IMG/VR virus record: IMGVR_UViG_3300033067_001904
Span: 1 to 58,857 of that record
Length of the DNA stretch: 58,857 bases
Direction: 5' to 3' (one strand)
From: a virus
Lineage: Duplodnaviria > Caudoviricetes
Below, one piece after another: positions 1 through 58,857 of this stretch. The notes under the pieces are model-generated. The model was not told the DNA's origin, searched no databases, and saw only the letters and a list, made by a program, of their open reading frames with translations. Position 1 is the first letter of the stretch. Each line of letters opens with the position of its first letter. The translations under genes and the position numbers were made by a program.

Positions 1-119
1 ACGGCGGTCACGCACGCTGCGAACCACACGATGTAGCTGCCCTTGAGGTTGACCCCACCGATCTTGAGTTCGGTGGATGCGAGATCGACCTTGTCGGTTG
101 GCTTGTTCTCTTCAGCCAT
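1..119 (-). CDS. Membrane-anchored phage protein, partial (runs off left edge)
   Basis: Read by hand: MAEENKPTDKVDLASTELKIGGVNLKGSYIVWFAACVTA...; its ATG overlaps the stop of the upstream gene (TGATG). Confidence 0.7.
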   Translation of the reverse strand, partial: MAEENKPTDKVDLASTELKIGGVNLKGSYIVWFAACVTA

Positions 120-943
120 CATGGGTTCCCGTATGGGTTCACGACGCTGGTGTAGAACGCATTCGAGCCTTGGGTGAACTGATTCAACATGCCCTCTTGC
201 GTAATCTGCAAGCCATCGGCCCAAGCCAACGTGATCGCGGTGTTGGCGTATGCCGCCGTCGTCTGCACGTAGTTCAGGTCTTTCGCGTAGGCGTTCACGA
301 AGTTGTCCACGTTCGATGTGAGCGTCACGTTCTGAGCGGCACGCATGAACAAAGCCGCCTGTGAGGCGTAGCTGTTCACGTTTGCCAAGCTGGTGTTGTA
401 GGCGCTCACCTGTTGGGTGCTCACCTCGCTGCTCAGGCCTGCATTCAGGATCGCCGTCTGCGTGACCCGGGCGGTGGGCACATCGGTGATCGCCGAAACC
501 ATCTGGTTCACCGTGACCACCTTCTGAAGGTCGAAGGTGGCAGCAGCCAGATCGGAGATCGAGGCCCGCATACTCGCCAAATTGTTCGAGGCCTGCGTCT
601 CGAAGTATTGGCGCGAGCCGTTGAAATTGGTGCTGTTGAAGGCCAACGCTGCCGAGTTGTACGTGGTGCGCTGCGCCTCGCTGATCGTCGCAGTCTGGTA
701 GGCCGTTGGATCGACGATCGTGCCGTTGGTGGCCGATGTGGAGAGCGCTGCGCTAAATCGCGTGCCGAGGGCCAGTTGGCCCTTGATATCGCTACTGGCG
801 CTGGTCAGGTTTGTCACCACCTGCCGCTGGCTGGGCATCAACGTTTGTGCGCTTGCTTGCCCTGAAGCGATCAGAAAGAGAGCCGCCGTCATCAGCACGA
901 ATGCCAGCAGCGAGTGAAATGGGTTTGAGCGGTTGAATTGCAT
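119..943 (-). CDS. Secreted alpha-helical protein, Ala/Ser/Thr-rich
   Basis: Start MQFNRS with GAGG upstream; signal peptide ending ASA-Q. Confidence 0.75.
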   Translation of the reverse strand: MQFNRSNPFHSLLAFVLMTAALFLIASGQASAQTLMPSQRQVVTNLTSASSDIKGQLALGTRFSAALSTSATNGTIVDPTAYQTATISEAQRTTYNSAALAFNSTNFNGSRQYFETQASNNLASMRASISDLAAATFDLQKVVTVNQMVSAITDVPTARVTQTAILNAGLSSEVSTQQVSAYNTSLANVNSYASQAALFMRAAQNVTLTSNVDNFVNAYAKDLNYVQTTAAYANTAITLAWADGLQITQEGMLNQFTQGSNAFYTSVVNPYGNP

Positions 944-1454
944 AGTCGGGCCTCGATTCGGGGTTCTGTTGCCAAAGCAAAGTAGCTTGCTTCCCGATCG
1001 CCCCGAGATAAGGGCAGGGTGTTCCAGCCATTGCCATTGCTTGAAACACACGGGCGTCTTGGCAGAGCGTCGCCACGGCGGCAACCTTCAAGCCAAACTC
1101 GTTGAGTGTTTTGGCGAGCTTCAGAAGTTCGCACTGGTCGTCACGCTTGTACGTGCCGCCACTGATCCCGATTATCGAGCTACTGACTGCCCCGGAAATG
1201 CCGATGAGGCAGCTATCAGAGCCTCCACCCATGAATGTCGGGGCCATCGCCGTCGGTGGGGGCGTGTGCGTGCCCGGGGCTGGCCCGTTGTAGGTGTTCG
1301 AGGTGCTGGTCGTGGGATTGTTCGAGTTGTTGTTGTTGGTGATGTTGCTGCCTTGCTGGTTCGTGGACAGGTTATCCACGGTGGCCGAGTTCTGGCCGTA
1401 AGTTGTCCCTGTCGCGAACGCAACAAGGACGATCAGCAAGGCCTTGGGGGCCAT
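792..1454 (-). CDS. Secreted Cys-containing phage protein of unknown function
   Basis: MAPKALLIVLVAFATGTTYG signal peptide; Asn/Thr-rich linker; PPPTA...DSC...C...LC...GTPCP core. Confidence 0.8.
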   Translation of the reverse strand: MAPKALLIVLVAFATGTTYGQNSATVDNLSTNQQGSNITNNNNSNNPTTSTSNTYNGPAPGTHTPPPTAMAPTFMGGGSDSCLIGISGAVSSSIIGISGGTYKRDDQCELLKLAKTLNEFGLKVAAVATLCQDARVFQAMAMAGTPCPYLGAIGKQATLLWQQNPESRPDYAIQPLKPISLAAGIRADDGGSLSDRFRASKRTNVDAQPAAGGDKPDQRQ

Positions 1455-1690
1455 CACCGGCCATTCAGGAACGGCAGAAACTTCGCGATCAGGCCACCCG
1501 CAGCCGCAGAGCACCCGGCCACCCACATCAGGGTTCGCCAGCCGCCCTTGGCTTCGGAAAGCGTCTCACTGATCTGATCCAACTTGGAAAACATGCGCCG
1601 AAGATCGGCCTTCATCTCTTGCATATCGCGCTCGAGCGCTTCGATCTGTGCGTCGTGTTTTCCTAAGTCGCGTTGGAGTTCTGCGGTCAT
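1454..1690 (-). CDS. Small coiled-coil protein with C-terminal TM helix (holin/XhlA-like)
   Basis: Heptad-like N-terminus followed by GGWRTLMWVAGCSAAAGGLIAKFL. Confidence 0.6.
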   Translation of the reverse strand: MTAELQRDLGKHDAQIEALERDMQEMKADLRRMFSKLDQISETLSEAKGGWRTLMWVAGCSAAAGGLIAKFLPFLNGR

Positions 1691-1724
1691 GCTGCGGGTC
1701 TTTCGTGTTGCTTGTAAAACGGGA

Positions 1725-1892
1725 TCACTGAGGTGTTGGCTCGGCTGGTGCTTCCACCTCGATCGGCGTCCAGCCGCCTTCGATTGCTGCCTCAGCCGTG
1801 GCGTCCTGAGCGGTTCGCGTTGTGAAGTCGGAGAGGCGAATGCGCTCAGGCAGTTGTTCGTAACGGTTGCCCCAAGGGTCGATCCAAGCCAT
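1725..1892 (-). CDS. 55-aa fibre-assembly-like protein (absent from ORF track)
   Basis: Read by hand: MAWIDPWGNRYEQLPERIRLSDFTTRT...; AAGGA RBS; directly follows the lectin gene. Confidence 0.65.
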   Translation of the reverse strand: MAWIDPWGNRYEQLPERIRLSDFTTRTAQDATAEAAIEGGWTPIEVEAPAEPTPQ

Positions 1893-1901
1893 ATCGTGTC
1901 C

Positions 1902-4712
1902 TTATGCGAGTTGGTTCACGCCGTAAACGGCGTTGGTGACGAAGTTGGGGCCAAAGCCATTGGGTTGCAGAGGCAGTGATGGCACCGTGTGCGTGGCATC
2001 CAGATACAACGGCGAGGCCACGGCACTCACCGCAGCGATATAGCCCGTGAGATGGCTCTGAATTGTGCTGCCGCTGTGCCGTGCGCCGATCATCACCCCA
2101 TTGCCACCGGAATTATCGAAGCCAATGCTTGCGGAAATGGTGGCAACGCTTACCAACGCACCGTTACGATAGAACCGGACTGCGGTTCCGTACCGCACCA
2201 CAGCAACGTGATACCAAGTGTTGGAGTCCCACGTAAGGGCACTTGATACCGCATCAGCGGCAGAGTTGCTGCGCGTCAGGATCAATGCGCCCGTGCTGGT
2301 GATTCCGAAGAACCATCCGGGGAAAGTGCCTTGGGGCGGGTTTGTTCCAAAGAAGGCTTTTTCTGATCCCGTCGCTGTCACTCGAACAAAACATTCAGCC
2401 GTGAAGTTTCCGGTCGAAAAACCCAAACGGGATTGGCCTGCGAGAACGAAATCGAGATAGCGTGATCCGTTGAACTCAAACGATTCAGTCAATCCAGATG
2501 GAGCGGTGGCATTCGTTAAAACGGCGTTACCGCTTGGAGTGCCGATTGCCGTCAATGTTCGTTGGTTGTTCCAGAACGTTGAATCCACCAATCCAAAATT
2601 AGGAACGGTCATCAAGAACTTGGTGTTCGCATCAGCCGTTGGAGCCGAAGCAGGCACAGTGAAATTGCTCGTGTAGAGCGCTTGGCCTACAACAAGTCTT
2701 GCGTAACTCAGGTAGCCGCCAACGAACCCGCCCAGCGATACCGTAGTGGGGGCATAGCTACCTGCATCAGTCCAACTTGCATCGGGAAATGTGGTCGCGT
2801 TGAACGTCGATCCAGTGTTTGTCTGAACCCCATCAACGAAGAACCGCATCACGCCCGATTGCCGGGTGACGGCAATGTGTGTCCACTTGTTGATGAGGTC
2901 TGTTCGCAGAAGAGGAGTAGGGCGGTAGACGGAGTTATTGCGCCATCGCAACCGACCCCCGTTGCCTGAAGAGGTCAGTTCCACTGCGTAGTTGCCACCA
3001 AGGGTGAAGATGGCTCCATCCAAGTTGTTCTGCGTGGTTGCCAAGTACAACCAAACGTCCATCGTGAAGTCTTCAGTGCCGATGGTGAAGAGATCGCGAT
3101 CAGGGTAGGCGGAAGAAACCGTACTGCCGGAAACGAGGGGAAAGTAGTAGCTTCCCGGTGCGGCAGCGCCAAACGGGCTGAATTCCGTTTGGTAGGAAAT
3201 ATTCGATTTCAGTTGGTGTCGACGCGAGGCGGCATCGAGCAACACAGGAGCAGCCACCAACAACATCACGGTGTTTGCAACTGCCGTCATCTTCTCAAGG
3301 GAAGGAAGAAAGTCGCTTGTGTAGAGCGCTGATTTGACGATCCGAAGATCACCGATCCAACCGGCGAAATCGACGGTGCCGTTGTTCGCGTTGTTTTTCG
3401 TTCCAACGGACAGAGGGTAGGAGCCATGCGTCATCGTGGCGGTTTGCGTGGCCGTAGCTTCTTGTTTTCCGTTCAGGAACAACGTCAGCGTGGTGCCGCT
3501 CTTCACGAAAGCAAAGTGATACCAGCAGTTCAACTGAAGCACTGAAGTGCTCGTAAGGGACTGTGTGCTCGTCAATGCCGTGCCCGTGCCGATTCGCGCC
3601 ACCAAGTTCTTAGTGGCATTCACGGTGATGCCGTACTGCGCGTTGCTTGTGTTGTTCTGATAGTCCTTGGCAAATACGATGGTCTCGGTCGCCTTGAACG
3701 CAGTGGCGTAGAACCAGCCTTCGCAAGTCCAATCACCTGTCGTCAGATCAAGTGCGGCACTGTTGTTGACGAACCAGCCATCGATTGAACCGTCAAAGTT
3801 GAACGATCCCGATCCGGGCACCGTTGTGTCCGTTGCGGAGAATGGATTGGCTTGACAAAGAGAAACGCCAGCACCTGCCAATACCGAAAGACCGTTGGTT
3901 CCGCGATTGAAGAAATACGGGCCGTTGCACATCAAAATCCGTGCAAATGCGTCCACGAGAACGGGCGTGGTGTTTGGCGTGAAGTTGGCTGAGTACAGCG
4001 CGTAGCTCGTCGCACGCACGTTAGAGATCATGCCGGTGAACGGGTTCGCCGAAAGACCGGCATTCACACCGATTGCCACGGGGCTGTTGGACGATCGCGG
4101 CGTGATGGTGAGTGGCGCTGTCGTGTAGGTGCCCGCAACGCTCACCGTGATGTTGCTGCCGTTGCGGCCACCTGAGATGTGAACCCAAGTATTGCGCGGC
4201 ACTGTGGCCGTGGACGTTGCGGTCTGCACCACGTTCGTAGCGTCCCAGATTCGCATCGTCACGGTGCGAGCTTGGGTGACCGTGAGGGCGTACCAGCCGT
4301 TGCCGCCGTTGATGAACTTCGAGATGACCTCAGCCCCGTTGATACCGGGAGTGGCGGTGAGATAGACCCACGCTTCAAGCGTGAAGTCGCCACTGAAGTT
4401 CAGAAATCCGATCGAATCGACAACCTGAAGGTAAGAGTTGCTACCGCTGAAGTCGCAAGACCAGTAGCCGTCGGGCCGGTAAGGGCTGGCGCTGCCAACG
4501 GATTGCTGGGCGTTCGACCCAAACTGGTTGTAGATTGTCAGGGCCGAGGGGCTTTCGTCTCGCGGAGCGCGGGAATCGTAGACGACACCGGGAGTGCCGA
4601 CGGCGTTGATGTTGAAGTTCTTCGTGACGGCAGCGACCCCACGAATTCGTGTCACCGATGGAAGAGCGCTCTTTGTGACGAAACCAGAACGGAGTGCGTG
4701 TGCGCCGCTCAT
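1902..4712 (-). CDS. Multi-LamG (concanavalin A-like lectin) receptor-binding protein, about 4 domains
   Basis: Four DFT/DWT/NFT-x-E/D motifs each followed by W-x-H-[IFV]-[SA] and G-x-I/L-x-x-x-R-like motifs. Confidence 0.85.
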   Translation of the reverse strand: MSGAHALRSGFVTKSALPSVTRIRGVAAVTKNFNINAVGTPGVVYDSRAPRDESPSALTIYNQFGSNAQQSVGSASPYRPDGYWSCDFSGSNSYLQVVDSIGFLNFSGDFTLEAWVYLTATPGINGAEVISKFINGGNGWYALTVTQARTVTMRIWDATNVVQTATSTATVPRNTWVHISGGRNGSNITVSVAGTYTTAPLTITPRSSNSPVAIGVNAGLSANPFTGMISNVRATSYALYSANFTPNTTPVLVDAFARILMCNGPYFFNRGTNGLSVLAGAGVSLCQANPFSATDTTVPGSGSFNFDGSIDGWFVNNSAALDLTTGDWTCEGWFYATAFKATETIVFAKDYQNNTSNAQYGITVNATKNLVARIGTGTALTSTQSLTSTSVLQLNCWYHFAFVKSGTTLTLFLNGKQEATATQTATMTHGSYPLSVGTKNNANNGTVDFAGWIGDLRIVKSALYTSDFLPSLEKMTAVANTVMLLVAAPVLLDAASRRHQLKSNISYQTEFSPFGAAAPGSYYFPLVSGSTVSSAYPDRDLFTIGTEDFTMDVWLYLATTQNNLDGAIFTLGGNYAVELTSSGNGGRLRWRNNSVYRPTPLLRTDLINKWTHIAVTRQSGVMRFFVDGVQTNTGSTFNATTFPDASWTDAGSYAPTTVSLGGFVGGYLSYARLVVGQALYTSNFTVPASAPTADANTKFLMTVPNFGLVDSTFWNNQRTLTAIGTPSGNAVLTNATAPSGLTESFEFNGSRYLDFVLAGQSRLGFSTGNFTAECFVRVTATGSEKAFFGTNPPQGTFPGWFFGITSTGALILTRSNSAADAVSSALTWDSNTWYHVAVVRYGTAVRFYRNGALVSVATISASIGFDNSGGNGVMIGARHSGSTIQSHLTGYIAAVSAVASPLYLDATHTVPSLPLQPNGFGPNFVTNAVYGVNQLA

Positions 4713-5047
4713 CAGACGATCTCCACTGCCGAGATGGTGGCGTGCAGGTAGTTGCCAGCGCTTGCCTGAACGCGAATCTTCTCGCCAGCCGAGAGGAAGA
4801 TTTTGTTCGGCACCACTTCAAGCGATGTGTCGGCGGGCACGGGGATCGTGAAGGCGAGGTAGGAGAGCAGCGTGTTGGCCGAGTCCGTCTTCAGCACGGT
4901 GATATCGGCGCTTGCGGTTCCGTTCACGTTTGCCACCAAGATGGAGACCACGATCGCCACCGTGCCTGCCGTGCTGGAGACTTGATAGAGATCGGTGATG
5001 CTTGTGTTGGCAAGCTGTACCTGTGCGTCTTTGAATGTGTTCGCCAT
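4712..5047 (-). CDS. Small beta-rich fibre adaptor protein
   Basis: MANTFK...ILVANVNG...IPVPADTSLEV...KIFL..GEKIRV pattern typical of fibre modules. Confidence 0.7.
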   Translation of the reverse strand: MANTFKDAQVQLANTSITDLYQVSSTAGTVAIVVSILVANVNGTASADITVLKTDSANTLLSYLAFTIPVPADTSLEVVPNKIFLSAGEKIRVQASAGNYLHATISAVEIV

Positions 5048-5050
5048 GAA

Positions 5051-6625
5051 TTACCCCAATGCCAAAGTGAGAGCGATGATTTCGTCGGTGCTGGCCCCTC
5101 CAGCGCCCCCGGAGATCACAATGTCGCCGGAGCCAAGAATGCTGTTGCCGTTGATCGTTTTGATGTTTGTGCCCGACACCAGCGTCGCCTGCGCGTAGCT
5201 GGTGTAGTTCCCGGCATGAAGGACTTGGTTGCCGGTGATCTGCACGGCGTTGCCAAGCGGGTTAAGGTTGAGCGGCTCGCTGCCCCAGCTTTGGATGTAC
5301 TTGTAGCCAACGCCCTTGCCCAGCGTGAGCGAAGTGCCACCGGACGGCGCGGCGGCGCTACTGTTGACATCCAAAATGCCTGTAAGCGTCCCCCCTGCCA
5401 GCGGCAAGTAGCTGCTCAGGGCGCTCGAAGTGATGTACCCGTTTGGGTTCGTCGCGTTGTACGGCGTGAACCCAAGCCCGGTCGTGATCTGGGCGGAGGT
5501 GAGCGTGCCGGTGTACGTGGGCAGATCAGCCGAGGCCAGAGATGCCCCAACGGTAACGCGCCCCTTCGCGTCCACTGTGACCTTCGTGTAAGTGCCCGCT
5601 GTGACGCCGGAGTTCGCAAGCGTCACCGCGATGCTGGTTGCACCCGAGCCGGTGGCATCGCCGCTGAGGGAGATGCTTTGATTGCCGGTGAGGAACGTCG
5701 TCCAGCCCAGCGTGCCGGTGCCGTTCGTGGTGAGAGCCTGTGCGCTGGTGCCGTCCGTGGCGGGCAGTGCCCATGTGAAGCTGCTGTTGACCACCGATGG
5801 GCTGCGAAATCCAACGTAGTTCGAGGTATCGGCGTCCCACAAGCGCATATCGCCGGAGGCTCGAACCGAGAGCGTGCCGTTTGCAGTGATGTTTTGAGCG
5901 CTAAGAATGTTGGCAGAGAAACTGACGAAGTTCGTGCCCTCATAGATTCGCATCTGAGGGGTGCTGCCCACGCCGCCGTCGTAGACCTGAATACCGGCCA
6001 TGAACGTGGTGCCAGAGGTGCCGGAGATCAGCCACGTGGCGTTGTTGCTCGTCCCCATCGTGATGTTGACGCCGCCCGTGTTCACCCCGTTCGTGGTGCC
6101 CCACGATGTGCTCAGGCCTGTGGCGAAAAGGCGAGGCACTGTGACGTTGCCTGTGAAGGTGTCGCCTGCTTTGTCCGAGGGGGAAAACCCCAGCGCCGTG
6201 GTCACATCGCCAGAGGCGAGCGATGCGCCCACCGTGGCTCGCCCGTAGGTATCGACCGTGATCTTCGTGTAGGTACCGGCAGTCACCCCACTGGTGGCGA
6301 GCGCGATCGTGCCCGTCGTGGTAATCGGCCCGCCCGTGAGGCCCGCGCCCGTGGCGATGCTCGTCACCGTACCGCTGCCGGAAGGTGACGAAGGCACAAA
6401 CTTTGTGCCGTCCCATGAGATCAAGCTGCCAGTGGCAATGCCGGTCATGTCCACATCGCCCAGCGCCGAAAGCAGGCCTGCACCCACTTGAACGACGACG
6501 CTTCCGTTGTGGATGTAGATTTTGCGGTCGGCCATGTTCACGCCCAATTCGCCGGAGGCGAGATCGGTCGTGGTGGGCACCTTCGCAGCGGTGGCCGAAC
6601 GTTTGGGCTTAAGGGTGTTTGCCAT
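5051..6625 (-). CDS. Fibre protein with Mtd-N-like N-terminus
   Basis: LKPKRSATAAKVP...LASGELGVN..DRKIY; two SGVTAGTYTK(I/V)TVD.GR repeats; GTNIKTING motif; ends IIALTLALG. Confidence 0.85.
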   Translation of the reverse strand: MANTLKPKRSATAAKVPTTTDLASGELGVNMADRKIYIHNGSVVVQVGAGLLSALGDVDMTGIATGSLISWDGTKFVPSSPSGSGTVTSIATGAGLTGGPITTTGTIALATSGVTAGTYTKITVDTYGRATVGASLASGDVTTALGFSPSDKAGDTFTGNVTVPRLFATGLSTSWGTTNGVNTGGVNITMGTSNNATWLISGTSGTTFMAGIQVYDGGVGSTPQMRIYEGTNFVSFSANILSAQNITANGTLSVRASGDMRLWDADTSNYVGFRSPSVVNSSFTWALPATDGTSAQALTTNGTGTLGWTTFLTGNQSISLSGDATGSGATSIAVTLANSGVTAGTYTKVTVDAKGRVTVGASLASADLPTYTGTLTSAQITTGLGFTPYNATNPNGYITSSALSSYLPLAGGTLTGILDVNSSAAAPSGGTSLTLGKGVGYKYIQSWGSEPLNLNPLGNAVQITGNQVLHAGNYTSYAQATLVSGTNIKTINGNSILGSGDIVISGGAGGASTDEIIALTLALG

Positions 6626-6644
6626 CGGTATTTACCTGAAAGAA

Positions 6645-6664
6645 CCCCCGGTCATTTGCCGGGG
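6645..6664 (-). terminator. Hairpin (weak terminator) between the two fibre genes
   Basis: Minus strand CCCCGG-CAAATGA-CCGGGG followed by GTTCTTTC. Confidence 0.4.
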
Positions 6665-6671
6665 ATCGTGC

Positions 6672-8042
6672 TTAGAACGTGCCGCCGTCGATCGTGCTGT
6701 TCGGATCGAGGTAATCCGTGCCAGCCACTGCCGCCGTGAAGGCGCTGGTTCCGTTGCCCTTCAGGATGCCGGTGAGCGAGGTGGCTCCCGTGCCGCCGTA
6801 GGCCACGCCCACCGTGCTGCCTTGCCACGTGCCCGTGGCGACTGTGCCCAGCGTCGTGATGCTGGTTTGGCCCACGTAGTTGGCGGCAATGTCCACGCCG
6901 CCTGCGCCCACCGTGATGCGGTTGCTTGTGCCCACCACGGCGAACACGTTGCCCGTGAGCGAGAGGCCGTTGCCGTTCAGGTATGAGCCAGCGCTCGAGA
7001 ACTGCGTGAACGCCACGCTTGTGGATTCGAGCGTGCCGCCTGCGTTAACCGTGCAAGTCCAGCCTGAATCAGCCAGAGTGCTGCCTTCCTCCACGAACAC
7101 GAAGGCGGAAACCAGTTCCGTCCATGTGTTCGCATCGGCGCTGCGTGTCCAGCCAGAGGCCGAGGCCACGTAGATGCCGTTCTGGCTGGCGGTGGACTGG
7201 TTCTTCACCAGCACGCGATCGCCAGAGGACACGGCAACGCCATCGATCGTTTGGGTGCCGGAAAGGGTGATGTTGGCCGTGGTGGCAACCTTCACCGAGG
7301 CCTTTACATCAAGGCCTTGGGCTACGCTGTCCACGTAGTTCTTCGTCGCCGCATCCTGTGCGGAAACGGGATCGGCCACGTTGGTGATCTTGAAGCCGCC
7401 GTTCGAAACATCAGCCGTCGGTGCGGTGAGATCGCTGCGCGAGGCGGTAGCGCCAACGGTGACACGGCCCTTCGCATCCACGGTCACCTTGGTGTAGGTG
7501 CCTGCGGTGACGCCGCTCGCGGCCAAGGTGAGCGAGATTGCCGTCGTGCCGCTGCCCGAGGCATCGCCAGAAACGGTGATCGACTGGTTGGCGGTGAGGT
7601 AGCTGGCGGTGTCCAGCGTCCACGTGTTAGCGGCGGTCTTCTTCAGCAGGCCCGATGTGCCAGCCAATGCAGCGATGGCATCGAGGTCGCCATCCCATGC
7701 TTGCACGTTAGAGCCGATGGCAAGGCCCAAGTTCGTGCGAGCCGTGGCGGCATCAGTGGCACCGGTACCGCCGTTGGCGACGGCAACCGAGCCAGTGAGC
7801 TTGGAGGCGGCAAGGGAAGTGATGAACGACGGATTGGCGTAGCTGCCGCTCAACTGCACGGCCCAGCCGGAACCGGCGATAGCCTTGATCTGCGTGGCCG
7901 AGCCGCCTGCGCCGCCCGTGCCGTAGCCGTAGTAAAGAATGTCGTCCTGTTCGTTGTAGGCCAGTTCGGCGTTCTGCAACGATGCCGGAGCGCCCGCTGC
8001 ACCACCTGCGGCGCGTCGCTTGATTCGAATCGGGTTTGCCAT
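6672..8042 (-). CDS. Fibre/head-decoration protein with Mtd-N-like N-terminus
   Basis: IRIKRR...LQNAELAYNE..DILYYG; DAATKNYVD; LSGTQTIDGV..GDRVLVKNQ...NGIY; ends IDGGTF. Confidence 0.85.
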   Translation of the reverse strand: MANPIRIKRRAAGGAAGAPASLQNAELAYNEQDDILYYGYGTGGAGGSATQIKAIAGSGWAVQLSGSYANPSFITSLAASKLTGSVAVANGGTGATDAATARTNLGLAIGSNVQAWDGDLDAIAALAGTSGLLKKTAANTWTLDTASYLTANQSITVSGDASGSGTTAISLTLAASGVTAGTYTKVTVDAKGRVTVGATASRSDLTAPTADVSNGGFKITNVADPVSAQDAATKNYVDSVAQGLDVKASVKVATTANITLSGTQTIDGVAVSSGDRVLVKNQSTASQNGIYVASASGWTRSADANTWTELVSAFVFVEEGSTLADSGWTCTVNAGGTLESTSVAFTQFSSAGSYLNGNGLSLTGNVFAVVGTSNRITVGAGGVDIAANYVGQTSITTLGTVATGTWQGSTVGVAYGGTGATSLTGILKGNGTSAFTAAVAGTDYLDPNSTIDGGTF

Positions 8043-8359
8043 CAGAAATTTCCTCCATCAACGAGATTGGCTTGCGGGTTGTTCACCCATTGGTTGCTTG
8101 AAAAGGCGAGAACGTCACCGTCAGAGAGCGAGCCGCTCAACTGAATCGGGAAGCCCCCAATCAGATTCGGCCCGGGCGCACCGGTTTCGCCGGGTTCGCC
8201 CTGATCGCCTTTGTCGCCCTTTGGGCCGCTTGCAGCCAAACCCGTCTCGATGGAGATCGTGCTGGCGATCACGCTTACATCGACGGAGGTGCCCGCCCAT
8301 GCTTCGGTGATCTCGATGGAGGATGCAGTCCAGTTCTGCTCGATGGTGATGCTGTCCAT
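8042..8359 (-). CDS. Short collagen-like connector protein
   Basis: GPKGDKGDQGEPGETGAPGP Gly-X-Y run; ends LVDGGNF. Confidence 0.8.
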   Translation of the reverse strand: MDSITIEQNWTASSIEITEAWAGTSVDVSVIASTISIETGLAASGPKGDKGDQGEPGETGAPGPNLIGGFPIQLSGSLSDGDVLAFSSNQWVNNPQANLVDGGNF

Positions 8360-8361
8360 GC

Positions 8362-8700
8362 TTACACCCGAGTGACGTCCTGAACCGTGGGGATCACAAA
8401 GGTTTCAGTGGATCGAACCACCCCGCCGTTGCTCACTTGAATGTCGCAGTAGAGATCGGCGTCGGCAGGCCAGTTCTGGGTGCTGCCGGAGACCAATGCG
8501 AGATGAAACTTGCCTGCGTTCGCTACCTGATCGCCGGAAACGGTCACCTGCAACGTTGCGACCAGCACGCCATCCTCAGTGCGAATCTGAGATGCGAAGG
8601 TTTCGCTGGTGATCGCCGTCGGAATGCCGCCCACCTTGTAGGTGGCGGTCAGTCCAAAGGTATCGCCCAACTTCAAGGGCGCGGTGCGGGGGTAAGTCAT
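8362..8700 (-). CDS. BppU-like Ig-fold attachment protein
   Basis: Start MTYPRT; LKLGDTF...SQIR...LYCDIQV...VVRSTETF...VTR pattern. Confidence 0.65.
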   Translation of the reverse strand: MTYPRTAPLKLGDTFGLTATYKVGGIPTAITSETFASQIRTEDGVLVATLQVTVSGDQVANAGKFHLALVSGSTQNWPADADLYCDIQVSNGGVVRSTETFVIPTVQDVTRV

Positions 8701-8710
8701 TCGGAGGGCC

Positions 8711-10075
8711 TCACTCTTCTGCGTCGGCCTCGATTGTCGGATCAGCGGCCACCGCAGAAGGATCGCCCTCGTCGTCTGCGGCCTCTTCGGGCATCGGCGG
8801 CAGGCCAGCGATATCGCGCAGGTGATTCTCGAGATCGCGGTCGGGGAAGAGTTGCGCCCCGGCCCCGGTGAGCTTGCCGAGGTAATCGCCCAACTCGGCG
8901 AGGTTCGGCTTCTCGAGGTCGGCAGGCACCAGCTTCGGCATGTACTCAAGTTCCATGCCGTTCAACTTCCAGAGGCGAGGCAGGAGGTGACGGTTGAAGG
9001 TGTCGGCGATCTTCTGGGTGAATGCGCCCACCGCCGTGGCGAAGAGCGCCGTCTTGTCGCTCGAGAGGGCGAAGCTGCCCACCGATTGCTGTCCGAGAAA
9101 GATGAAGTCGGCCAGCACCGAGGTGGCGATCGAGCGGTTGTACCGGTCGATGATCTTGGTTGTATCGAAGGTTCGAGAGCCGCCTGTTGAAAGCAGCTTG
9201 ATATCGAACATAAGTTGTCCGTGTGAGTCACGATCCGAGGGCAGCAAAATGCCCTCTTGCTGGTCGCGGCGCACTTGGGTGATCAGGCGCTTCCATGCGG
9301 CGAGGGTTTGCTTTTGCAGGGCGTCGGCGCTGGGGTCGAAGTACGCCCCGGGGATGTAAGCCACGGGCAAGCCAGCCAGATCGCGCTCCACACCGATGCC
9401 CTCGATCTCTTCGATGCGCTTCTTGAAGTACCAAGGGCGGTACGCCGTCCGCAGGATCGAACGGCCTTCAGGGTTGTTGCGTTCGTCCGTAGTGCGGAAA
9501 AGCAGGAGCTTCTCGATCGGGATCATCACCATCGGGCGGGCGATGGGTTGCTGCCACATGCCGTCGATCGAGCCATCCAGCGAGTCGATCGACCACTTCA
9601 CGATCGTGTTCTGGGCACGCAGGGCGATGTTGCGGATGCCGATCTTGCCGTCGTTGTAGGCCGAGCGGTTCGCGCCGTCGGTGGCGTCAGGGCCACCGCG
9701 CTTCTTCCAGATGATCTCCATCGGCGCGTAGCCGTAGGTGAACATGGTGCAGGCCTCTTCGATCACGGTGCTGAAGGGCACGCTCATGTCGTTGAACACC
9801 TCTTCGGCGAAGGTTTTGGCGTCCTCGGCCTCGATCGAATCGTCGCAGGCTTGGAAGTTCCACTTGGCCTGCCGGATCAGCATCGTGGTGGCGTAGAGCA
9901 CGGCCCCCACGATCGGATCGTTGTCCTGCATTTCCCGGTAGGTCTTGGCCCCATTCAGCCCGCGCAGTTCCTTGAGAAATTCTTCTGCGATGTAGCCGCC
10001 GTATTGGCGAAGGCCGGTATCGCCCAGCGTGTCGGGCGAGAACACCAGCTTGTTCGGTTGCGTTTCTTCACTCAT
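8711..10075 (-). CDS. Portal protein (DUF935/Mu gp29-like)
   Basis: Directly follows terL; GLRQYGG..EEFL.EL, NPEGRSILR.AY..WYFK, GSFALS motifs. Confidence 0.9.
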   Translation of the reverse strand: MSEETQPNKLVFSPDTLGDTGLRQYGGYIAEEFLKELRGLNGAKTYREMQDNDPIVGAVLYATTMLIRQAKWNFQACDDSIEAEDAKTFAEEVFNDMSVPFSTVIEEACTMFTYGYAPMEIIWKKRGGPDATDGANRSAYNDGKIGIRNIALRAQNTIVKWSIDSLDGSIDGMWQQPIARPMVMIPIEKLLLFRTTDERNNPEGRSILRTAYRPWYFKKRIEEIEGIGVERDLAGLPVAYIPGAYFDPSADALQKQTLAAWKRLITQVRRDQQEGILLPSDRDSHGQLMFDIKLLSTGGSRTFDTTKIIDRYNRSIATSVLADFIFLGQQSVGSFALSSDKTALFATAVGAFTQKIADTFNRHLLPRLWKLNGMELEYMPKLVPADLEKPNLAELGDYLGKLTGAGAQLFPDRDLENHLRDIAGLPPMPEEAADDEGDPSAVAADPTIEADAEE

Positions 10076-11345
10076 CCTGATCTCCTGCGTTTTCAAAAGC
10101 CCCCAGCCAAGGGCTGATTCGGGCGAGGTTGGAGGGCTGCGCCCCGTAGATCGACGGGTTCACTGCCCTAAGTTTTTCCACGGCGAGCGCCAAGGCCATC
10201 ACGCAGTCATCGTGATAGCCCACGGGTGCCGAGTATCGGACACCGGTTCGCGTGTAGACGTATTCGAAGTTCTCCAACTCGGCCCGGATGGGGCCGTCGG
10301 GGAACTTCACAAGGCCGGTTTGGATGGCGACAACAAGGCCCTCCATCAGCTTTTGCTTGCTCGAGGCCGAGAACTTGAAGCCCTCGAACACGTTGTGGCG
10401 CTTCTTTTGCAGACGCTCGACCACCGGATCGCCCACCCCGGTGGAGTCAATGAGCGTGGGCGTGCGGCCCACGATCCCGAGAATTCTCGTTTCCGTGTCT
10501 TCCCACGGGCTTTGCCAGCGATCGAAGCCGCAGGTGACGCCGTGCCGATCCAGCCCGAGCGCCACGCTCCAGTCGATGCTCTTGGCGAGGTCGATGCCGA
10601 TGGCTGCGGGCGGCTCGGTGGACATAGGAGCCACGCAGGCGCGGATGTAGGCCATGCCGAAGGGGTTGCCTTCGTCCTCGCTCGGTTCGGCCAGATAGAG
10701 TTCCCGAAACACGTTCTCGGGCAGGAGGCGCTTGGCGTCCTCGATCTCCTTGATATCCAGCACGCCACCGGCTGCGGCGTCGTAGGCGTTCAACTTCGCG
10801 TAACTCATGCCCACTTCACCGGCCTCAGCCTTGCGGGCGAGCTTGAAGTGCCAGTTGGTGCGGCCCTTCACGTTCCCGATGATCCTCACCGGCCCCTTGG
10901 TGGCCGTGAGCGTGGAACGGACGGCGATCCATGAATCCTCACGGCAGCGCGAGGCCTCATCGATCACGGCGGCGAAAACGTCCTCACCGTAGAGGTTGTC
11001 CGGCTTCTCAGCGGACTTGAACCACACCACCGCCCCATTGGGCAGTTCGAGGCTCATCTCGGTCTCGTTGGCCTTGAACATGGCCTTGGGCAGGCCGCGC
11101 TTGATGCGTCGGAAGGCGATCTTCGCCTGTGGGTACACAGGGGCCACCCACCAGTAGTTGCGCCCCGGACGGCCATGAATGAAGGCCTGCTCCATGAGCC
11201 ACGCCATGCACCCCACGGTTTTGCCCGCCTTGGTGGAGGCCTCGATCAGCGCGTAACGGGCAGGCTTGCCCTCGATATCCACGCAATCGAAGATCGCCTC
11301 CCGTTGCCGGGGGTAGAGCCACGGGCGAACGTACTCAGCCCTCAC
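10068..11345 (-). CDS. terL: Terminase large subunit
   Basis: Walker A-like ASTKAGKT, WVAP, Walker B VIDEA, nuclease GIDLA and HDDCVMALAL. Confidence 0.95.
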   Translation of the reverse strand: MRAEYVRPWLYPRQREAIFDCVDIEGKPARYALIEASTKAGKTVGCMAWLMEQAFIHGRPGRNYWWVAPVYPQAKIAFRRIKRGLPKAMFKANETEMSLELPNGAVVWFKSAEKPDNLYGEDVFAAVIDEASRCREDSWIAVRSTLTATKGPVRIIGNVKGRTNWHFKLARKAEAGEVGMSYAKLNAYDAAAGGVLDIKEIEDAKRLLPENVFRELYLAEPSEDEGNPFGMAYIRACVAPMSTEPPAAIGIDLAKSIDWSVALGLDRHGVTCGFDRWQSPWEDTETRILGIVGRTPTLIDSTGVGDPVVERLQKKRHNVFEGFKFSASSKQKLMEGLVVAIQTGLVKFPDGPIRAELENFEYVYTRTGVRYSAPVGYHDDCVMALALAVEKLRAVNPSIYGAQPSNLARISPWLGAFENAGDQDE

Positions 11346-11838
11346 CGCGCTCCCCGATCTTCAGGGTGAACGTGACCACCTGTTCGGTGCCGTCGTTGGC
11401 CGTTTGCTTGGCCTGCACCTGAGCATTCAGGCCGTCGTCGCGCCAGCCGTGTTGCTTGAGGATGAAGATCGCGGCGGTGTTCGCGGCCTTCATGTCCCGG
11501 GTCTGGGTGGCGTTCGAGTACAGGTTGTTCACCACCCGGGCCAGCATCTTCGACTTGCCGTGGGCGAGTTCGGCTTCGTAGTGCTTCCTCAGCGTCGGCT
11601 CAGAGATGCCCACCACGGCTGCGGCCTGTTCGTGGGTCATGTTGGCGAACATGCACAGGGCCACAAGCGATCGGGTTTGATCGGTGGGCACGTGTGCTGG
11701 CACCCCGCCCCTTTTTTTCAATGGGGAAAGATGGGGCGGAAGGGGTGCGATCGCACCGGCAGGGTTTGCGGGCTTCGCGGCTTTCTTCGCTGGGGCCTTG
11801 ATGGCTTTCGCGGGGGCTTTCTGTGGGGTGGCTTTCAT
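11335..11838 (-). CDS. terS: Terminase small subunit
   Basis: HTH segment ISEPTLRKHY..EL..G, AAIFILK..GW; overlaps terL start. Confidence 0.85.
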   Translation of the reverse strand: MKATPQKAPAKAIKAPAKKAAKPANPAGAIAPLPPHLSPLKKRGGVPAHVPTDQTRSLVALCMFANMTHEQAAAVVGISEPTLRKHYEAELAHGKSKMLARVVNNLYSNATQTRDMKAANTAAIFILKQHGWRDDGLNAQVQAKQTANDGTEQVVTFTLKIGERGEG

Positions 11839-11866
11839 AGGCTCTCATTATCGTGTTATCAGCCTA

Positions 11867-11910
11867 TTGACACTTTCTCATTTCGACGGTGTAATATCAC
11901 CACTGTGATA
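11867..11910 (+). promoter_or_regulatory. Sigma70 promoter with downstream 16-bp operator
   Basis: TTGACA (11867)-17 bp-TGTAAT (11890); operator TATCAC-CACT-GTGATA at 11895-11910. Confidence 0.8.
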
Positions 11911-11940
11911 CGGAATCACAGAGAAACAGGAGAAAACGCA

Positions 11941-12162
11941 ATGCAAACGAAAACGAACGAAACCCCGATGGCCCGGGCACTGAGCCGGGTCGAGAACCTT
12001 GTGACCGGCATGGGGTATGAGCGGATCAACCCCGAATCGCTCATGGCGCTGGGTGATGCCCTCGAGCGCGATGAGGAATGCGTGGAGTTCGAGATGAACG
12101 ACCACGGCGCTTACCGAATGGTGATGCGCGGCTTCCACGCCCTGTTCGCGGAGGCAGCATGA
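11941..12162 (+). CDS. Small acidic hypothetical protein, first gene of cassette 1
   Basis: GGAGAAAACGCA leader directly before MQTKTNETP. Confidence 0.8.
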   Translation: MQTKTNETPMARALSRVENLVTGMGYERINPESLMALGDALERDEECVEFEMNDHGAYRMVMRGFHALFAEAA

Positions 12163-12740
12163 ACTTCGCCGCCACCGACAAAGCGCTGGGCAAGCTGATC
12201 GAGACCCGCCCTTGGATCGCCAGCATCGACACCGATGAACCCGGCAACTGGATCGTGACCCTGCATGAGCCTTGGTGCTTCTACCTCGATCCCGGCTGCG
12301 GGGTGCGAGGGTTTGATTCCCTCTCTGAGGTGAAGAAGAGCACTACTGCGCTGGATGTGTACCAAAAGGTGCCTGCCGCTACTTTTGAGAAAGTAGAAGC
12401 GCACGAAGTGACACCGGCCCTCGAGGCTTTCATCCTCGGGATCGCCCGGGGCGTGGCCGATGCGAAGAAGGCCTTTGCGAAGAAGCGCGGGCGCAAGTCG
12501 ATGCTCACCCCGGTGCTGGAAGGCCTCGAGGCGGGCACCATCCTGCCCCTCGAGTTCGCATCCGAGTCGAACTACACCTACAACCGGCACGCCGACCGGC
12601 TGCACAAGCTGGCCTTGGAGGGCAACCTCGAGGCGCTCGAGGCCATCGAGATCAGCGGCGTGAACACCTATGCGAAGGCCCTGCGCGGGTACCGGGATGC
12701 CCTGATCAGCCACCTCCTGAAGAAGGCAGGTGCCGCATGA
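12159..12740 (+). CDS. Two-domain hypothetical protein; C-terminal helical domain resembles repeats of the 1398-aa effector
   Basis: Start MNFAATDK (ATGA overlap); C-terminus LALEGNLEALEAI..SGVNTYAKAL. Confidence 0.8.
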   Translation: MNFAATDKALGKLIETRPWIASIDTDEPGNWIVTLHEPWCFYLDPGCGVRGFDSLSEVKKSTTALDVYQKVPAATFEKVEAHEVTPALEAFILGIARGVADAKKAFAKKRGRKSMLTPVLEGLEAGTILPLEFASESNYTYNRHADRLHKLALEGNLEALEAIEISGVNTYAKALRGYRDALISHLLKKAGAA

Positions 12741-12913
12741 TCTACAAGGCCCCTCATTCAGATTCGCGCACGCTTTTCGAAGCGTGGTTCACGACCAGCC
12801 ACACATCGGCGTGCGTGGTGCGTACCCGCAAGGGCTACATCAGCGAAACCACCCGGGTGGCGTGGCGTGCATGGCAGGCGGCGACCGCCCAAGTGAAAGG
12901 CGGTGCCGCATGA
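12737..12913 (+). CDS. Hypothetical protein (FEAW...AW.AWQAA type)
   Basis: Read by hand: MIYKAPHSDSRTLFEAWF...VAWRAWQAA; ATGA overlaps on both sides. Confidence 0.7.
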   Translation: MIYKAPHSDSRTLFEAWFTTSHTSACVVRTRKGYISETTRVAWRAWQAATAQVKGGAA

Positions 12914-13101
12914 GCAACATGAGCTACTGCCGGTTCCAAAACACCCTGATCGCGCTGCGCGACTGCGGGGATGCCTTGGACGAGATCGATGGGAACCTTG
13001 CCGAACTGAGCAAGGATGAGGCTCGAGCCGCCGATCAACTGATCAGGCTCTGCACTCAGATTTCCATGTTTCACGACAACTCGATGGACGGTGCCGCATG
13101 A
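12910..13101 (+). CDS. Hypothetical protein (MSYCRFxNT type)
   Basis: MSNMSYCRFQNTL; coupled starts and stops. Confidence 0.75.
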   Translation: MSNMSYCRFQNTLIALRDCGDALDEIDGNLAELSKDEARAADQLIRLCTQISMFHDNSMDGAA

Positions 13102-13385
13102 CCGGGAAGCACACGCCCGGGCCGTGGACGGTCACCCGGGTATCGAAGTCCACGATCCTCAAGGACATTTACATCAGCGCAGGCAAAGAGCGGATCGCAC
13201 GTGTGTGCGTTCCCGCCACGGCTCAGAGCGTTGCCGAGTACGAAGCAAACGCACTCTTGCTGGCCCTTGCGCCGGAGATGTTCGCGATGCTGAAAGAAGC
13301 CACGCAGTTCGTTGAACACAACCTATGGCCGGAGCATGAGTTCGTGATGCGGCTCAAGGACACGATCTCCAAGGCTCAAAGCTAA
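13098..13385 (+). CDS. Hypothetical protein (KHTPGPW type)
   Basis: KHTPGPW...ANALLLALAPEM motif common in phage early genes. Confidence 0.8.
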   Translation: MTGKHTPGPWTVTRVSKSTILKDIYISAGKERIARVCVPATAQSVAEYEANALLLALAPEMFAMLKEATQFVEHNLWPEHEFVMRLKDTISKAQS

Positions 13386-13403
13386 TTTTCCGAAAGTAGA
13401 ACC

Positions 13404-13661
13404 ATGCAAGTTGATAACCGAAGCAAGCAAGCCCACCTCGCGATCGCGCTCTCCAAGATCGCCACGCAGTTGGGCGAAGAACTGAACCTGAACGGCGCGG
13501 AGACAATCGAGGCGACGGTGTACGCCCTCGCCATGACCTGCTGTGATTTCACCCAGCCGCAAGATCGAGGCTTGTGCATCACCGAGGCCTCGAAGCTGCT
13601 TCTCAGCTACGCCACCCCGGTCACGGTCGATTCGCCCGTGCAATCTCTCGCCACGCACTGA
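13404..13661 (+). CDS. Hypothetical protein
   Basis: ORF packed in the cassette. Confidence 0.6.
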   Translation: MQVDNRSKQAHLAIALSKIATQLGEELNLNGAETIEATVYALAMTCCDFTQPQDRGLCITEASKLLLSYATPVTVDSPVQSLATH

Positions 13662-13672
13662 AGGAGAACGTC

Positions 13673-13936
13673 ATGGCATCAATCTGGATTCAGCGGGCCG
13701 GAGAGGCCCAGCCCCTGAAGATGAAGGGGCACCTCGACACGGCGATCGCCAAGCGCCTGTTCGACCAGTACCTGATCTGGTGGGATCAGGACGAGAAGCA
13801 GAAGGCCGAGCGGGTGTTCAAGTACGAAGCGATCCTGAAGCGCAAGGGCAAAATCAAGGCGCTGATCTTCGTGGAGTTTCACTCGGTGCCCAGCGCGGAG
13901 GAACCCGGTCAACCCAAGCGAAAGGCCACCGCATGA
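13673..13936 (+). CDS. Hypothetical protein
   Basis: AAGGAG RBS before MASIWIQ. Confidence 0.7.
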   Translation: MASIWIQRAGEAQPLKMKGHLDTAIAKRLFDQYLIWWDQDEKQKAERVFKYEAILKRKGKIKALIFVEFHSVPSAEEPGQPKRKATA

Positions 13937-14112
13937 GCAAGGCGCAACAAGTGTTCGAGGCCATCATGCGGGCCAAGGGCCACACCGACTTCACCATGAA
14001 GAACGGCAAGTACACCAACCTGAACCTGTCTGTGCGCTGGAACTATTTCAGCCTCGGGTGGGAGATGCACGAAGTGACGAAACCAGTCAGAAACGCGAAA
14101 GGAACCGCATGA
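13933..14112 (+). CDS. Hypothetical protein
   Basis: MSKAQQVFEAIMRAKG; ATGA overlap. Confidence 0.7.
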   Translation: MSKAQQVFEAIMRAKGHTDFTMKNGKYTNLNLSVRWNYFSLGWEMHEVTKPVRNAKGTA

Positions 14113-14354
14113 ACATCACGATCTACACAAAGACCAACTGCCCCAACTGCATCGAGGCCAAGCGCCTGCTCGAGCGGTACAAGCTGCGTCACATTTCCAT
14201 CAGCCTCGATGATCCCGAGAAGCTGGCGGCGTTTGTTTTGGAGAACCCGGGCGTTCGGCAAATGCCCCAGATTTACTTCAACGATCAGCGCGTCGGGGGC
14301 CTTGCTGGCCTGAAGGCGGCGATGGTGCAGGCCAAGATCATGGAGGCTCCATGA
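14109..14354 (+). CDS. Glutaredoxin
   Basis: IYTKTNCPNC..AK.LL, RQMPQIY, RVGG. Confidence 0.9.
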   Translation: MNITIYTKTNCPNCIEAKRLLERYKLRHISISLDDPEKLAAFVLENPGVRQMPQIYFNDQRVGGLAGLKAAMVQAKIMEAP

Positions 14355-14806
14355 GGAAGCGCACCCGTCGCAAGGTCTGGGGCTTGCTGAATCCAGTGCA
14401 GCACGCGATCGAGGGCGCGGCCTACGTTCCCGAGGCACTGCTCGCTCCCCTGCGCCTGCGTGAACTGGCTGCGATCGAGTCCTTCCGCACCGGCAGCGCC
14501 GGGTTGCAGGAGTGGCACGACGTAAACGCCATGCACGGGCTATGCGAGACGATGGCGAAGGAAGGCATCGGCCCCGAGGCCCTCGAGGCCTGCGAGCGCT
14601 GTGAGCACCACCTCATCGAGGCGGCTCGTCGGTTCGAGCGCACCGGCAAGATGGGCACCACCGGCCCCGGGTTGCAGGCGTTCCGCGATGTGTTCGACTA
14701 CCACGACCTGCAACGGCAGAGCGTGGCCCGGGCCACCTACGATCAGATGATCCGGCTTACCACGGCGCGGATTCGGTCACGCGCCCCGGGCGTCACTGTC
14801 CTTTGA
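14351..14806 (+). CDS. Hypothetical phage protein
   Basis: GGAGG RBS; basic N-terminus MRKRTRRK. Confidence 0.75.
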   Translation: MRKRTRRKVWGLLNPVQHAIEGAAYVPEALLAPLRLRELAAIESFRTGSAGLQEWHDVNAMHGLCETMAKEGIGPEALEACERCEHHLIEAARRFERTGKMGTTGPGLQAFRDVFDYHDLQRQSVARATYDQMIRLTTARIRSRAPGVTVL

Positions 14807-16105
14807 GGCCTTGGCCTTCTTGGCCTTGGCTTGCTTCTTGTCCTGCTTGCCCTGCTCGTTGCCCACCAGCTTGCCCGGGGCACGCTCGCCCATGACCTCG
14901 GTGAAGGTGCGCCCGTCGGCCTCGAGGATCGCGTGCTGGCCGGTGAAGGCCTGCCAGCGCAGCACCCCCACATCGACGTAAGCTGGCTCGAGTTCGATGG
15001 CGTGGCACGTGCGGCCCGTCATTTCGCACGCAATGATCGTGGTGCCGGAGCCGGAGAACGGCTCATAGATGGCATGGCCGGGGCTTGAGTTGTTCTCGAT
15101 CGGGCGCTTCATGGCGTCGACCGGCTTCTGGGTGCCGTGGCCGGTGTCGCTCTTGGCGTGATCGATCTGCCACACGGTCGTCTGCGAGCGATCGCCCGCC
15201 CAATGCCCGGTTGCGCCGTCGCGCACCACGTACCATGCCGATTCGTGCTGCGGGTGATAGTGGCCCCGGGAGAGCACCATGCGGCTCTTGGCCCACACGA
15301 TCTGGGCGCGAATCTTGAACCCGGCTGCGATCAGGCTGTCGGCAACCGTGTGCGCGTGGATCATGCCGTGCCACACATAGGCCACATCCCCGGGGAACAG
15401 CGCCCACGCCTCACGCCAATCGGCCCGGTCGTCGTTCTGCACCTTGCCCTCGGCACGCTTTGCGCCGTCCTTGAGCGCCTTCGAGCGCCAATCCGGGTCG
15501 TACTCCACGCCATACGGGGGGTCGGTCACCATCAGGTGAGGCTTCACCCCGTTCAAGGCCTTGTTCACGGCATCCACGCTGGTTGAGTCGCCGCACACCA
15601 GCCGGTGACGGCCCAGCACCCACACATCGCCCGCCACGGCCACGGGAAAGTCCGGGGTGGGGGGCACATCATCGGGATCGGTGTTGCCGTCGGTGCCGAG
15701 CGGGGCAAGCAACTTGTCCAGTTCATCGACGGAAAAGCCGATGAGGCCGAGATCGAAGTTCGCCATGTTGAGATCGGCCAACTCGAGGCGAAGCAGGTTC
15801 ATGTCCCAGCCAGCGTTCTCGGCGAGCTTGTTGTCGGCGATCACCAGCGCACGGCGTTGCTCGGGCGTGAGGCCCTCGATCGTGATGGTGGGCACCTCGG
15901 CCAAGCCGAGCTTCTGAGCCGCCATGAGCCGCCCGTGGCCCGCAATGATCTCGCCCGCCTCGTCGCACAGGATCGGGTTCGTCCAGCCCCATTCCTTGAT
16001 CGCGGCGGCGATCTGGGCGATCTGAAGGTCGGAGTGGGTGCGCGAGTTCTGTGCGTAAGGCACAAGGGCGGCGACGGCCCGGTAGGTGACGGCGAGTTGT
16101 TGCAT
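14777..16105 (-). CDS. ParB-N domain fused to N4/N6 DNA methyltransferase
   Basis: NSRTHS..QI, IIAGHGR, IADNK (ParB-N); TDPPY, HGTQKPV, EPFSGSGTT (MTase). Confidence 0.92.
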   Translation of the reverse strand: MQQLAVTYRAVAALVPYAQNSRTHSDLQIAQIAAAIKEWGWTNPILCDEAGEIIAGHGRLMAAQKLGLAEVPTITIEGLTPEQRRALVIADNKLAENAGWDMNLLRLELADLNMANFDLGLIGFSVDELDKLLAPLGTDGNTDPDDVPPTPDFPVAVAGDVWVLGRHRLVCGDSTSVDAVNKALNGVKPHLMVTDPPYGVEYDPDWRSKALKDGAKRAEGKVQNDDRADWREAWALFPGDVAYVWHGMIHAHTVADSLIAAGFKIRAQIVWAKSRMVLSRGHYHPQHESAWYVVRDGATGHWAGDRSQTTVWQIDHAKSDTGHGTQKPVDAMKRPIENNSSPGHAIYEPFSGSGTTIIACEMTGRTCHAIELEPAYVDVGVLRWQAFTGQHAILEADGRTFTEVMGERAPGKLVGNEQGKQDKKQAKAKKAKASKDSDARGA

Positions 16106-16120
16106 GGCTTTCTCTGGGCG

Positions 16121-16143
16121 AAAAAAAAGCGCCACGTGGGCGC
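16121..16143 (-). terminator. Rho-independent terminator just upstream of the methylase
   Basis: GCGCC-CACGT-GGCGC followed by T8 on minus. Confidence 0.7.
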
Positions 16144-16260
16144 ATACGACTTGAACTGCCCCAAGGGGGGCCACCGAGCGGGGAGGTTTGGGAGAAAACG
16201 CATTGACGCCCGGTGGCCTAAGCGAAGCCGCAAGCCCGGAGAGGCAACGGATTCACCATG
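16121..16260 (-). ncRNA. Putative trans-acting antisense small RNA
   Basis: 12-bp stem (16169-16218, with a G-U pair possible only on minus) enclosing a 26-nt pyrimidine-rich loop, then a small hairpin and a terminator; candidate -10 TACGAT at 16266-16271; 5' end uncertain. Confidence 0.6.
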
Positions 16261-16354
16261 CCGTGATCGTATCGGCGAAAGCAGCGCCCGGGTGAACAAA
16301 TGCTCACGGGAATGATGAAAACCCGACTTTTTCCGTCTTTTTTGCTTTTTCCTC

Positions 16355-16382
16355 TTGCTGATTCTCACAACGGTGATACAGT
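16355..16382 (+). promoter_or_regulatory. Promoter of cassette 2 with operator in the spacer
   Basis: TTGCTG...TACAGT; TCTCAC-AACG-GTGATA at 16363-16378; T-rich UP-like tract upstream. Confidence 0.65.
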
Positions 16383-16448
16383 CAAGCCATCGAATCACTT
16401 TTCCAAAAGTAGTTTCGATCAACTTGATAACCAACCGGAGAAAACGCA

Positions 16449-17612
16449 ATGACCCACGTAATTGATCACACCAAGGGCCAGATGGTCGGTGCAGTGAGCG
16501 CCCAATGGGCCAGCCGCCCCGACGATCAGAAGTTCCTCAGCCTCAGCGAACTGCGCGGCAAGGTGGCCGAGTACGCCGCCCAAAGCCGCACGATCGATGT
16601 GCTGCCGCAGGAGATCGTCGCCAGCTACGACGCCGCCAACCCCTCGATCCTGCGAATCGGCATGGAGGGCTGCGCCGACCTCGAGCCAACCCATTGGGGG
16701 TTCGATCAGATCGCCCGGGTGGCCGGTGCCCCTGCCAGCTACCTGCGCGAATTGCCCGGGCCTCTGGCTGCGCTGAATCTGAACTACGGCCTGAAGGTGG
16801 CCGATGCCAAGCCGGTGCAGGCCTACGTTCGCGAGAACGGCTCCACCAGCCTGCGCGGCATCACCTCCACCAAGTACGGGCGAATCCTCGACCGCGATGT
16901 GGCCGACGCAGTGATCAACGTGGCAGGCAACGGCACGGGCGACACCCGCTGGAAGGTGCCCGGGGTGATCGAGTGGGGCAACAAGTTCGGCGTGAGCTAC
17001 AACCCCAACGTCGATATCACCCGCGAGAACACCACGCTCTACGCCAGCGACCGCGATCTGTTCATCTTCCTCGTTGACGACCTGAATCCGATCGAGGTGG
17101 GCAAGCTGGCGAACGGCCAACCCGACCTCATGTTCCGGGGCTTCTACGTGTGGAACTCGGAGGTGGGTTCGCGCACCTACGGCTTCGCCTCGATGTACCT
17201 GCGCGGCGTGTGCCAGAACCGCAACCTCTGGGGCGTGGAAGGCTTCAACGAGATCGTGTTCAAACACACCGCGATGGCCCCCGAGCGCTTCGAGGTGGAG
17301 GCCGAGCCTGCGCTGGTGGAGTTCGCAGGCGGTTCCACCGACAAGGTCGTGAAGGGCGTGGCCGCTGCCAAGAAGGCGATTGCAGCCAAGACCGACGAAG
17401 ATCGCCTCGAGTTCCTCGGCAAGCTGGGCTTCAGCCAGAAAGCGGCCAAGAACATCATCGACACCTCGATCGTGGAAGAGCAGAAAGCGCCCGAGAGCCT
17501 CTGGGACTTCGCCCAAGGCATCAGCGCCGCCGCTCGCAAGCTGGACTTCCAAGATCAGCGCCTGAAGATGGAAGCCATCGCCGGGGCCGTGTTGGACAAG
17601 GTGGCCGCATGA
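16449..17612 (+). CDS. DUF932-family protein
   Basis: QWASRPDD..F.SL, PTHWGF.Q, LYASDRD.FIFLVD, FRGFYVWNSEVGS, VCQNRNLWG. Confidence 0.8.
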   Translation: MTHVIDHTKGQMVGAVSAQWASRPDDQKFLSLSELRGKVAEYAAQSRTIDVLPQEIVASYDAANPSILRIGMEGCADLEPTHWGFDQIARVAGAPASYLRELPGPLAALNLNYGLKVADAKPVQAYVRENGSTSLRGITSTKYGRILDRDVADAVINVAGNGTGDTRWKVPGVIEWGNKFGVSYNPNVDITRENTTLYASDRDLFIFLVDDLNPIEVGKLANGQPDLMFRGFYVWNSEVGSRTYGFASMYLRGVCQNRNLWGVEGFNEIVFKHTAMAPERFEVEAEPALVEFAGGSTDKVVKGVAAAKKAIAAKTDEDRLEFLGKLGFSQKAAKNIIDTSIVEEQKAPESLWDFAQGISAAARKLDFQDQRLKMEAIAGAVLDKVAA

Positions 17613-17815
17613 AAGTGATCAAGGATGAAGTGGCGACGCTCAAGCGCCATCGCAGGGTGACGGTCGAACTGCTCCCCCATGAGGAACTGATCGCGATCGA
17701 TGACCGCCTGCACTACCAACTCGGCGATCCAATCGATGATGTAGTTCCCGGTCACATCGTGTCGAATGCGGTGCCCGTCATGTGGTGCCCGGTTGAACAG
17801 AGGTGGGTCGCATGA
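17609..17815 (+). CDS. Hypothetical protein
   Basis: MKVIKDE; ATGA overlaps. Confidence 0.7.
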   Translation: MKVIKDEVATLKRHRRVTVELLPHEELIAIDDRLHYQLGDPIDDVVPGHIVSNAVPVMWCPVEQRWVA

Positions 17816-18198
17816 GCTTTCGAGTCCCCAACAAGTACCGGGTTCGCGAAGGCCGCATGGCGAGCGACGAATCCTTCGGCAACAACGGAGCCTTCGTGGT
17901 GCCCCTGAAGTACGGCCAACAAGTGTTCGTGATTGCGAGCGACGCCTTCGGGTGGGAGCACGTGAGCGTGAGCCGCAAGGATCGCTGCCCCCTGTGGGAT
18001 GAGATGTGCCAGATCAAAGACATGTTCTGGGATGCCGAGGATTGTGTGGTGCAGTTCCACCCGCCTGCCAGCGAGTACGTGAACAACCACCCACGGTGCC
18101 TGCACCTGTGGCGGCAGATCGGCACCGAGTTCGCGCTGCCCGATAGCCTTCTGGTGGGCATCAAGGGCGCGATCGCAGGCATGAGGGAGGCAGCATGA
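17812..18198 (+). CDS. Conserved phage protein (WEHVSVS...PxWxEMC type)
   Basis: GWEHVSVS..RCPLWDEMCQIKDMFW, YVNNHPRCLHLW. Confidence 0.8.
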   Translation: MSFRVPNKYRVREGRMASDESFGNNGAFVVPLKYGQQVFVIASDAFGWEHVSVSRKDRCPLWDEMCQIKDMFWDAEDCVVQFHPPASEYVNNHPRCLHLWRQIGTEFALPDSLLVGIKGAIAGMREAA

Positions 18199-18374
18199 GC
18201 AAGTGGCCCGACGGCACTCGCAAGAGCACCGACAACGCCTTCAACTGGCGTGATCGCGGCCCGAGCATGTTCGCCAAGCCAACGCAAAGCGACAAGGTTT
18301 CGCAAGGCATGGCTCAGGCCGTGGCGCAAGGCAAGACGATCGGCAAGGCCATCACCATTCGAAAGAAGAAGTGA
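18195..18374 (+). CDS. Small basic hypothetical protein
   Basis: Read by hand: MSKWPDGTRKSTDNAFNW...; GGAGG RBS. Confidence 0.65.
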   Translation: MSKWPDGTRKSTDNAFNWRDRGPSMFAKPTQSDKVSQGMAQAVAQGKTIGKAITIRKKK

Positions 18375-18730
18375 AGCAGTACCCGACACCGGTCTTCAAT
18401 GACGATATCGAGCGAGCCGAGCAAGAGGCCAAGCGACGCGCTGAAGAGCGCGAGCGCAAGCGCCAGCAAGTGCGTGCCGACTTCCCAACGGTGACCGCCG
18501 AAGCCGACTACTGGAACTCTCTCTTTCCCGGCACGAAGATCGTGTGGGCCATCGAGGGAGACAAGGAAATCGGCCCGGTGCCGCCCGCAGAGCGCGAGGC
18601 CTTCAAGGCCCGCCAACAACAAGCGCAGGAACCTGCGCCAGCGCCCGCCCCACGGGTGCAGCCATCGGCCTATGAGCGTGCTCAGGCCGAGATGAACAAA
18701 CTCAAACAAGCCAAGCGCACCAAGCGCTGA
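18371..18730 (+). CDS. Hypothetical protein
   Basis: GTGA overlap with the upstream gene. Confidence 0.7.
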   Translation: MKQYPTPVFNDDIERAEQEAKRRAEERERKRQQVRADFPTVTAEADYWNSLFPGTKIVWAIEGDKEIGPVPPAEREAFKARQQQAQEPAPAPAPRVQPSAYERAQAEMNKLKQAKRTKR

Positions 18731-18741
18731 AGGAGAAAAAC

Positions 18742-19092
18742 ATGTGGATTTGCCTTACTGATAGCTTTCTGTCGATCGTTCACAAGGACTGCGCCGAGGA
18801 CGAATTGCTCGTTCGCGCACGCCGCCGTGGCGATATCGAGCGAGTGTTCCCTCACGCCAAGGTCGTGGTGAACCGCAACACCGACTACATGTTCCGCGCT
18901 CGAGTGAAGCGCACCGATGTGGCCGACGCCTTGATGATCCAAGCCGCGACGATCGACTACCCCAACTTCAAGAACGAGGTGGAGGACGACGGCCTGCACA
19001 ACGCTTACGCTTCGGTCTGGGGCATCATGTACCGACTTCAGAACGTGATCACCGGCAATCGCCGATCGCCCGCGATGCGCGATCTCTACTGA
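18742..19092 (+). CDS. Conserved hypothetical protein
   Basis: AAGGAG RBS; MWIC...FLSIV...LLVRAR...DY.FR...IDYPNFK. Confidence 0.8.
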   Translation: MWICLTDSFLSIVHKDCAEDELLVRARRRGDIERVFPHAKVVVNRNTDYMFRARVKRTDVADALMIQAATIDYPNFKNEVEDDGLHNAYASVWGIMYRLQNVITGNRRSPAMRDLY

Positions 19093-19121
19093 AGCACCCG
19101 CCCGCCACGGCGGGCACCAAG

Positions 19122-19156
19122 AAAGCAGGCTCTCCCCATGAGCCTGCTTTTTTTTC
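19122..19156. terminator. Terminator (probably bidirectional) between cassette 2 and the helicase
   Basis: AAAGCAGGCTC-loop-GAGCCTGCTTT followed by a T run. Confidence 0.85.
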
Positions 19157-19159
19157 GCC

Positions 19160-20623
19160 TCAGTCTTTCCCGGCCACCAGCGGCTCGAAGCGTCGAGCTT
19201 CAAAGTGGAAGCGAGCAAGGAACTCGCCGGGGACGCCGATCTCATCGTGGTAGCGGCTCTTCGCCACCTTGATCAGCGTGAGGTTGTCGCTCTCACGGTG
19301 AACCACCACCCCGAGATCGGCCTTGTTGTACCAGTGAGCCGAATCGGAAATGTCGTACAAGGTGGGCACACGGTAGTTGCCCTTCTCATCCTTCTGGGGC
19401 TTGGCCGGGTGAGCCACAACGATCAGGTGAATCATGAGCTTTCGAGCGAAGCGCTTGAGCGTCTTGATGGCGCGGCCCACGTATTCGGTGAGGCTCTCGC
19501 CTTGGCCCTTGTTGTGATCCATCTCGTTCCACGGGTCGATCACTACCACCTTGCAACCGTGCTGAATCACGGCGGCTTCCATGCGATCGAGCACCCAATC
19601 GAGGCTCACATCGTCGTCTTCGCTGGGCACCATGAACGTGAAGTGCTGGTCGATCCAGCGATCAGCCGCCTTCAGTTCATCGACGGTGCAATGCTGGACG
19701 GGCCTGCCGCACTTCCATGTCCGCAGGTTGCGCTTGTGATCGCGCTGGGGTGATTGCTCGAACGACGCGAAGGCCACGTTCAGGCCGTGGTACTCCACCA
19801 GTCGGCAGCACACATCGTTCACCAGCGAGGACTTGCCGTGCGAGGGAATGCCCGTCCACACGGCCATGTCGCCCAGCCGGGCCTTGTAGTGATCGCGAAA
19901 CACCGGCATCCCAATGTCGTAGATCGGGGCGTGCGCCACGGGAGGCAACTCGCTCATGCGGTAGATGCCATCGACCTTCATCCATGCGGCCCGCTCGAGC
20001 GTCTTCTTCACGCCCGCCTGCCCGTAATGGTGAAGCACCTCGTTCAAGTCCTTCAGGCGCTTTGAGCCATCGGGGTGCATGGGGTAGGTGAGGAACTTGC
20101 ACCGGTACTTGCCCAGCCGGATGCTCAGGTCGTGAAGCAGGTTAGCGCCCGCATCGTCGCCATCGACGGCGAGGATGATCTCGGGCACCCGGTCGACCGC
20201 GAAAAGGCCCTTGGCCCCGTCGAGGAAGCTGTACTTCACCGAGTTCTCATCCACGATGATCTCGGCGGGTGCCCCGTCCGGCACGCTCACGGTACGGGTG
20301 AAGCCGCACTGAATCGCGGTGAGGGCGTCGATCTCGCCCTCGGTGATGATCAGCGGCGTGCCGAAGAGGGATTCATCCCGAAGAATGTCCTCGTTCCACA
20401 CGCACTTGATGCCGCCCTTGTCCTGCCAGAACTTCTTCTCGGCCCCAAGGGTGCGGAACTTGCGATTGACCACCTTCCCTTCGCGAAAGAAGGGGATGAC
20501 CAGCGCGTCGTTACCAGAACCGTTTCGGAGGGCGTGCAGGCCCTTTTCCGAAGCCAGTTCCCTGTCGATTCCCCGCTCTTCCAGCTTTGAAGCCAGCGCT
20601 TCCGTGAGTTGTGTTGTTTCCAT
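19160..20623 (-). CDS. Twinkle/T7 gp4-like TOPRIM primase + DnaB-like helicase lacking the Zn domain
   Basis: ITEGEIDAL, SVPDGA, AVDGDDAG, KDLNE; Walker A TGIPSHGKS; VIDPWN; VAHP; GGAGGT RBS. Confidence 0.92.
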   Translation of the reverse strand: METTQLTEALASKLEERGIDRELASEKGLHALRNGSGNDALVIPFFREGKVVNRKFRTLGAEKKFWQDKGGIKCVWNEDILRDESLFGTPLIITEGEIDALTAIQCGFTRTVSVPDGAPAEIIVDENSVKYSFLDGAKGLFAVDRVPEIILAVDGDDAGANLLHDLSIRLGKYRCKFLTYPMHPDGSKRLKDLNEVLHHYGQAGVKKTLERAAWMKVDGIYRMSELPPVAHAPIYDIGMPVFRDHYKARLGDMAVWTGIPSHGKSSLVNDVCCRLVEYHGLNVAFASFEQSPQRDHKRNLRTWKCGRPVQHCTVDELKAADRWIDQHFTFMVPSEDDDVSLDWVLDRMEAAVIQHGCKVVVIDPWNEMDHNKGQGESLTEYVGRAIKTLKRFARKLMIHLIVVAHPAKPQKDEKGNYRVPTLYDISDSAHWYNKADLGVVVHRESDNLTLIKVAKSRYHDEIGVPGEFLARFHFEARRFEPLVAGKD

Positions 20624-20852
20624 TCCCAAAACCTCCATGCCAGCCGCAATGAAGGCAGTTCCAAACCCCTTCCCCAGCTTCCAAAATTCCCGATGTAATC
20701 CTTGTGGGGCCAACGGCCACCGAAAGGCACTTCTTTCGTCGGTTCAAGCCCTTGCGCGAATCGCTGCACTGAGGGCACAAGCCGTAGTGATTGCCCGGGG
20801 TGAGCGGCACATCGATGCCGAGTTCCCGAAAGCGCGTCGTGAGATCGGCCAT
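20511..20852 (-). CDS. Stand-alone primase zinc-binding domain
   Basis: CPQCS..RK...KCLSV...VWNCLHCGWHG. Confidence 0.8.
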   Translation of the reverse strand: MADLTTRFRELGIDVPLTPGNHYGLCPQCSDSRKGLNRRKKCLSVAVGPTRITSGILEAGEGVWNCLHCGWHGGFGNGNNTTHGSAGFKAGRAGNRQGTGFGKGPARPPKRFW

Positions 20853-21673
20853 CACCCACCCCCCGCTGCCATCGGCAGGTATGAGGGGTTGTTCTCGAGC
20901 ATGTAGCGCTCGGTCGCGGTGAGGGGCCGTCCGTTCCACATGCCCGAGGCAAGCGCCTGTTGCCGGGGGTCGGAGGGTGTGGTGGGCACATCGGCCCAGC
21001 GGCCTTGGTTGAGCCACGTGGTCGGGTGGGCGATGTACTGAGGGTCTTTCCCAACGCACGCCTTGGCGAAGGCCTGAGCGGCCTCGGCGAGCGCTTCGGT
21101 GGGGTGAGGGTGCTCCACCAGCTTCACGGCCCGCTCGAAGGCCTTGGCGGCGGCGAGCTTGCCCTCCTTCCGGGGGTAAGCTGCCCAGAACACCTCGAAG
21201 CCCTTCGGCAGCTTTGCACCGGGCTTCTTCGAACTCACCTTCGATCGTCCATCCGAAGGTGGGCGATCGGGCAAGTCTTTCTCTTCTGTATCTGTATCTG
21301 TATCTGTATCTGGGGCGTTACTTTGCCGTTGCTGTAACGTTACATCGGCGTTTCCGGTGTCCCTTTTCTTGGCGCGATGCCTTGCAACCCGCGCCGCGCT
21401 TGAGTCCGAGGCAAACTGCCGCTTGTCCCAATTCGCCAGATTCCAATGCTGGTCGATGAACCCGCGAGCGATGAAGAGGGCCTTCATTTCGGCCAACTGT
21501 TCATCGGTGATGCGGAGGTAGAACGCGATCTCTGTTTCTTGTAACGTTTCAAGAACGTTACTGCAACGAAGGCACATGAGCATGATGTAGCGGCGCTGCA
21601 TCGTCTCGGAGAGCATCTGTACCTTCGGGTCATGCGCGAACTCGGCGTAGAGCCGGAACCAAGGGTTTGCCAT
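20852..21673 (-). CDS. Replication initiator (O/DnaD-like)
   Basis: WFRLYAEF..DPKV, NWDKRQF.SD.S..RV..HR, FE.FW.AYPRK.GK, HPTTWLNQ.RW.D. Confidence 0.85.
   Translation of the reverse strand: MANPWFRLYAEFAHDPKVQMLSETMQRRYIMLMCLRCSNVLETLQETEIAFYLRITDEQLAEMKALFIARGFIDQHWNLANWDKRQFASDSSAARVARHRAKKRDTGNADVTLQQRQSNAPDTDTDTDTEEKDLPDRPPSDGRSKVSSKKPGAKLPKGFEVFWAAYPRKEGKLAAAKAFERAVKLVEHPHPTEALAEAAQAFAKACVGKDPQYIAHPTTWLNQGRWADVPTTPSDPRQQALASGMWNGRPLTATERYMLENNPSYLPMAAGGG
21287..21311 (+). repeat. (TGTATC)n hexamer tandem encoding DTDTDTDT
   Basis: About four tandem copies seen directly. Confidence 0.9.
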
Positions 21674-21753
21674 CAAGCGGCCCCCCTTGGCGGCTTGTGC
21701 CGCGAAAGCATGGAATGAGAACTGGCTCGATAAGCCAGTGGATGTGATTGCAT
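21673..21753 (-). CDS. Putative 26-aa leader peptide coupled to the replication initiator
   Basis: GGGAGGTT RBS; MQSHPLAYRASSHSMLSRHKPPRGAA; TGATG overlap with the initiator start. Confidence 0.5.
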   Translation of the reverse strand: MQSHPLAYRASSHSMLSRHKPPRGAA

Positions 21754-21780
21754 AGCAACCTCCCAAGCCTCCACAAGGGG

Positions 21781-21844
21781 TTCACCGGGCAGGCGGGAGG
21801 TTCGCTCTTCGGCGGGGGGATCAATCCCCGCCTAGCCCGGTGAA
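21781..21844 (-). promoter_or_regulatory. Structured RNA leader upstream of the replication operon
   Basis: 17-bp inverted repeat TTCACCGGGC(T)AGGCGGG with one bulge; contains AACCTCCC, complementary to the downstream RBS. Confidence 0.6.
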
Positions 21845-22027
21845 ACTGTTCGCTTGCTGCATGGGACGCAACAAGCGCTTACTCTTTCTGGGGATGCTCA
21901 CGTATCATGGCCGCGATACTTTCCAGTATCGCCAGCGGCGTGATCGGTGTCATGCCCGAGGTGCGGACTGTATCACCGGAATGAGAATGGCGACCACTTT
22001 CATGGGCAGAAAGTGGGGTGATCTGCG

Positions 22028-22375
22028 TCAGAACACCTCTTTCAATGAGATGCCGTGCAAGGCCAGCATCAACTTCTTCTTGAGCCGATACACATCGGTG
22101 ATGGTGGGTTTGCTCTTCACATCCTCCACCACGACCTCACCGGAAGCGACAAGCCGGTACCTGAAGTCGGCGACGTAGGTCGCCAATTTCACACCGTTCA
22201 GCGTGAGCGGGTAGCGGGGCTGGCACTCCAACTCCACGATCTCGCCGATGCGCTGAAGCAGCTTCAATTCAGCGTATCTCGATGCTTCTCGCTTGCTGGC
22301 GAAGTTCATCCCGTCGAGCGAGACCCGTTTGTTTCCAAACTTTGACTTCGAGGTGGCGGCGGCGTGAAACATCAT
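22028..22375 (-). CDS. DUF1064-family PD-(D/E)XK nuclease-like protein
   Basis: KFGNKRV..DG..FASKREA.RY.EL, YVADF.Y, VVEDVK, YRLKKKL. Confidence 0.85.
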   Translation of the reverse strand: MMFHAAATSKSKFGNKRVSLDGMNFASKREASRYAELKLLQRIGEIVELECQPRYPLTLNGVKLATYVADFRYRLVASGEVVVEDVKSKPTITDVYRLKKKLMLALHGISLKEVF

Positions 22376-22457
22376 TAGCGTGCAACCGAGATGTGAGTGT
22401 TTTGTGGTGGCGGAGCGTCGGAGAAATAACCACTGTATTGTCACAGGGAATGAGAGC

Positions 22458-23075
22458 ATGGCAACTTCCAAGGACACGGCCAAGGTTGCGGCCTTCAAGC
22501 ACTTCATGGAGGTGCGTGGGCTGAAACCGCATCCGTGGGCGCAGGCCGCAGGCCTTCGCAGTAGCACGATCTACAACTTCCTCTCGGGGAAATCTCTGAG
22601 CCTCTCGAGCGACACGCTCGAGCGCCTCGCCAAAGCGGCAGGGGCTTCGGTGGACGAGATTCTCTCGGGGGAGAAGACCAACCACAGAAACGATGCCCCT
22701 GTCCTTGTTCCGTACACGGTGGGGGTGTACGGGAGGCTTTTTTCGATGGATCGGCCCATGCAAGTGCAGCGCCCTGCGGGGGTGCCTGCGGAAGTGGAAG
22801 TCGTTGCCGCTCGCATCGATGGTGATGGCCTGCATCCGGTACCGGATGGGTGGCTGGTGTACTTCGAAGCCGAGCCTCGAGACCCCGAGGCGCTGATCGG
22901 CAAGTTGTGCGTGGTGCAGGTGGCCGGGGGCCAGCGCCTGATTCGGGAGATTCGCAGGGGCCAGAACCCGGGCCTCTACACGCTGCTTTCGTGGACGGCC
23001 AGCCCAATGGAGCAGGCCCAAGTGCAAGCCGCGCACCTGATCATCTCGATCGCACAGATCACGATTCCAGCTTGA
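22458..23075 (+). CDS. CI-like repressor (XRE HTH plus S24-like C-terminal domain)
   Basis: WAQAAGLRSSTIYNFLSG..SLS..TLERLA; C-terminal beta domain with GDGLHP and LIGKLCVV. Confidence 0.8.
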   Translation: MATSKDTAKVAAFKHFMEVRGLKPHPWAQAAGLRSSTIYNFLSGKSLSLSSDTLERLAKAAGASVDEILSGEKTNHRNDAPVLVPYTVGVYGRLFSMDRPMQVQRPAGVPAEVEVVAARIDGDGLHPVPDGWLVYFEAEPRDPEALIGKLCVVQVAGGQRLIREIRRGQNPGLYTLLSWTASPMEQAQVQAAHLIISIAQITIPA

Positions 23076-23125
23076 AACGGTGATAATTTAGACGGAGAAA
23101 GTATCACCGAAAGAACAAAAAGCGC

Positions 23126-23153
23126 TTGGAGGGTATCACCACGATGATATAGT
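23126..23153 (+). promoter_or_regulatory. Promoter/operator of the recombination operon
   Basis: TTGGAG...TATAGT with TATCAC-CACG-ATGATA at 23134-23149. Confidence 0.65.
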
Positions 23154-23188
23154 GGCTCCTGTCAATACTGACATGGAGAAAACGCATC

Positions 23189-24193
23189 GTGGCAAGCATC
23201 CCAATTCAAAACGAGGCCGAATGGCACTCAGTTCGTGAGCGATTCATCGGCGGCTCTGAAGTCGCCGCGCTCTTCTACCGTTGGCAACTGCCCGACGGTT
23301 CCGAAGTAATCCGGCACATGTACGACGCCCCGCCCGGGGCGATGGTGCTGGAATGCCTCAGCCCGTATTCCACGGGCATGGCTCTCTACAACGCCAAAGC
23401 TGGCATCGTCATGCCCGAGGATTTTTCCTCGGAGCGCATCGACGCTGGCACCTTCCTCGAGCCTGCGCTCGCCCAATGGGCCACGAAGAAGTGGGCCATG
23501 AAGCTGCGGAAGGTGCGCCGCTACACCGCACACGAAGAGATCGATGGGTGGGGCGCGAGCCTCGACTATGAGGTTCACGGCGACGGCGAGTCCGGCACGC
23601 CCGTGGAGTTCAAGAACGTTGACTGGTTGATCTTTCAGCGCGAGTGGGTGTCCGAGGGCGAGGAAATCATCACGCCCCCGATCCACATCAACATCCAACT
23701 GCAACACCAGATCGGCGCGGTCGAGGCCGACCACGGCTGGATCGTGGCGTGCGTGGGTGGCAACGAACTCAAGCGCGGTCGCATCGAGCGGCACGAACCC
23801 ACACAGGAAAAGATCGCCGAGGCGATCGAGGCCTTCTGGGTCAACGTGCGGGCCGGTATCCCCCCGGTAGCCGTGGCCGACTACAAAGCCGTGGCGAAGG
23901 CCTATGCCGAGGGCGACAAGGCCCTCGTTGCCGATCTCACCGGCATGGATGCCCTGCCGGTTCTGCTTTCTCGCTACCTGCGCTGGAAGAAGCACTTCGA
24001 GCGACTCGAAACCGCCTTCGAAACCATGAAGGGCCAGATCGCGCTCTCGATGGGGGAGGCCTCCAAGGCCAACGCCCCGGGCTACCGCATCTCATGGCCG
24101 GTGATCAATCGCAAGGAGCGGCAGGTGGAAGCCTACGTCGTCAAGGCACTCACCTATCGCGGCGCATTGACCATCACCCGGGAGAAAGCATGA
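23189..24193 (+). CDS. YqaJ-like viral recombination exonuclease
   Basis: W...R..FIGGSEVAA, G..LEP, ASLD, EFK, QLQHQ. Confidence 0.9.
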   Translation: MASIPIQNEAEWHSVRERFIGGSEVAALFYRWQLPDGSEVIRHMYDAPPGAMVLECLSPYSTGMALYNAKAGIVMPEDFSSERIDAGTFLEPALAQWATKKWAMKLRKVRRYTAHEEIDGWGASLDYEVHGDGESGTPVEFKNVDWLIFQREWVSEGEEIITPPIHINIQLQHQIGAVEADHGWIVACVGGNELKRGRIERHEPTQEKIAEAIEAFWVNVRAGIPPVAVADYKAVAKAYAEGDKALVADLTGMDALPVLLSRYLRWKKHFERLETAFETMKGQIALSMGEASKANAPGYRISWPVINRKERQVEAYVVKALTYRGALTITREKA

Positions 24194-25041
24194 CCGAGAC
24201 AGCAACTCAAACCACCACCGCAGAAGCCACCACCGTTCAACCCGGATTCGCCGCGCAGGAAGCCACCATGTCGCCGCTCGCACCCGTCGCTGAAGCCCCG
24301 AAGAAAGCCGCCCTCACCACGGGTGGCTTCGCCAAGGCCATCGTGCCCCAGAACATCGAAGAAGCGTTTCGCCTCGCCAAGGTGATCGCGATGGCGAAGT
24401 GGGCACCGAAGTCCTACCTGATCGATGTGAAGCGTGCAGACCTCGGCTTCGACGAGAACAAGATTCTGCTCGGCATCATGCACGGCCTCGAGGTGGGCCT
24501 CACCCCGATCGCGGCTCTGCAATCGATCGCGGTGATCAACGGCACGCCTTCAATCTGGGGCGACGGCGCTCTCGCCATCGTGCAGGCCTCGGGGATGCTC
24601 GAGGATTTCAAGGAACTGCCGCTCTTCGATGAAAAGCAGCGGATCACGGGCTACCAGTGCGCGGCCAAGCGCAAGGGCGTGCCCACCCCGTTCATCTCGC
24701 AGTTCACGTTGGACGACGCCGCCAAAGCCGACTTGCTCGGCAAAAGCGGCCCGTGGCAGCAATACCGAACCCGAATGCTTCAGATGCGTGCCCGTGCGTG
24801 GACGCTGCGAGCCGGGTTCGCCGACGTTTTGCGCGGCCTCAGCATCGCCGAGGAAGCGCAAGACACCCCCGTGGAGGCAACACCGGCAGCGAAGGTGTCG
24901 CCGCTGAAGCGAGCGCCCAGCGCCCGCTCGGCTCTCGATGCGTTCGCCACCGATGCGCCTCCCGCAACCCCCGACGCGAAAGCCGAAGGAACCACCGCAG
25001 GAGAGACCACCGATGGCAACCAAGCCTCAGCCCAAGGGTGA
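24190..25041 (+). CDS. recT: RecT-like single-strand annealing protein
   Basis: GLEVGLTP..ALQSIAVING.PSIWGD, GPWQQY..RMLQMRAR...LR..FADVL.GL. Confidence 0.85.
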   Translation: MTETATQTTTAEATTVQPGFAAQEATMSPLAPVAEAPKKAALTTGGFAKAIVPQNIEEAFRLAKVIAMAKWAPKSYLIDVKRADLGFDENKILLGIMHGLEVGLTPIAALQSIAVINGTPSIWGDGALAIVQASGMLEDFKELPLFDEKQRITGYQCAAKRKGVPTPFISQFTLDDAAKADLLGKSGPWQQYRTRMLQMRARAWTLRAGFADVLRGLSIAEEAQDTPVEATPAAKVSPLKRAPSARSALDAFATDAPPATPDAKAEGTTAGETTDGNQASAQG

Positions 25042-25264
25042 AGTGGAGATGGCGCTCGGCGAACAGTTTCGCGCCGTGCGCCGCCGTCAAAAGGTGTGGC
25101 TGCGCGATCTGGCTGCAAAGCTGGAGTGCTCAGTCAACACCGTTCGATGGCATGAAGCCGGTGCGCGAATGATGCGTGCCGACATGATCGTCAAATCAGC
25201 CGAGTTCATGGGCGTATCCGCCGAAGAACTCATGCAAATCAGGAGTGAACCCAATGGGAACTAG
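25013..25264 (+). CDS. XRE-family HTH regulator
   Basis: LGEQFRAVR...LRDLAAKLECSVNTVRWHEAG. Confidence 0.8.
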   Translation: MATKPQPKGEVEMALGEQFRAVRRRQKVWLRDLAAKLECSVNTVRWHEAGARMMRADMIVKSAEFMGVSAEELMQIRSEPNGN

Positions 25265-25592
25265 GAAGACACACGATCTGGCCGTGAAAACGGGCAGCTA
25301 CACCGACAACAACGGCGACACCAAAGGCCGTTACGTGAACGTTGGAGCGATCTGGCAGAAGGACGACGGCTCGGAGTTCATGACCCTGCTTCGCACGTTC
25401 AACCCCGCAGGCGTGCCCAACCCGGATAACAAGGATTCGATCGTGCTGTCGCGCTTCGAAGTCCGCGCACGTGACGGCCAGCAAGGCGGTCAAGCCCCGC
25501 AGGCAGCGCCCCAGCGCCAGCCACGCCCACAAGCCGCACCGCAGGCCCCCGCAGGCGGCTTTGCGGACATGGACGACGACATCCCGTTCTGA
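25254..25592 (+). CDS. ssb: Single-stranded DNA-binding protein
   Basis: Q/P-rich linker and acidic tail DDDIPF. Confidence 0.85.
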   Translation: MGTRKTHDLAVKTGSYTDNNGDTKGRYVNVGAIWQKDDGSEFMTLLRTFNPAGVPNPDNKDSIVLSRFEVRARDGQQGGQAPQAAPQRQPRPQAAPQAPAGGFADMDDDIPF

Positions 25593-25600
25593 GGCCCGCC

Positions 25601-25942
25601 ATGCAACCCCAAGCCCCGAAGCCTACGTTCGGCTCGATCTGGAACAAGCTGGTTCGCCGGGATGATCCCGACACCAGCCACGAAGCCGCGCAAGCGGTGG
25701 ATTCCGCAAAGCTGGAAGCGCTCGTTTACGAAGCGATCCGCAGCTTCGGTGACATGGGTTGCATCAGCGACGAAGTTCGAGCGCTGTTCCCCCACCTCCC
25801 TTACTCGAGCGTCACCGCTCGGTACAAGGCCCTGATCGACAAGGGCTACATCGAAGCAACTGGCGATCGCCGGGAGGGGCAATCAGGCCGCTCTCAGCGC
25901 GTGCTTCGTGCAACCAAAGCCACCACCAAGGAGATGCAATGA
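25601..25942 (+). CDS. Winged-helix phage protein
   Basis: RRDDPDTSHEAA...SVTARYKAL..KG.I...G.RR...SGR.QRV. Confidence 0.75.
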   Translation: MQPQAPKPTFGSIWNKLVRRDDPDTSHEAAQAVDSAKLEALVYEAIRSFGDMGCISDEVRALFPHLPYSSVTARYKALIDKGYIEATGDRREGQSGRSQRVLRATKATTKEMQ

Positions 25943-26337
25943 CCGAAGAGAACACCCAAGCCCCGGCAGAAGCCGCCGTTGAAGCCGCCCCGCAGACCGT
26001 GAGCGATCAGATCACCGATGCGGTGACACAGGCCAGCGATGCGCCGCAATCCAGCGCCACCGAGGATGTGATCGTTCGCGTGGAAGAGGCCACGGCCCAA
26101 GCCGTTGCGAGCGTTCCCGAGGAACTCACGAACGTCGCACTCGCCGCCGCAGTGACCGGCCTCGAGATCGGCGTTGAAGCACTTACCGAAGCCCAAGCAA
26201 AGATCGACAAGCTGACCGCCGCCCTCGAGAACTGCCGCACCTATGCCGCTCGTCACGCACGGCGCGAAGAGTGGGCACGCACGATCGGTCGCTTCTGCGA
26301 AGAAGCAGGCGTCACAGGCTCACCCCTGCGAGGCTGA
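25939..26337 (+). CDS. Hypothetical acidic/Ala-rich protein
   Basis: AAGGAG RBS before MTEENT. Confidence 0.7.
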   Translation: MTEENTQAPAEAAVEAAPQTVSDQITDAVTQASDAPQSSATEDVIVRVEEATAQAVASVPEELTNVALAAAVTGLEIGVEALTEAQAKIDKLTAALENCRTYAARHARREEWARTIGRFCEEAGVTGSPLRG

Positions 26338-26338
26338 A

Positions 26339-26605
26339 GTGAGCGGCGAAGCGTCACGCACCGAGTTCGAAAGGCGCACGGGCGGCTTCATCGCTCCCGT
26401 GGCCGAAATGGTGTACGGCGGCAATGGGCAATGCGTTGCATCGTTCCCTCACGGTGGCCTCACCGTCCTCGATCAGTTCGCGCTCTCTGTGATGGGCGAC
26501 TTGATAAACGGCGTCGCCATCATTGATTGGGATCGCGTGGCCGAAGAGGCCTATCTCGGCGCTGCCGCGATGCTCGAGCGCAAGCGATTGATCGAAAGGA
26601 CGTAA
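26339..26605 (+). CDS. Hypothetical protein (GLT..D.FA type)
   Basis: FP..GLTVLDQFA...AEEAY..A.AML motif. Confidence 0.65.
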   Translation: MSGEASRTEFERRTGGFIAPVAEMVYGGNGQCVASFPHGGLTVLDQFALSVMGDLINGVAIIDWDRVAEEAYLGAAAMLERKRLIERT

Positions 26606-26964
26606 TGCCAATTCGCCGCGAGGACACCAGCCACATGCGTCTGCTCATGACCGCCTTGAACTCTGGACAAGAGATCGATGTGTTCACGGCAGCGAAGGTG
26701 GCCCACCTCTCGGAGAAGGAAGCGCGTCGCTACCTGTACTACCTGCACGGCAAGACCATGATCCACATCGACCACTGGAACCGGGGCAAGAACGGCCCGT
26801 ACTTCCCCGTGTTCGTGATCGGTGAGGGCGAGGATGCACCCCGCCCCCGCATGAGCAATGCGGAGAAAGCACGACGGTCACGCGATCGCAATCGGGTGCC
26901 AAAGCCCGATGTGCTGTTGCGAGCCTTCATGCGAAAGAACCCCACCAATGGCAGCGCTCACTGA
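26605..26964 (+). CDS. Winged-helix-like protein
   Basis: ARRYLYYLH....HI..W...PVF..G.G.DAPRP. Confidence 0.7.
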   Translation: MPIRREDTSHMRLLMTALNSGQEIDVFTAAKVAHLSEKEARRYLYYLHGKTMIHIDHWNRGKNGPYFPVFVIGEGEDAPRPRMSNAEKARRSRDRNRVPKPDVLLRAFMRKNPTNGSAH

Positions 26965-27232
26965 TCGCTGCACACGGTGCAACCGAAAGATCACGAACCC
27001 TGAGAGCGTGATCAACGGGATGGGGCCGGTCTGCTTCACAAAGCACATCGGCTCGGCCCAGCGATCGCTCTTTGATGACGAAGAAGAGGCAACGAAGCCC
27101 TTCCGAGAACTGCCCGGGGCCGTCCCCGATCAGATCGCTACGTTGGTGGGTCTGCTCAAGGAAGCAAGAGCAAAACTCACCGATGCCCGCCTATGCAAAC
27201 GCATCGACAAATTTTTCAGGACGGACAAATGA
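26948..27232 (+). CDS. Zn-ribbon protein (DUF6011-like)
   Basis: CTRCNRKITNPES...GMGPVC. Confidence 0.75.
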   Translation: MAALTDRCTRCNRKITNPESVINGMGPVCFTKHIGSAQRSLFDDEEEATKPFRELPGAVPDQIATLVGLLKEARAKLTDARLCKRIDKFFRTDK

Positions 27233-27381
27233 AAGACCTCTTAGAGATGATTGTGGCGTTCATCGGTATTTGCCTCACTGCCGTCACGGCGGTGGGCGTT
27301 TACATCGTGATCGTCGCCACCTTTGGGTTCGCGCTCGGCCTTGGCTGGCAGTTTGCCGTCCAACTTTGGAGCGCCACATGA
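27229..27381 (+). CDS. Small membrane protein
   Basis: Almost entirely hydrophobic, 50 aa. Confidence 0.65.
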   Translation: MKDLLEMIVAFIGICLTAVTAVGVYIVIVATFGFALGLGWQFAVQLWSAT

Positions 27382-27638
27382 ACCGAGTTACCAAGGACGG
27401 CATCACCACCAAGATCACCAAGGTGGCTTACCACCAGTTGCCCGAAACCACGCTCACCGTCTGCGTGATCACCGTGGAGAACGGCTTCACCGTGACCGGC
27501 GAATCGGCCTGTGCCGACCCGGCCAACTTCAACAAGGAGATCGGCGAATCGATCGCCTACGACAACGCCTTCGACAAGTTGTGGGCGCTCGAGGGCTACC
27601 TGTTGAAGCAGCGGATGCACGAACAAATGAATTTCTAA
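27378..27638 (+). CDS. Phage Gp49-family protein
   Basis: LTVC....NGFTVTGESAC.DP.NF..EIG..IA..NA..KLW.LEGY. Confidence 0.85.
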   Translation: MNRVTKDGITTKITKVAYHQLPETTLTVCVITVENGFTVTGESACADPANFNKEIGESIAYDNAFDKLWALEGYLLKQRMHEQMNF

Positions 27639-27653
27639 CCACAGGAGAAAACC

Positions 27654-28010
27654 ATGACCTACCAATCCCCGGCTGCGGCCACCGATGTGTCCGAGTTCAT
27701 CAGTGAACTCGATGGCGGCGTCTTCGAGCGCAAGTTGTCCATCGCCCTCTCTACCGTGGCCGCATCGGTCGTGGACAACGAGCGCATGGGCAAGGTGACG
27801 ATCGAGTTCAGCCTCACCAAGATTCCCGGCACCTCGCAAGTCCACTGCGGCCACACGCTGAAGTTCACCCGCCCCACGATGGACGGCGAGGCCAGCGAGA
27901 AAGAAAAGCGCAGCACCCCGATGCACGTTGGCAAGTTCGGCAAGTTGTCGATCACCCAAGAGAACCAGCTTCAGATGTTCGCCACCAAGGGCGAGAGCAC
28001 CGAAGCCTAA
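27654..28010 (+). CDS. YfdP-like protein
   Basis: TDV.EFI.ELDGGVF..KLS.ALS, TPMHVG..G.L; paired with DUF2303. Confidence 0.75.
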   Translation: MTYQSPAAATDVSEFISELDGGVFERKLSIALSTVAASVVDNERMGKVTIEFSLTKIPGTSQVHCGHTLKFTRPTMDGEASEKEKRSTPMHVGKFGKLSITQENQLQMFATKGESTEA

Positions 28011-28039
28011 GCACCACCAATCGATAGAAAGACACCACC

Positions 28040-28864
28040 ATGTTCGACAAAGAAGCGATTGATGCGCTGGCAGAAGGCGCATCTATTCAACAAGCCGATG
28101 AGGCAATCACGCACGCCTTGAACTCAGAAGGCGCGGCTGCGCTGCCCGAGCACTTCCGGCTTCACGACCTCGAGGCCTACATGCCCAAGCGCCGCCGTGC
28201 CCGGGGCACGATGGTGACCAGCGCCGTGGCTGATTTCGCGCAGTACGTGAAGACGCACGCCGAAGAAGGTGCCGCCGTGTTCGTTGACGCCGAAGCCATG
28301 ACGGCCAATGCGGTGCTGAATCTTGGCACGCCCACCACCCCGGGCCACGCCGACAACAAGGCCGTGCTCAAGGCTAAGATCACCGCCGCCTATGAGGCGC
28401 TCAAGGCTCACGCCAACGGTCGCGGCATCAGCCAAACCACCGTGGCCGAGTTCTTCGAGGATTGGGCTGGGCACCTGTTGTTCTTCAAGGACACGGAGAG
28501 CGTGACGCCCCCGAAGGCGATCGCGGCCATCCGCAAGATCACGATCGAGTCGATGCGTAAGCTGGAAAGCGAAGAGAAATCTCTGAGCGCAAGCCGCAGC
28601 ACCTTCGAGAACGTGCAGGCCACCAGCGCCGAGCCGATCCCCACCACGATCTACTTCAACTGCGTGCCGTATAGCGAGTTCGCCGAGCGCAGCTTCGTGT
28701 TGCGTCTGAGCGTGCTCACCAGCGGCGACAAGCCCTCGATCTGCCTGCGGATCGTGAAGCAGGAAGAGCACAACGAAGAGATGGCACGCGAGTTCGCAGA
28801 ACAGGCCGAAGCAAGCCTGAAGGGCGAGATTCCAGTGCTGCTCGGAGCCTACTCGGCACGATGA
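28040..28864 (+). CDS. DUF2303 (YfdQ-like) protein
   Basis: DLE.Y...R.R.RG, LNLGT...PGHADN, AEF.EDW, F.CVPY. Confidence 0.85.
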   Translation: MFDKEAIDALAEGASIQQADEAITHALNSEGAAALPEHFRLHDLEAYMPKRRRARGTMVTSAVADFAQYVKTHAEEGAAVFVDAEAMTANAVLNLGTPTTPGHADNKAVLKAKITAAYEALKAHANGRGISQTTVAEFFEDWAGHLLFFKDTESVTPPKAIAAIRKITIESMRKLESEEKSLSASRSTFENVQATSAEPIPTTIYFNCVPYSEFAERSFVLRLSVLTSGDKPSICLRIVKQEEHNEEMAREFAEQAEASLKGEIPVLLGAYSAR

Positions 28865-28968
28865 GATTTCGGGCCGAAAGCGGATGCTGGCCTCTGGGGG
28901 AACCCGGGGGAGCGCACCAGACGCAGCGAGTAGGCCCACCCAATACCAACACAACCGGAGAAGACACC

Positions 28969-29118
28969 ATGAAGAAAGCACTCATTGCCATTTGGCTTGC
29001 GGCCACCACATCGATGGTCTGGGCAAGCTGCGTCACGAACACCTACTTCGTGAACGGCAGAACCACGATCTGCACCACGTGCTGCTACGGCAGCAACTGC
29101 ACCACCACCTGCTCTTGA
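28969..29118 (+). CDS. Secreted Cys/Thr-rich peptide, 49 aa
   Basis: GGAG RBS; signal peptide MKKALIAIWLAATTSMVWA; mature part has 6 Cys. Confidence 0.8.
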   Translation: MKKALIAIWLAATTSMVWASCVTNTYFVNGRTTICTTCCYGSNCTTTCS

Positions 29119-29390
29119 TGTTCCGCAGCGAAGCCTTCCGTCGCCTTGTGTGCGAACTCCCATGCCAGCACTGCGGAACGGCAGGGCGCACTCAGCCCGC
29201 CCACCGCAATCGCGGCAAGGGCATGGGCATCAAGGTGTCGGATGCGCTTTGCGCGGCCTTGTGCGTCGAGTGCCACCGAGAACTCGATCAGGGCAAGGAC
29301 ATGACCCGGCAGGAGCGGCACGAAATGTGGGATCAGGCCTACATCCGCACCATGCAGACCCTCATTGAACAAGAAATGCTCAAACCATGA
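29118..29390 (+). CDS. DUF1364/DUF968-like Zn-binding putative nuclease
   Basis: LPCQHCG...AH...GKGMGIK.SD....LC..CH. Confidence 0.8.
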   Translation: MFRSEAFRRLVCELPCQHCGTAGRTQPAHRNRGKGMGIKVSDALCAALCVECHRELDQGKDMTRQERHEMWDQAYIRTMQTLIEQEMLKP

Positions 29391-29845
29391 CGACCAATTT
29401 CCAACGAACCGCCGCATGGCTCGCCGCCTGCGGCAAGAAGCCCAGCAAGGCAAACGTGTCCATCCAGATCGGGTGCGATTTTGAAGAGCAAGCGGAGCTT
29501 CTGGCCTGCATCGATCTCGATGACGGCGACATGGGCAACGTGAACGATCGCCTGCGCTTCATCGTGCGCGAACTGAATTCCTTGGGCCACCTGCTCAAGA
29601 AGGGCTTGATCACGGCCAGCATCCCGCAAGGCCTTCGAGCCGATGCAATCGATGCGATCTGCGACCGTGAGGTGACCGGCAACGGCATTGCATTCTTCGC
29701 ACACATGGACAAGGACGGCGCTGATCAGGCCGTACTTGCTTCGAACGAAGCGAAGCTGGTCAACGGCAAGCCCGTGATCCTCGAGGGCGGCAAGATCGGC
29801 AAGCCCGAGGGCTGGCAAGCGCCCGACCTCACCCCATTCGTCTGA
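29387..29845 (+). CDS. MazG-like NTP pyrophosphohydrolase
   Basis: EE..ELL, DAICD..VT, SN..K, GKI.KP.GW..PDL. Confidence 0.8.
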   Translation: MTTNFQRTAAWLAACGKKPSKANVSIQIGCDFEEQAELLACIDLDDGDMGNVNDRLRFIVRELNSLGHLLKKGLITASIPQGLRADAIDAICDREVTGNGIAFFAHMDKDGADQAVLASNEAKLVNGKPVILEGGKIGKPEGWQAPDLTPFV

Positions 29846-29871
29846 TTTCAACAACCCGCAAAGGAGAACCT

Positions 29872-30129
29872 ATGCAAAACCAATCGATCCCTCAGCCTCT
29901 CGTCTCGTTCAACAATCTCTCGATCGATGAGGCCAATGCGATCTTTGCCGCACTTGAGGAACTGCCATTCAAGCGTGTGGGTGGCCTGATCAACAAGCTG
30001 GTGCAGCAAGTGAACCAGCAACTGAATCCGGCTCCTGCGCCAGCCCCGGCCATCGATGGTGGCTCGGATGGTTCCTCTGAGTCTGCCTCGGACGCATCTA
30101 CGGCTCCCGGCCTGAGCGCTCCCGAGTAA
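29872..30129 (+). CDS. Hypothetical protein
   Basis: AAGGAG RBS; EANAI..AL.ELPF..V..LI.KL..Q. Confidence 0.75.
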   Translation: MQNQSIPQPLVSFNNLSIDEANAIFAALEELPFKRVGGLINKLVQQVNQQLNPAPAPAPAIDGGSDGSSESASDASTAPGLSAPE

Positions 30130-30130
30130 C

Positions 30131-30451
30131 GTGGAGCGCATCTCGGCCAAGGAAGCGGCCCTGCACATGGGCCTGTCGGTGAGAACCGTGCAGGCTATGT
30201 GCGACCGAGGCGAGATTCCCGGCGCGGTGCAGTTCGCCGCCCGGGGCAAGTGGGCTATCAGTAAAGCCCGTTTTCTGGATTGGATCGCACTTCGGGAGAA
30301 AGAGCGATGCAGCAAGACGGCATCTATTGGCGCAACGGCGTCGCCTACGGCAGGCTCTGGGTTACGGGCACCGGGGAAGTACGACGAAGCCTTCGCACAC
30401 GTGATCCGCAAAGGGCGCGTGCAGCCTTCGAGGAATTCAAGGCTGAAGTGA
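30131..30451 (+). CDS. xis: Excisionase-like HTH protein overlapping the integrase
   Basis: ISAKEAA..MGLS.RTV..MC.RGEIPGA. Confidence 0.75.
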   Translation: MERISAKEAALHMGLSVRTVQAMCDRGEIPGAVQFAARGKWAISKARFLDWIALREKERCSKTASIGATASPTAGSGLRAPGKYDEAFAHVIRKGRVQPSRNSRLK

Positions 30452-31410
30452 CGGGGGCACCGGTCGAGCATCCCACCTTCAAGCAAGCCGTGGTCAACTG
30501 GAACGAGGTGATCGCGCAGGCCAAGCCCGGGGAGGGCATCAAGGGCAGCACCCGCGACCGGTACCTCGGCTCGATCAGGATGCTCTCGGCCATGTTCGCC
30601 GACTATCGGCTGGCTGATATCGATACCCGGGCGATCGGCGAGTTCGTGAAAGCCCGCAGGAAGGGCACATTGGTCTTGGAAGGGGTGAAGGTACCCGCCA
30701 CCTCAAACGCCACCATACGGCGCGATCTGACCGCCCTGTCGCAGGTGTTCCGTGCGGCGGTTGCCTTCGGGGTGTGGCATGAGAACCCGGTGAAGGCATG
30801 GGATCGGGGCGTGATCCCCGAAACCCGCGCCCCGTTCTATGTGCCCACGGTGGCCGAGATCGAACTGGTCGCCAGCCATGCCAGCCCCAGCTTTGCGGGC
30901 CTGATCCGGTTCGCTGCCTACACGGGATGCAGGCAAGGGGAGGCCGTGGGCCTCACGTGGCGCGATGTGCGCCTCGAGCGGGGCGAGGTGCGCTTCTTCC
31001 ATACCAAGACCACCCGGCCCCGGGTTTGCGCCCTGAAGAACCCGGCAGGCGATGCCACGGCCACGCTTTCGGCCCAGCCCCGGCGCATCGGCCAGCCGCT
31101 TGTCTTCTGGCACGGGCTGGGGGAGGGCTTCACGGGGGCGGCAGGGCTTTGGGGGAAGCTGGCCCGTCAGGTTGTGGCCGAAGAGTGCGCGGCGGGCCGC
31201 ACGATGGCCTACTTCAGCTTCCACAAGCTGCGCCACGCCTTCGCAATCCGCTGGCTCGAGCAAGGCGGCGATATCTATGCGCTGTCCGGGCACCTTGGGC
31301 ACACATCGGTGAAGACCACCGAGATTTACCTCGACTACATCCGCAAGGGGTTCGGGGCGAACACCGAGTGGGATGAGGCCGAAAAGGCCGCAGAAGGCTC
31401 ATCCCGGTGA
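30307..31410 (+). CDS. int: Tyrosine integrase
   Basis: TGCRQGE (R), HKLRH (H..R), LGH and C-terminal Y. Confidence 0.95.
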   Translation: MQQDGIYWRNGVAYGRLWVTGTGEVRRSLRTRDPQRARAAFEEFKAEVTGAPVEHPTFKQAVVNWNEVIAQAKPGEGIKGSTRDRYLGSIRMLSAMFADYRLADIDTRAIGEFVKARRKGTLVLEGVKVPATSNATIRRDLTALSQVFRAAVAFGVWHENPVKAWDRGVIPETRAPFYVPTVAEIELVASHASPSFAGLIRFAAYTGCRQGEAVGLTWRDVRLERGEVRFFHTKTTRPRVCALKNPAGDATATLSAQPRRIGQPLVFWHGLGEGFTGAAGLWGKLARQVVAEECAAGRTMAYFSFHKLRHAFAIRWLEQGGDIYALSGHLGHTSVKTTEIYLDYIRKGFGANTEWDEAEKAAEGSSR

Positions 31411-31430
31411 GTGGGGTATCAGCCCCATGA

Positions 31431-31794
31431 CGGCACACACTCGCACAGTTTTGACCGGGCCAAAACCCCGGGCCGAAGGTAAGTTGTTGAACCCCAATGG
31501 GGTTTGGTGCTCAAGAAACCGTTGAACTACCCCGCCAACGGTCTTGAAATCCTTCCGGCAGTATCATCACCGTGAGAGTGCCCCGGTGGAGTGGCCGAGC
31601 GGTTTAAGGCAGCGCTCTTGAAAAGCGCCGAAGTTTCAACGACTTCCGTGGGTTCGAATCCCACCTCCACCGCCATCACCGAAAGCGCAATCTGCGTCGC
31701 GAGCGCATCATCACTCGCACAAACCCTCGCACAGAAGGCCCTGTCGGGGGTTTTTTCATGGGCATCCATACAGGCTCGCACACTGTGCGGCACA
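31431..31794. repeat. attP-like region with arm-type direct repeats flanking the tRNA
   Basis: CTCGCACA at 31440, 31714, 31726, 31775; CGGCACA at 31431, 31788. Confidence 0.65.
31585..31675 (+). tRNA. tRNA-Ser(TGA)
   Basis: Acceptor GGTGGAG/CTCCACC, G discriminator plus CCA; anticodon stem GCGCT/AGCGC with loop CTTGAAA; long variable arm; GGTTCGAATCC. Confidence 0.95.
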
Positions 31795-31816
31795 AAAGCG
31801 TGCTCAAGGGGTAGGC

Positions 31817-31855
31817 AAAAAGCGGCCCCCGGGCTGCTCGAGAGCGCGGGGGCCG
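31817..31855 (-). terminator. Terminator ending the late operon
   Basis: CGGCCCCCG...CGGGGGCCG followed by CTTTTT on minus. Confidence 0.75.
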
Positions 31856-31894
31856 AAGGCCGTCGTTCATGGCCGGAGACATGGCAATGGGTGA

Positions 31895-32431
31895 TCAGCT
31901 TGCGATCAGGCGATGCGCGAGAAGATCAACCGACTTGATCATATCGGCGATGCTGGTGGCGTTATTGATCAGCGCGTCCTCGGTGATCTTGCTCTGAGCG
32001 CGTTCGCTGCCGTGTTCCATCGTGGCAAGCCCCGGGCGGTACACGCGCCAGATTACGCCGCCCAGATCGCGCACGGCCTGCGCCTCGTTGGGGTAGCGCA
32101 GATCATCGGCCACGATCAAGCCATCGAGTCCCTGAGCGTTACGCTTCCATGCGGTCGCCCACACATCGGGGTGGATCATCCTTCGGCCCCACTCATGGCC
32201 GAGTGACTGCATCAAGTGGCGCGGCGTGGCCCCGCCAAGGGCCTCCAGCGGCTCCATCTTCGCGTTGCCATCGACCTGTTCATCGGTGAGGCCCAGCCCC
32301 ACCTTGAGCATGTTCTTGAGCGGGCCTGCGAAGCGCGTGCGCTGGAAGCCGTAAGCCTCCACAAGGTGCTTCGCAACAAGCGTCTTGCCACTACCGGCCA
32401 CGCCAAGGATGGCAACGATCTTCCGGGTCAT
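31895..32431 (-). CDS. Deoxynucleoside monophosphate kinase
   Basis: GVAGSGKT, FAGPLK, TPR.LMQ.LG.EWGR, DDLRYPNE. Confidence 0.9.
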   Translation of the reverse strand: MTRKIVAILGVAGSGKTLVAKHLVEAYGFQRTRFAGPLKNMLKVGLGLTDEQVDGNAKMEPLEALGGATPRHLMQSLGHEWGRRMIHPDVWATAWKRNAQGLDGLIVADDLRYPNEAQAVRDLGGVIWRVYRPGLATMEHGSERAQSKITEDALINNATSIADMIKSVDLLAHRLIAS

Positions 32432-32796
32432 GCTGCGCTCGGGGTAGTGCAGATTGGCGCGGCCATCGAAAGCGCACTCACGCCATCAGGAATCATTGAG
32501 GGATCGAGAATGTCCCCCGTGTCCTTATCGCGAAGCGCGTGAATGCAGTAAGCCACCGTTTCGTCCGTGAGTGCCTCGAGCGCATGAATCTTCTCTTTCT
32601 TGATGAAGATCATGTGAGGGGCGGTGAAGTCGGTTGAAACGCCATCCACCGTCACCTTCAGCCTACCTTTGGCGAGCAACGTGAGATGGTCAAACTGGTG
32701 GCTGTGACCGGCCTCGGTATCTCCCGCCTTCTTGAAGTGCATCATTCGAGAGAAGAGGTTCGACACGCAACCGATGTGGATGTTTGGCTCGTTCAT
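32428..32796 (-). CDS. Cupin-domain protein
   Basis: GHSHQFDHLTLL..G, FTAP....I.....H, YCIHA. Confidence 0.85.
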   Translation of the reverse strand: MNEPNIHIGCVSNLFSRMMHFKKAGDTEAGHSHQFDHLTLLAKGRLKVTVDGVSTDFTAPHMIFIKKEKIHALEALTDETVAYCIHALRDKDTGDILDPSMIPDGVSALSMAAPICTTPSAA

Positions 32797-32999
32797 AAGA
32801 TGGTCTTTTCTATCTCGCCCGCAGGCTTTTCAATGGAATCCCATTTGCCGAGTGGGCAGTTGGTGGAAGCGACATGGACTTTGGCGGCGATCAGGCATCC
32901 GCATTTGATGCAGACGCCCGCTAGGTTTGATCCGCACGGCTGGCACACGGCCTTTCGATGCTTGACCACCTCGCCAAAGATGACGTAACGCCACGCCAC
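32793..32999 (-). CDS. Cys-rich Zn-binding protein (DUF6171-like)
   Basis: R..VC..C...C.KCGC...AK......CPLGKW. Confidence 0.75.
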   Translation of the reverse strand: MAWRYVIFGEVVKHRKAVCQPCGSNLAGVCIKCGCLIAAKVHVASTNCPLGKWDSIEKPAGEIEKTIL

Positions 33000-33001
33000 G
33001 A

Positions 33002-33253
33002 TTACAGGATCGGGCTTGGTTGAGTTGGGTTTGAGGAAGAAAGCTGGCCGTCAACTTTCACCGAAGGCTGATAGCAATTTCTCTCCACGTTGAAGATTGA
33101 GATCACTCGATCTTCAGGGTAGTTATCCGCAGCGATCAGCGGCGTGTGCAATTCAAGCCGCGCTGCATCGTGCAGGCCTTCGTAGTTGGAGTCGTCGGTC
33201 ACGACGATCTCGTCGATCACGCCGGTTTCCTTGTTGCAGAAGAAGATTTTCAT
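33002..33253 (-). CDS. Hypothetical fibre-associated protein
   Basis: MKIFFCNK start 1 nt after the upstream stop. Confidence 0.65.
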   Translation of the reverse strand: MKIFFCNKETGVIDEIVVTDDSNYEGLHDAARLELHTPLIAADNYPEDRVISIFNVERNCYQPSVKVDGQLSSSNPTQPSPIL

Positions 33254-33254
33254 A

Positions 33255-33842
33255 TCAAATCCATGAGTTGAATGATGCACGCATGTGAGGCTGAAGTTGG
33301 TCAAGGTTACTGCCGTTCAAGACACCAGCGTAGAGCCAGAAGGAGACACTCGAGTTCGCGGGAATATCGCGAGTCACCGTTGTGGTTCTCAGTTGGTTGT
33401 TGCCAGCGATGTTGCCGGAATCAATGATCAACGTACCGCCCGAGTGTGTAGTGGAGTTCGCTTGAGAACCACCCGAATAGACGAGGTATTTGTACGTGTC
33501 GTCGGTGGTTGAGAAAACGCCACAGATGAGGTTAATCCTCATGGTGGAGTCGGTGATGTTTGTAACCGTCAGTACGTTCTGACCACCATACGTCCACGTG
33601 CAACCGTACTTATCGCAGGTAACGGCGGTGTAGTAAGTGCCATAAAGAGCGCCTCGACCGTTGTTCGGGATGCCTGATTGGTTGCTCCACACATATCGCT
33701 GCCCGGTGGAGGTAGTGTTCGGGTAATAGCCAGCACCCCCATTCAAACCGGTTCCGAGGTTTTCAACGATGACACGCATGGGGTCTTTGGTAAGTGGCTG
33801 GCCGTTACCAAAAACAATGCCGCCTTGAGTAAGCTGCGCCAT
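33255..33842 (-). CDS. Fibre-tip/receptor-binding-like protein
   Basis: MAQLTQGGIVFGNG N-terminus; Gly/Asn/Thr/Tyr-rich; follows the fibre. Confidence 0.65.
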   Translation of the reverse strand: MAQLTQGGIVFGNGQPLTKDPMRVIVENLGTGLNGGAGYYPNTTSTGQRYVWSNQSGIPNNGRGALYGTYYTAVTCDKYGCTWTYGGQNVLTVTNITDSTMRINLICGVFSTTDDTYKYLVYSGGSQANSTTHSGGTLIIDSGNIAGNNQLRTTTVTRDIPANSSVSFWLYAGVLNGSNLDQLQPHMRASFNSWI

Positions 33843-33843
33843 A

Positions 33844-34920
33844 TCAGGCTCCTTTCAATTCATTCAATTCGCGGCGCAGCGAGACCACCTCACGCGCCAA
33901 GGCAATCGATGCGGCAAGCGCTGCGTTGCCATAAGCCACCGAGAGCACGCCATCGGCGCTTTCATTGATGGCCCAAGGAAGGACGCCTTGCAGGCTCTGA
34001 GCGCTCACGCCGACCTGTGTAATGCGATTATCGATGCGGTCATACACGCCCATTTTCACGTTCGCCAATTCAGCGAGGAAGCTGTCGGGCAGATCGCGCC
34101 AATTCTCTTTCAGCCTTTCGTCCGAGTTCGCAGTGAGGTTCCCGGCTGCGGTGAAGTTTCCGGCAACATCCGTCGTCCAGCGGTTTTGGCTTGCCCCAAC
34201 ATCCCAAAGGCCAACAACGGAACTTGTGTTGTTGTAGAAGTAGACGCTGCAAGTGCTGTGCTGCAAGGCCAGCCGCTTTTCGCCTGCTATGCCGTTGCCG
34301 ACGTTCACGACGGTTGCCGATACCGTCAGATCATCTGTGAAGGTTTTCAGGCCACCGATCGACTGCGTGCCTGTTGTGTAAACGCCGTTGGTAACGGTGG
34401 CTGCGTTACCGCTGCACGCGCCTGCCGTTGTGGCCGTTGCGGCATTTCCCGTGATGCTGATCGACCACGTGCCTGTCGCATTTGCGCCCGTCACGCTTGG
34501 TGCGCCAATCGTGTTGTAGCTGATCGTGCGAGCGAAGTTGCCGTTCCACGTGCCCGATGTGGAGCCGGTGCCGTCGTTGTTAAACGTGAGCGCCTGCGGC
34601 GTCGTCGCTTGAATGGTGATGTTGCCGGAGCCATCGAAGGCAACGCCGTTGATCGTGCGTGCCGTGGCGAGCGTGGTCGCCGTTGCGGCGTTGCCCGAGA
34701 TCGCGATCGCGTAAAGGCTCGAGAGAGCGGCCCACGATGTGCCGTTGAACTTTTCCCACCGGTTGCTGGCGCTGTTCCATCGCGTCGCGTTGGTTGGTGT
34801 GTTGGTAACGGTTGTGACCGCAGGATCAAGGCCATACGCAAGATCATCGAGCCGTGCGTCGATGTACGCCAGAAAATTGGCGTAGGTATCAGTAAGCGCG
34901 GGTTGGTTCCAATTCGCCAT
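33844..34920 (-). CDS. Tail fibre with C-terminal intramolecular chaperone (peptidase S74)
   Basis: ATARTINGVAFDGS.NI and ITGNAATAT repeats; SDERLKEN...GVSAQ...LSVAYGN. Confidence 0.9.
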   Translation of the reverse strand: MANWNQPALTDTYANFLAYIDARLDDLAYGLDPAVTTVTNTPTNATRWNSASNRWEKFNGTSWAALSSLYAIAISGNAATATTLATARTINGVAFDGSGNITIQATTPQALTFNNDGTGSTSGTWNGNFARTISYNTIGAPSVTGANATGTWSISITGNAATATTAGACSGNAATVTNGVYTTGTQSIGGLKTFTDDLTVSATVVNVGNGIAGEKRLALQHSTCSVYFYNNTSSVVGLWDVGASQNRWTTDVAGNFTAAGNLTANSDERLKENWRDLPDSFLAELANVKMGVYDRIDNRITQVGVSAQSLQGVLPWAINESADGVLSVAYGNAALAASIALAREVVSLRRELNELKGA

Positions 34921-34921
34921 G

Positions 34922-37900
34922 TCAGTATCCTTTCACCGACCACGAAACATCACCGCTGGTGCGCGTGCCCGAAGTCGTGAACAACAAAATCTTGAATGAT
35001 GTGGGGTTGGGCACATCGGTGAAGTCGTACATCGCGATGACCGGCGTTGTGCCTTTTGGCGTCACCTCGATGCTCACCACATCCACGAACGGGATGTTGA
35101 AGTTCACAGTAGTGCCGCCTGAATCGGATGAACTGCACGTGGCGTTGCCTGCGTCGCTGATCAGCTTCGAATCGATCCGAAGGTTGATGCCAGCAATGCG
35201 ATAAAGCGTCGATGTGTCCGCGCCCGTTACCGTGATGCGGTACTTTACGTAGCGGAAGCTGGTGCCGAAAACCGATGTGGTGTTGTCGTAGTCCGTCCAT
35301 GTGCTGCCATTGGCGCTCAGGGAAATTTTCGTGGTGACGGCAACGCTGCCTGACACAGTGGAGCCGTTCACAGTAACGGTGATCTTCGAGCCTGATAGCA
35401 CGGCACCGGTATCCACCGTCTCTTCGTAGTAGCCGGTCGTGAGAGTGGGCTGAATGAAGATCGGGAAACCCGCAGAGACTTGCGCTTGCGGCGTACCCCA
35501 TGAGCGCGTGGTGAAGTGCTGCTCAAAGGATTCCGTCGTGTTCACGGGAAGCAGCCACGCACCATCGCCCGAGTCGGCCATGTTTACCTTGGTTCCTGCG
35601 AACGAGGTGAAGTTGTCCAGTTTCAGCACGTAATCGGGCGGCTGATTCACGGGCGTGCTCACGCTGCCAGCGATGCCGTAGTTGCCCGCCGTATCGACCG
35701 CAGCGATCCAATACTTGTAGGTTCCAGCTTGCGTCTCGAAAACGGTAGTGAACACGCCGCTCTTCGTGCCCACTACCGCACCATCCTCCCACGTTGCACC
35801 ACGGCGAATCTCATAGGTTGCAGTGGGCAACGATCCAGCCACATCGCTCCAAAAGAGCAGCACGTTGTTGTCCACCACCTGCGTGGTGACCGATGGCTCG
35901 CCCGCGAACTGCACGTTCGCCTCGACGTAGCCAATCGATCCAACATTTCGGTTCACATCCACGGCCTGCACGGCAAAGGTGCGAGAGCCGCCCCAATTTG
36001 CCTTTGTCGAAAACGTGGTGGCCTTGATCGAGCCAAGTGGCAGCAACAAGGTGCCGGTGCGCGTGGCCGATCCGACCACGGTGAGCGTGAAGGTGTTGGC
36101 CGTAACGGCAGTCACCGTAAATGATCCGTCGGACGGCGTGCTTCCGTCACTGCCCGTGAGAAAGTCGACCGAAATAACGCTCCCAACTACATAGCGGTGA
36201 TCGTTGATCGTTACGGTCACCGTTGTTCCGCTTTGCGCGTAGCTGCCAAAGATGCTCACGTTGTAGGCGTCGATTGGCAGCGGCGAAACCGGCGCACTCC
36301 AACGAAGCACGACCTGATCGCCCGAGAACGCCGAGGTGGGCGTGGGGGAGAGCGCGGCGGTGAGCGTGAAGCTCTGCGAGACGGCGTTCTGGGAATACAG
36401 GCCAATGCTGTCCACCGCCTTCACCAGCCACGTGGTCGTACCGGTTGCGATCAAGGCGACGCGCAGCGATGTGGATCGAGCGCGGCCAACAAAGGTGGAA
36501 GAGTCCCACGATGTTCCACGGCGCACTTCGTATTCAGCCAAATCAAGGTCAGGAACCGACGCCCACTGAAGCACAATCTGCTCGTTTTCAAGCGTTGCCG
36601 TCATGGTTTCTGGCGTGCTGGGTGGCGTGGTCTTGCCAATCACGGCGTGCGAGCCAATCGCGGTGTAGTCGCTCGCAGCGCCGTAGCGGCTCACGGCGCG
36701 AACGCGATACTCGTATTGGTTGCCAGCGATGACTGGCGAGAGGTAGATCGGGCTGTCTTTGGGCGTGGATCGCACGGCCCAGCTTCGCTCGCCCACTGCA
36801 CGCCACTGCGTTTCGTAGCTTTCCACGGCGGAAACCGAGGCCGAAGGCGAGTTCATGTCGATGGCGATTCGATCTTGCAGCGTGCCATCGGACAAGCGCA
36901 GCAAGACGGTTTCGTCCGAGCGCACATTGGCGATCGAAGGCGTATCAGGGCGCACTTGCTCGATTGGCGATTGCACCGTGATGTAGCTGGTGAACGGCGG
37001 GAATGGGCCAGTGTCTGCGGTGTAGACGCCGCTCTGTGCATCCACCAGCGTGAGGCGGGCAGTGAAGTCCGGCCCGTTCTCGATCCGCTTCACGATCATC
37101 GGTGCAGATTCGAGCGACGATTCGCCGAACATCACCAAATCGCCAGCGCGGATTTCGCTTGCCGCTGAAGTCACCTGCGTAGTGAAGGTAAGCACGCTCG
37201 AAAGCGTGTTGCCCGGGTTGCCCACGCCAACGAGGTGTGACACGCCCACCGAGTTGCGAACACGAACCGCATACGTCTTGCCAGCCTCGAACTGCATCTG
37301 GTCTTCGAGCGTGATGCTGGTGATGTAGCCGTAGATATCGATCGTGAGCGACACGATCCGGCTGGTTCCAAGGCCAATCGAGATCGCGTCGTGCGAGAAC
37401 CGAACGAGATCGCCCTGCGTGCATCGAACGGCCTCCACATCCATGTTCACAATGTGCTCTTCGGGGCGCAGGCGACCGGCAGCGAGAAGGTACCGGCCCT
37501 CGCGCCATGCCTGAGATGAAGAGGTGCATCCGGGCAACTCGAGCGTTTCGAACTTGCTCGCGTTCGCGGCGGAATAGCCATCGTCGTACACGATGACCTC
37601 GTCCTCCTGATACCCGCCGTTGGCGTTCACGAACTGCACGCGCAGCGCATGGGGGTAATCGAGGAAGTCCTTCTTGCCTTGGTAGCCCCATGAGTTGCGC
37701 GGCGTGATGTGCTGCACCGGCACGGTTTGCTGCACCTCGCGAACCACGGAATACTTGCCGTCGCGAATCGTGAACGAAGCACGGGCGTGCGCGGCGATCT
37801 GTCGGAGGGCGGCAAACACCGAGCCACCCTCTATCACGCCGTCGAAGTTCCACAGGCTTTCACCAGCAATGCTCGAGTAGTAGGCGCACGCAAGTCCCCA

Positions 37901-39370
37901 CGCTCGGATCGCGTTGAGATCGATGCGGCTGTCGGCCACGATCTGCTCAGGGCCTCGGAAGCGCAGAACATGGGCATAGGCCCATGCCGGGTTACGGCTG
38001 ATCTCCCACGCCCACGTTGATCCGTTGTAGACCGGCAAGTAGCTCTCGGCGATGCAGTTGATCGTGTTGGGTACCCCGTTCAACTGGCCCGAGGCCTTCA
38101 TGCGAATGGCGATCAGCGCAAGACCGGGTTGCTGGATCGGGTTCGATGGCTGCACGCTGCGAAGCACCGTCCAGTAGGCGGTTTCAACGTAGCGACTGCC
38201 GCGCTCGGTCGTGCTCTTGCGAACACGCACTTCCCACTGGCCTGCGCCGCCCGTGCTGAAGCGGCCCGAAACCCGCACCGCAGAGGTGTCGGAGGCTGAA
38301 ACGGAAATCTGGCCCGGGGTGCCAAAGCCAGTCTCACCAGAATTCAGCCAAGTGGGCGAAACAAAGCTGCCAACGCCAGCCTGCCGGAACTGCACCTCGA
38401 AGTTGACCGTGATCGAATCGCGGCCACCGTTGTCGTTGAAGAACGCAAGGCCCGACGGAAACGAGATATCGAGGATTACCTCGTTCGTGTTCGTGTCAGT
38501 GGTGCGCGTGCTCCACCCAGCGTCAGCCTCGGTGAGCTTCGGAAGCAGCACCGAGAATTGCTGCTCGGTGACGGTGCGCGTGAACTTAGTGAGGGGCGCA
38601 TCGATATCCCAGCCCTCGCGCACTTCGTATTCCACCCCATCGAAGGCCTCGAGCGGTGTCTCACCGATTCGGAGTGCGCTGATCTTCAGCGGCCCCCAGC
38701 CCACGACAAGTGCGATCCGCAGGTACTCATCGTTGCCCTGAATCTCGGAGTAGGGGCGAGCGGCCATCATCGGGTACACCCGACGCTTGCCAAACACACG
38801 GGGGATCGGGGCGTATGGCTCGAATCGGTTCTGTGTGCCCGTGAGTTGGTAGCGCGGCGTGCCAAGGCTTCCAAACTCGGGGCTGGTGGGTTGCTGAGGC
38901 GGGATCAGGGCATTCAATGCCATGTTGCCCAGCAAGGCCACGCCCGTTGCGACCAGCGCGGTGCCAACGGCCCCGGCGTAGGCTCCTGTGATCCCAATCG
39001 CGTTGGCGAATTGCAGTCCGTAAAGCTGGCCCGTGGCGATCGCTGCCACGGCGATCGCAATCGAGAGCACGGTGCGAAGAATCTTGTTGCCGCCGCCACC
39101 CTGCGCGATCACGCGCACGTAGACCGTGCGGCCTTCCTTGGGCTTTACACGGCCCCAGAATTCGGCAGGCACCTCGAAATCATCGACCCACACGCGCACG
39201 TACTGCTGCACCACGACGGGCAACTCGAGCGCCTCGAGAATCTCACGGATCGTGCGGCCCTGCGGCGTGATGCCGGTGGCGTATGCGTTGGAAAAGGCGT
39301 GGGGCTGGCAAACGACCGGCAGGCCCCCGTTGGGAGCCTCGTCTTTGATCAGTTCGGTCGTATGCTGCAT
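34922..39370 (-). CDS. Tail tip/host-specificity protein J with gpI-like N-terminus and FN3 repeats
   Basis: QGGGG + TM-like segment, PIPRVFG, SRNPAW, FN3 W..YEVR repeats. Confidence 0.9.
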   Translation of the reverse strand: MQHTTELIKDEAPNGGLPVVCQPHAFSNAYATGITPQGRTIREILEALELPVVVQQYVRVWVDDFEVPAEFWGRVKPKEGRTVYVRVIAQGGGGNKILRTVLSIAIAVAAIATGQLYGLQFANAIGITGAYAGAVGTALVATGVALLGNMALNALIPPQQPTSPEFGSLGTPRYQLTGTQNRFEPYAPIPRVFGKRRVYPMMAARPYSEIQGNDEYLRIALVVGWGPLKISALRIGETPLEAFDGVEYEVREGWDIDAPLTKFTRTVTEQQFSVLLPKLTEADAGWSTRTTDTNTNEVILDISFPSGLAFFNDNGGRDSITVNFEVQFRQAGVGSFVSPTWLNSGETGFGTPGQISVSASDTSAVRVSGRFSTGGAGQWEVRVRKSTTERGSRYVETAYWTVLRSVQPSNPIQQPGLALIAIRMKASGQLNGVPNTINCIAESYLPVYNGSTWAWEISRNPAWAYAHVLRFRGPEQIVADSRIDLNAIRAWGLACAYYSSIAGESLWNFDGVIEGGSVFAALRQIAAHARASFTIRDGKYSVVREVQQTVPVQHITPRNSWGYQGKKDFLDYPHALRVQFVNANGGYQEDEVIVYDDGYSAANASKFETLELPGCTSSSQAWREGRYLLAAGRLRPEEHIVNMDVEAVRCTQGDLVRFSHDAISIGLGTSRIVSLTIDIYGYITSITLEDQMQFEAGKTYAVRVRNSVGVSHLVGVGNPGNTLSSVLTFTTQVTSAASEIRAGDLVMFGESSLESAPMIVKRIENGPDFTARLTLVDAQSGVYTADTGPFPPFTSYITVQSPIEQVRPDTPSIANVRSDETVLLRLSDGTLQDRIAIDMNSPSASVSAVESYETQWRAVGERSWAVRSTPKDSPIYLSPVIAGNQYEYRVRAVSRYGAASDYTAIGSHAVIGKTTPPSTPETMTATLENEQIVLQWASVPDLDLAEYEVRRGTSWDSSTFVGRARSTSLRVALIATGTTTWLVKAVDSIGLYSQNAVSQSFTLTAALSPTPTSAFSGDQVVLRWSAPVSPLPIDAYNVSIFGSYAQSGTTVTVTINDHRYVVGSVISVDFLTGSDGSTPSDGSFTVTAVTANTFTLTVVGSATRTGTLLLPLGSIKATTFSTKANWGGSRTFAVQAVDVNRNVGSIGYVEANVQFAGEPSVTTQVVDNNVLLFWSDVAGSLPTATYEIRRGATWEDGAVVGTKSGVFTTVFETQAGTYKYWIAAVDTAGNYGIAGSVSTPVNQPPDYVLKLDNFTSFAGTKVNMADSGDGAWLLPVNTTESFEQHFTTRSWGTPQAQVSAGFPIFIQPTLTTGYYEETVDTGAVLSGSKITVTVNGSTVSGSVAVTTKISLSANGSTWTDYDNTTSVFGTSFRYVKYRITVTGADTSTLYRIAGINLRIDSKLISDAGNATCSSSDSGGTTVNFNIPFVDVVSIEVTPKGTTPVIAMYDFTDVPNPTSFKILLFTTSGTRTSGDVSWSVKGY

Positions 39371-39371
39371 G

Positions 39372-39779
39372 TCAGGCCAAGTAACGGTAGAAGCCAAGAA
39401 CCCGCTTTTCCCACTCGGGCCTGCGGTACTGCTCGAGGCAGGCGTCGGCACCTTCGTGGGCGTGGATCATCCAGCCGGGTTCCACCACCATTCCCACGTG
39501 GAGTGGATGGCCTCTCATTCTAATGAGAACCCCGTCACCAAGCCGCTCTTGGCCGGGTGCGACGGGTTCGAACATGCTGGCGTAGGAAGCGGCCCCGGGG
39601 CCTACCTCACCGGCCTTGCCGCCGTGCTCCCAGCGCTTGCCGGTGTACTCAGGCAAGGGCGTGCCCAACTGCTCGGCGTAGATCAGGGCCAAAAGCCCCC
39701 AGCAATCGCACCCGTCCCTATCACGACCGTTTTCGCGGTAGGGGATGCCGATGTAGGTGTTCACCCAGCCCGGGATCAT
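39372..39779 (-). CDS. NlpC/P60 tail assembly protein
   Basis: YIGIPY...GRD..GCDCWGL, HVGM, IHA. Confidence 0.9.
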   Translation of the reverse strand: MIPGWVNTYIGIPYRENGRDRDGCDCWGLLALIYAEQLGTPLPEYTGKRWEHGGKAGEVGPGAASYASMFEPVAPGQERLGDGVLIRMRGHPLHVGMVVEPGWMIHAHEGADACLEQYRRPEWEKRVLGFYRYLA

Positions 39780-40249
39780 CAGAACATCCCCGGGAAACGA
39801 CTTGGCGTCATGGTGAGCGTGACCGGCTCGGTGTAGATCGAGTCGAACGTGAGTTCACCCGAAACCGTGCTGGTGTCGTATTGCGCGTTCCTCAGCGTCA
39901 TGTTCGTGAAACTCACCTCCACCGTGTTGGGGGCCGACGCCAGAATTACCTCGAGCGTTACCGTTGGTGGGGCCGTGATCGAGCGGATGGTTTGCACCAC
40001 GCGCCGATCCACGTTGTCGATTCGCAGCATCGCCTTGGGCGGCTGATCGGGGTCTTCCCCGGGCAACTCCACCTCGAACGGGAATGCGAGGAACGTGCTT
40101 CCTCGGCTCACCACATCCTCGTTGTTGTTCACAAGCCGGATCGGAGTGGCGAGCGTCGGATGAGAAAGCGTGAGCAACACCAGCCAAACCTCGCCGGTTG
40201 CCTGCGCGTTCATCGACGCCAGTGCGGCATTCGATAGGGTGCGCGGCAT
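39779..40249 (-). CDS. DUF1833-like minor tail protein
   Basis: LLTLSHP....IRLV, FPF...LP, L.IDNV, TP..FPG.F. Confidence 0.85.
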   Translation of the reverse strand: MPRTLSNAALASMNAQATGEVWLVLLTLSHPTLATPIRLVNNNEDVVSRGSTFLAFPFEVELPGEDPDQPPKAMLRIDNVDRRVVQTIRSITAPPTVTLEVILASAPNTVEVSFTNMTLRNAQYDTSTVSGELTFDSIYTEPVTLTMTPSRFPGMF

Positions 40250-40605
40250 TACACGGTCTCCATCGTGAAGGACACGATCGAATCAGCGCCGCCAACGCTG
40301 GTGTACGACGGGGCAGGCTTGCGGAAGCGAAACGAGGTGGCCGATCTGGTGAGGGGATGCACCCAATCGAAGGGCAGGGAGCCACCCAAAAGGGTGTCCT
40401 GCCAGAAGCCCTCGAAGGTGGCCTTCTCTGCAACCGTGAGGCGCATCTGCACCGTGAACGTGCGAATCTGCTTCGTGTAGCGACGGCGAATCTTGGGCGT
40501 ACCAACTTCGACGCTGCTCTCGAGCGTTTGATCATTCAGCTTTTCGGTGTAGCCCTGCTCGAACACGTATGCAGGCAGGGTTCCGGGCCATGTGGCGTTG
40601 GGCAT
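40249..40605 (-). CDS. Distal tail protein
   Basis: WP..LP, G.PK.RRR, FW..TL.GG.LPF.W..P; follows tape measure. Confidence 0.85.
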   Translation of the reverse strand: MPNATWPGTLPAYVFEQGYTEKLNDQTLESSVEVGTPKIRRRYTKQIRTFTVQMRLTVAEKATFEGFWQDTLLGGSLPFDWVHPLTRSATSFRFRKPAPSYTSVGGADSIVSFTMETV

Positions 40606-43600
40606 TTACTTCCTCGCAATCTGTCGGGTTGTGCCGAAGTTGGCCTGCATGGTTCGATCGAACTCACCTGCGGCCATCGAGCGGCGAATCTCGTCGCGCA
40701 CCATGATCTGCACTTGGCGCATACCACCGGGGCCGGTCGTGCTGGTGGCCTCCACGGGGGAGCTGTCCTTGCCCGAGCGCATGTCGTTCACGATGATCTG
40801 CACATCGCCACCACCGCCGCCACCGGACACGCCCAAGCGGCCATCCGGGCCACGGCGCAGCGGCATGATCGCTTCGGGGCCTGCCTCGCCCATCATCCCC
40901 ATCGCGCCACCGTTGGCGAACTTGAAGAGCGTGGGGCTGGACACGATCGAGTTGGTGAACACGCCGCCGTTGGCGAAGGCGCGAATGCCACCCGACCCAA
41001 AGGCCATGCCGTTTGCGGCCAGATTCCCGGCGATCGGCATCGAGCCTGCGTCCGTGAAGCCACCGCCGCCACCGCCACCGCCCAAGCCGCCAAGGCCGAG
41101 GTACTGGCTCAAGCCCATCTTCGCGGCGTTCACGGCCAGCGTCATGAGCGGCTTGATAGCGATCTCATAGGTCATTTCAGCCCCGGCACGCACGGCCATG
41201 TCGCCAATCGAGCCGAAGAATTGCTTGGCCGAGAACTCGCCCGTCTTGAAGGCCTGCACCCACGCATCGGTGAAGCTGCTCTTGATGCCCGAGGCCACGT
41301 TGTCGATCGAGCCGTAGAGCGATTCAACGAGGGCGCGTTGACGATCGTAGGCAACGTTCTGGCGTGCCAGTTGCTCGGTGAGAGCCACCTGAGTGTCGTA
41401 CTGCACTTGGCCCGCTTGCAGGCCTTGCTGCTCGAGTTGAAGCTGTTTTTCGAGGATGGCCGTCTGCACGCGCAACTCTTCGGGCGGCAAACCGATCAGC
41501 CCCGCACGGCGTTGGCCGCTGGTGATCTGACGGGTGAGGCCCCGCACCTCGTTCGAGCGATCGGCATCGAACTGTGCTGAATCCTGTTGGCGCATCTCTG
41601 ACGCAAGCTGATCGCCGTAGGTGAGGCGGGCCTGCGGCGAGAGGTTGCGTTGCGATGCCCGGATGTTGAACTCAAGCTGGGCGAGTTGGCGCTGGCGATC
41701 GCTGCCCGTCGAGCCGCCAAGAATCCGTTGCAGTTCGGTGTTCTGTTGGATGCCTGCGATCTGGTTCTGCGCGGTCAAGGCCTCGGCGGCGTTGAACTTG
41801 TCGATCTCGCTCCCAAAGGTGCCGGGGCGCAGGCGATCGGCCTCAGTGGCCCGCATGGTGGCTGCAATCGAGCGTTGCAGGCCTGAGTTGCCCGCTGCAC
41901 CCCCTTGGGCCTTGCTGATCGCGGCATCGAGCGCGTTGGCGTAGTTGGCTTGAGCGGCGGCGGCTGCGTCGGCTGCAACCTTCTGCTCCCGCATGGCGAT
42001 GGTGAGCTTGCCGAAGAAGCCGTCGATCACGGGCGACTTGAGATCGCCAAACATCTGGAAGCGCTTGAGCAAGAGATCGTTGCTGATCTCCAACTCACGG
42101 GTTTGCTCACGGGTGCCGCCCACGGCAGCGGCGAGCGCCGTCTGTTGCTGCACCTGAATGCCCAGCGTGCGAATCTGATCGCTGCCCTTGAGCACCTCCT
42201 GATTGATCAGGATGCCCAGAGCACCGCCACCGTCAACGCCCGTGCTTCGCATCGATTCTGCGAGCTTCTGGGCTTGCTGGATCAGTGCGGTGGCACCGCC
42301 GCCGCCGCCCTGCGAGATCGCAGCACTGAGCTTGCCAAAATCCTCGGCCAGCCCAGCGACGGGCGTGCGGGTGTCATCGAGTTGCTTCTTCGCAATCGTG
42401 AGCGTGCGGTTGAACTGGTCGAGTTGTTTGGTTTCGGCCTCGGTGAGCAAAGGCTTGGCCTGAAGCGCGGAGATGCCGGTTTCGAGCGACTTGATGTTGG
42501 CTGTGATTGCCGTGATCTTGGATGCGCGATCGTCCAAGTCCTTGGCGATCGAGCTTGCATCGAGGATCGGCTTGTTCTGTTTGATCAGTGCCTCTTGGGC
42601 GGTGTCGTTCTCCATCGTGCGGAGATCACGACGGGCCTGATCCTGAATGCGTTCGCGCTCGGCCTTGATCTCGGCGAGGCGAGCGGAGCGATCCACGATG
42701 GCGAAGCGATTGATATCGCTTTCTTCCTGATTCAGCGCGGCAAGGCGAGCGCCCGGGCTGTTGTCAGGCATCGCGCCGCGCACCGAGTTGATGGCGCTTC
42801 GGGCCATCTTCGCGATGCCCTGCACCCAATCGCTCGAGTTCGTTTGCTTTCCAATGTCGGCGAGCAACTGGCCCCACGCATCGCTCACCTTCTGGAACTC
42901 ACGCTCGGCGGTGTTCGGGAGCGTCTTGAACTCTTGATTCACCTTGTCGGACTGCGAGAGGATGGCGGCGAACACCTTTGAGCCGGTGAGTTCGCCTGCG
43001 GCACCCATCGCACGCATCTCGCCCACCGACTTGCCCAGCCCGTCGGCGATCGCCTTGGCGAGCGCGGGCAGGTTCTCCATGATCGAGCGCAGTTCGTCGC
43101 CGTTCAAACGCCCCGAGGCCAGCGCCTGCGACAACTGGATCATGCCGCTGGCGATCTCGCCCCGGCCTGCGCCCGAGATCAGGCCCAGCTTCTGCACTGT
43201 TTCCGAGAGGTTCTGGATTTCGCCCCGGGTAGCGCCCAGCGCGTCGGAGTTGCGGGCCAGCCGCAGGAAGGAATCGGCGGCAGCGGTGAAGCCGGTACCG
43301 GTTTCCTGCGTGCTCTTGTAGAGCGACTGCATGGCATCGCGTGCGGCGTAGGTGGAGCCGAGCGCGTTCTTGAGCCGAGCCTCCATCAAAGCCGAGTCGT
43401 CGGCGAACTTGGCGAGTGCGGCAGCGGCGTCGTAGGTTTGCTTGCCCACCACGCCCACGGCAACCGCCGTGGCCCCCAGAATGAGGCCCGTGGGGCCGAG
43501 TACGGAGGCCATGCGCCCGAAGCCGCCTGCGGCCACCTCCAAGGCGCTGCCAAGGCCCCCACCGCCCCCGCCACCACTGCCCAGCGCCCCGCTCATGGCT

Positions 43601-43878
43601 GCGGCGGCGTTCGTTGCCCCGCCCATCGCGCTGGTCATGCGGCCAATGTCGGAGGCGAACTGTTGCGCCCCTTGGTTCTGTGCAGCGGCTTGCTGCGTTT
43701 TCTTGATCGCGTCCTCGAGCTTCTTTTGCTGGTCGGTGGCGAGAGCCGATTTCTGGCTCAGGGCTTGCTCGGCGTCCCCGAGCTTGCCGATGGCTTGGGC
43801 AGCATCCGCCGCAGCCAGCTTCGCATTCGCGAGCGGCCTCGTATCGATATCAAACCCAAGGTGAAATTGCTCGGCCAT
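40606..43878 (-). CDS. Tape measure protein
   Basis: QLSQALASG.L.GDELRSI.EN motif; C-terminal FANGG...MGEAGPEAIMPL. Confidence 0.95.
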   Translation of the reverse strand: MAEQFHLGFDIDTRPLANAKLAAADAAQAIGKLGDAEQALSQKSALATDQQKKLEDAIKKTQQAAAQNQGAQQFASDIGRMTSAMGGATNAAAAMSGALGSGGGGGGGLGSALEVAAGGFGRMASVLGPTGLILGATAVAVGVVGKQTYDAAAALAKFADDSALMEARLKNALGSTYAARDAMQSLYKSTQETGTGFTAAADSFLRLARNSDALGATRGEIQNLSETVQKLGLISGAGRGEIASGMIQLSQALASGRLNGDELRSIMENLPALAKAIADGLGKSVGEMRAMGAAGELTGSKVFAAILSQSDKVNQEFKTLPNTAEREFQKVSDAWGQLLADIGKQTNSSDWVQGIAKMARSAINSVRGAMPDNSPGARLAALNQEESDINRFAIVDRSARLAEIKAERERIQDQARRDLRTMENDTAQEALIKQNKPILDASSIAKDLDDRASKITAITANIKSLETGISALQAKPLLTEAETKQLDQFNRTLTIAKKQLDDTRTPVAGLAEDFGKLSAAISQGGGGGATALIQQAQKLAESMRSTGVDGGGALGILINQEVLKGSDQIRTLGIQVQQQTALAAAVGGTREQTRELEISNDLLLKRFQMFGDLKSPVIDGFFGKLTIAMREQKVAADAAAAAQANYANALDAAISKAQGGAAGNSGLQRSIAATMRATEADRLRPGTFGSEIDKFNAAEALTAQNQIAGIQQNTELQRILGGSTGSDRQRQLAQLEFNIRASQRNLSPQARLTYGDQLASEMRQQDSAQFDADRSNEVRGLTRQITSGQRRAGLIGLPPEELRVQTAILEKQLQLEQQGLQAGQVQYDTQVALTEQLARQNVAYDRQRALVESLYGSIDNVASGIKSSFTDAWVQAFKTGEFSAKQFFGSIGDMAVRAGAEMTYEIAIKPLMTLAVNAAKMGLSQYLGLGGLGGGGGGGGFTDAGSMPIAGNLAANGMAFGSGGIRAFANGGVFTNSIVSSPTLFKFANGGAMGMMGEAGPEAIMPLRRGPDGRLGVSGGGGGGDVQIIVNDMRSGKDSSPVEATSTTGPGGMRQVQIMVRDEIRRSMAAGEFDRTMQANFGTTRQIARK

Positions 43879-43890
43879 GCGACGCTCCTG

Positions 43891-44237
43891 TCATTCCTGT
43901 GTGGATTCTAAGTAGGCGTCGTCCAGCAAACCGATCACATCGACCTCCCAAGGCTCCAGTGCCACCCTACTTAGGCGGCACCATGCCTCGATCTCGGTGA
44001 ACTGAATGGGGTTCACCCCCATCCCGCCTGCGCTGCGTGCCCGGTGCAGTGAGAGGAATGTCCACCACAGGGGCCGCATCTCGGGTGGCAGCGGGGGCGC
44101 TTCGTTCTTCGCCGCCATGCCCTTGGCTCGGGCCACTGCGGCGTAGTGATCAGCTACCGCGCTTCCATCCTTGGCTCGCTTTCCGAGACCGAACTGGTAC
44201 TTCGCGAAATCGATCAGGCTTTGGACGACGCCTGCAA
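43891..44237 (-). CDS. Tail chaperone, -1 frameshift extension (gpT-like)
   Basis: Open -1 frame from the slippery site: FAGVVQSLIDFAKYQF...PI.F.EI.AW...LD..YL. Confidence 0.8.
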
Positions 44238-44651
44238 AAAATTTGATCGCTCGCTGATGAAGTAATCGACCTGTTCGCGCACCACCGGGTAGTTCTCGAA
44301 GAGCTTCAGAGCGTTCTCAGGGGTGCATGGAATGGCTTTCCCAGCCTTGTCCAGCACGCCCGTCCAGCCCACGGTGCAGTGCGCGAGGATTTCCATCGCA
44401 TCGCGGTCGTTCTCATCCATATCGGCATCGGTCACTTCCGTTTGCCCTGCGGCCCGCTTGGCGAGGCGCTTGCGGATTTGGGCACGCGAGAGGGAGCGGT
44501 ACTTGCCGCTGTCCGGGCCGAGAACTTTGATGCTCACCACATCGCCGTTTGCCGCCTTGAGCGGCTCGTTCGAGTTGAGCTTCTTGATCACCACATCCAC
44601 GCCCGCTTCAGAGAGTGTTTTGGTGTCGATACCGTCGAGTGCGAATTCCAT
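44214..44651 (-). CDS. Tail assembly chaperone (gpG-like)
   Basis: Lies between tube and tape measure; LGPDS, T.GW.G, ends with A AAT TTT TTG slippery site. Confidence 0.88.
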   Translation of the reverse strand: MEFALDGIDTKTLSEAGVDVVIKKLNSNEPLKAANGDVVSIKVLGPDSGKYRSLSRAQIRKRLAKRAAGQTEVTDADMDENDRDAMEILAHCTVGWTGVLDKAGKAIPCTPENALKLFENYPVVREQVDYFISERSNFLQASSKA

Positions 44652-44683
44652 GTCGTTAGCTTTCAAGTGGAACATTGAAGTGA

Positions 44684-44714
44684 AAAGGGGCGGCGGCTAT
44701 CAACCACCGCCCCC
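44684..44714 (-). terminator. Terminator after the tail tube gene
   Basis: GGGGCGGTGG-loop-CCGCCGCCCC followed by TTTT on minus. Confidence 0.7.
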
Positions 44715-44735
44715 GTGGGATCGTGTAAGGCGGGC

Positions 44736-45908
44736 TTACACGTTGCTGCGCTGAATCACCAGCGTAGAACTGTCGTGGATGGTGGAACCGGCCTTCAGCA
44801 AGGCTTGGAAGGGGAACTGCACGATCACGCCGCCATCGGGGCCGACGGTCTTGCTGGCACCCGTGAACTTCACGCGATTGATCGCCACGCACATGAAGTC
44901 GGTGGAGCCAGCGGCGTCCAGTTGGGCCACGATATCGATCTCTTCCTCGTTCAAGAACACGTTCATGAAGTTCTCGTTCTCGAGGAACACGCTCACGTTG
45001 CCCGTCACCACGGTGCGACCGTAGAAGATTTCCGGCACGATCGGCGAACCCACAACGGGTTGGCTCGAGAGGTTGTTCTGCACTTGGAAGTCCAGCCCGG
45101 TCACGATCGCGCTGGCCGCGCCATCGATGAAGAGCGAGCCGTTCAAGCCAGCCAGAATGCCGGTCGTGGTTTCGGTCGTGGGGCTTGCGAAGAAGGGCGC
45201 CGATGGCGCGGACAGGTTCTGGCCGTCTTGGCCTTGGAAGTCGAGGCCGATGGTTGCCATGCCGGTGGGGGGCAGGCCCATGCTCATCGAGGCCACACGG
45301 CAACCGAGGAACAACTCGCTGAAGTCGCTGTCGGGGTAGTTTTGCTCGATGGTGAAGGAGCGCTTCTGCACGCCGGTCGCCACCTTCTTGCCAGCGACGG
45401 CAATGGTGAACGTGGACTGCGAGGTCATCGCGGCAGGGGTGGGGTACACGCCCATGTTGGTGGCCGTGAGCGAGGTGATGCGGAAGTTCTTGCCCACGTT
45501 GGCGTGGGAGAAGCCGCTCAGGCGCACCACATCACCGATCTTGAAGCCTTGGGTGATGAAGCTGCCGCCACCAGCCACGAAGGCCGAGCCGCTCACGGTG
45601 AGCGAGGTGAGTTGCGTGTTCGAGGCGGTGCCGCCCGTGGCCCACGTGCCGCGCAGGGAGGCCTCGATGAAGGCATCCCATGTCTGGGTGCTCAGTTCGC
45701 CCTGAATGCCACCGGCAACACGGCGCACGCCGTGGCGGGCATCGAACACCTGTTGGTCGGTGCGAACCTCGTTCGAGGTGAACACATCCTTGGACAGGTT
45801 CAGGGAAGACGACACACGGCGCAGGGCTTGTGCGCCTGTGCCAGCGGTACCGAAGACGGTTTCAGGTGCGTACCGTACCGATACGTTTACGTTTGATTGC
45901 AAGGGCAT
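44736..45908 (-). CDS. Major tail tube protein
   Basis: Y.PET.FG, SNEVR.D.Q....RHG...V.G.I..EL, SFTIE. Confidence 0.9.
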   Translation of the reverse strand: MPLQSNVNVSVRYAPETVFGTAGTGAQALRRVSSSLNLSKDVFTSNEVRTDQQVFDARHGVRRVAGGIQGELSTQTWDAFIEASLRGTWATGGTASNTQLTSLTVSGSAFVAGGGSFITQGFKIGDVVRLSGFSHANVGKNFRITSLTATNMGVYPTPAAMTSQSTFTIAVAGKKVATGVQKRSFTIEQNYPDSDFSELFLGCRVASMSMGLPPTGMATIGLDFQGQDGQNLSAPSAPFFASPTTETTTGILAGLNGSLFIDGAASAIVTGLDFQVQNNLSSQPVVGSPIVPEIFYGRTVVTGNVSVFLENENFMNVFLNEEEIDIVAQLDAAGSTDFMCVAINRVKFTGASKTVGPDGGVIVQFPFQALLKAGSTIHDSSTLVIQRSNV

Positions 45909-45954
45909 GATGCTCTCCTAAGTTGATGTTTCCCGCAAAGCGGATCGGCTTTCT

Positions 45955-46371
45955 TTACCTGCCCGTGTACGCCACCACTGTGATGATCACCGCGCAGTTG
46001 ATCCAATCCGGCTCTTGCACCAGAGGCGCACGCTCGGCTTGCATCACAACTGCGGTTGAAGCACCGTGAGCCAGCGAAGAGCCGGGGCTGAATTTGTCCA
46101 TGATTTTCGCCGCCATCACATCGACGCCGATCGTTCCATCGTCTGCGGGGTAGTGCAGCGTGAAGTTGCCGGTGCAGGTGTGGGCGATCGTGCCGCCGAT
46201 GCCGGTGGCCCGGGGCACGGATGAAATCGGGCGAAACTGTTCGCTCACGTAGGCGCGGCCCTTGGTGGGCTGATACTTGCGGCCCTCCCAATGCTGCTCA
46301 GGCAAACCGTTGATCTCGAGCAAGGCGGCTCGGAAGGCGGCTCTCAGGTCGGCGTGTACGGTGAGCGTCAT
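45955..46371 (-). CDS. Tail terminator protein
   Basis: MTLTVHADL; WEG..Y.P; lies directly before the tube gene. Confidence 0.75.
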   Translation of the reverse strand: MTLTVHADLRAAFRAALLEINGLPEQHWEGRKYQPTKGRAYVSEQFRPISSVPRATGIGGTIAHTCTGNFTLHYPADDGTIGVDVMAAKIMDKFSPGSSLAHGASTAVVMQAERAPLVQEPDWINCAVIITVVAYTGR

Positions 46372-46802
46372 TTGATCCCCAACTCGTTTGCGGTCTTGCT
46401 CACGATCTGGGGCCAGCGCTTCGCGTTGTCCGTCACCATGAACCGGCCATTCATCTTTGTGGTGCCGAACTCCACGTGCAGGGCGTACTTGGCGTTGTTC
46501 GTCAGGTAGAACATTTCGCCGAGTTTCATGTCCGTGATCGTCACGCCAATCGAGGCCAAAGCCTTCGCGGCGGCGGCAGAAGCGCCGGAACCGGCCACGC
46601 CGAACTCCTTGCCGCTGCCCGCCTTGGGGGTGCCGATCGAGGGTTGCCACGAAGAGCGCAGGAACCCCGTGTCAACCGGGGTGTCAACCACCACCTGAAA
46701 GCACATTTGCTGGATCGATTGGCGGGCCAGCCCATCAAGCTGGTCGCCAGCCTTCGCGGCCCACGCGCCCAGCTTTGCCTTGAACTCGCGCCCGTTCGCC
46801 AT
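46368..46802 (-). CDS. HK97 gp10-like tail completion protein
   Basis: TPVDTG.LR.SW, NN.KYA..VEFGT. Confidence 0.88.
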   Translation of the reverse strand: MANGREFKAKLGAWAAKAGDQLDGLARQSIQQMCFQVVVDTPVDTGFLRSSWQPSIGTPKAGSGKEFGVAGSGASAAAAKALASIGVTITDMKLGEMFYLTNNAKYALHVEFGTTKMNGRFMVTDNAKRWPQIVSKTANELGIK

Positions 46803-47176
46803 TACCGCTCCCCGAACACGGTGTAGATCACCGCGCCGTCAGCGGCGGGGTTGATCGGGGAGGCGTGGCGCACCGTCCAGTTGCGGCCAGCCCATGCGAT
46901 CTGATCGCCGGGTTCTGGCTCGAACTTGGGGGTGCTCTTGTGGGCGAGGGTGAACTGAAGCCCGTTGCTCACGCTCAGGGTGCCGCCGTCGTACTCCACG
47001 GCCTTGCCCATCGGCAGGCCGATGCCAACGAAGGTTTCGGTGAGGCGGGTCTTGGTTTCTTCCTGCGTGACGGGATCGAAGCCCTTGGAGTGGCGCAGGC
47101 GCGTGACCACCACGGGTGCGCCCTTGGCGGCGAGCAACCCGTAGGCGGTGGACTGAAGGCCTGCAAACTTGCCCAT
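46802..47176 (-). CDS. Head closure/head-tail joining protein
   Basis: FDP.T, P.PGD.I, V.....INP pattern and position. Confidence 0.75.
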   Translation of the reverse strand: MGKFAGLQSTAYGLLAAKGAPVVVTRLRHSKGFDPVTQEETKTRLTETFVGIGLPMGKAVEYDGGTLSVSNGLQFTLAHKSTPKFEPEPGDQIAWAGRNWTVRHASPINPAADGAVIYTVFGER

Positions 47177-47179
47177 GCC

Positions 47180-47761
47180 TTACACCTGCCCCAGCAAGCC
47201 AGCGGGATCGAGCGGCGCGGTGCCGGGGTTGTCCATGAGGCCGGTTTGGAAGTAGGGCTTCGATTCCTCGGCCCCGAAGAACGGCACGCCGCGCACCTCG
47301 GGGTCGCGCACGTAAGGCTTGAGCAAGTTCCACGCGAACTGCCACACGGTGCCGGTCGGGGCATCGTCGGCATACGTGACCGACACGGGGCCAACGGATT
47401 CGCTCTTGGTTTTGCCGCCCCGGTTCTGATCCACGTACAGGTCAGAGGTGAGGGCCTTGAAGGTGAGTTCCGCGCACGCATCCTTCACCCGCTTGGGTAG
47501 GCCTTGAATGTCGTAGCCCGACCAGTCGATCAGGTTGATGCGGGGGAACTCGAGGGCTTGGTTGGGCAGCTTGCGGTTGCCCTTGAAGCGAAACTGAGAG
47601 TCAACGTAGCCGCTCGCGAGGCGCAGCTTTTGCTCGATCAGAGCGTCGGAGGCGGTGGAGTAGTCGTACCCACGGCCATCGGCGTAGGCTTTGAACTGAG
47701 CCACGGTGATGTAGCTTTCGGCCTCAGTTTGGCCGGTGCCGTCCTCCACGATCAGAGCCAT
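47180..47761 (-). CDS. Head-tail adaptor (often annotated DnaT-like)
   Basis: MALIVEDGTG...AESY, Q.LEFPR, E.VGP..V.Y. Confidence 0.85.
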   Translation of the reverse strand: MALIVEDGTGQTEAESYITVAQFKAYADGRGYDYSTASDALIEQKLRLASGYVDSQFRFKGNRKLPNQALEFPRINLIDWSGYDIQGLPKRVKDACAELTFKALTSDLYVDQNRGGKTKSESVGPVSVTYADDAPTGTVWQFAWNLLKPYVRDPEVRGVPFFGAEESKPYFQTGLMDNPGTAPLDPAGLLGQV

Positions 47762-47769
47762 CGTTCACC

Positions 47770-48204
47770 TCACTTCACCAGCTTGTGAGCCTCATCCTTG
47801 GAATGAGGCCCGGAAATTTCTTTGCCTTCTGCATCGATCACGAAGTACCGGCCAAAGCCACGGTAATCGACGCTCAGGGCGCTTTTGCTTGCCTCGGTGG
47901 GGGTTGCATCCACCTTCGGCGCTTCGGCCTTCTGGGCCTTCGCTTCGGCCTTCTGGGCCGGTGCTTTCTTGGGTGCCGGTGCAACCGGGGCCTCATCCAG
48001 AATCGCTTCGATCATTCGGCTGTCGTACATCTGGCGCAAACGGCGCGTCTCGATGCCAGCCTTGTCGATCGGCATTCCCAGCGTGTACTCGATCCCCTGC
48101 ATCACGAATGCGCGGGTGGCTCGGAACTCATAGGAAGGCGAAAACGGGAGTCGGTTGTAACGGTCTTGCATGGGCAGCTTTCGAATGAAGGGCGTGGCGC
48201 TCAT
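47770..48204 (-). CDS. Hypothetical protein after capsid
   Basis: ORF with A/P/K-rich linker between capsid and adaptor. Confidence 0.7.
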   Translation of the reverse strand: MSATPFIRKLPMQDRYNRLPFSPSYEFRATRAFVMQGIEYTLGMPIDKAGIETRRLRQMYDSRMIEAILDEAPVAPAPKKAPAQKAEAKAQKAEAPKVDATPTEASKSALSVDYRGFGRYFVIDAEGKEISGPHSKDEAHKLVK

Positions 48205-48251
48205 AGGCCACAAGGGCAGGGGCCGAAGCCCCCGCCATTGATGCTCATCGC

Positions 48252-49238
48252 TTAGGCGACGATGCCGCTGAAGAACTGGCCCAGATCAGCCGACACCAGC
48301 TTCTGATCGAAGCACATGTCGATCTCGATGCGGTCTGCGCCGAGTTGTTCCATGCGGAAGGACTTGATGCGGTTGCCTTCGCCACCAGCGCCCAGCAGGC
48401 CCGTCCAAGAGAACGTGTAGCCAGCGGTGGGGGTCATCAAGCCGGGAGCGGTCGCGGCGTGGCACAGCAGAGCGTTCTTGCCGCCGATGAAGGAGTGCGA
48501 AGCCGCAGCACCTTCCTTGGCGGTGTTCTCCACTGCGTTCATCACCAGAATCTCGTCCACCTTGAACAGGGAAGCCAGATCGTTGGTGGAGGTGTTGGCA
48601 ACACCACCAGCGGTTTGGCCGTACTTCAGGCGGTCGATGATATCGGGGTGATCCAGCAGCGCGTCGTACACGGCGCGGCCCAGAACCAGCTTGTTTGGCT
48701 CGAAGCCAGTGCGCTCGGCGATGGAGCGCTTGGCAGCACGAACCGATTCGATCGGGGTGCTGTTGGCATCGTTCCATTGCAGGACGTTCGCGCCGGAAGG
48801 GTTGGACGACACGCCTGTGTAGTCCACGCCCCACAGGCCGGATTGGAAGAACTTCTGCACGAAGAGCTTCTCGCGCTTGATCAGTGCCTTGTGGGTCACG
48901 TAGGCGGTGGCCTCACGATCGGGGTTCAGCACTGCATCGGCGTTGGCACGCACTTCGTCGGGGATATCCTTGTGGAAGGAGAACCGGTTGGCGAAGTAGG
49001 TGGGCGTGTTGTCGAGCTTGTAGCCGCCGCCAACGGATTCGGTGGCGGGAGCACGCTCGGCCATCTCATCGCGGTTGAAGTCGCCACGCTCGTACACGTA
49101 GTAGCGATCGCTTTGCTTCGTGACCGGGATGTTGGGGAACACACGGCTCGAAACGAAGTTCGCTGCGTTTTGCAGGAAGGCGATGCTGATGTTGGTCAGC
49201 GGGGTGTTGACGTGGACGTCACCGGGGGTGGGGTTCAT
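48252..49238 (-). CDS. Major capsid protein
   Basis: HV..PLTNIS.A, FP.IPV.KQSD.Y, PN.LVLG..V...L..HP.I; AAGGAG RBS. Confidence 0.92.
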   Translation of the reverse strand: MNPTPGDVHVNTPLTNISIAFLQNAANFVSSRVFPNIPVTKQSDRYYVYERGDFNRDEMAERAPATESVGGGYKLDNTPTYFANRFSFHKDIPDEVRANADAVLNPDREATAYVTHKALIKREKLFVQKFFQSGLWGVDYTGVSSNPSGANVLQWNDANSTPIESVRAAKRSIAERTGFEPNKLVLGRAVYDALLDHPDIIDRLKYGQTAGGVANTSTNDLASLFKVDEILVMNAVENTAKEGAAASHSFIGGKNALLCHAATAPGLMTPTAGYTFSWTGLLGAGGEGNRIKSFRMEQLGADRIEIDMCFDQKLVSADLGQFFSGIVA

Positions 49239-49266
49239 GTTTCGATCTCCTTAAACAGTTGATCCA

Positions 49267-49644
49267 TTACGCCAGAGCGACGAATGGGTAAGCGTGAACG
49301 AGGATCGAAACGATCTCGCCGGAAGCGCCACCGCTCAGGGCCACGCCGATCACGGAATCGCCAGCGGATGCAGCGGCAACGATCTCGCCAGAGGCGTTCG
49401 AAGTCACGCGAGCGCCTGCGGCAACGGTGCCACCCAGCTTGCCCTTGGACACGCCACCGAAGGCGATGTTCGCGGTTTGGCCTGCGGCAGGGTTGTTTTG
49501 CACGATGCCGATCACTTGATCGTCAGCGTCTGCGATGGCAGCTTTGCCAGCGCTGTTCACGCCAACGGCGCAGAACTGCTTTGCGCTCAGGTCGCCAGCG
49601 GCAACCAGAGACAGGCAGTGGTGGGAAACGTTTTGGTAAGCCAT
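49267..49644 (-). CDS. Capsid cement/decoration protein (DUF2190-like)
   Basis: Gly/Ala-rich, VIGI...AG, G.V.AG..V.S.A.G, IGVAL. Confidence 0.85.
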   Translation of the reverse strand: MAYQNVSHHCLSLVAAGDLSAKQFCAVGVNSAGKAAIADADDQVIGIVQNNPAAGQTANIAFGGVSKGKLGGTVAAGARVTSNASGEIVAAASAGDSVIGVALSGGASGEIVSILVHAYPFVALA

Positions 49645-49672
49645 TTGAGTGCTCTCCTAAGTGGGGTGGGGG

Positions 49673-50491
49673 TTAGGCCGAGCGACGCTTGGTCACGTAT
49701 GCGGTGTAGAGCGTAGGGTTTTGCTCCACGGCCTTCGCATAGGCTTGTTCCTTGGTCAGCTTGCCTTCGGCAGCTTTCTCGATCTCGTCGGCTTTGGCCT
49801 TCAGCATTGCTTCGGGTTCGCCATCGACGGCGGTATCGGAACCCAAGGCTTTGAACAGAGCGGCGGTTTGACCCTGCGCGTTCGCGGCTTTGAGCATGTT
49901 TTCCAGAGTGGCGGCGTCATCCATCGTTGTGGTGCCCTTGGCAACACGCAGCAGCAGACCACCCACTTTGTCGGCATCGGTAGCGCCCAGAGACTTCGCC
50001 TTGGCGATGTACTCGGCGGCTTCCTGTGCGGCTTTGGCCTTTGCAACTTCCTCTTGAGCGGCCTTGGCGATGGCTTCGGCGTCCTCGAGGCGTTTGCGAA
50101 TGGCTTCAGGCAGGCCCTTCATCACTTCCTCATCGGAAGGGGGATTGGCTGCTTTGTTGATTTCCGCGATCTGATCGTCTTTCGACTTGATCACTTCCTC
50201 GGCATCCTTGAGCGAGGCTTCTGCGTCACTGGCACGCTTTTCCAGAGCGGCCAGTTTGGCTTCAGCATCTTCAAGAGCCTTGGAGAGGGTTTCAATGTCC
50301 ATCTCGAACTCCTTGATTGAAGCCGCAGCCATAGCGGCTGCGTCTGGATTGCTGGGGTCAAAGCCCCCCTGCGCGGCTTGGCCGGTATGGCCGGATTTCG
50401 CTTTGACGATCACCACGCGAGCATCCTCGTTGGCACCATCGTCAACGAGGCTGATCTCTTCGATCGTCATTTCTGTGAGGTTTTGCGGCAT
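49673..50491 (-). CDS. Scaffold protein carrying an N-terminal protease strand
   Basis: MPQNL...IEEISLVDDGAN, then a long coiled coil with many hydrophobic-x-K-A motifs. Confidence 0.85.
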   Translation of the reverse strand: MPQNLTEMTIEEISLVDDGANEDARVVIVKAKSGHTGQAAQGGFDPSNPDAAAMAAASIKEFEMDIETLSKALEDAEAKLAALEKRASDAEASLKDAEEVIKSKDDQIAEINKAANPPSDEEVMKGLPEAIRKRLEDAEAIAKAAQEEVAKAKAAQEAAEYIAKAKSLGATDADKVGGLLLRVAKGTTTMDDAATLENMLKAANAQGQTAALFKALGSDTAVDGEPEAMLKAKADEIEKAAEGKLTKEQAYAKAVEQNPTLYTAYVTKRRSA

Positions 50492-50886
50492 CACTGCTCC
50501 ACTTTGGTTCGACGGCCTCGGCCACCGATGCTGAATGCGCGGAATTTGCCTTCACGCACACCCTTGCGGATTTCTGGTGAGTGAACCTTCATGCCGATCC
50601 ACCACCCTCGCTTGCCGTCGGAGATGCCCACTGCTTTGGCGAATTCGTCGTCGATGATCACGCTTTCAACAACATCACCGACCTGTTGTCCTGCGTGCAT
50701 CGCCTTCGCCACTCGGGCATCGTTGATGAACTTGTGAGCCGCTTTTCGCAACTCGTCCATCGAAATTATGTCGCCCTGCGTATCGGTGACCGGCGAGCCA
50801 TCCACCGAGATCACGCTGGCCCAGCCGCGCACATAGCTGCCGTCGCCGTCGGCTTTTGCGAATTCGAATGTGCAGTTGAAGTCCAT
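50491..50886 (-). CDS. XkdF-like prohead serine protease core
   Basis: V.GWASV, D.QGD.I...EL.KAA..F, MH, VVES, GWWIG, FSIGG. Confidence 0.88.
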   Translation of the reverse strand: MDFNCTFEFAKADGDGSYVRGWASVISVDGSPVTDTQGDIISMDELRKAAHKFINDARVAKAMHAGQQVGDVVESVIIDDEFAKAVGISDGKRGWWIGMKVHSPEIRKGVREGKFRAFSIGGRGRRTKVEQ

Positions 50887-50940
50887 GCGTTCCCTTGAAA
50901 CGATTGCCGGGATTCTCAGGGAGCGGTGAACTGGCGACGG

Positions 50941-50980
50941 AAAAGAAAACGCCCCGGCCTTCGTGGGGCAGGGGCGTTTC
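50941..50980 (-). terminator. Terminator closing the effector/partner unit
   Basis: GAAACGCCCC...GGGGCGTTTT-CTTTT on minus. Confidence 0.8.
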
Positions 50981-51077
50981 GGGGGTTGGATCAGCCCTGT
51001 GCTGGGCTTAGGATCAACCGGGCGACATTAGGGGAGGCCGGTGATACGTTTGTGATAACGTCCGTATGGGTTACGGC

Positions 51078-51605
51078 TCACTCGGCCTCGGGGTCTTCAC
51101 TTTCAGCGGGCAGGCCCAGCAAGGTGATCACGGCATCTTCGACCAGTGCATCGGTCTGGAACTGCACCACATCATCCTCGGCCTCTTCCTCTTCGTGCGC
51201 CTTGGCGATCTTCATCATGTCGGCAGCGAGCCGCAGGAAGAGCGCTTCGCACGCATCGTCCTTGTCGCCTGCGCCTTCGTAGTTGGCCGCGATGTGGGCA
51301 CCCAGCCCCTCGGGGGAGTTCCAAGGCGATGCCGCATAGGCTGAATCACCGCCCATGAAGATCGTGGCGTAGCGCTTGGCTGCGGCCTGCATCTTGGCCT
51401 TGGCCTGCTCGGGCGTGAGGCGTTCCTCATGGATCGCCACCCGGGCCTCGAGGCACTCGGTAAGGAACTGCCGCACAAGGGCCTCCACAACCTCGGCTGA
51501 GGCGAGTTGCTGGCCGTCTTGGGCGAAATACTCGAAGCCTTGTTCTCGGCCTCGGTCTGCGGCTCGCTCGGGGGAGCCTTCAATGGTGCGTGGATCGATA
51601 GTCAT
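51078..51605 (-). CDS. Acidic helical protein, candidate immunity/antitoxin
   Basis: Directly downstream of the ART domain; operator at 51613-51628; followed by a terminator. Confidence 0.7.
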   Translation of the reverse strand: MTIDPRTIEGSPERAADRGREQGFEYFAQDGQQLASAEVVEALVRQFLTECLEARVAIHEERLTPEQAKAKMQAAAKRYATIFMGGDSAYAASPWNSPEGLGAHIAANYEGAGDKDDACEALFLRLAADMMKIAKAHEEEEAEDDVVQFQTDALVEDAVITLLGLPAESEDPEAE

Positions 51606-51660
51606 GGCGCGATGTTACTCCCGTGATATTCCTGTGAAAAGTCCCTTTTGCGTCAGGTAC

Positions 51661-54600
51661 TTACGAACCAATTCCCAATTCGCCCGGGGGCAGCATGAGC
51701 ACGGTGATCTCCATGCGCGTGCCGCTTCCGCTCTTGCCCGGTACCTCTTCGACCTTCTGGATCAGGAAGCGTGAGTTGGGCAGCGTGGTGATCTCCTTCT
51801 CGGAGGCGAAGCCACCAGAGCCGAAGCTGTCCACGGCCTTCGCGCCCTTGGCGTACACGATGTTGATCCGGTGCGGCCCGAAGTGCTGGGTGGCCGTGGG
51901 CGACATGGAGGTACACATCGAGCCGGTGGCCTGAAACACGGTGCCCGGGCCTGCCTGCTTGATCTTGTTGATCATGTCGGCGCTCATGTGCTGCCAGCGA
52001 TGCACGGTCGTGCCCTCGGGCTTCTCTTGCGCGTACTCGAGCGCGGCCTTTGCCACATCGGCCAGCTTGTGCCCGTTGTGGTCGGTGGCTTTGCCGTCGC
52101 GGAAGAGATCGTTGTAGGAGCCGGAGGCTTGGATGCCGTTGATGAAGGCCTTGGCGAGCTTGTTCGTCTTGGTCTTCTCGGTGTAATCCACGTAGGCCTG
52201 CTTCACCGCCGCCTCGGACACCGACATGGTTTTCTTCGGCATGAAGCGCTCGGGTTGCGCCACCTTGCCCAAAGCCACCCAGAAGCCGAGCTTCTCGTTG
52301 GCCTTCACCTTGTTCACGGTCGTGCCGAACTTCTTCCCCGGCATGGCCGCATCGATATCGGCGAGGCTCTTGGCCGTCGTCGCATCGAACTGCTTCAGAG
52401 GCTGAGGCGGGTAGGCCACCTCGCGCATCACCACAAGGCAGGCGTCGAAGTACGCCTTCAAGTCCTTGGCGGGGTGATCGGAGATGTGCTTCTGGCCCAC
52501 CACCTTGCCGGTTTCCTTGTCCAGCACATCGAACGTCATCGCGGCCAGTTCGTGATAGTTCCCGGCGAGGAACTTCGATTGAACGAGGTTGGCGAGCGTG
52601 TTGTTCTGTTGGTTCACGTGCGCCTTGGACGATTTGTCGAACAAGGGCTTTGGCGGGTTGGAGACGTTGCTCATATCGAGCTTCGTCATGTCGGGCTTGC
52701 CGCCCACCGTAGCTGGGTGAGGCTGCGGCTGCGGCTGCTTCACGGCCACCGTGGCTTGGCGCAACTGTTGAACCGTGGCCCCGCCCGTGAGGGCCGAGTT
52801 GGAGTTCTTGGTTTGGCCGGTGGCGACGACGGCAGAAGAACCCAACGCCTTCAAGGCGCTGTTGGCAAGCGCCACCTGCTTCTTCGCATAGGTGTTCGTG
52901 CCGTAGGCCAGCGCCGCGATCCCGGCTGCGTCGCCCTTGGCGGCGAGCGAGGAAATCAGGTCGACCTTTGCGTTGTGCGAAGTTGCGTTGGAGTTGCTCG
53001 AGGGCAGCTTGTACGCATCGAAGTTCGGCATGGCCGGATTCGGTGCCTTCGCCTCCTTCGGCTTGGGCGGGTTCACCACCGGCTCGCTGATCGCTTTCTG
53101 CGCGGCCTGCGCGGTCGCCACCGTGGTTGCGGCGGTCGTGCCCTCGAGCGAAGCGATGAGGCCCGCATAGTGGCCTTGCAGGAGCTTCGAATTTGGAGAG
53201 GTGTGGCTGGTGAAGTATTTGCCGTTCTTAGGATCGGCGGCGAGCGCCTTCAAGCCTGCGAGGTCGCCCTGCGCGTGCAACGCACCAGCCTTGTCGGCCA
53301 ACGCGCCGTAGAACTTGGTCACGTTCTCGCTCGAGGCCTTGAACTCGGGCTTCTTCACGCCCTCGGGGTTCCCGAAGAGTGTGGTGAGGAAATCTGGCGA
53401 ACTCTCGGCAATCTTCTTCGCGTCGGCGGCGATCTTGCCCTTGAGGTTGGCGATGTGATCGGTGGCGTTGGCCCACACCTCGGATGCGTTGTCGAGATCG
53501 GCCTCGTTCTTCGCCAGATTCAAGTTCATCTTGGCCGTGGCTGCGGCAAGCCCGAGGCCAGCCATATCGCCCTTGTCGGCAGCGAGTTGCACTGCGGCGG
53601 CGAGCGTCTTGTGATGCTCGGCGGCGTCCTTGGAGAGCTTTGGCGGGAGGATTTTGTAGGTATCGGCCTTGACGTTTTCAACGATCTTCTTTCCGGCCTC
53701 GGACAACGCATCCACGGTCTCTTTGATCTTGGCCTGTACGGCTGGATCGGCCTTCGATGGCTTGGAGGCTGCGGGCGTGGCCTGCGGGGCAGGGGCGCTC
53801 ACGGCGGCGGGAACCTTCAAACCTGTCTTGGCGAGGATGGCGTCGCGGCGTGCGATCAAGTTCTCTGCGAGCGCGGCTTTGGCCTTGGCATCGCCCGGGC
53901 CGTAGGTGTTCACCAGCTTGGTGATCGTCGCGTCGTCAATCTGCGCGAGCTTCTGTGCGCTGGCTGCGAGTTGCTCCTTCGTCATCGAGCCGAAAACCTT
54001 CATCTGCTCGGATGTGGTCACCCGCATCGATTCGAACTCGGGCGCGGTGGCATCGAGCACACCGTTCACCACGCCGTGCATCAAGCCCTTCGGTTGGCCT
54101 TGAGCGCGGAAGAGCAAGGCACCACCCGGATCGATGTTGATGGCCTTGCCATCCTTCACCACGGTGTTGTCGAAGCCCATGCCCAGAACGTCGTAGTTCG
54201 CGAGCCACGCATTGACGGCGAAATCGGCTTGGGCTGCGGCCACGTGCGCCGGGTTGGTGGGGTTGAAGGCTGCGGCACCGGACACCATGAGCGAGGCCAC
54301 GCCCAGCCCGCCGCCGTGCTCCTTGCCCAGATCGACCAGCCCCATCGTCGGAGCGCCCACGCCTGCGGCGATCAGCAACTTCGAAGAGAGCACCTCGTTC
54401 TTGGCCCGGTCGTCGCTCACGGCGAGCGTCACCGCGCCGGTTTGCAGTTGCTTGTTGCCCTTCACAAGGTAGATGCTGTTCGGCTCGTCCGGGTGTTTGT
54501 AGAGCGCACCGGGGTTCGAGCCACCGGGCTTCGCGCCCACTTGCTTGAACTCGGAGAGCTTCACCGGCCCTTGGATCGCATCGGCGCTGGCCGAGGCCTT

Positions 54601-58857: not shown

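Follow-up and report, generated by a model that had tools for sequence, protein, structure and literature searches.

Introduction

In phage T4, a catalytic ADP-ribosyltransferase is found both in Alt, a head-packaged protein that is injected, and in ModA and ModB, small proteins made post-infection. This arrangement is the nearest functional analogy for the locus studied here, wherein one type of domain likewise occurs in a large head-linked protein and in small proteins. Unlike in T4, the shared domain here appears to be helical and devoid of catalytic function, and production of the small protein after infection is a prediction. The comparison between Alt and ModA/ModB is summarised in the introduction of PMC9503650. 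Section 3.7.1 of that paper also describes MuF-linked packaged effectors, in which an ADP-ribosyltransferase and a NUDIX domain have genes for MuF, portal and terminase as neighbours and would be delivered together with the DNA. The effector described below differs in not being a fusion, as it has a gene of its own that lies two genes downstream of MuF.

A second relevant class is that of the polyvalent proteins. According to the section 'LPDs' of Iyer et al. (2017, J Bacteriol, PMC5512222), polyvalent-protein domains without known function also occur solo near phage structural genes. Like polyvalent proteins, the effector of our locus (P0002) unites more than one effector domain on a single chain, and its gene lies with head genes. 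Unlike those in the sections that we consulted, it holds several copies of one putatively non-catalytic domain per chain, the multi-copy domain there being the ADP-ribosyltransferase. The repeat described here is not mentioned in the sections of PMC5512222 and PMC9503650 that we consulted. Both the solo/polyvalent domain pattern and the head-packaged delivery of ADP-ribosyltransferase and NUDIX domains have already been described. Here, we report that a helical module common in uncultured phages, and so far devoid of annotation, forms the C-terminal part of a small phage protein and is probably present in three to four copies in the effector of the same phage. This link to virion-type effectors provides a first functional foothold for the module in phage dark matter.

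Gene content of the window

The window, that is, the whole stretch of DNA analysed here, is a 58,857-base IMG/VR virus record, 97% complete and with 61% G+C. PHROG annotation of 55 ORFs identified it as a temperate tailed phage with a long non-contractile tail, carrying an integrase (30280-31410), a repressor-like gene (22380-23075) and replication genes (19160-21766). The small terminase, large terminase and portal genes lie on the minus strand (11838-8711), and the small-terminase-like gene (11335..11838, minus strand; phrog_309 and phrog_12540) diverges from an operon of small genes. A second minus-strand block comprises, in this order, a MuF-type head-morphogenesis gene (56722..57927; phrog_3517, E 1.2e-59), a 234-aa gene, the 1398-aa effector gene, a 175-aa gene, protease, scaffold and major capsid (48252-49238), and continues beyond the latter with tape measure, a J-like protein and tail fibres. 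Searches by blastn and tblastn with the small-gene region and the small protein of the window gave no match in 50,697 phage records.

The small gene, P0001 (12159..12740, plus strand, stop codon included), encodes a 193-aa protein. The call is supported by its translation, 14 relatives and a GGAGG located 5 nt before the ATG, and the protein start M-N-F/I-A-A is identical in all close homologs. An N-terminal alpha/beta head (aa 1-85; 12159..12413, plus strand), delimited from AlphaFold2 secondary structure, precedes the C-terminal helical module (aa ~110-193, ~85 residues; 12486..12737, plus strand), which is the conserved core of the family. BLAST clustering of the heads found that of P0001, among 152 representatives, only in P0001 and P0012.

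P0001 is not the first gene of its operon. Directly upstream lies a conserved 73-aa acidic ORF (11941..12162, plus strand), whose TGA overlaps the ATG of P0001 (ATGA) and which has a 69-aa homolog in a related phage (L002, 2795-3004). Further upstream, we read by eye a sigma-70-type promoter-like site that points toward the small genes (TTGACA, 17 nt, TGTAAT; 11867..11895, plus strand). The initial annotation had assigned P0001 to an early cassette. On the one hand, the operon diverges from the small-terminase gene, reading away from the packaging genes, and the site read by eye is near consensus; on the other hand, a strict promoter scan of 11780-12220 called none. The scan missed the site at 11867-11895 because it demands an A at position 2 of the second hexamer. 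The same intergenic interval showed no notable repeats. Judging from the promoter-like site read by eye, P0001 would be expressed early.

The effector gene, P0002 (51661..55857, minus strand), encodes a 1398-aa polyvalent protein in which two or more distinct effector domains lie on a single polypeptide. A NUDIX domain (aa 171-288; 54994..55347, minus strand) matched Pfam PF00293 with E 7e-11. It is followed, beyond a first helical unit, by a kinase-like domain (aa ~430-680; 53818..54570, minus strand), wherein K466, E488, D556, N564 and D576 are invariant in 21 homologs and may be read as kinase motifs; this domain had no Pfam or PDB sequence match. An ADP-ribosyltransferase domain (aa ~1150-1398; 51664..52410, minus strand) closes the protein, with E1353 and E1355 invariant. 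PF03496 was weak in P0002 itself (E 0.025, below cut-off) and clear in homologs (E 2.2e-12 and 6.8e-7). From the N-terminus, the order is thus NUDIX, unit A, kinase-like domain, an Ala/Pro-rich linker and helical stretch B, units C, D and E, and ADP-ribosyltransferase. Across the effector family, the units are combined with NUDIX, WGR, Acb1, Zeta-toxin and ADP-ribosyltransferase domains, and the family is a swap-shop of counter-defence domains around these units. The gene of P0002 sits among head genes; presence of the protein in the virion rests on the annotation of one homolog, a 2146-aa protein of Yersinia phage fHe-Yen8-01 called 'phage particle associated protein'. A literature search found no paper mentioning the name fHe-Yen8-01. 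Cultured carriers also include Pseudomonas putida phage Dolphis and Aeromonas phage ST4.

A widespread module family

When 1.84 billion representatives were queried with a profile made from 11 small-protein modules, a module family of 415 clusters at 50% identity emerged (E <= 1e-3). Small proteins with the module make up at least 414 clusters at 90% identity. Almost all of the family stems from uncultured phages, with a few members from alphaproteobacterial genomes. Among the 120 small relatives listed, none had a precomputed Pfam domain, and NCBI names were found for two, both 'hypothetical protein' (Elioraea tepida and a Stellaceae MAG).

In the family alignments, conservation was confined to the C-terminal part of the proteins: the N-terminus varied and invariant columns fell in the module alone. 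Two motifs stood out, L-E-F-x-S-x-x-N-Y-x-Y-N-R-H-A and G-x-N-T-Y-A-K-A-L-x-x-Y-R, and module positions G27, N39, G68, N70 and Y72 were near-invariant in the small family. The conserved residues are Gly, Asn and Tyr, located where helices begin and at turns; the small-family alignments showed no conserved set of acid/base or metal-binding residues. The module and its upstream flank were mildly basic, with median net charges of +2 and +3, respectively, and a core pI of about 9, which would neither prove nor exclude nucleic-acid binding by the module. Some members carried Lys/Ala/Pro-rich tails.

Domain libraries were mostly silent on this family. At E <= 1, no Pfam model matched P0001 or the module units of P0002. 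Pfam was empty for 135 of 139 family members and no model fitted the module at E <= 0.001; a weak Phage_int_SAM_1 match occurred in P0075 only (E 9.6e-4, below cut-off). Six of 146 members matched phrog_24512, a PHROG family without assigned function, while NCBIfam returned nothing consistent on the members; for P0001 itself, PHROGs and NCBIfam likewise gave nothing consistent. A sequence profile search of the PDB gave a best E of 0.12, and sub-threshold HU matches (E 0.12-0.92) fell on the flank upstream of the module. The ESM Atlas had no usable match. Like LPD-type domains, the module occurs in polyvalent proteins and could not be unified with known domains in the libraries searched. It would thus be a new domain at least in those libraries (Pfam, PHROG function, NCBIfam and PDB), LPD1-LPD40 having been compared through those LPD models that are in Pfam.

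Homology between the small-protein module and the effector units

The initial annotation had noted that the C-terminus of P0001 resembles an effector segment at ~52860-53030, and had proposed about five such units in the effector. Direct comparison by BLASTP was suggestive only: aa 134-173 of P0001 aligned with aa 953-992 of the effector (16/41 identical, E 0.004 in a single comparison), and aa 132-186 with aa 838-904 (21/67, E 0.068). A first narrow small-protein profile scored 7 bits on the effector. The decisive profile was built from small proteins only (159 domains from 152 proteins), with no effector sequence included. The window has 817 stop-to-stop frames with a length of at least 40 aa, of which the profile matched just two: P0001, with 117 bits, and that of the effector, with 17.7 bits and E 1.9e-4. 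The next-best frame had E = 1.

We then turned to 38 effector-family proteins gathered independently, by similarity to aa 720-1130 of the effector. With the same small-protein-only profile, 32 of them had a best domain of at least 10 bits, and 64 domains reached at least 8 bits. As controls, 38 reversed sequences (maximum 5.0 bits) and 380 locally shuffled ones (maximum 7.5 bits) yielded no domain at or above 8 bits. When 21 effector homologs were aligned, all domains of at least 5 bits mapped to the five sites proposed initially. The same five sites were recovered as the five alternative alignments between the small family and the effector family by hhalign.

Support differed from site to site. 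Unit D (aa ~944-1009; 52831..53028, minus strand), which holds G-T-N-T-Y-A-K and corresponds to the segment first noticed, was the best supported. It accounts for the 17.7 bits in the window effector, scored at least 8 bits in 20/21 homologs and was aligned by hhalign over columns 885-1010 (72.4%, E 3.3e-5). Ten of its residues (N955, N957, S960, N962, K964, D976, G986, T987, N988 and Y990) are invariant in the 21 homologs, and in the BLASTP alignment N957, G986, N988 and Y990 face N39, G68, N70 and Y72 of the small family. Few stretches of the effector family outside its catalytic parts are as well conserved as unit D. Unit A (aa ~340-400; 54658..54840, minus strand) was supported as well (columns 280-412, 73.9%, E 2.9e-5), with 12/21 homologs at 8 bits or more and a top score of 25.6 bits. 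So was unit C (aa ~836-905; 53143..53352, minus strand; columns 815-916, 88.9%, E 2.4e-6): the hhalign alignment spanned the entire unit, and the sequence profile reached 8 bits in just 1/21 homologs. Unit E (aa ~1066-1135; 52453..52662, minus strand; columns 1026-1152, 21.8%, E 9.8e-4) was marginal, with 3/21 homologs at this level.

Because units A, C and E of the window effector scored low by themselves with the small-protein-only profile (4.8, 1.1 and 0.5 bits, respectively), their support comes from the homologs and from profile-profile comparison. An iterated profile that included effector units gave 41 bits for A, 10.8 for C, 66.8 for D and 12.8 for E, but it is circular for this effector and was therefore used for boundaries only. 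The proposed unit B (aa ~725-790; 53488..53685, minus strand) was rejected as a copy of the module, with an hhalign probability of 0.1% (columns 732-791, E 0.4), 1/21 homologs at 8 bits or more, and -5 bits even with the iterated profile. Hence, of the five positions in the initial annotation, those near 54745, 53260 and 52860-53030 held, that near 52555 was marginal, and that near 53560 did not hold. Collectively, these comparisons indicate that the small-protein module and the effector units are homologous by common descent, with three to four copies in the effector. The domain boundaries are now clean for dissecting such giant proteins, including the kinase-like domain that no library recognises.

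Architecture and predicted fold of the module

Nearly half of the representatives (71/152) consisted of the module with fewer than 50 aa on either side. Since they are essentially the module alone, the module would be functional on its own. Another 61/152 had a head of at least 50 aa, these heads falling into 24 BLAST groups, one with 36 members; the module came first in 16/152 and several modules were present in 4/152. In P0090 (760 aa), the N-terminal half lacks annotation and is followed by two units in tandem and then by an H-E-x-x-H region, and P0075 combines a T5orf172 domain with three units.

The module is predicted to be a small self-folding helical bundle. An AlphaFold2 model of aa 100-193 of P0001, computed from 146 sequences, had four helices with a pLDDT of 88 and a pTM of 0.74; the model of the whole protein added the alpha/beta head (pLDDT 75). 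Neither model had a PDB match at E <= 0.001, the module model having been searched with Foldseek. The best structural neighbours of the module model were the TPR-like repeats of Rgg/RopB/NrpR, with Z values of 6.4-6.7 and an rmsd of 1.9-3.1 over 51-55 residues. These Z values, including the best one from VIA-align (6.7, Rgg/RopB-type), lie below the level that the tool states as meaningful for helical models, within its noise range. Unlike TPR units, which span 34 residues, the module unit spans ~65-85, and no sequence or TPR Pfam match was found. In BFVD, five uncharacterised family members from uncultured phages were retrieved (E 2.8e-7 to 1.9e-4). A large phage protein with a NUDIX domain was also matched over part of its length, at a sub-threshold level (E 1.2, probability 0.87). 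A predicted complex of the small-protein module with aa 830-1012 of the effector had a score of 0.00, which speaks neither for nor against binding.

A putative binding module in solo and built-in forms

The reading that we favour, with roughly even confidence, is that of an autonomous non-catalytic binding module, which occurs in solo and built-in forms and gives the polyvalent protein an extra valency instead of acting as a spacer. We read it as a binding module because it lacks enzyme-like conserved residues and because, in hundreds of small proteins, it is what stays constant, nearly half of them being little more than the module. In the head-associated effector, the module is built in three to four times, between the NUDIX, kinase-like and ADP-ribosyltransferase domains. 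A first deployment would then use the module pre-made inside the large protein, which may be carried by the virion in relatives, and a second one would rely on module newly made from the operon behind a host-type promoter. If true, the phage uses one part both pre-packaged and newly made. We infer that the module binds something and that both forms bind the same thing, as we do the expression timing. Candidate ligands are DNA, a host hub, an immune signal and a capsid component. If the target is a host or immune component, a non-enzymatic class of weapon would be added to the polyvalent effectors.

A more specific version, unlikely though conceivable, is that the module forms a family of small autonomous counter-defence binders, for instance a sponge for an immune signalling nucleotide or a blocker of a host sensor, delivered in two waves, as packaged, diverged repeats of the injected multi-enzyme protein and then by fresh synthesis from the host-promoter operon beside the packaging genes. 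The packaged repeats would act beside the signal-degrading NUDIX and, in relatives, Acb1, and the conserved Asn/Tyr/Arg positions might constitute the ligand site.

Co-occurrence of the two genes

The initial annotation went further and linked the two loci into one system. Accordingly, the array of units would keep both kinase and ADP-ribosyltransferase at a single host target, and P0001 would serve as an early decoy, adaptor or competitor. The shared domain on which this model is built is real, and the conservation of unit D suits it as well. We looked at the distribution of the two genes among 12 complete or near-complete genomes: six had both, two the array only, one the solo gene only and three neither. 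Both genes were found in the window and in five related near-complete records, which form one clade (large terminase 65-95% identical). The small protein occurred in each of 11 records from the clade's loci. Five of these records have a completeness of 90% or more; in four of the five, an ORF of more than 1300 aa was matched as well by the small-protein profile, and the fifth, G002, had an effector homolog with units below threshold. Also in keeping with one system, three cultured capsid-related phages, Pseudomonas phage KPP23, Roseobacter phage RDJL Phi 1 and Rhizobium phage RHph_Y60, showed no module at E <= 1. Where KPP23 and RDJL Phi 1 are annotated, MuF was not followed by a large gene; for RHph_Y60, the capsid stretch of the annotation was viewed.

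However, since the six genomes that carry both genes come from a single clade, they amount to roughly one event. Beyond this clade, the two genes come apart. Two cultured phages, Yersinia phage fHe-Yen8-01 (2155-aa frame) and Aeromonas phage ST4 (1181-aa frame), have units inside giant frames only, with no small module protein at E <= 1. Conversely, the 96%-complete phage G013 encodes the small protein, and a match to the effector was lacking at E <= 0.01. Moreover, for most family members nothing points to a partner array. The data thus do not support an obligate two-part system; co-occurrence held among the six related phages and failed in these three. We regard the one-target model as unlikely, if worth keeping in mind, and a looser functional kinship of the two genes is possible.

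Spacer, packaging tag or chance resemblance

A further explanation is that the unit is a structural helical spacer without specific ligand, reused as a scaffold or oligomerisation piece, so that the similarity would reflect descent and not function. Several traits agree with this: the conserved residues are structural in kind (helix caps, turns, aromatic core), the units are placed between enzymatic domains, units A, C and E have strongly diverged from D, and the fold is that of a generic helical bundle. Yet a spacer leaves unexplained the 71/152 representatives that are close to module alone, and the ten invariant, mostly polar residues of unit D persist in 21 homologs down to 39% overall identity. 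We therefore deem a mere spacer improbable and retain the binding module as our preferred reading.

The position of the solo gene bears on another explanation, according to which the module is a packaging or ejection tag that binds the capsid interior, the portal/MuF or packaged DNA, the effector and the small module-bearing proteins being loaded into heads and entering the host with the DNA. The solo gene adjoins packaging or virion genes in three unrelated lineages. At 20/20 viral loci retrieved with narrow motifs, all from one clade, portal, large and small terminase genes lie on one strand and the module gene diverges from them. In an Elioraea MAG, the solo gene is 340 bases from a lambda-type gpA terminase gene, and in G013 it sits between tail-fibre and lytic-tail-protein genes. 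Three distant single family members used as queries returned nothing in viral contigs, and an alignment (A2) nothing in genome contigs. The location of the effector gene in the head-morphogenesis block, the particle-associated annotation of one homolog, the mild basicity of the module and flank and the Lys/Ala/Pro-rich tails of some members would also fit a tag. However, each of the three lineages has its structural genes on one strand and the solo gene on the other, so that the latter is not co-transcribed with them. Furthermore, a single tag would be enough for one polypeptide, yet three to four units are present. We consider a tag quite unlikely; the position of the solo gene fits a separately transcribed accessory gene.

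Last, a chance or compositional resemblance between two Ala/Leu-rich helical stretches, for which one could invoke the modest pairwise BLASTP value and the low score of the first narrow profile, is very improbable and is refuted as far as sequence statistics go, since the effector was the sole match besides P0001 among 817 frames, the control sequences were empty, and the domains fell at the same five sites in 21 homologs with hhalign values down to E 2.4e-6.

A 16-nucleotide string common to both genes

The two genes also share a 16-nt string, as noted in the initial annotation. We found it exactly twice in the window, at 12662-12677 (plus strand) and at 52882-52897 (minus strand), the latter copy being inside unit D; none was expected from 100 shuffles. 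We rejected the string as a functional DNA site: it encodes N-T-Y-A-K, and this conserved peptide together with codon bias largely accounts for the match, so that the string is a by-product and not a DNA element. Given the codon usage of the window, the probability of identical codons for the same pentapeptide is about 0.05. Over the 39 codon-aligned positions around the string, DNA identity was 59%.

Genes around the module gene

The gene for the small module-carrying protein follows a conserved ORF that encodes an acidic protein of 73 aa (11941-12162, + strand) and is joined to it by ATGA translational coupling. In the window sequence, an AGGAG is also found 5' of this acidic ORF, as is a promoter-like site, TTGACA-17-TGTAAT (11867-11895, + strand). 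The small protein is therefore the product of the operon's second gene. A 69-aa homolog of the acidic ORF is encoded at positions 2795-3004 of the related locus L002.

On the 3' side of the module gene lies a small gene (13673-13936, + strand), whose product starts with M-A-S-I-W and ends in a conserved S-x-P-S-A-x-E-P-G-Q-P-K-R tail. Of the 20 related loci, 12 gave a tblastn match to this gene, and ORF listings of related loci include it too. A gene for a ParB-like nuclease/DNA methyltransferase fusion protein (14777-16174, - strand) is convergent with the operon; tblastn detected this fusion in 15 of the 20 loci. Between the record's start and the portal gene, about 8 kb are occupied by large virion or tail-fibre-like genes (119-8359, - strand), a block outside the main tail block, which lies at 33-47 kb. 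One of its products, a 936-aa protein, matches baseplate-wedge and virion structural families.

A partner domain of the module

In several module-carrying proteins, the module is accompanied by a recurrent domain of ~40 aa, which has a basic helix and, C-terminal to it, G-x-D-F ... W, and for which a Pfam search returned no match. Lys/Ala/Pro-rich linkers connect the two, and their order varies: the domain is N-terminal in P0096 and P0104, and C-terminal in P0127, P0133, P0171, P0137, and P0143. P0096 and P0104 belong to the largest group of heads (N-terminal parts of at least 50 aa), which accounts for 36 of the 61.

Domains and motifs of the effector

Conservation within the effector family is highest at aa ~430-680 (53818-54570, - strand). 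This domain contains the invariant residues K466, E488, D556, N564, and D576, whose spacing resembles that of the catalytic residues of protein-kinase-like folds; Pfam and PDB sequence searches gave no match. It may represent an unrecognised kinase family.

The domains around the units are exchanged between effector homologs. In P0026 of the related phage record G003 (L013, 355-4665), a WGR domain occupies the place of the window effector's stretch B. P0046 combines a NUDIX domain with a following Acb1 anti-CBASS phosphodiesterase, and P0044 contains a Zeta-toxin/AAA domain.

Finally, a short motif, R-W-P-x-G ... G-G-Q-F/W, is present before NUDIX (aa 24-40; 55738-55788, - strand) and again before unit A (aa 318-333; 54859-54906, - strand). 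It might serve as a processing or head-targeting signal. A similar motif, R-D-x-x-G-R-W, lies on the N-terminal side of the units in the module-carrying protein P0090.

Follow-up and report, generated by a model that had tools for sequence, protein, structure and literature searches.

A candidate small RNA of an uncultured freshwater phage with a loop complementary to the leaders of its own early operons

The window, by which we mean the whole 58.9-kb virus record analyzed here (58,857 nt; G+C 61%), carries on its minus strand a candidate RNA of about 139 nt. This RNA lies between a gene for a ParB-N / N6_N4 DNA methylase, directly downstream of it, and a divergent plus-strand operon that opens with a DUF932-like gene (Table 1). 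Four elements make up the RNA from its 5′ end: a first hairpin (HP1), a seed hairpin (HP2), a small hairpin, and an intrinsic terminator. HP2 had been described in the original prediction as a 12-bp stem whose one non-Watson–Crick position is G-U on the minus strand and A-C on the plus strand, closed by a 26-nt loop, and this description holds. The minus strand reads GGCCACCGGGCG / UCAAUGCGUUUUCUCCCAAACCUCCC / CGCUCGGUGGCC, with UCAAUGCGUUUUCUCCCAAACCUCCC as the loop (in plus-strand coordinates: stem 16169-16180, loop 16181-16206, stem 16207-16218), and RNAfold retains the stem on both strands, adding a weak helix of 4-5 bp inside the loop. The short hairpin and T8 terminator placed 3′ of this stem are likewise present, the former as a CCC/GGG hairpin at 16160-16168, between HP2 and the terminator, and the latter as GCGCC-CACGU-GGCGC plus U8 (16143-16121), the sole terminator-like site in 16000-16500, on the minus strand. 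Folding stability by itself does not stand out (minus strand z = -1.82, plus strand z = -1.45): 7 of 200 shuffles fold as well as the minus strand, which is ordinary for such a G+C content.

Table 1. Features of the candidate RNA, its neighboring gene, and its proposed targets in the window
Feature	Position	Strand	Remarks
Candidate RNA, about 139 nt	16121..16259	-	5′ hairpin, seed hairpin, small hairpin, terminator; putative 5′ end
Putative -10 hexamer TACGAT	16266..16271	-	Within or at the TTCGCCGATACGAT block, which lies immediately 5′ of HP1 and is conserved in window and L001
5′ hairpin HP1	16221..16257	-	14 pairs; window compared with L001
Seed hairpin HP2	16169..16218	-	12-bp stem with one G-U, 26-nt loop
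Seed A, UGCGUUUUCUCC	16191..16202	-	Exact complement of four plus-strand operon leaders
Seed B, CUCCCAAACCUCC	16182..16194	-	Complementary to replication-gene leaders; tentative
Intrinsic terminator	16121..16143	-	5-bp GC stem and U8; ends 15 nt before the methylase ATG
ParB-N / N6_N4 DNA methylase gene	14777..16105	-	Directly downstream of the RNA; PF01555, 5.3e-18
Target leader 1	11929..11940	+	73-aa first gene, start 11941; operator TCACCACTGTGA 21 nt upstream
Target leader 2	16437..16448	+	DUF932-like gene 16449-17612, divergent from the RNA gene
Target leader 3	23175..23186	+	YqaJ exonuclease (GTG at 23189), then RecT, one operon
Target leader 4	57986..57997	+	46-aa first gene, start 57998; operator TCACCACGGTGA upstream
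Primase-helicase RBS (tentative target)	20624..20636	-	12 pairs and a 1-nt bulge with seed B
Replication-initiator operon leader (tentative target)	21760..21772	-	12/13 with seed B

A strict promoter scan returned no promoter at the 5′ side of the RNA, the TACGAT block included, and the 5′ end is therefore one that we infer. Two operator-like words were observed between the divergent promoters, at 16304-16315 and 16365-16376. One of them, TCACAACGGTGA, is exact and sits in the DUF932 promoter spacer; the other, TCACGGGAATGA, is a one-off variant upstream of the putative promoter of the RNA and is partly kept in L001, the nearest relative of the window (DUF932 protein 95% identical; full record G005). 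A candidate operator downstream of the -10 hexamer in the window is not kept in L001, and in some relatives the promoter spacer of the RNA contains an operator-like word. On the other side of the element, the methylase also matches PF02195 (5e-05, below the cut-off of that family), and its expression could only come about by read-through of the terminator. The starts of the ParB-N/methylase genes, at 16105 in the window and in relatives, mostly have a weak SD or none and lie directly behind the terminator, an arrangement that suggests deliberately low, read-through-dependent expression of the enzyme.

What sets the seed hairpin apart is the repetition of its loop sequence elsewhere in the genome. 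The word GGAGAAAACGCA, the exact complement of seed A, occurs five times in a count over the whole window (11929, 16191, 16437, 23175, and 57986), every time on the plus strand, compared with 0.45 copies expected by chance; none of 100 shuffles reaches five. Four of these copies were predicted to precede the first start codon of a plus-strand operon, and all four do so exactly, the 3′ end of the word falling 0-1 nt ahead of the codon. The four leaders are identical across the 12 loop-matching nucleotides alone, their flanking sequences being unlike. Exact TCAC-N4-GTGA operator words lie shortly upstream of the leaders at 11929, 16437, and 57986, in A+T-rich promoter regions, and by eye a similar word precedes the leader at 23175. 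The wider statement that all plus-strand operons bear the tag applies to these four and not to a fifth plus-strand unit, the repressor gene (22458-23075), which is free of GGAGAAAACGCA. Pairing had further been proposed to run across the AUG with one mismatch at three leaders. In the window it does: past an A-A mismatch, three more pairs can form at 16437 and at 57986, and two at 11929. This extension is not kept in L001, because the loop of L001 differs on its 5′ side.

The fifth copy of the word, at 16191, is the plus-strand face of the loop itself, and could in principle be nothing but the RBS of a translated ORF, as a TTG at 16203 opens a frame of 30 codons. We regard this reading, which the original prediction had itself raised, as having almost no likelihood. 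L001 reads GCAGGGATC at this place and has no start codon there, so no conserved TTG ORF exists for which the plus-strand copy could serve as RBS, and the reading is largely refuted. Moreover, no promoter or terminator is present on the plus strand, the region is antisense to the methylase leader, and the G-U pairs favor the minus strand.

A neighboring, overlapping segment of the loop, seed B, had been predicted to pair with replication genes as well. The sequences are as claimed: the helicase RBS GGAGGUUUUGGGA (20636-20624, minus strand) pairs with UCCCAAACCUCC around one bulge, and GGGAGGUU is present at 21764-21757, with a longer 12/13 match, GGAGGCUUGGGAG, at 21772-21760. In G005 the helicase site keeps all of its pairs with a different base bulged, and the replication leader has two mismatches. 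The matches in the window thus stand, and as single sites that are only partly kept in a 95% relative, both remain tentative targets. Two further RNAs were predicted in the window. An int-alpA RNA (RF02996; 37.1 bits versus a gathering score of 35.8) lies at 21768-21842 on the minus strand, before the replication-initiator operon; the ACCUCCC in its loop resembles seed B. On the plus strand, at 31585-31675, the phage encodes a tRNA-Ser (anticodon TGA) whose variable arm is long.

Energy-based target prediction does not distinguish the leaders in this G-rich genome. A duplex scan of the whole window did not single out the leaders, several G-rich coding sites scoring equally well or better (for example, -30.1 at one coding site versus -22.6 to -26.4 at the leaders). 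Cofold gains for six targets overlapped those for nine controls (-5.1 to -17.6 versus -3.8 to -14.6), and the YqaJ leader stayed unpaired to the loop in the cofold MFE. Such unspecific energy scans would be natural if there were no trans pairing at all, and the loop were a generic C/U-rich anti-SD stretch within a G+C-rich structured 5′ UTR, its longer matches arising by chance, from shared strong SD words, or from a relic copy of a leader. Comparison between phages bears on this explanation.

Relatives were gathered through the DUF932 protein, which gave 26 loci on viral contigs, 32 on metagenome contigs, and one in species genomes, the last a short MAG contig of the L003 lineage. A collection of named phages held only distant DUF932 relatives (at most 46% identity). 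A search based on the methylase instead returned 46 loci, with the element in the L001 contig alone; the enzyme family is widespread in other contexts. Fifteen lineages with the divergent arrangement were kept after removal of near-duplicates (L001, close to the window; L006, L007, L100, L122, and L127, close to L003), of identical loci (L013, identical to L012; L121, to L002; L124, to L025), and of loci with no divergent gene or too little upstream sequence. For each pairing, cognate or not, a swap test compared the 20-nt DUF932 leader with the 170 nt lying ahead of the divergent gene, the score being the length of their longest exact complement. Cognate scores were 12, 8, 8, 11, 8, 9, 11, 8, 8, 4, 7, 7, 9, 11, and 12 (mean 8.87), compared with a mean of 6.09 over the 210 non-cognate pairs. 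Matches of at least 9 nt were found in 7/15 cognate and 8/210 non-cognate pairs, the latter being 9-11 nt long. None of 200,000 permutations reaches the observed cognate sum. An earlier version of the test on 12 lineages gave 0/100,000 by length and 4/100,000 by duplex energy.

Loop/leader covariation, which the original prediction had put forward as a check, is therefore borne out: complementarity is higher within a lineage than between lineages. The leader words themselves illustrate the point, being GGAGAAAACGCA in the window, AGGAGAAGCAG in L009, GGAGAAAGCCA in L004, GGAGAAAGC in L123, GGAGAGAAC in L008, GCCAAGAGGAG in L125, and ACCACGGAGCCA in L137. In each related phage an individual leader word goes with a matching loop, so the pair appears to co-evolve as a private code. 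In most lineages the anti-leader stretch falls within a predicted hairpin loop. The SD is always inside the matched stretch in the lineages compared, and the stretch extends to the spacer side of the SD in the window, L009, and L004, and to its upstream side in L125 and L137.

These comparisons also weigh on the generic anti-SD explanation, which we consider improbable. It draws on the 8/15 lineages in which the cognate match is 4-8 nt, little above a generic anti-SD, and on a sub-threshold likeness of the element to CCUCCC-type sRNAs; L012, for instance, has a best cognate match of 4 nt and no cognate copy in its 12.6-kb fragment. Five lineages, on the other hand, have matches of 11-12 nt that extend past the SD, and the permutation result leaves chance little room. 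Controls with reversed leaders (mean 6.5) and same-sense leaders (mean 5.5) stay at background. Nor is the loop simply the complement of the nearest start site: the start of the methylase gene itself pairs with it by at most 8 bp including one G-U in the window (by eye), and that of L001 does not pair with it. Overall, the covariation strongly supports a minus-strand RNA that would pair with dispersed plus-strand operon leaders. Such a co-evolving match across an uncultured phage clade is the strongest evidence of pairing obtainable short of experiment.

Longer records allow the same question to be put for several operons at once. In G001 (the 60.8-kb record of L009), AGGAGAAGCAG or a one-letter variant stands ahead of the ATG of four genes, one of them downstream of an operator-like palindrome, tatcaccgtggtgaca, with a half-site looser than TCAC-N4-GTGA. 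G002 (the record of L004) has GGAGAAAGC(C/A) at four start sites. In G003 (the record of L008) the RNA region holds two C/U-rich stretches, one matching GGAGAGAG after three operators and the other matching GGAGAGAAC at two starts. Counted together, start-site matches of at least 10 nt to the loop number 13 in 7 cognate cells and 5 in 42 non-cognate cells. In G004, G006, and G007 the match is no better than that of a strong generic SD, so the multi-target claim fails there. Searching for first genes from the operators succeeded in the window and G005 and not in lineages with other operator words, and a count over all six-frame start codons set against the whole 170-nt region was too noisy for use. 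The prediction of a trans-acting RNA with several targets thus gains support for its pairing, by covariation over 15 lineages and by tagging in three more lineages, with repression as its predicted consequence.

Some neighbors of these leaders deserve mention in their own right. Type II hammerhead ribozymes were detected in the plus-strand operon of L137 (1128-1190, plus strand; 49.9 bits) and L025 (2922-2984, plus strand; 46.4 bits), above the gathering score of 37. Both stop some 10-17 nt short of the DUF932 start codon; they adjoin the leader word ACCACGGAGCC, which is matched by the RNA loop, or overlap it. Given this placement, self-cleavage would free a message beginning at the tagged leader. 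In G005, a fifth start site at about 50239 has GGAGAAGACGCA and could pair with the loop through one G-U; its counterpart in the window, at 28957, reads GGAGAAGACACC.

Conservation of the element points to the minus strand as the one that would be transcribed. Alignment at the level of sequence was possible for the window and L001 alone, seeds elsewhere differing by design, and there hardly any position differs between about 16260 and 16121, in contrast to the diverging sequence just upstream. Within HP1, 4/14 pairs are changed on both sides between the two phages, three are changed on one side via G-U, and none is broken. Each sequence has four G-U pairs in this hairpin, which would be A-C on the plus strand. 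Over the consensus of the two (42 pairs, 2 sequences) 10 cells are G-U and none is A-C, a pattern compatible with a minus-strand RNA alone. Comparing L002 with L003, another close pair, gave two compensatory and three one-sided changes with none broken (46 pairs). In a custom scan, 7/16 loci have a hairpin with a U-run at a distance of 20-48 nt ahead of the minus-strand gene; on the plus strand, three weak matches turned up, at other places. The hairpin and U-run of L008 have a longer loop and were missed by the terminator scan. Terminators and compensatory or G-U-only stem changes together uphold the strand originally proposed.

About half of the lineages have no evident terminator, and there the element may be a 5′ UTR only. 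This touches on a different account of the same pairing, in which abundant early-operon leaders would bind the loop in the methylase leader rather than the reverse, tuning how the methylase message is terminated, stabilized, or translated and making the loop a sensor of early transcription. The element always sits directly upstream of a gene—methylase mostly, an HNH-like gene in L137—and is a 5′ UTR where the terminator is missing; the methylase, as noted, starts with a weak SD or none. For all that, we hold such a sensor to be unlikely. In the window, the seed hairpin and terminator form independent helices that no alternative fold joins. The downstream gene is replaceable, L137 retaining a 12-nt seed/leader match ahead of its HNH-like gene, and cover over an SD and start codon is the classic geometry of repression. 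As for L137 itself, the gene past the hairpin on the minus strand is HNH/NUMOD-like (MPPEEWRPIPG...) in place of the ParB-methylase, and is possibly a homing-endonuclease insertion.

A further possibility is that the 12-mer acts as double-stranded DNA, a site repeated at five places, bound by a phage protein with which it co-evolves. All five copies are in one orientation, and DNA sites too would differ between lineages and agree within a genome. For the start-associated sequences (SAS) of Cluster K mycobacteriophages, the available text leaves “RNA or protein” open (PMC3203893). Yet the word always contains the SD and abuts the start codon, its matched stretch slides relative to the SD from one lineage to the next, and the stem around the fifth copy always stays paired while its sequence varies between lineages. 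Since a separate operator word already exists in the phage as well, we judge a DNA site to be highly improbable.

The reading that we consider likely is that of a minus-strand RNA of about 139 nt whose loop pairs with early leaders and blocks their translation. Among the listed sequencing runs that contain the stretch, none is recorded as RNA; contigs of four runs aligned to 11800-24300 cover the region, and the differences among those listed fall elsewhere than in the loop and leaders. Transcription would start from a promoter near 16265-16290, divergent from the DUF932 operon, and most transcripts would end at U8 (16121), just short of the methylase gene; on this scheme the RNA would be at once a stand-alone sRNA and the leader of the methylase message. 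The second hairpin would keep the C/U-rich 26-nt loop open, and UGCGUUUUCUCC would pair with the SD and spacer (GGAGAAAACGCA) of the first gene in each of the four repressor-controlled plus-strand operons. Pairing over the SD and spacer would block 30S binding, and loss of first-cistron translation would probably lower the whole operon by polarity. The neighboring loop segment may act likewise at the two replication-gene leaders. In essence, the loop is a mirror image of the phage's own early-operon leaders, so one small RNA probably dampens the early operons, both in this uncultured phage from freshwater and in some dozen relatives, as far as sequence comparison can tell. That the repressor gene is untagged fits a role, predicted in its timing (early-to-late switch or lysogeny) as in its outcome, in repressing or switching off the early lytic genes. 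If true, this would be an RNA counterpart to a repressor-operator network. The question of pairing is directly testable by reporters and lineage swaps.

A more ambitious reading, which we offer as conceivable but rather doubtful, is that two parallel networks govern the same early operons: a repressor with its DNA operator in every promoter, and an RNA “operator,” the private word of SD plus spacer, at the first starts, read by one sRNA. As the seed/leader word differs between lineages, it would act as an RNA-level specificity of immunity or exclusion, comparable to that of c4 in P1 and P7 but extending over the genome, leaving the lineages mutually orthogonal. As the RNA would be the attenuated leader of a self-protecting methylase, early shut-off and DNA methylation would be coupled. 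Were this so, the lineages would constitute a natural set of mutually orthogonal riboregulator pairs.

Comparison with known systems begins with Rfam, which includes a C4 model. No gathering-score match for the RNA was found by an Rfam scan of the whole window, C4 included; for C4 there was no match at E <=10 in 15900-16500 and none at E <=1 in the loci of 12 relatives. The nearest families fall well below threshold: mmgR/suhB (RF00519) with 13.8 bits in the window and 28.1 bits in L015 versus a gathering score of 41, and anti-hemB (RF02837) with 15.0 bits (E = 0.81) versus 49.5. In both, as in the element, a UUUCCUCCC-like stretch is single-stranded and precedes a terminator hairpin whose U tail is long. 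They differ in being chromosomal sRNAs of proteobacteria that act on host mRNAs, rather than phage RNAs matched to phage leaders.

The c4 RNA had been named as the conceptual precedent, and its mechanism is the nearest one known. Encoded at the front of an operon, it is freed from a precursor by processing and acts further down the same transcript. The candidate RNA departs from this plan in ending at an intrinsic terminator rather than a processing site, and in its proposed targets in trans, which are the first genes of at least four further operons. What the two would share is a loop complementary to the RBS region of phage mRNA, here 12 nt exactly at four leaders. The likeness therefore extends to the complement of RBS leaders, and not to an Rfam C4 match or to downstream targets. 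In the available text on c4 of P1/P7 (immI), this structured phage RNA pairs through its loops around an RBS and blocks translation, and differences in its specificity between related phages bring about heteroimmunity (PMC12197685).

On the target side the nearest published description is that of the SAS of Cluster K mycobacteriophages, a likeness in kind and not in sequence. As set out in the available text, SAS is a 13-bp asymmetric word that includes the SD, lies 3-7 bp ahead of the start codon in some of the non-structural genes, and is conserved beyond its pairing with 16S; its function is given there as unknown and its binder as “RNA or protein,” and the K1 phages have a single copy on the other strand (PMC3203893). 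The phage described here similarly has a private, asymmetric, SD-containing word near the starts of a gene subset. The consensus GGGATAGGAGCCC itself has one 2-mismatch match in the window, in a coding region, and 77/100 shuffles do as well. The host group differs too, with 4-6 tagged genes here compared with 11-19 there (PMC3203893). Here a co-varying hairpin partner has been identified, and the available text describes no partner RNA for SAS.

More broadly, the element has the single-stranded seed co-varying with targets that marks trans-acting sRNAs and, in the window, a U-tailed terminator together with a promoter that is putative. A functional analogue is provided by RegA and RegB of phage T4, where one phage factor acts on the ribosome-binding regions of many early mRNAs; RegA is a translational repressor protein and RegB an endonuclease that cuts at GGAG, whereas the agent proposed here is an RNA. 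The literature search found no paper describing the element. To our knowledge, the phage antisense RNAs known so far—c4, sar, OOP, and P4 CI—each act on one neighboring message, and the novelty here lies in a single RNA that matches several operons, dispersed over the genome, each at its first start site. If its predicted action is true, it would offer synthetic translation control a natural, orthogonal series of seeds and leaders, and would give a mechanistic answer to what private “start-associated” words are for in phage genomes.
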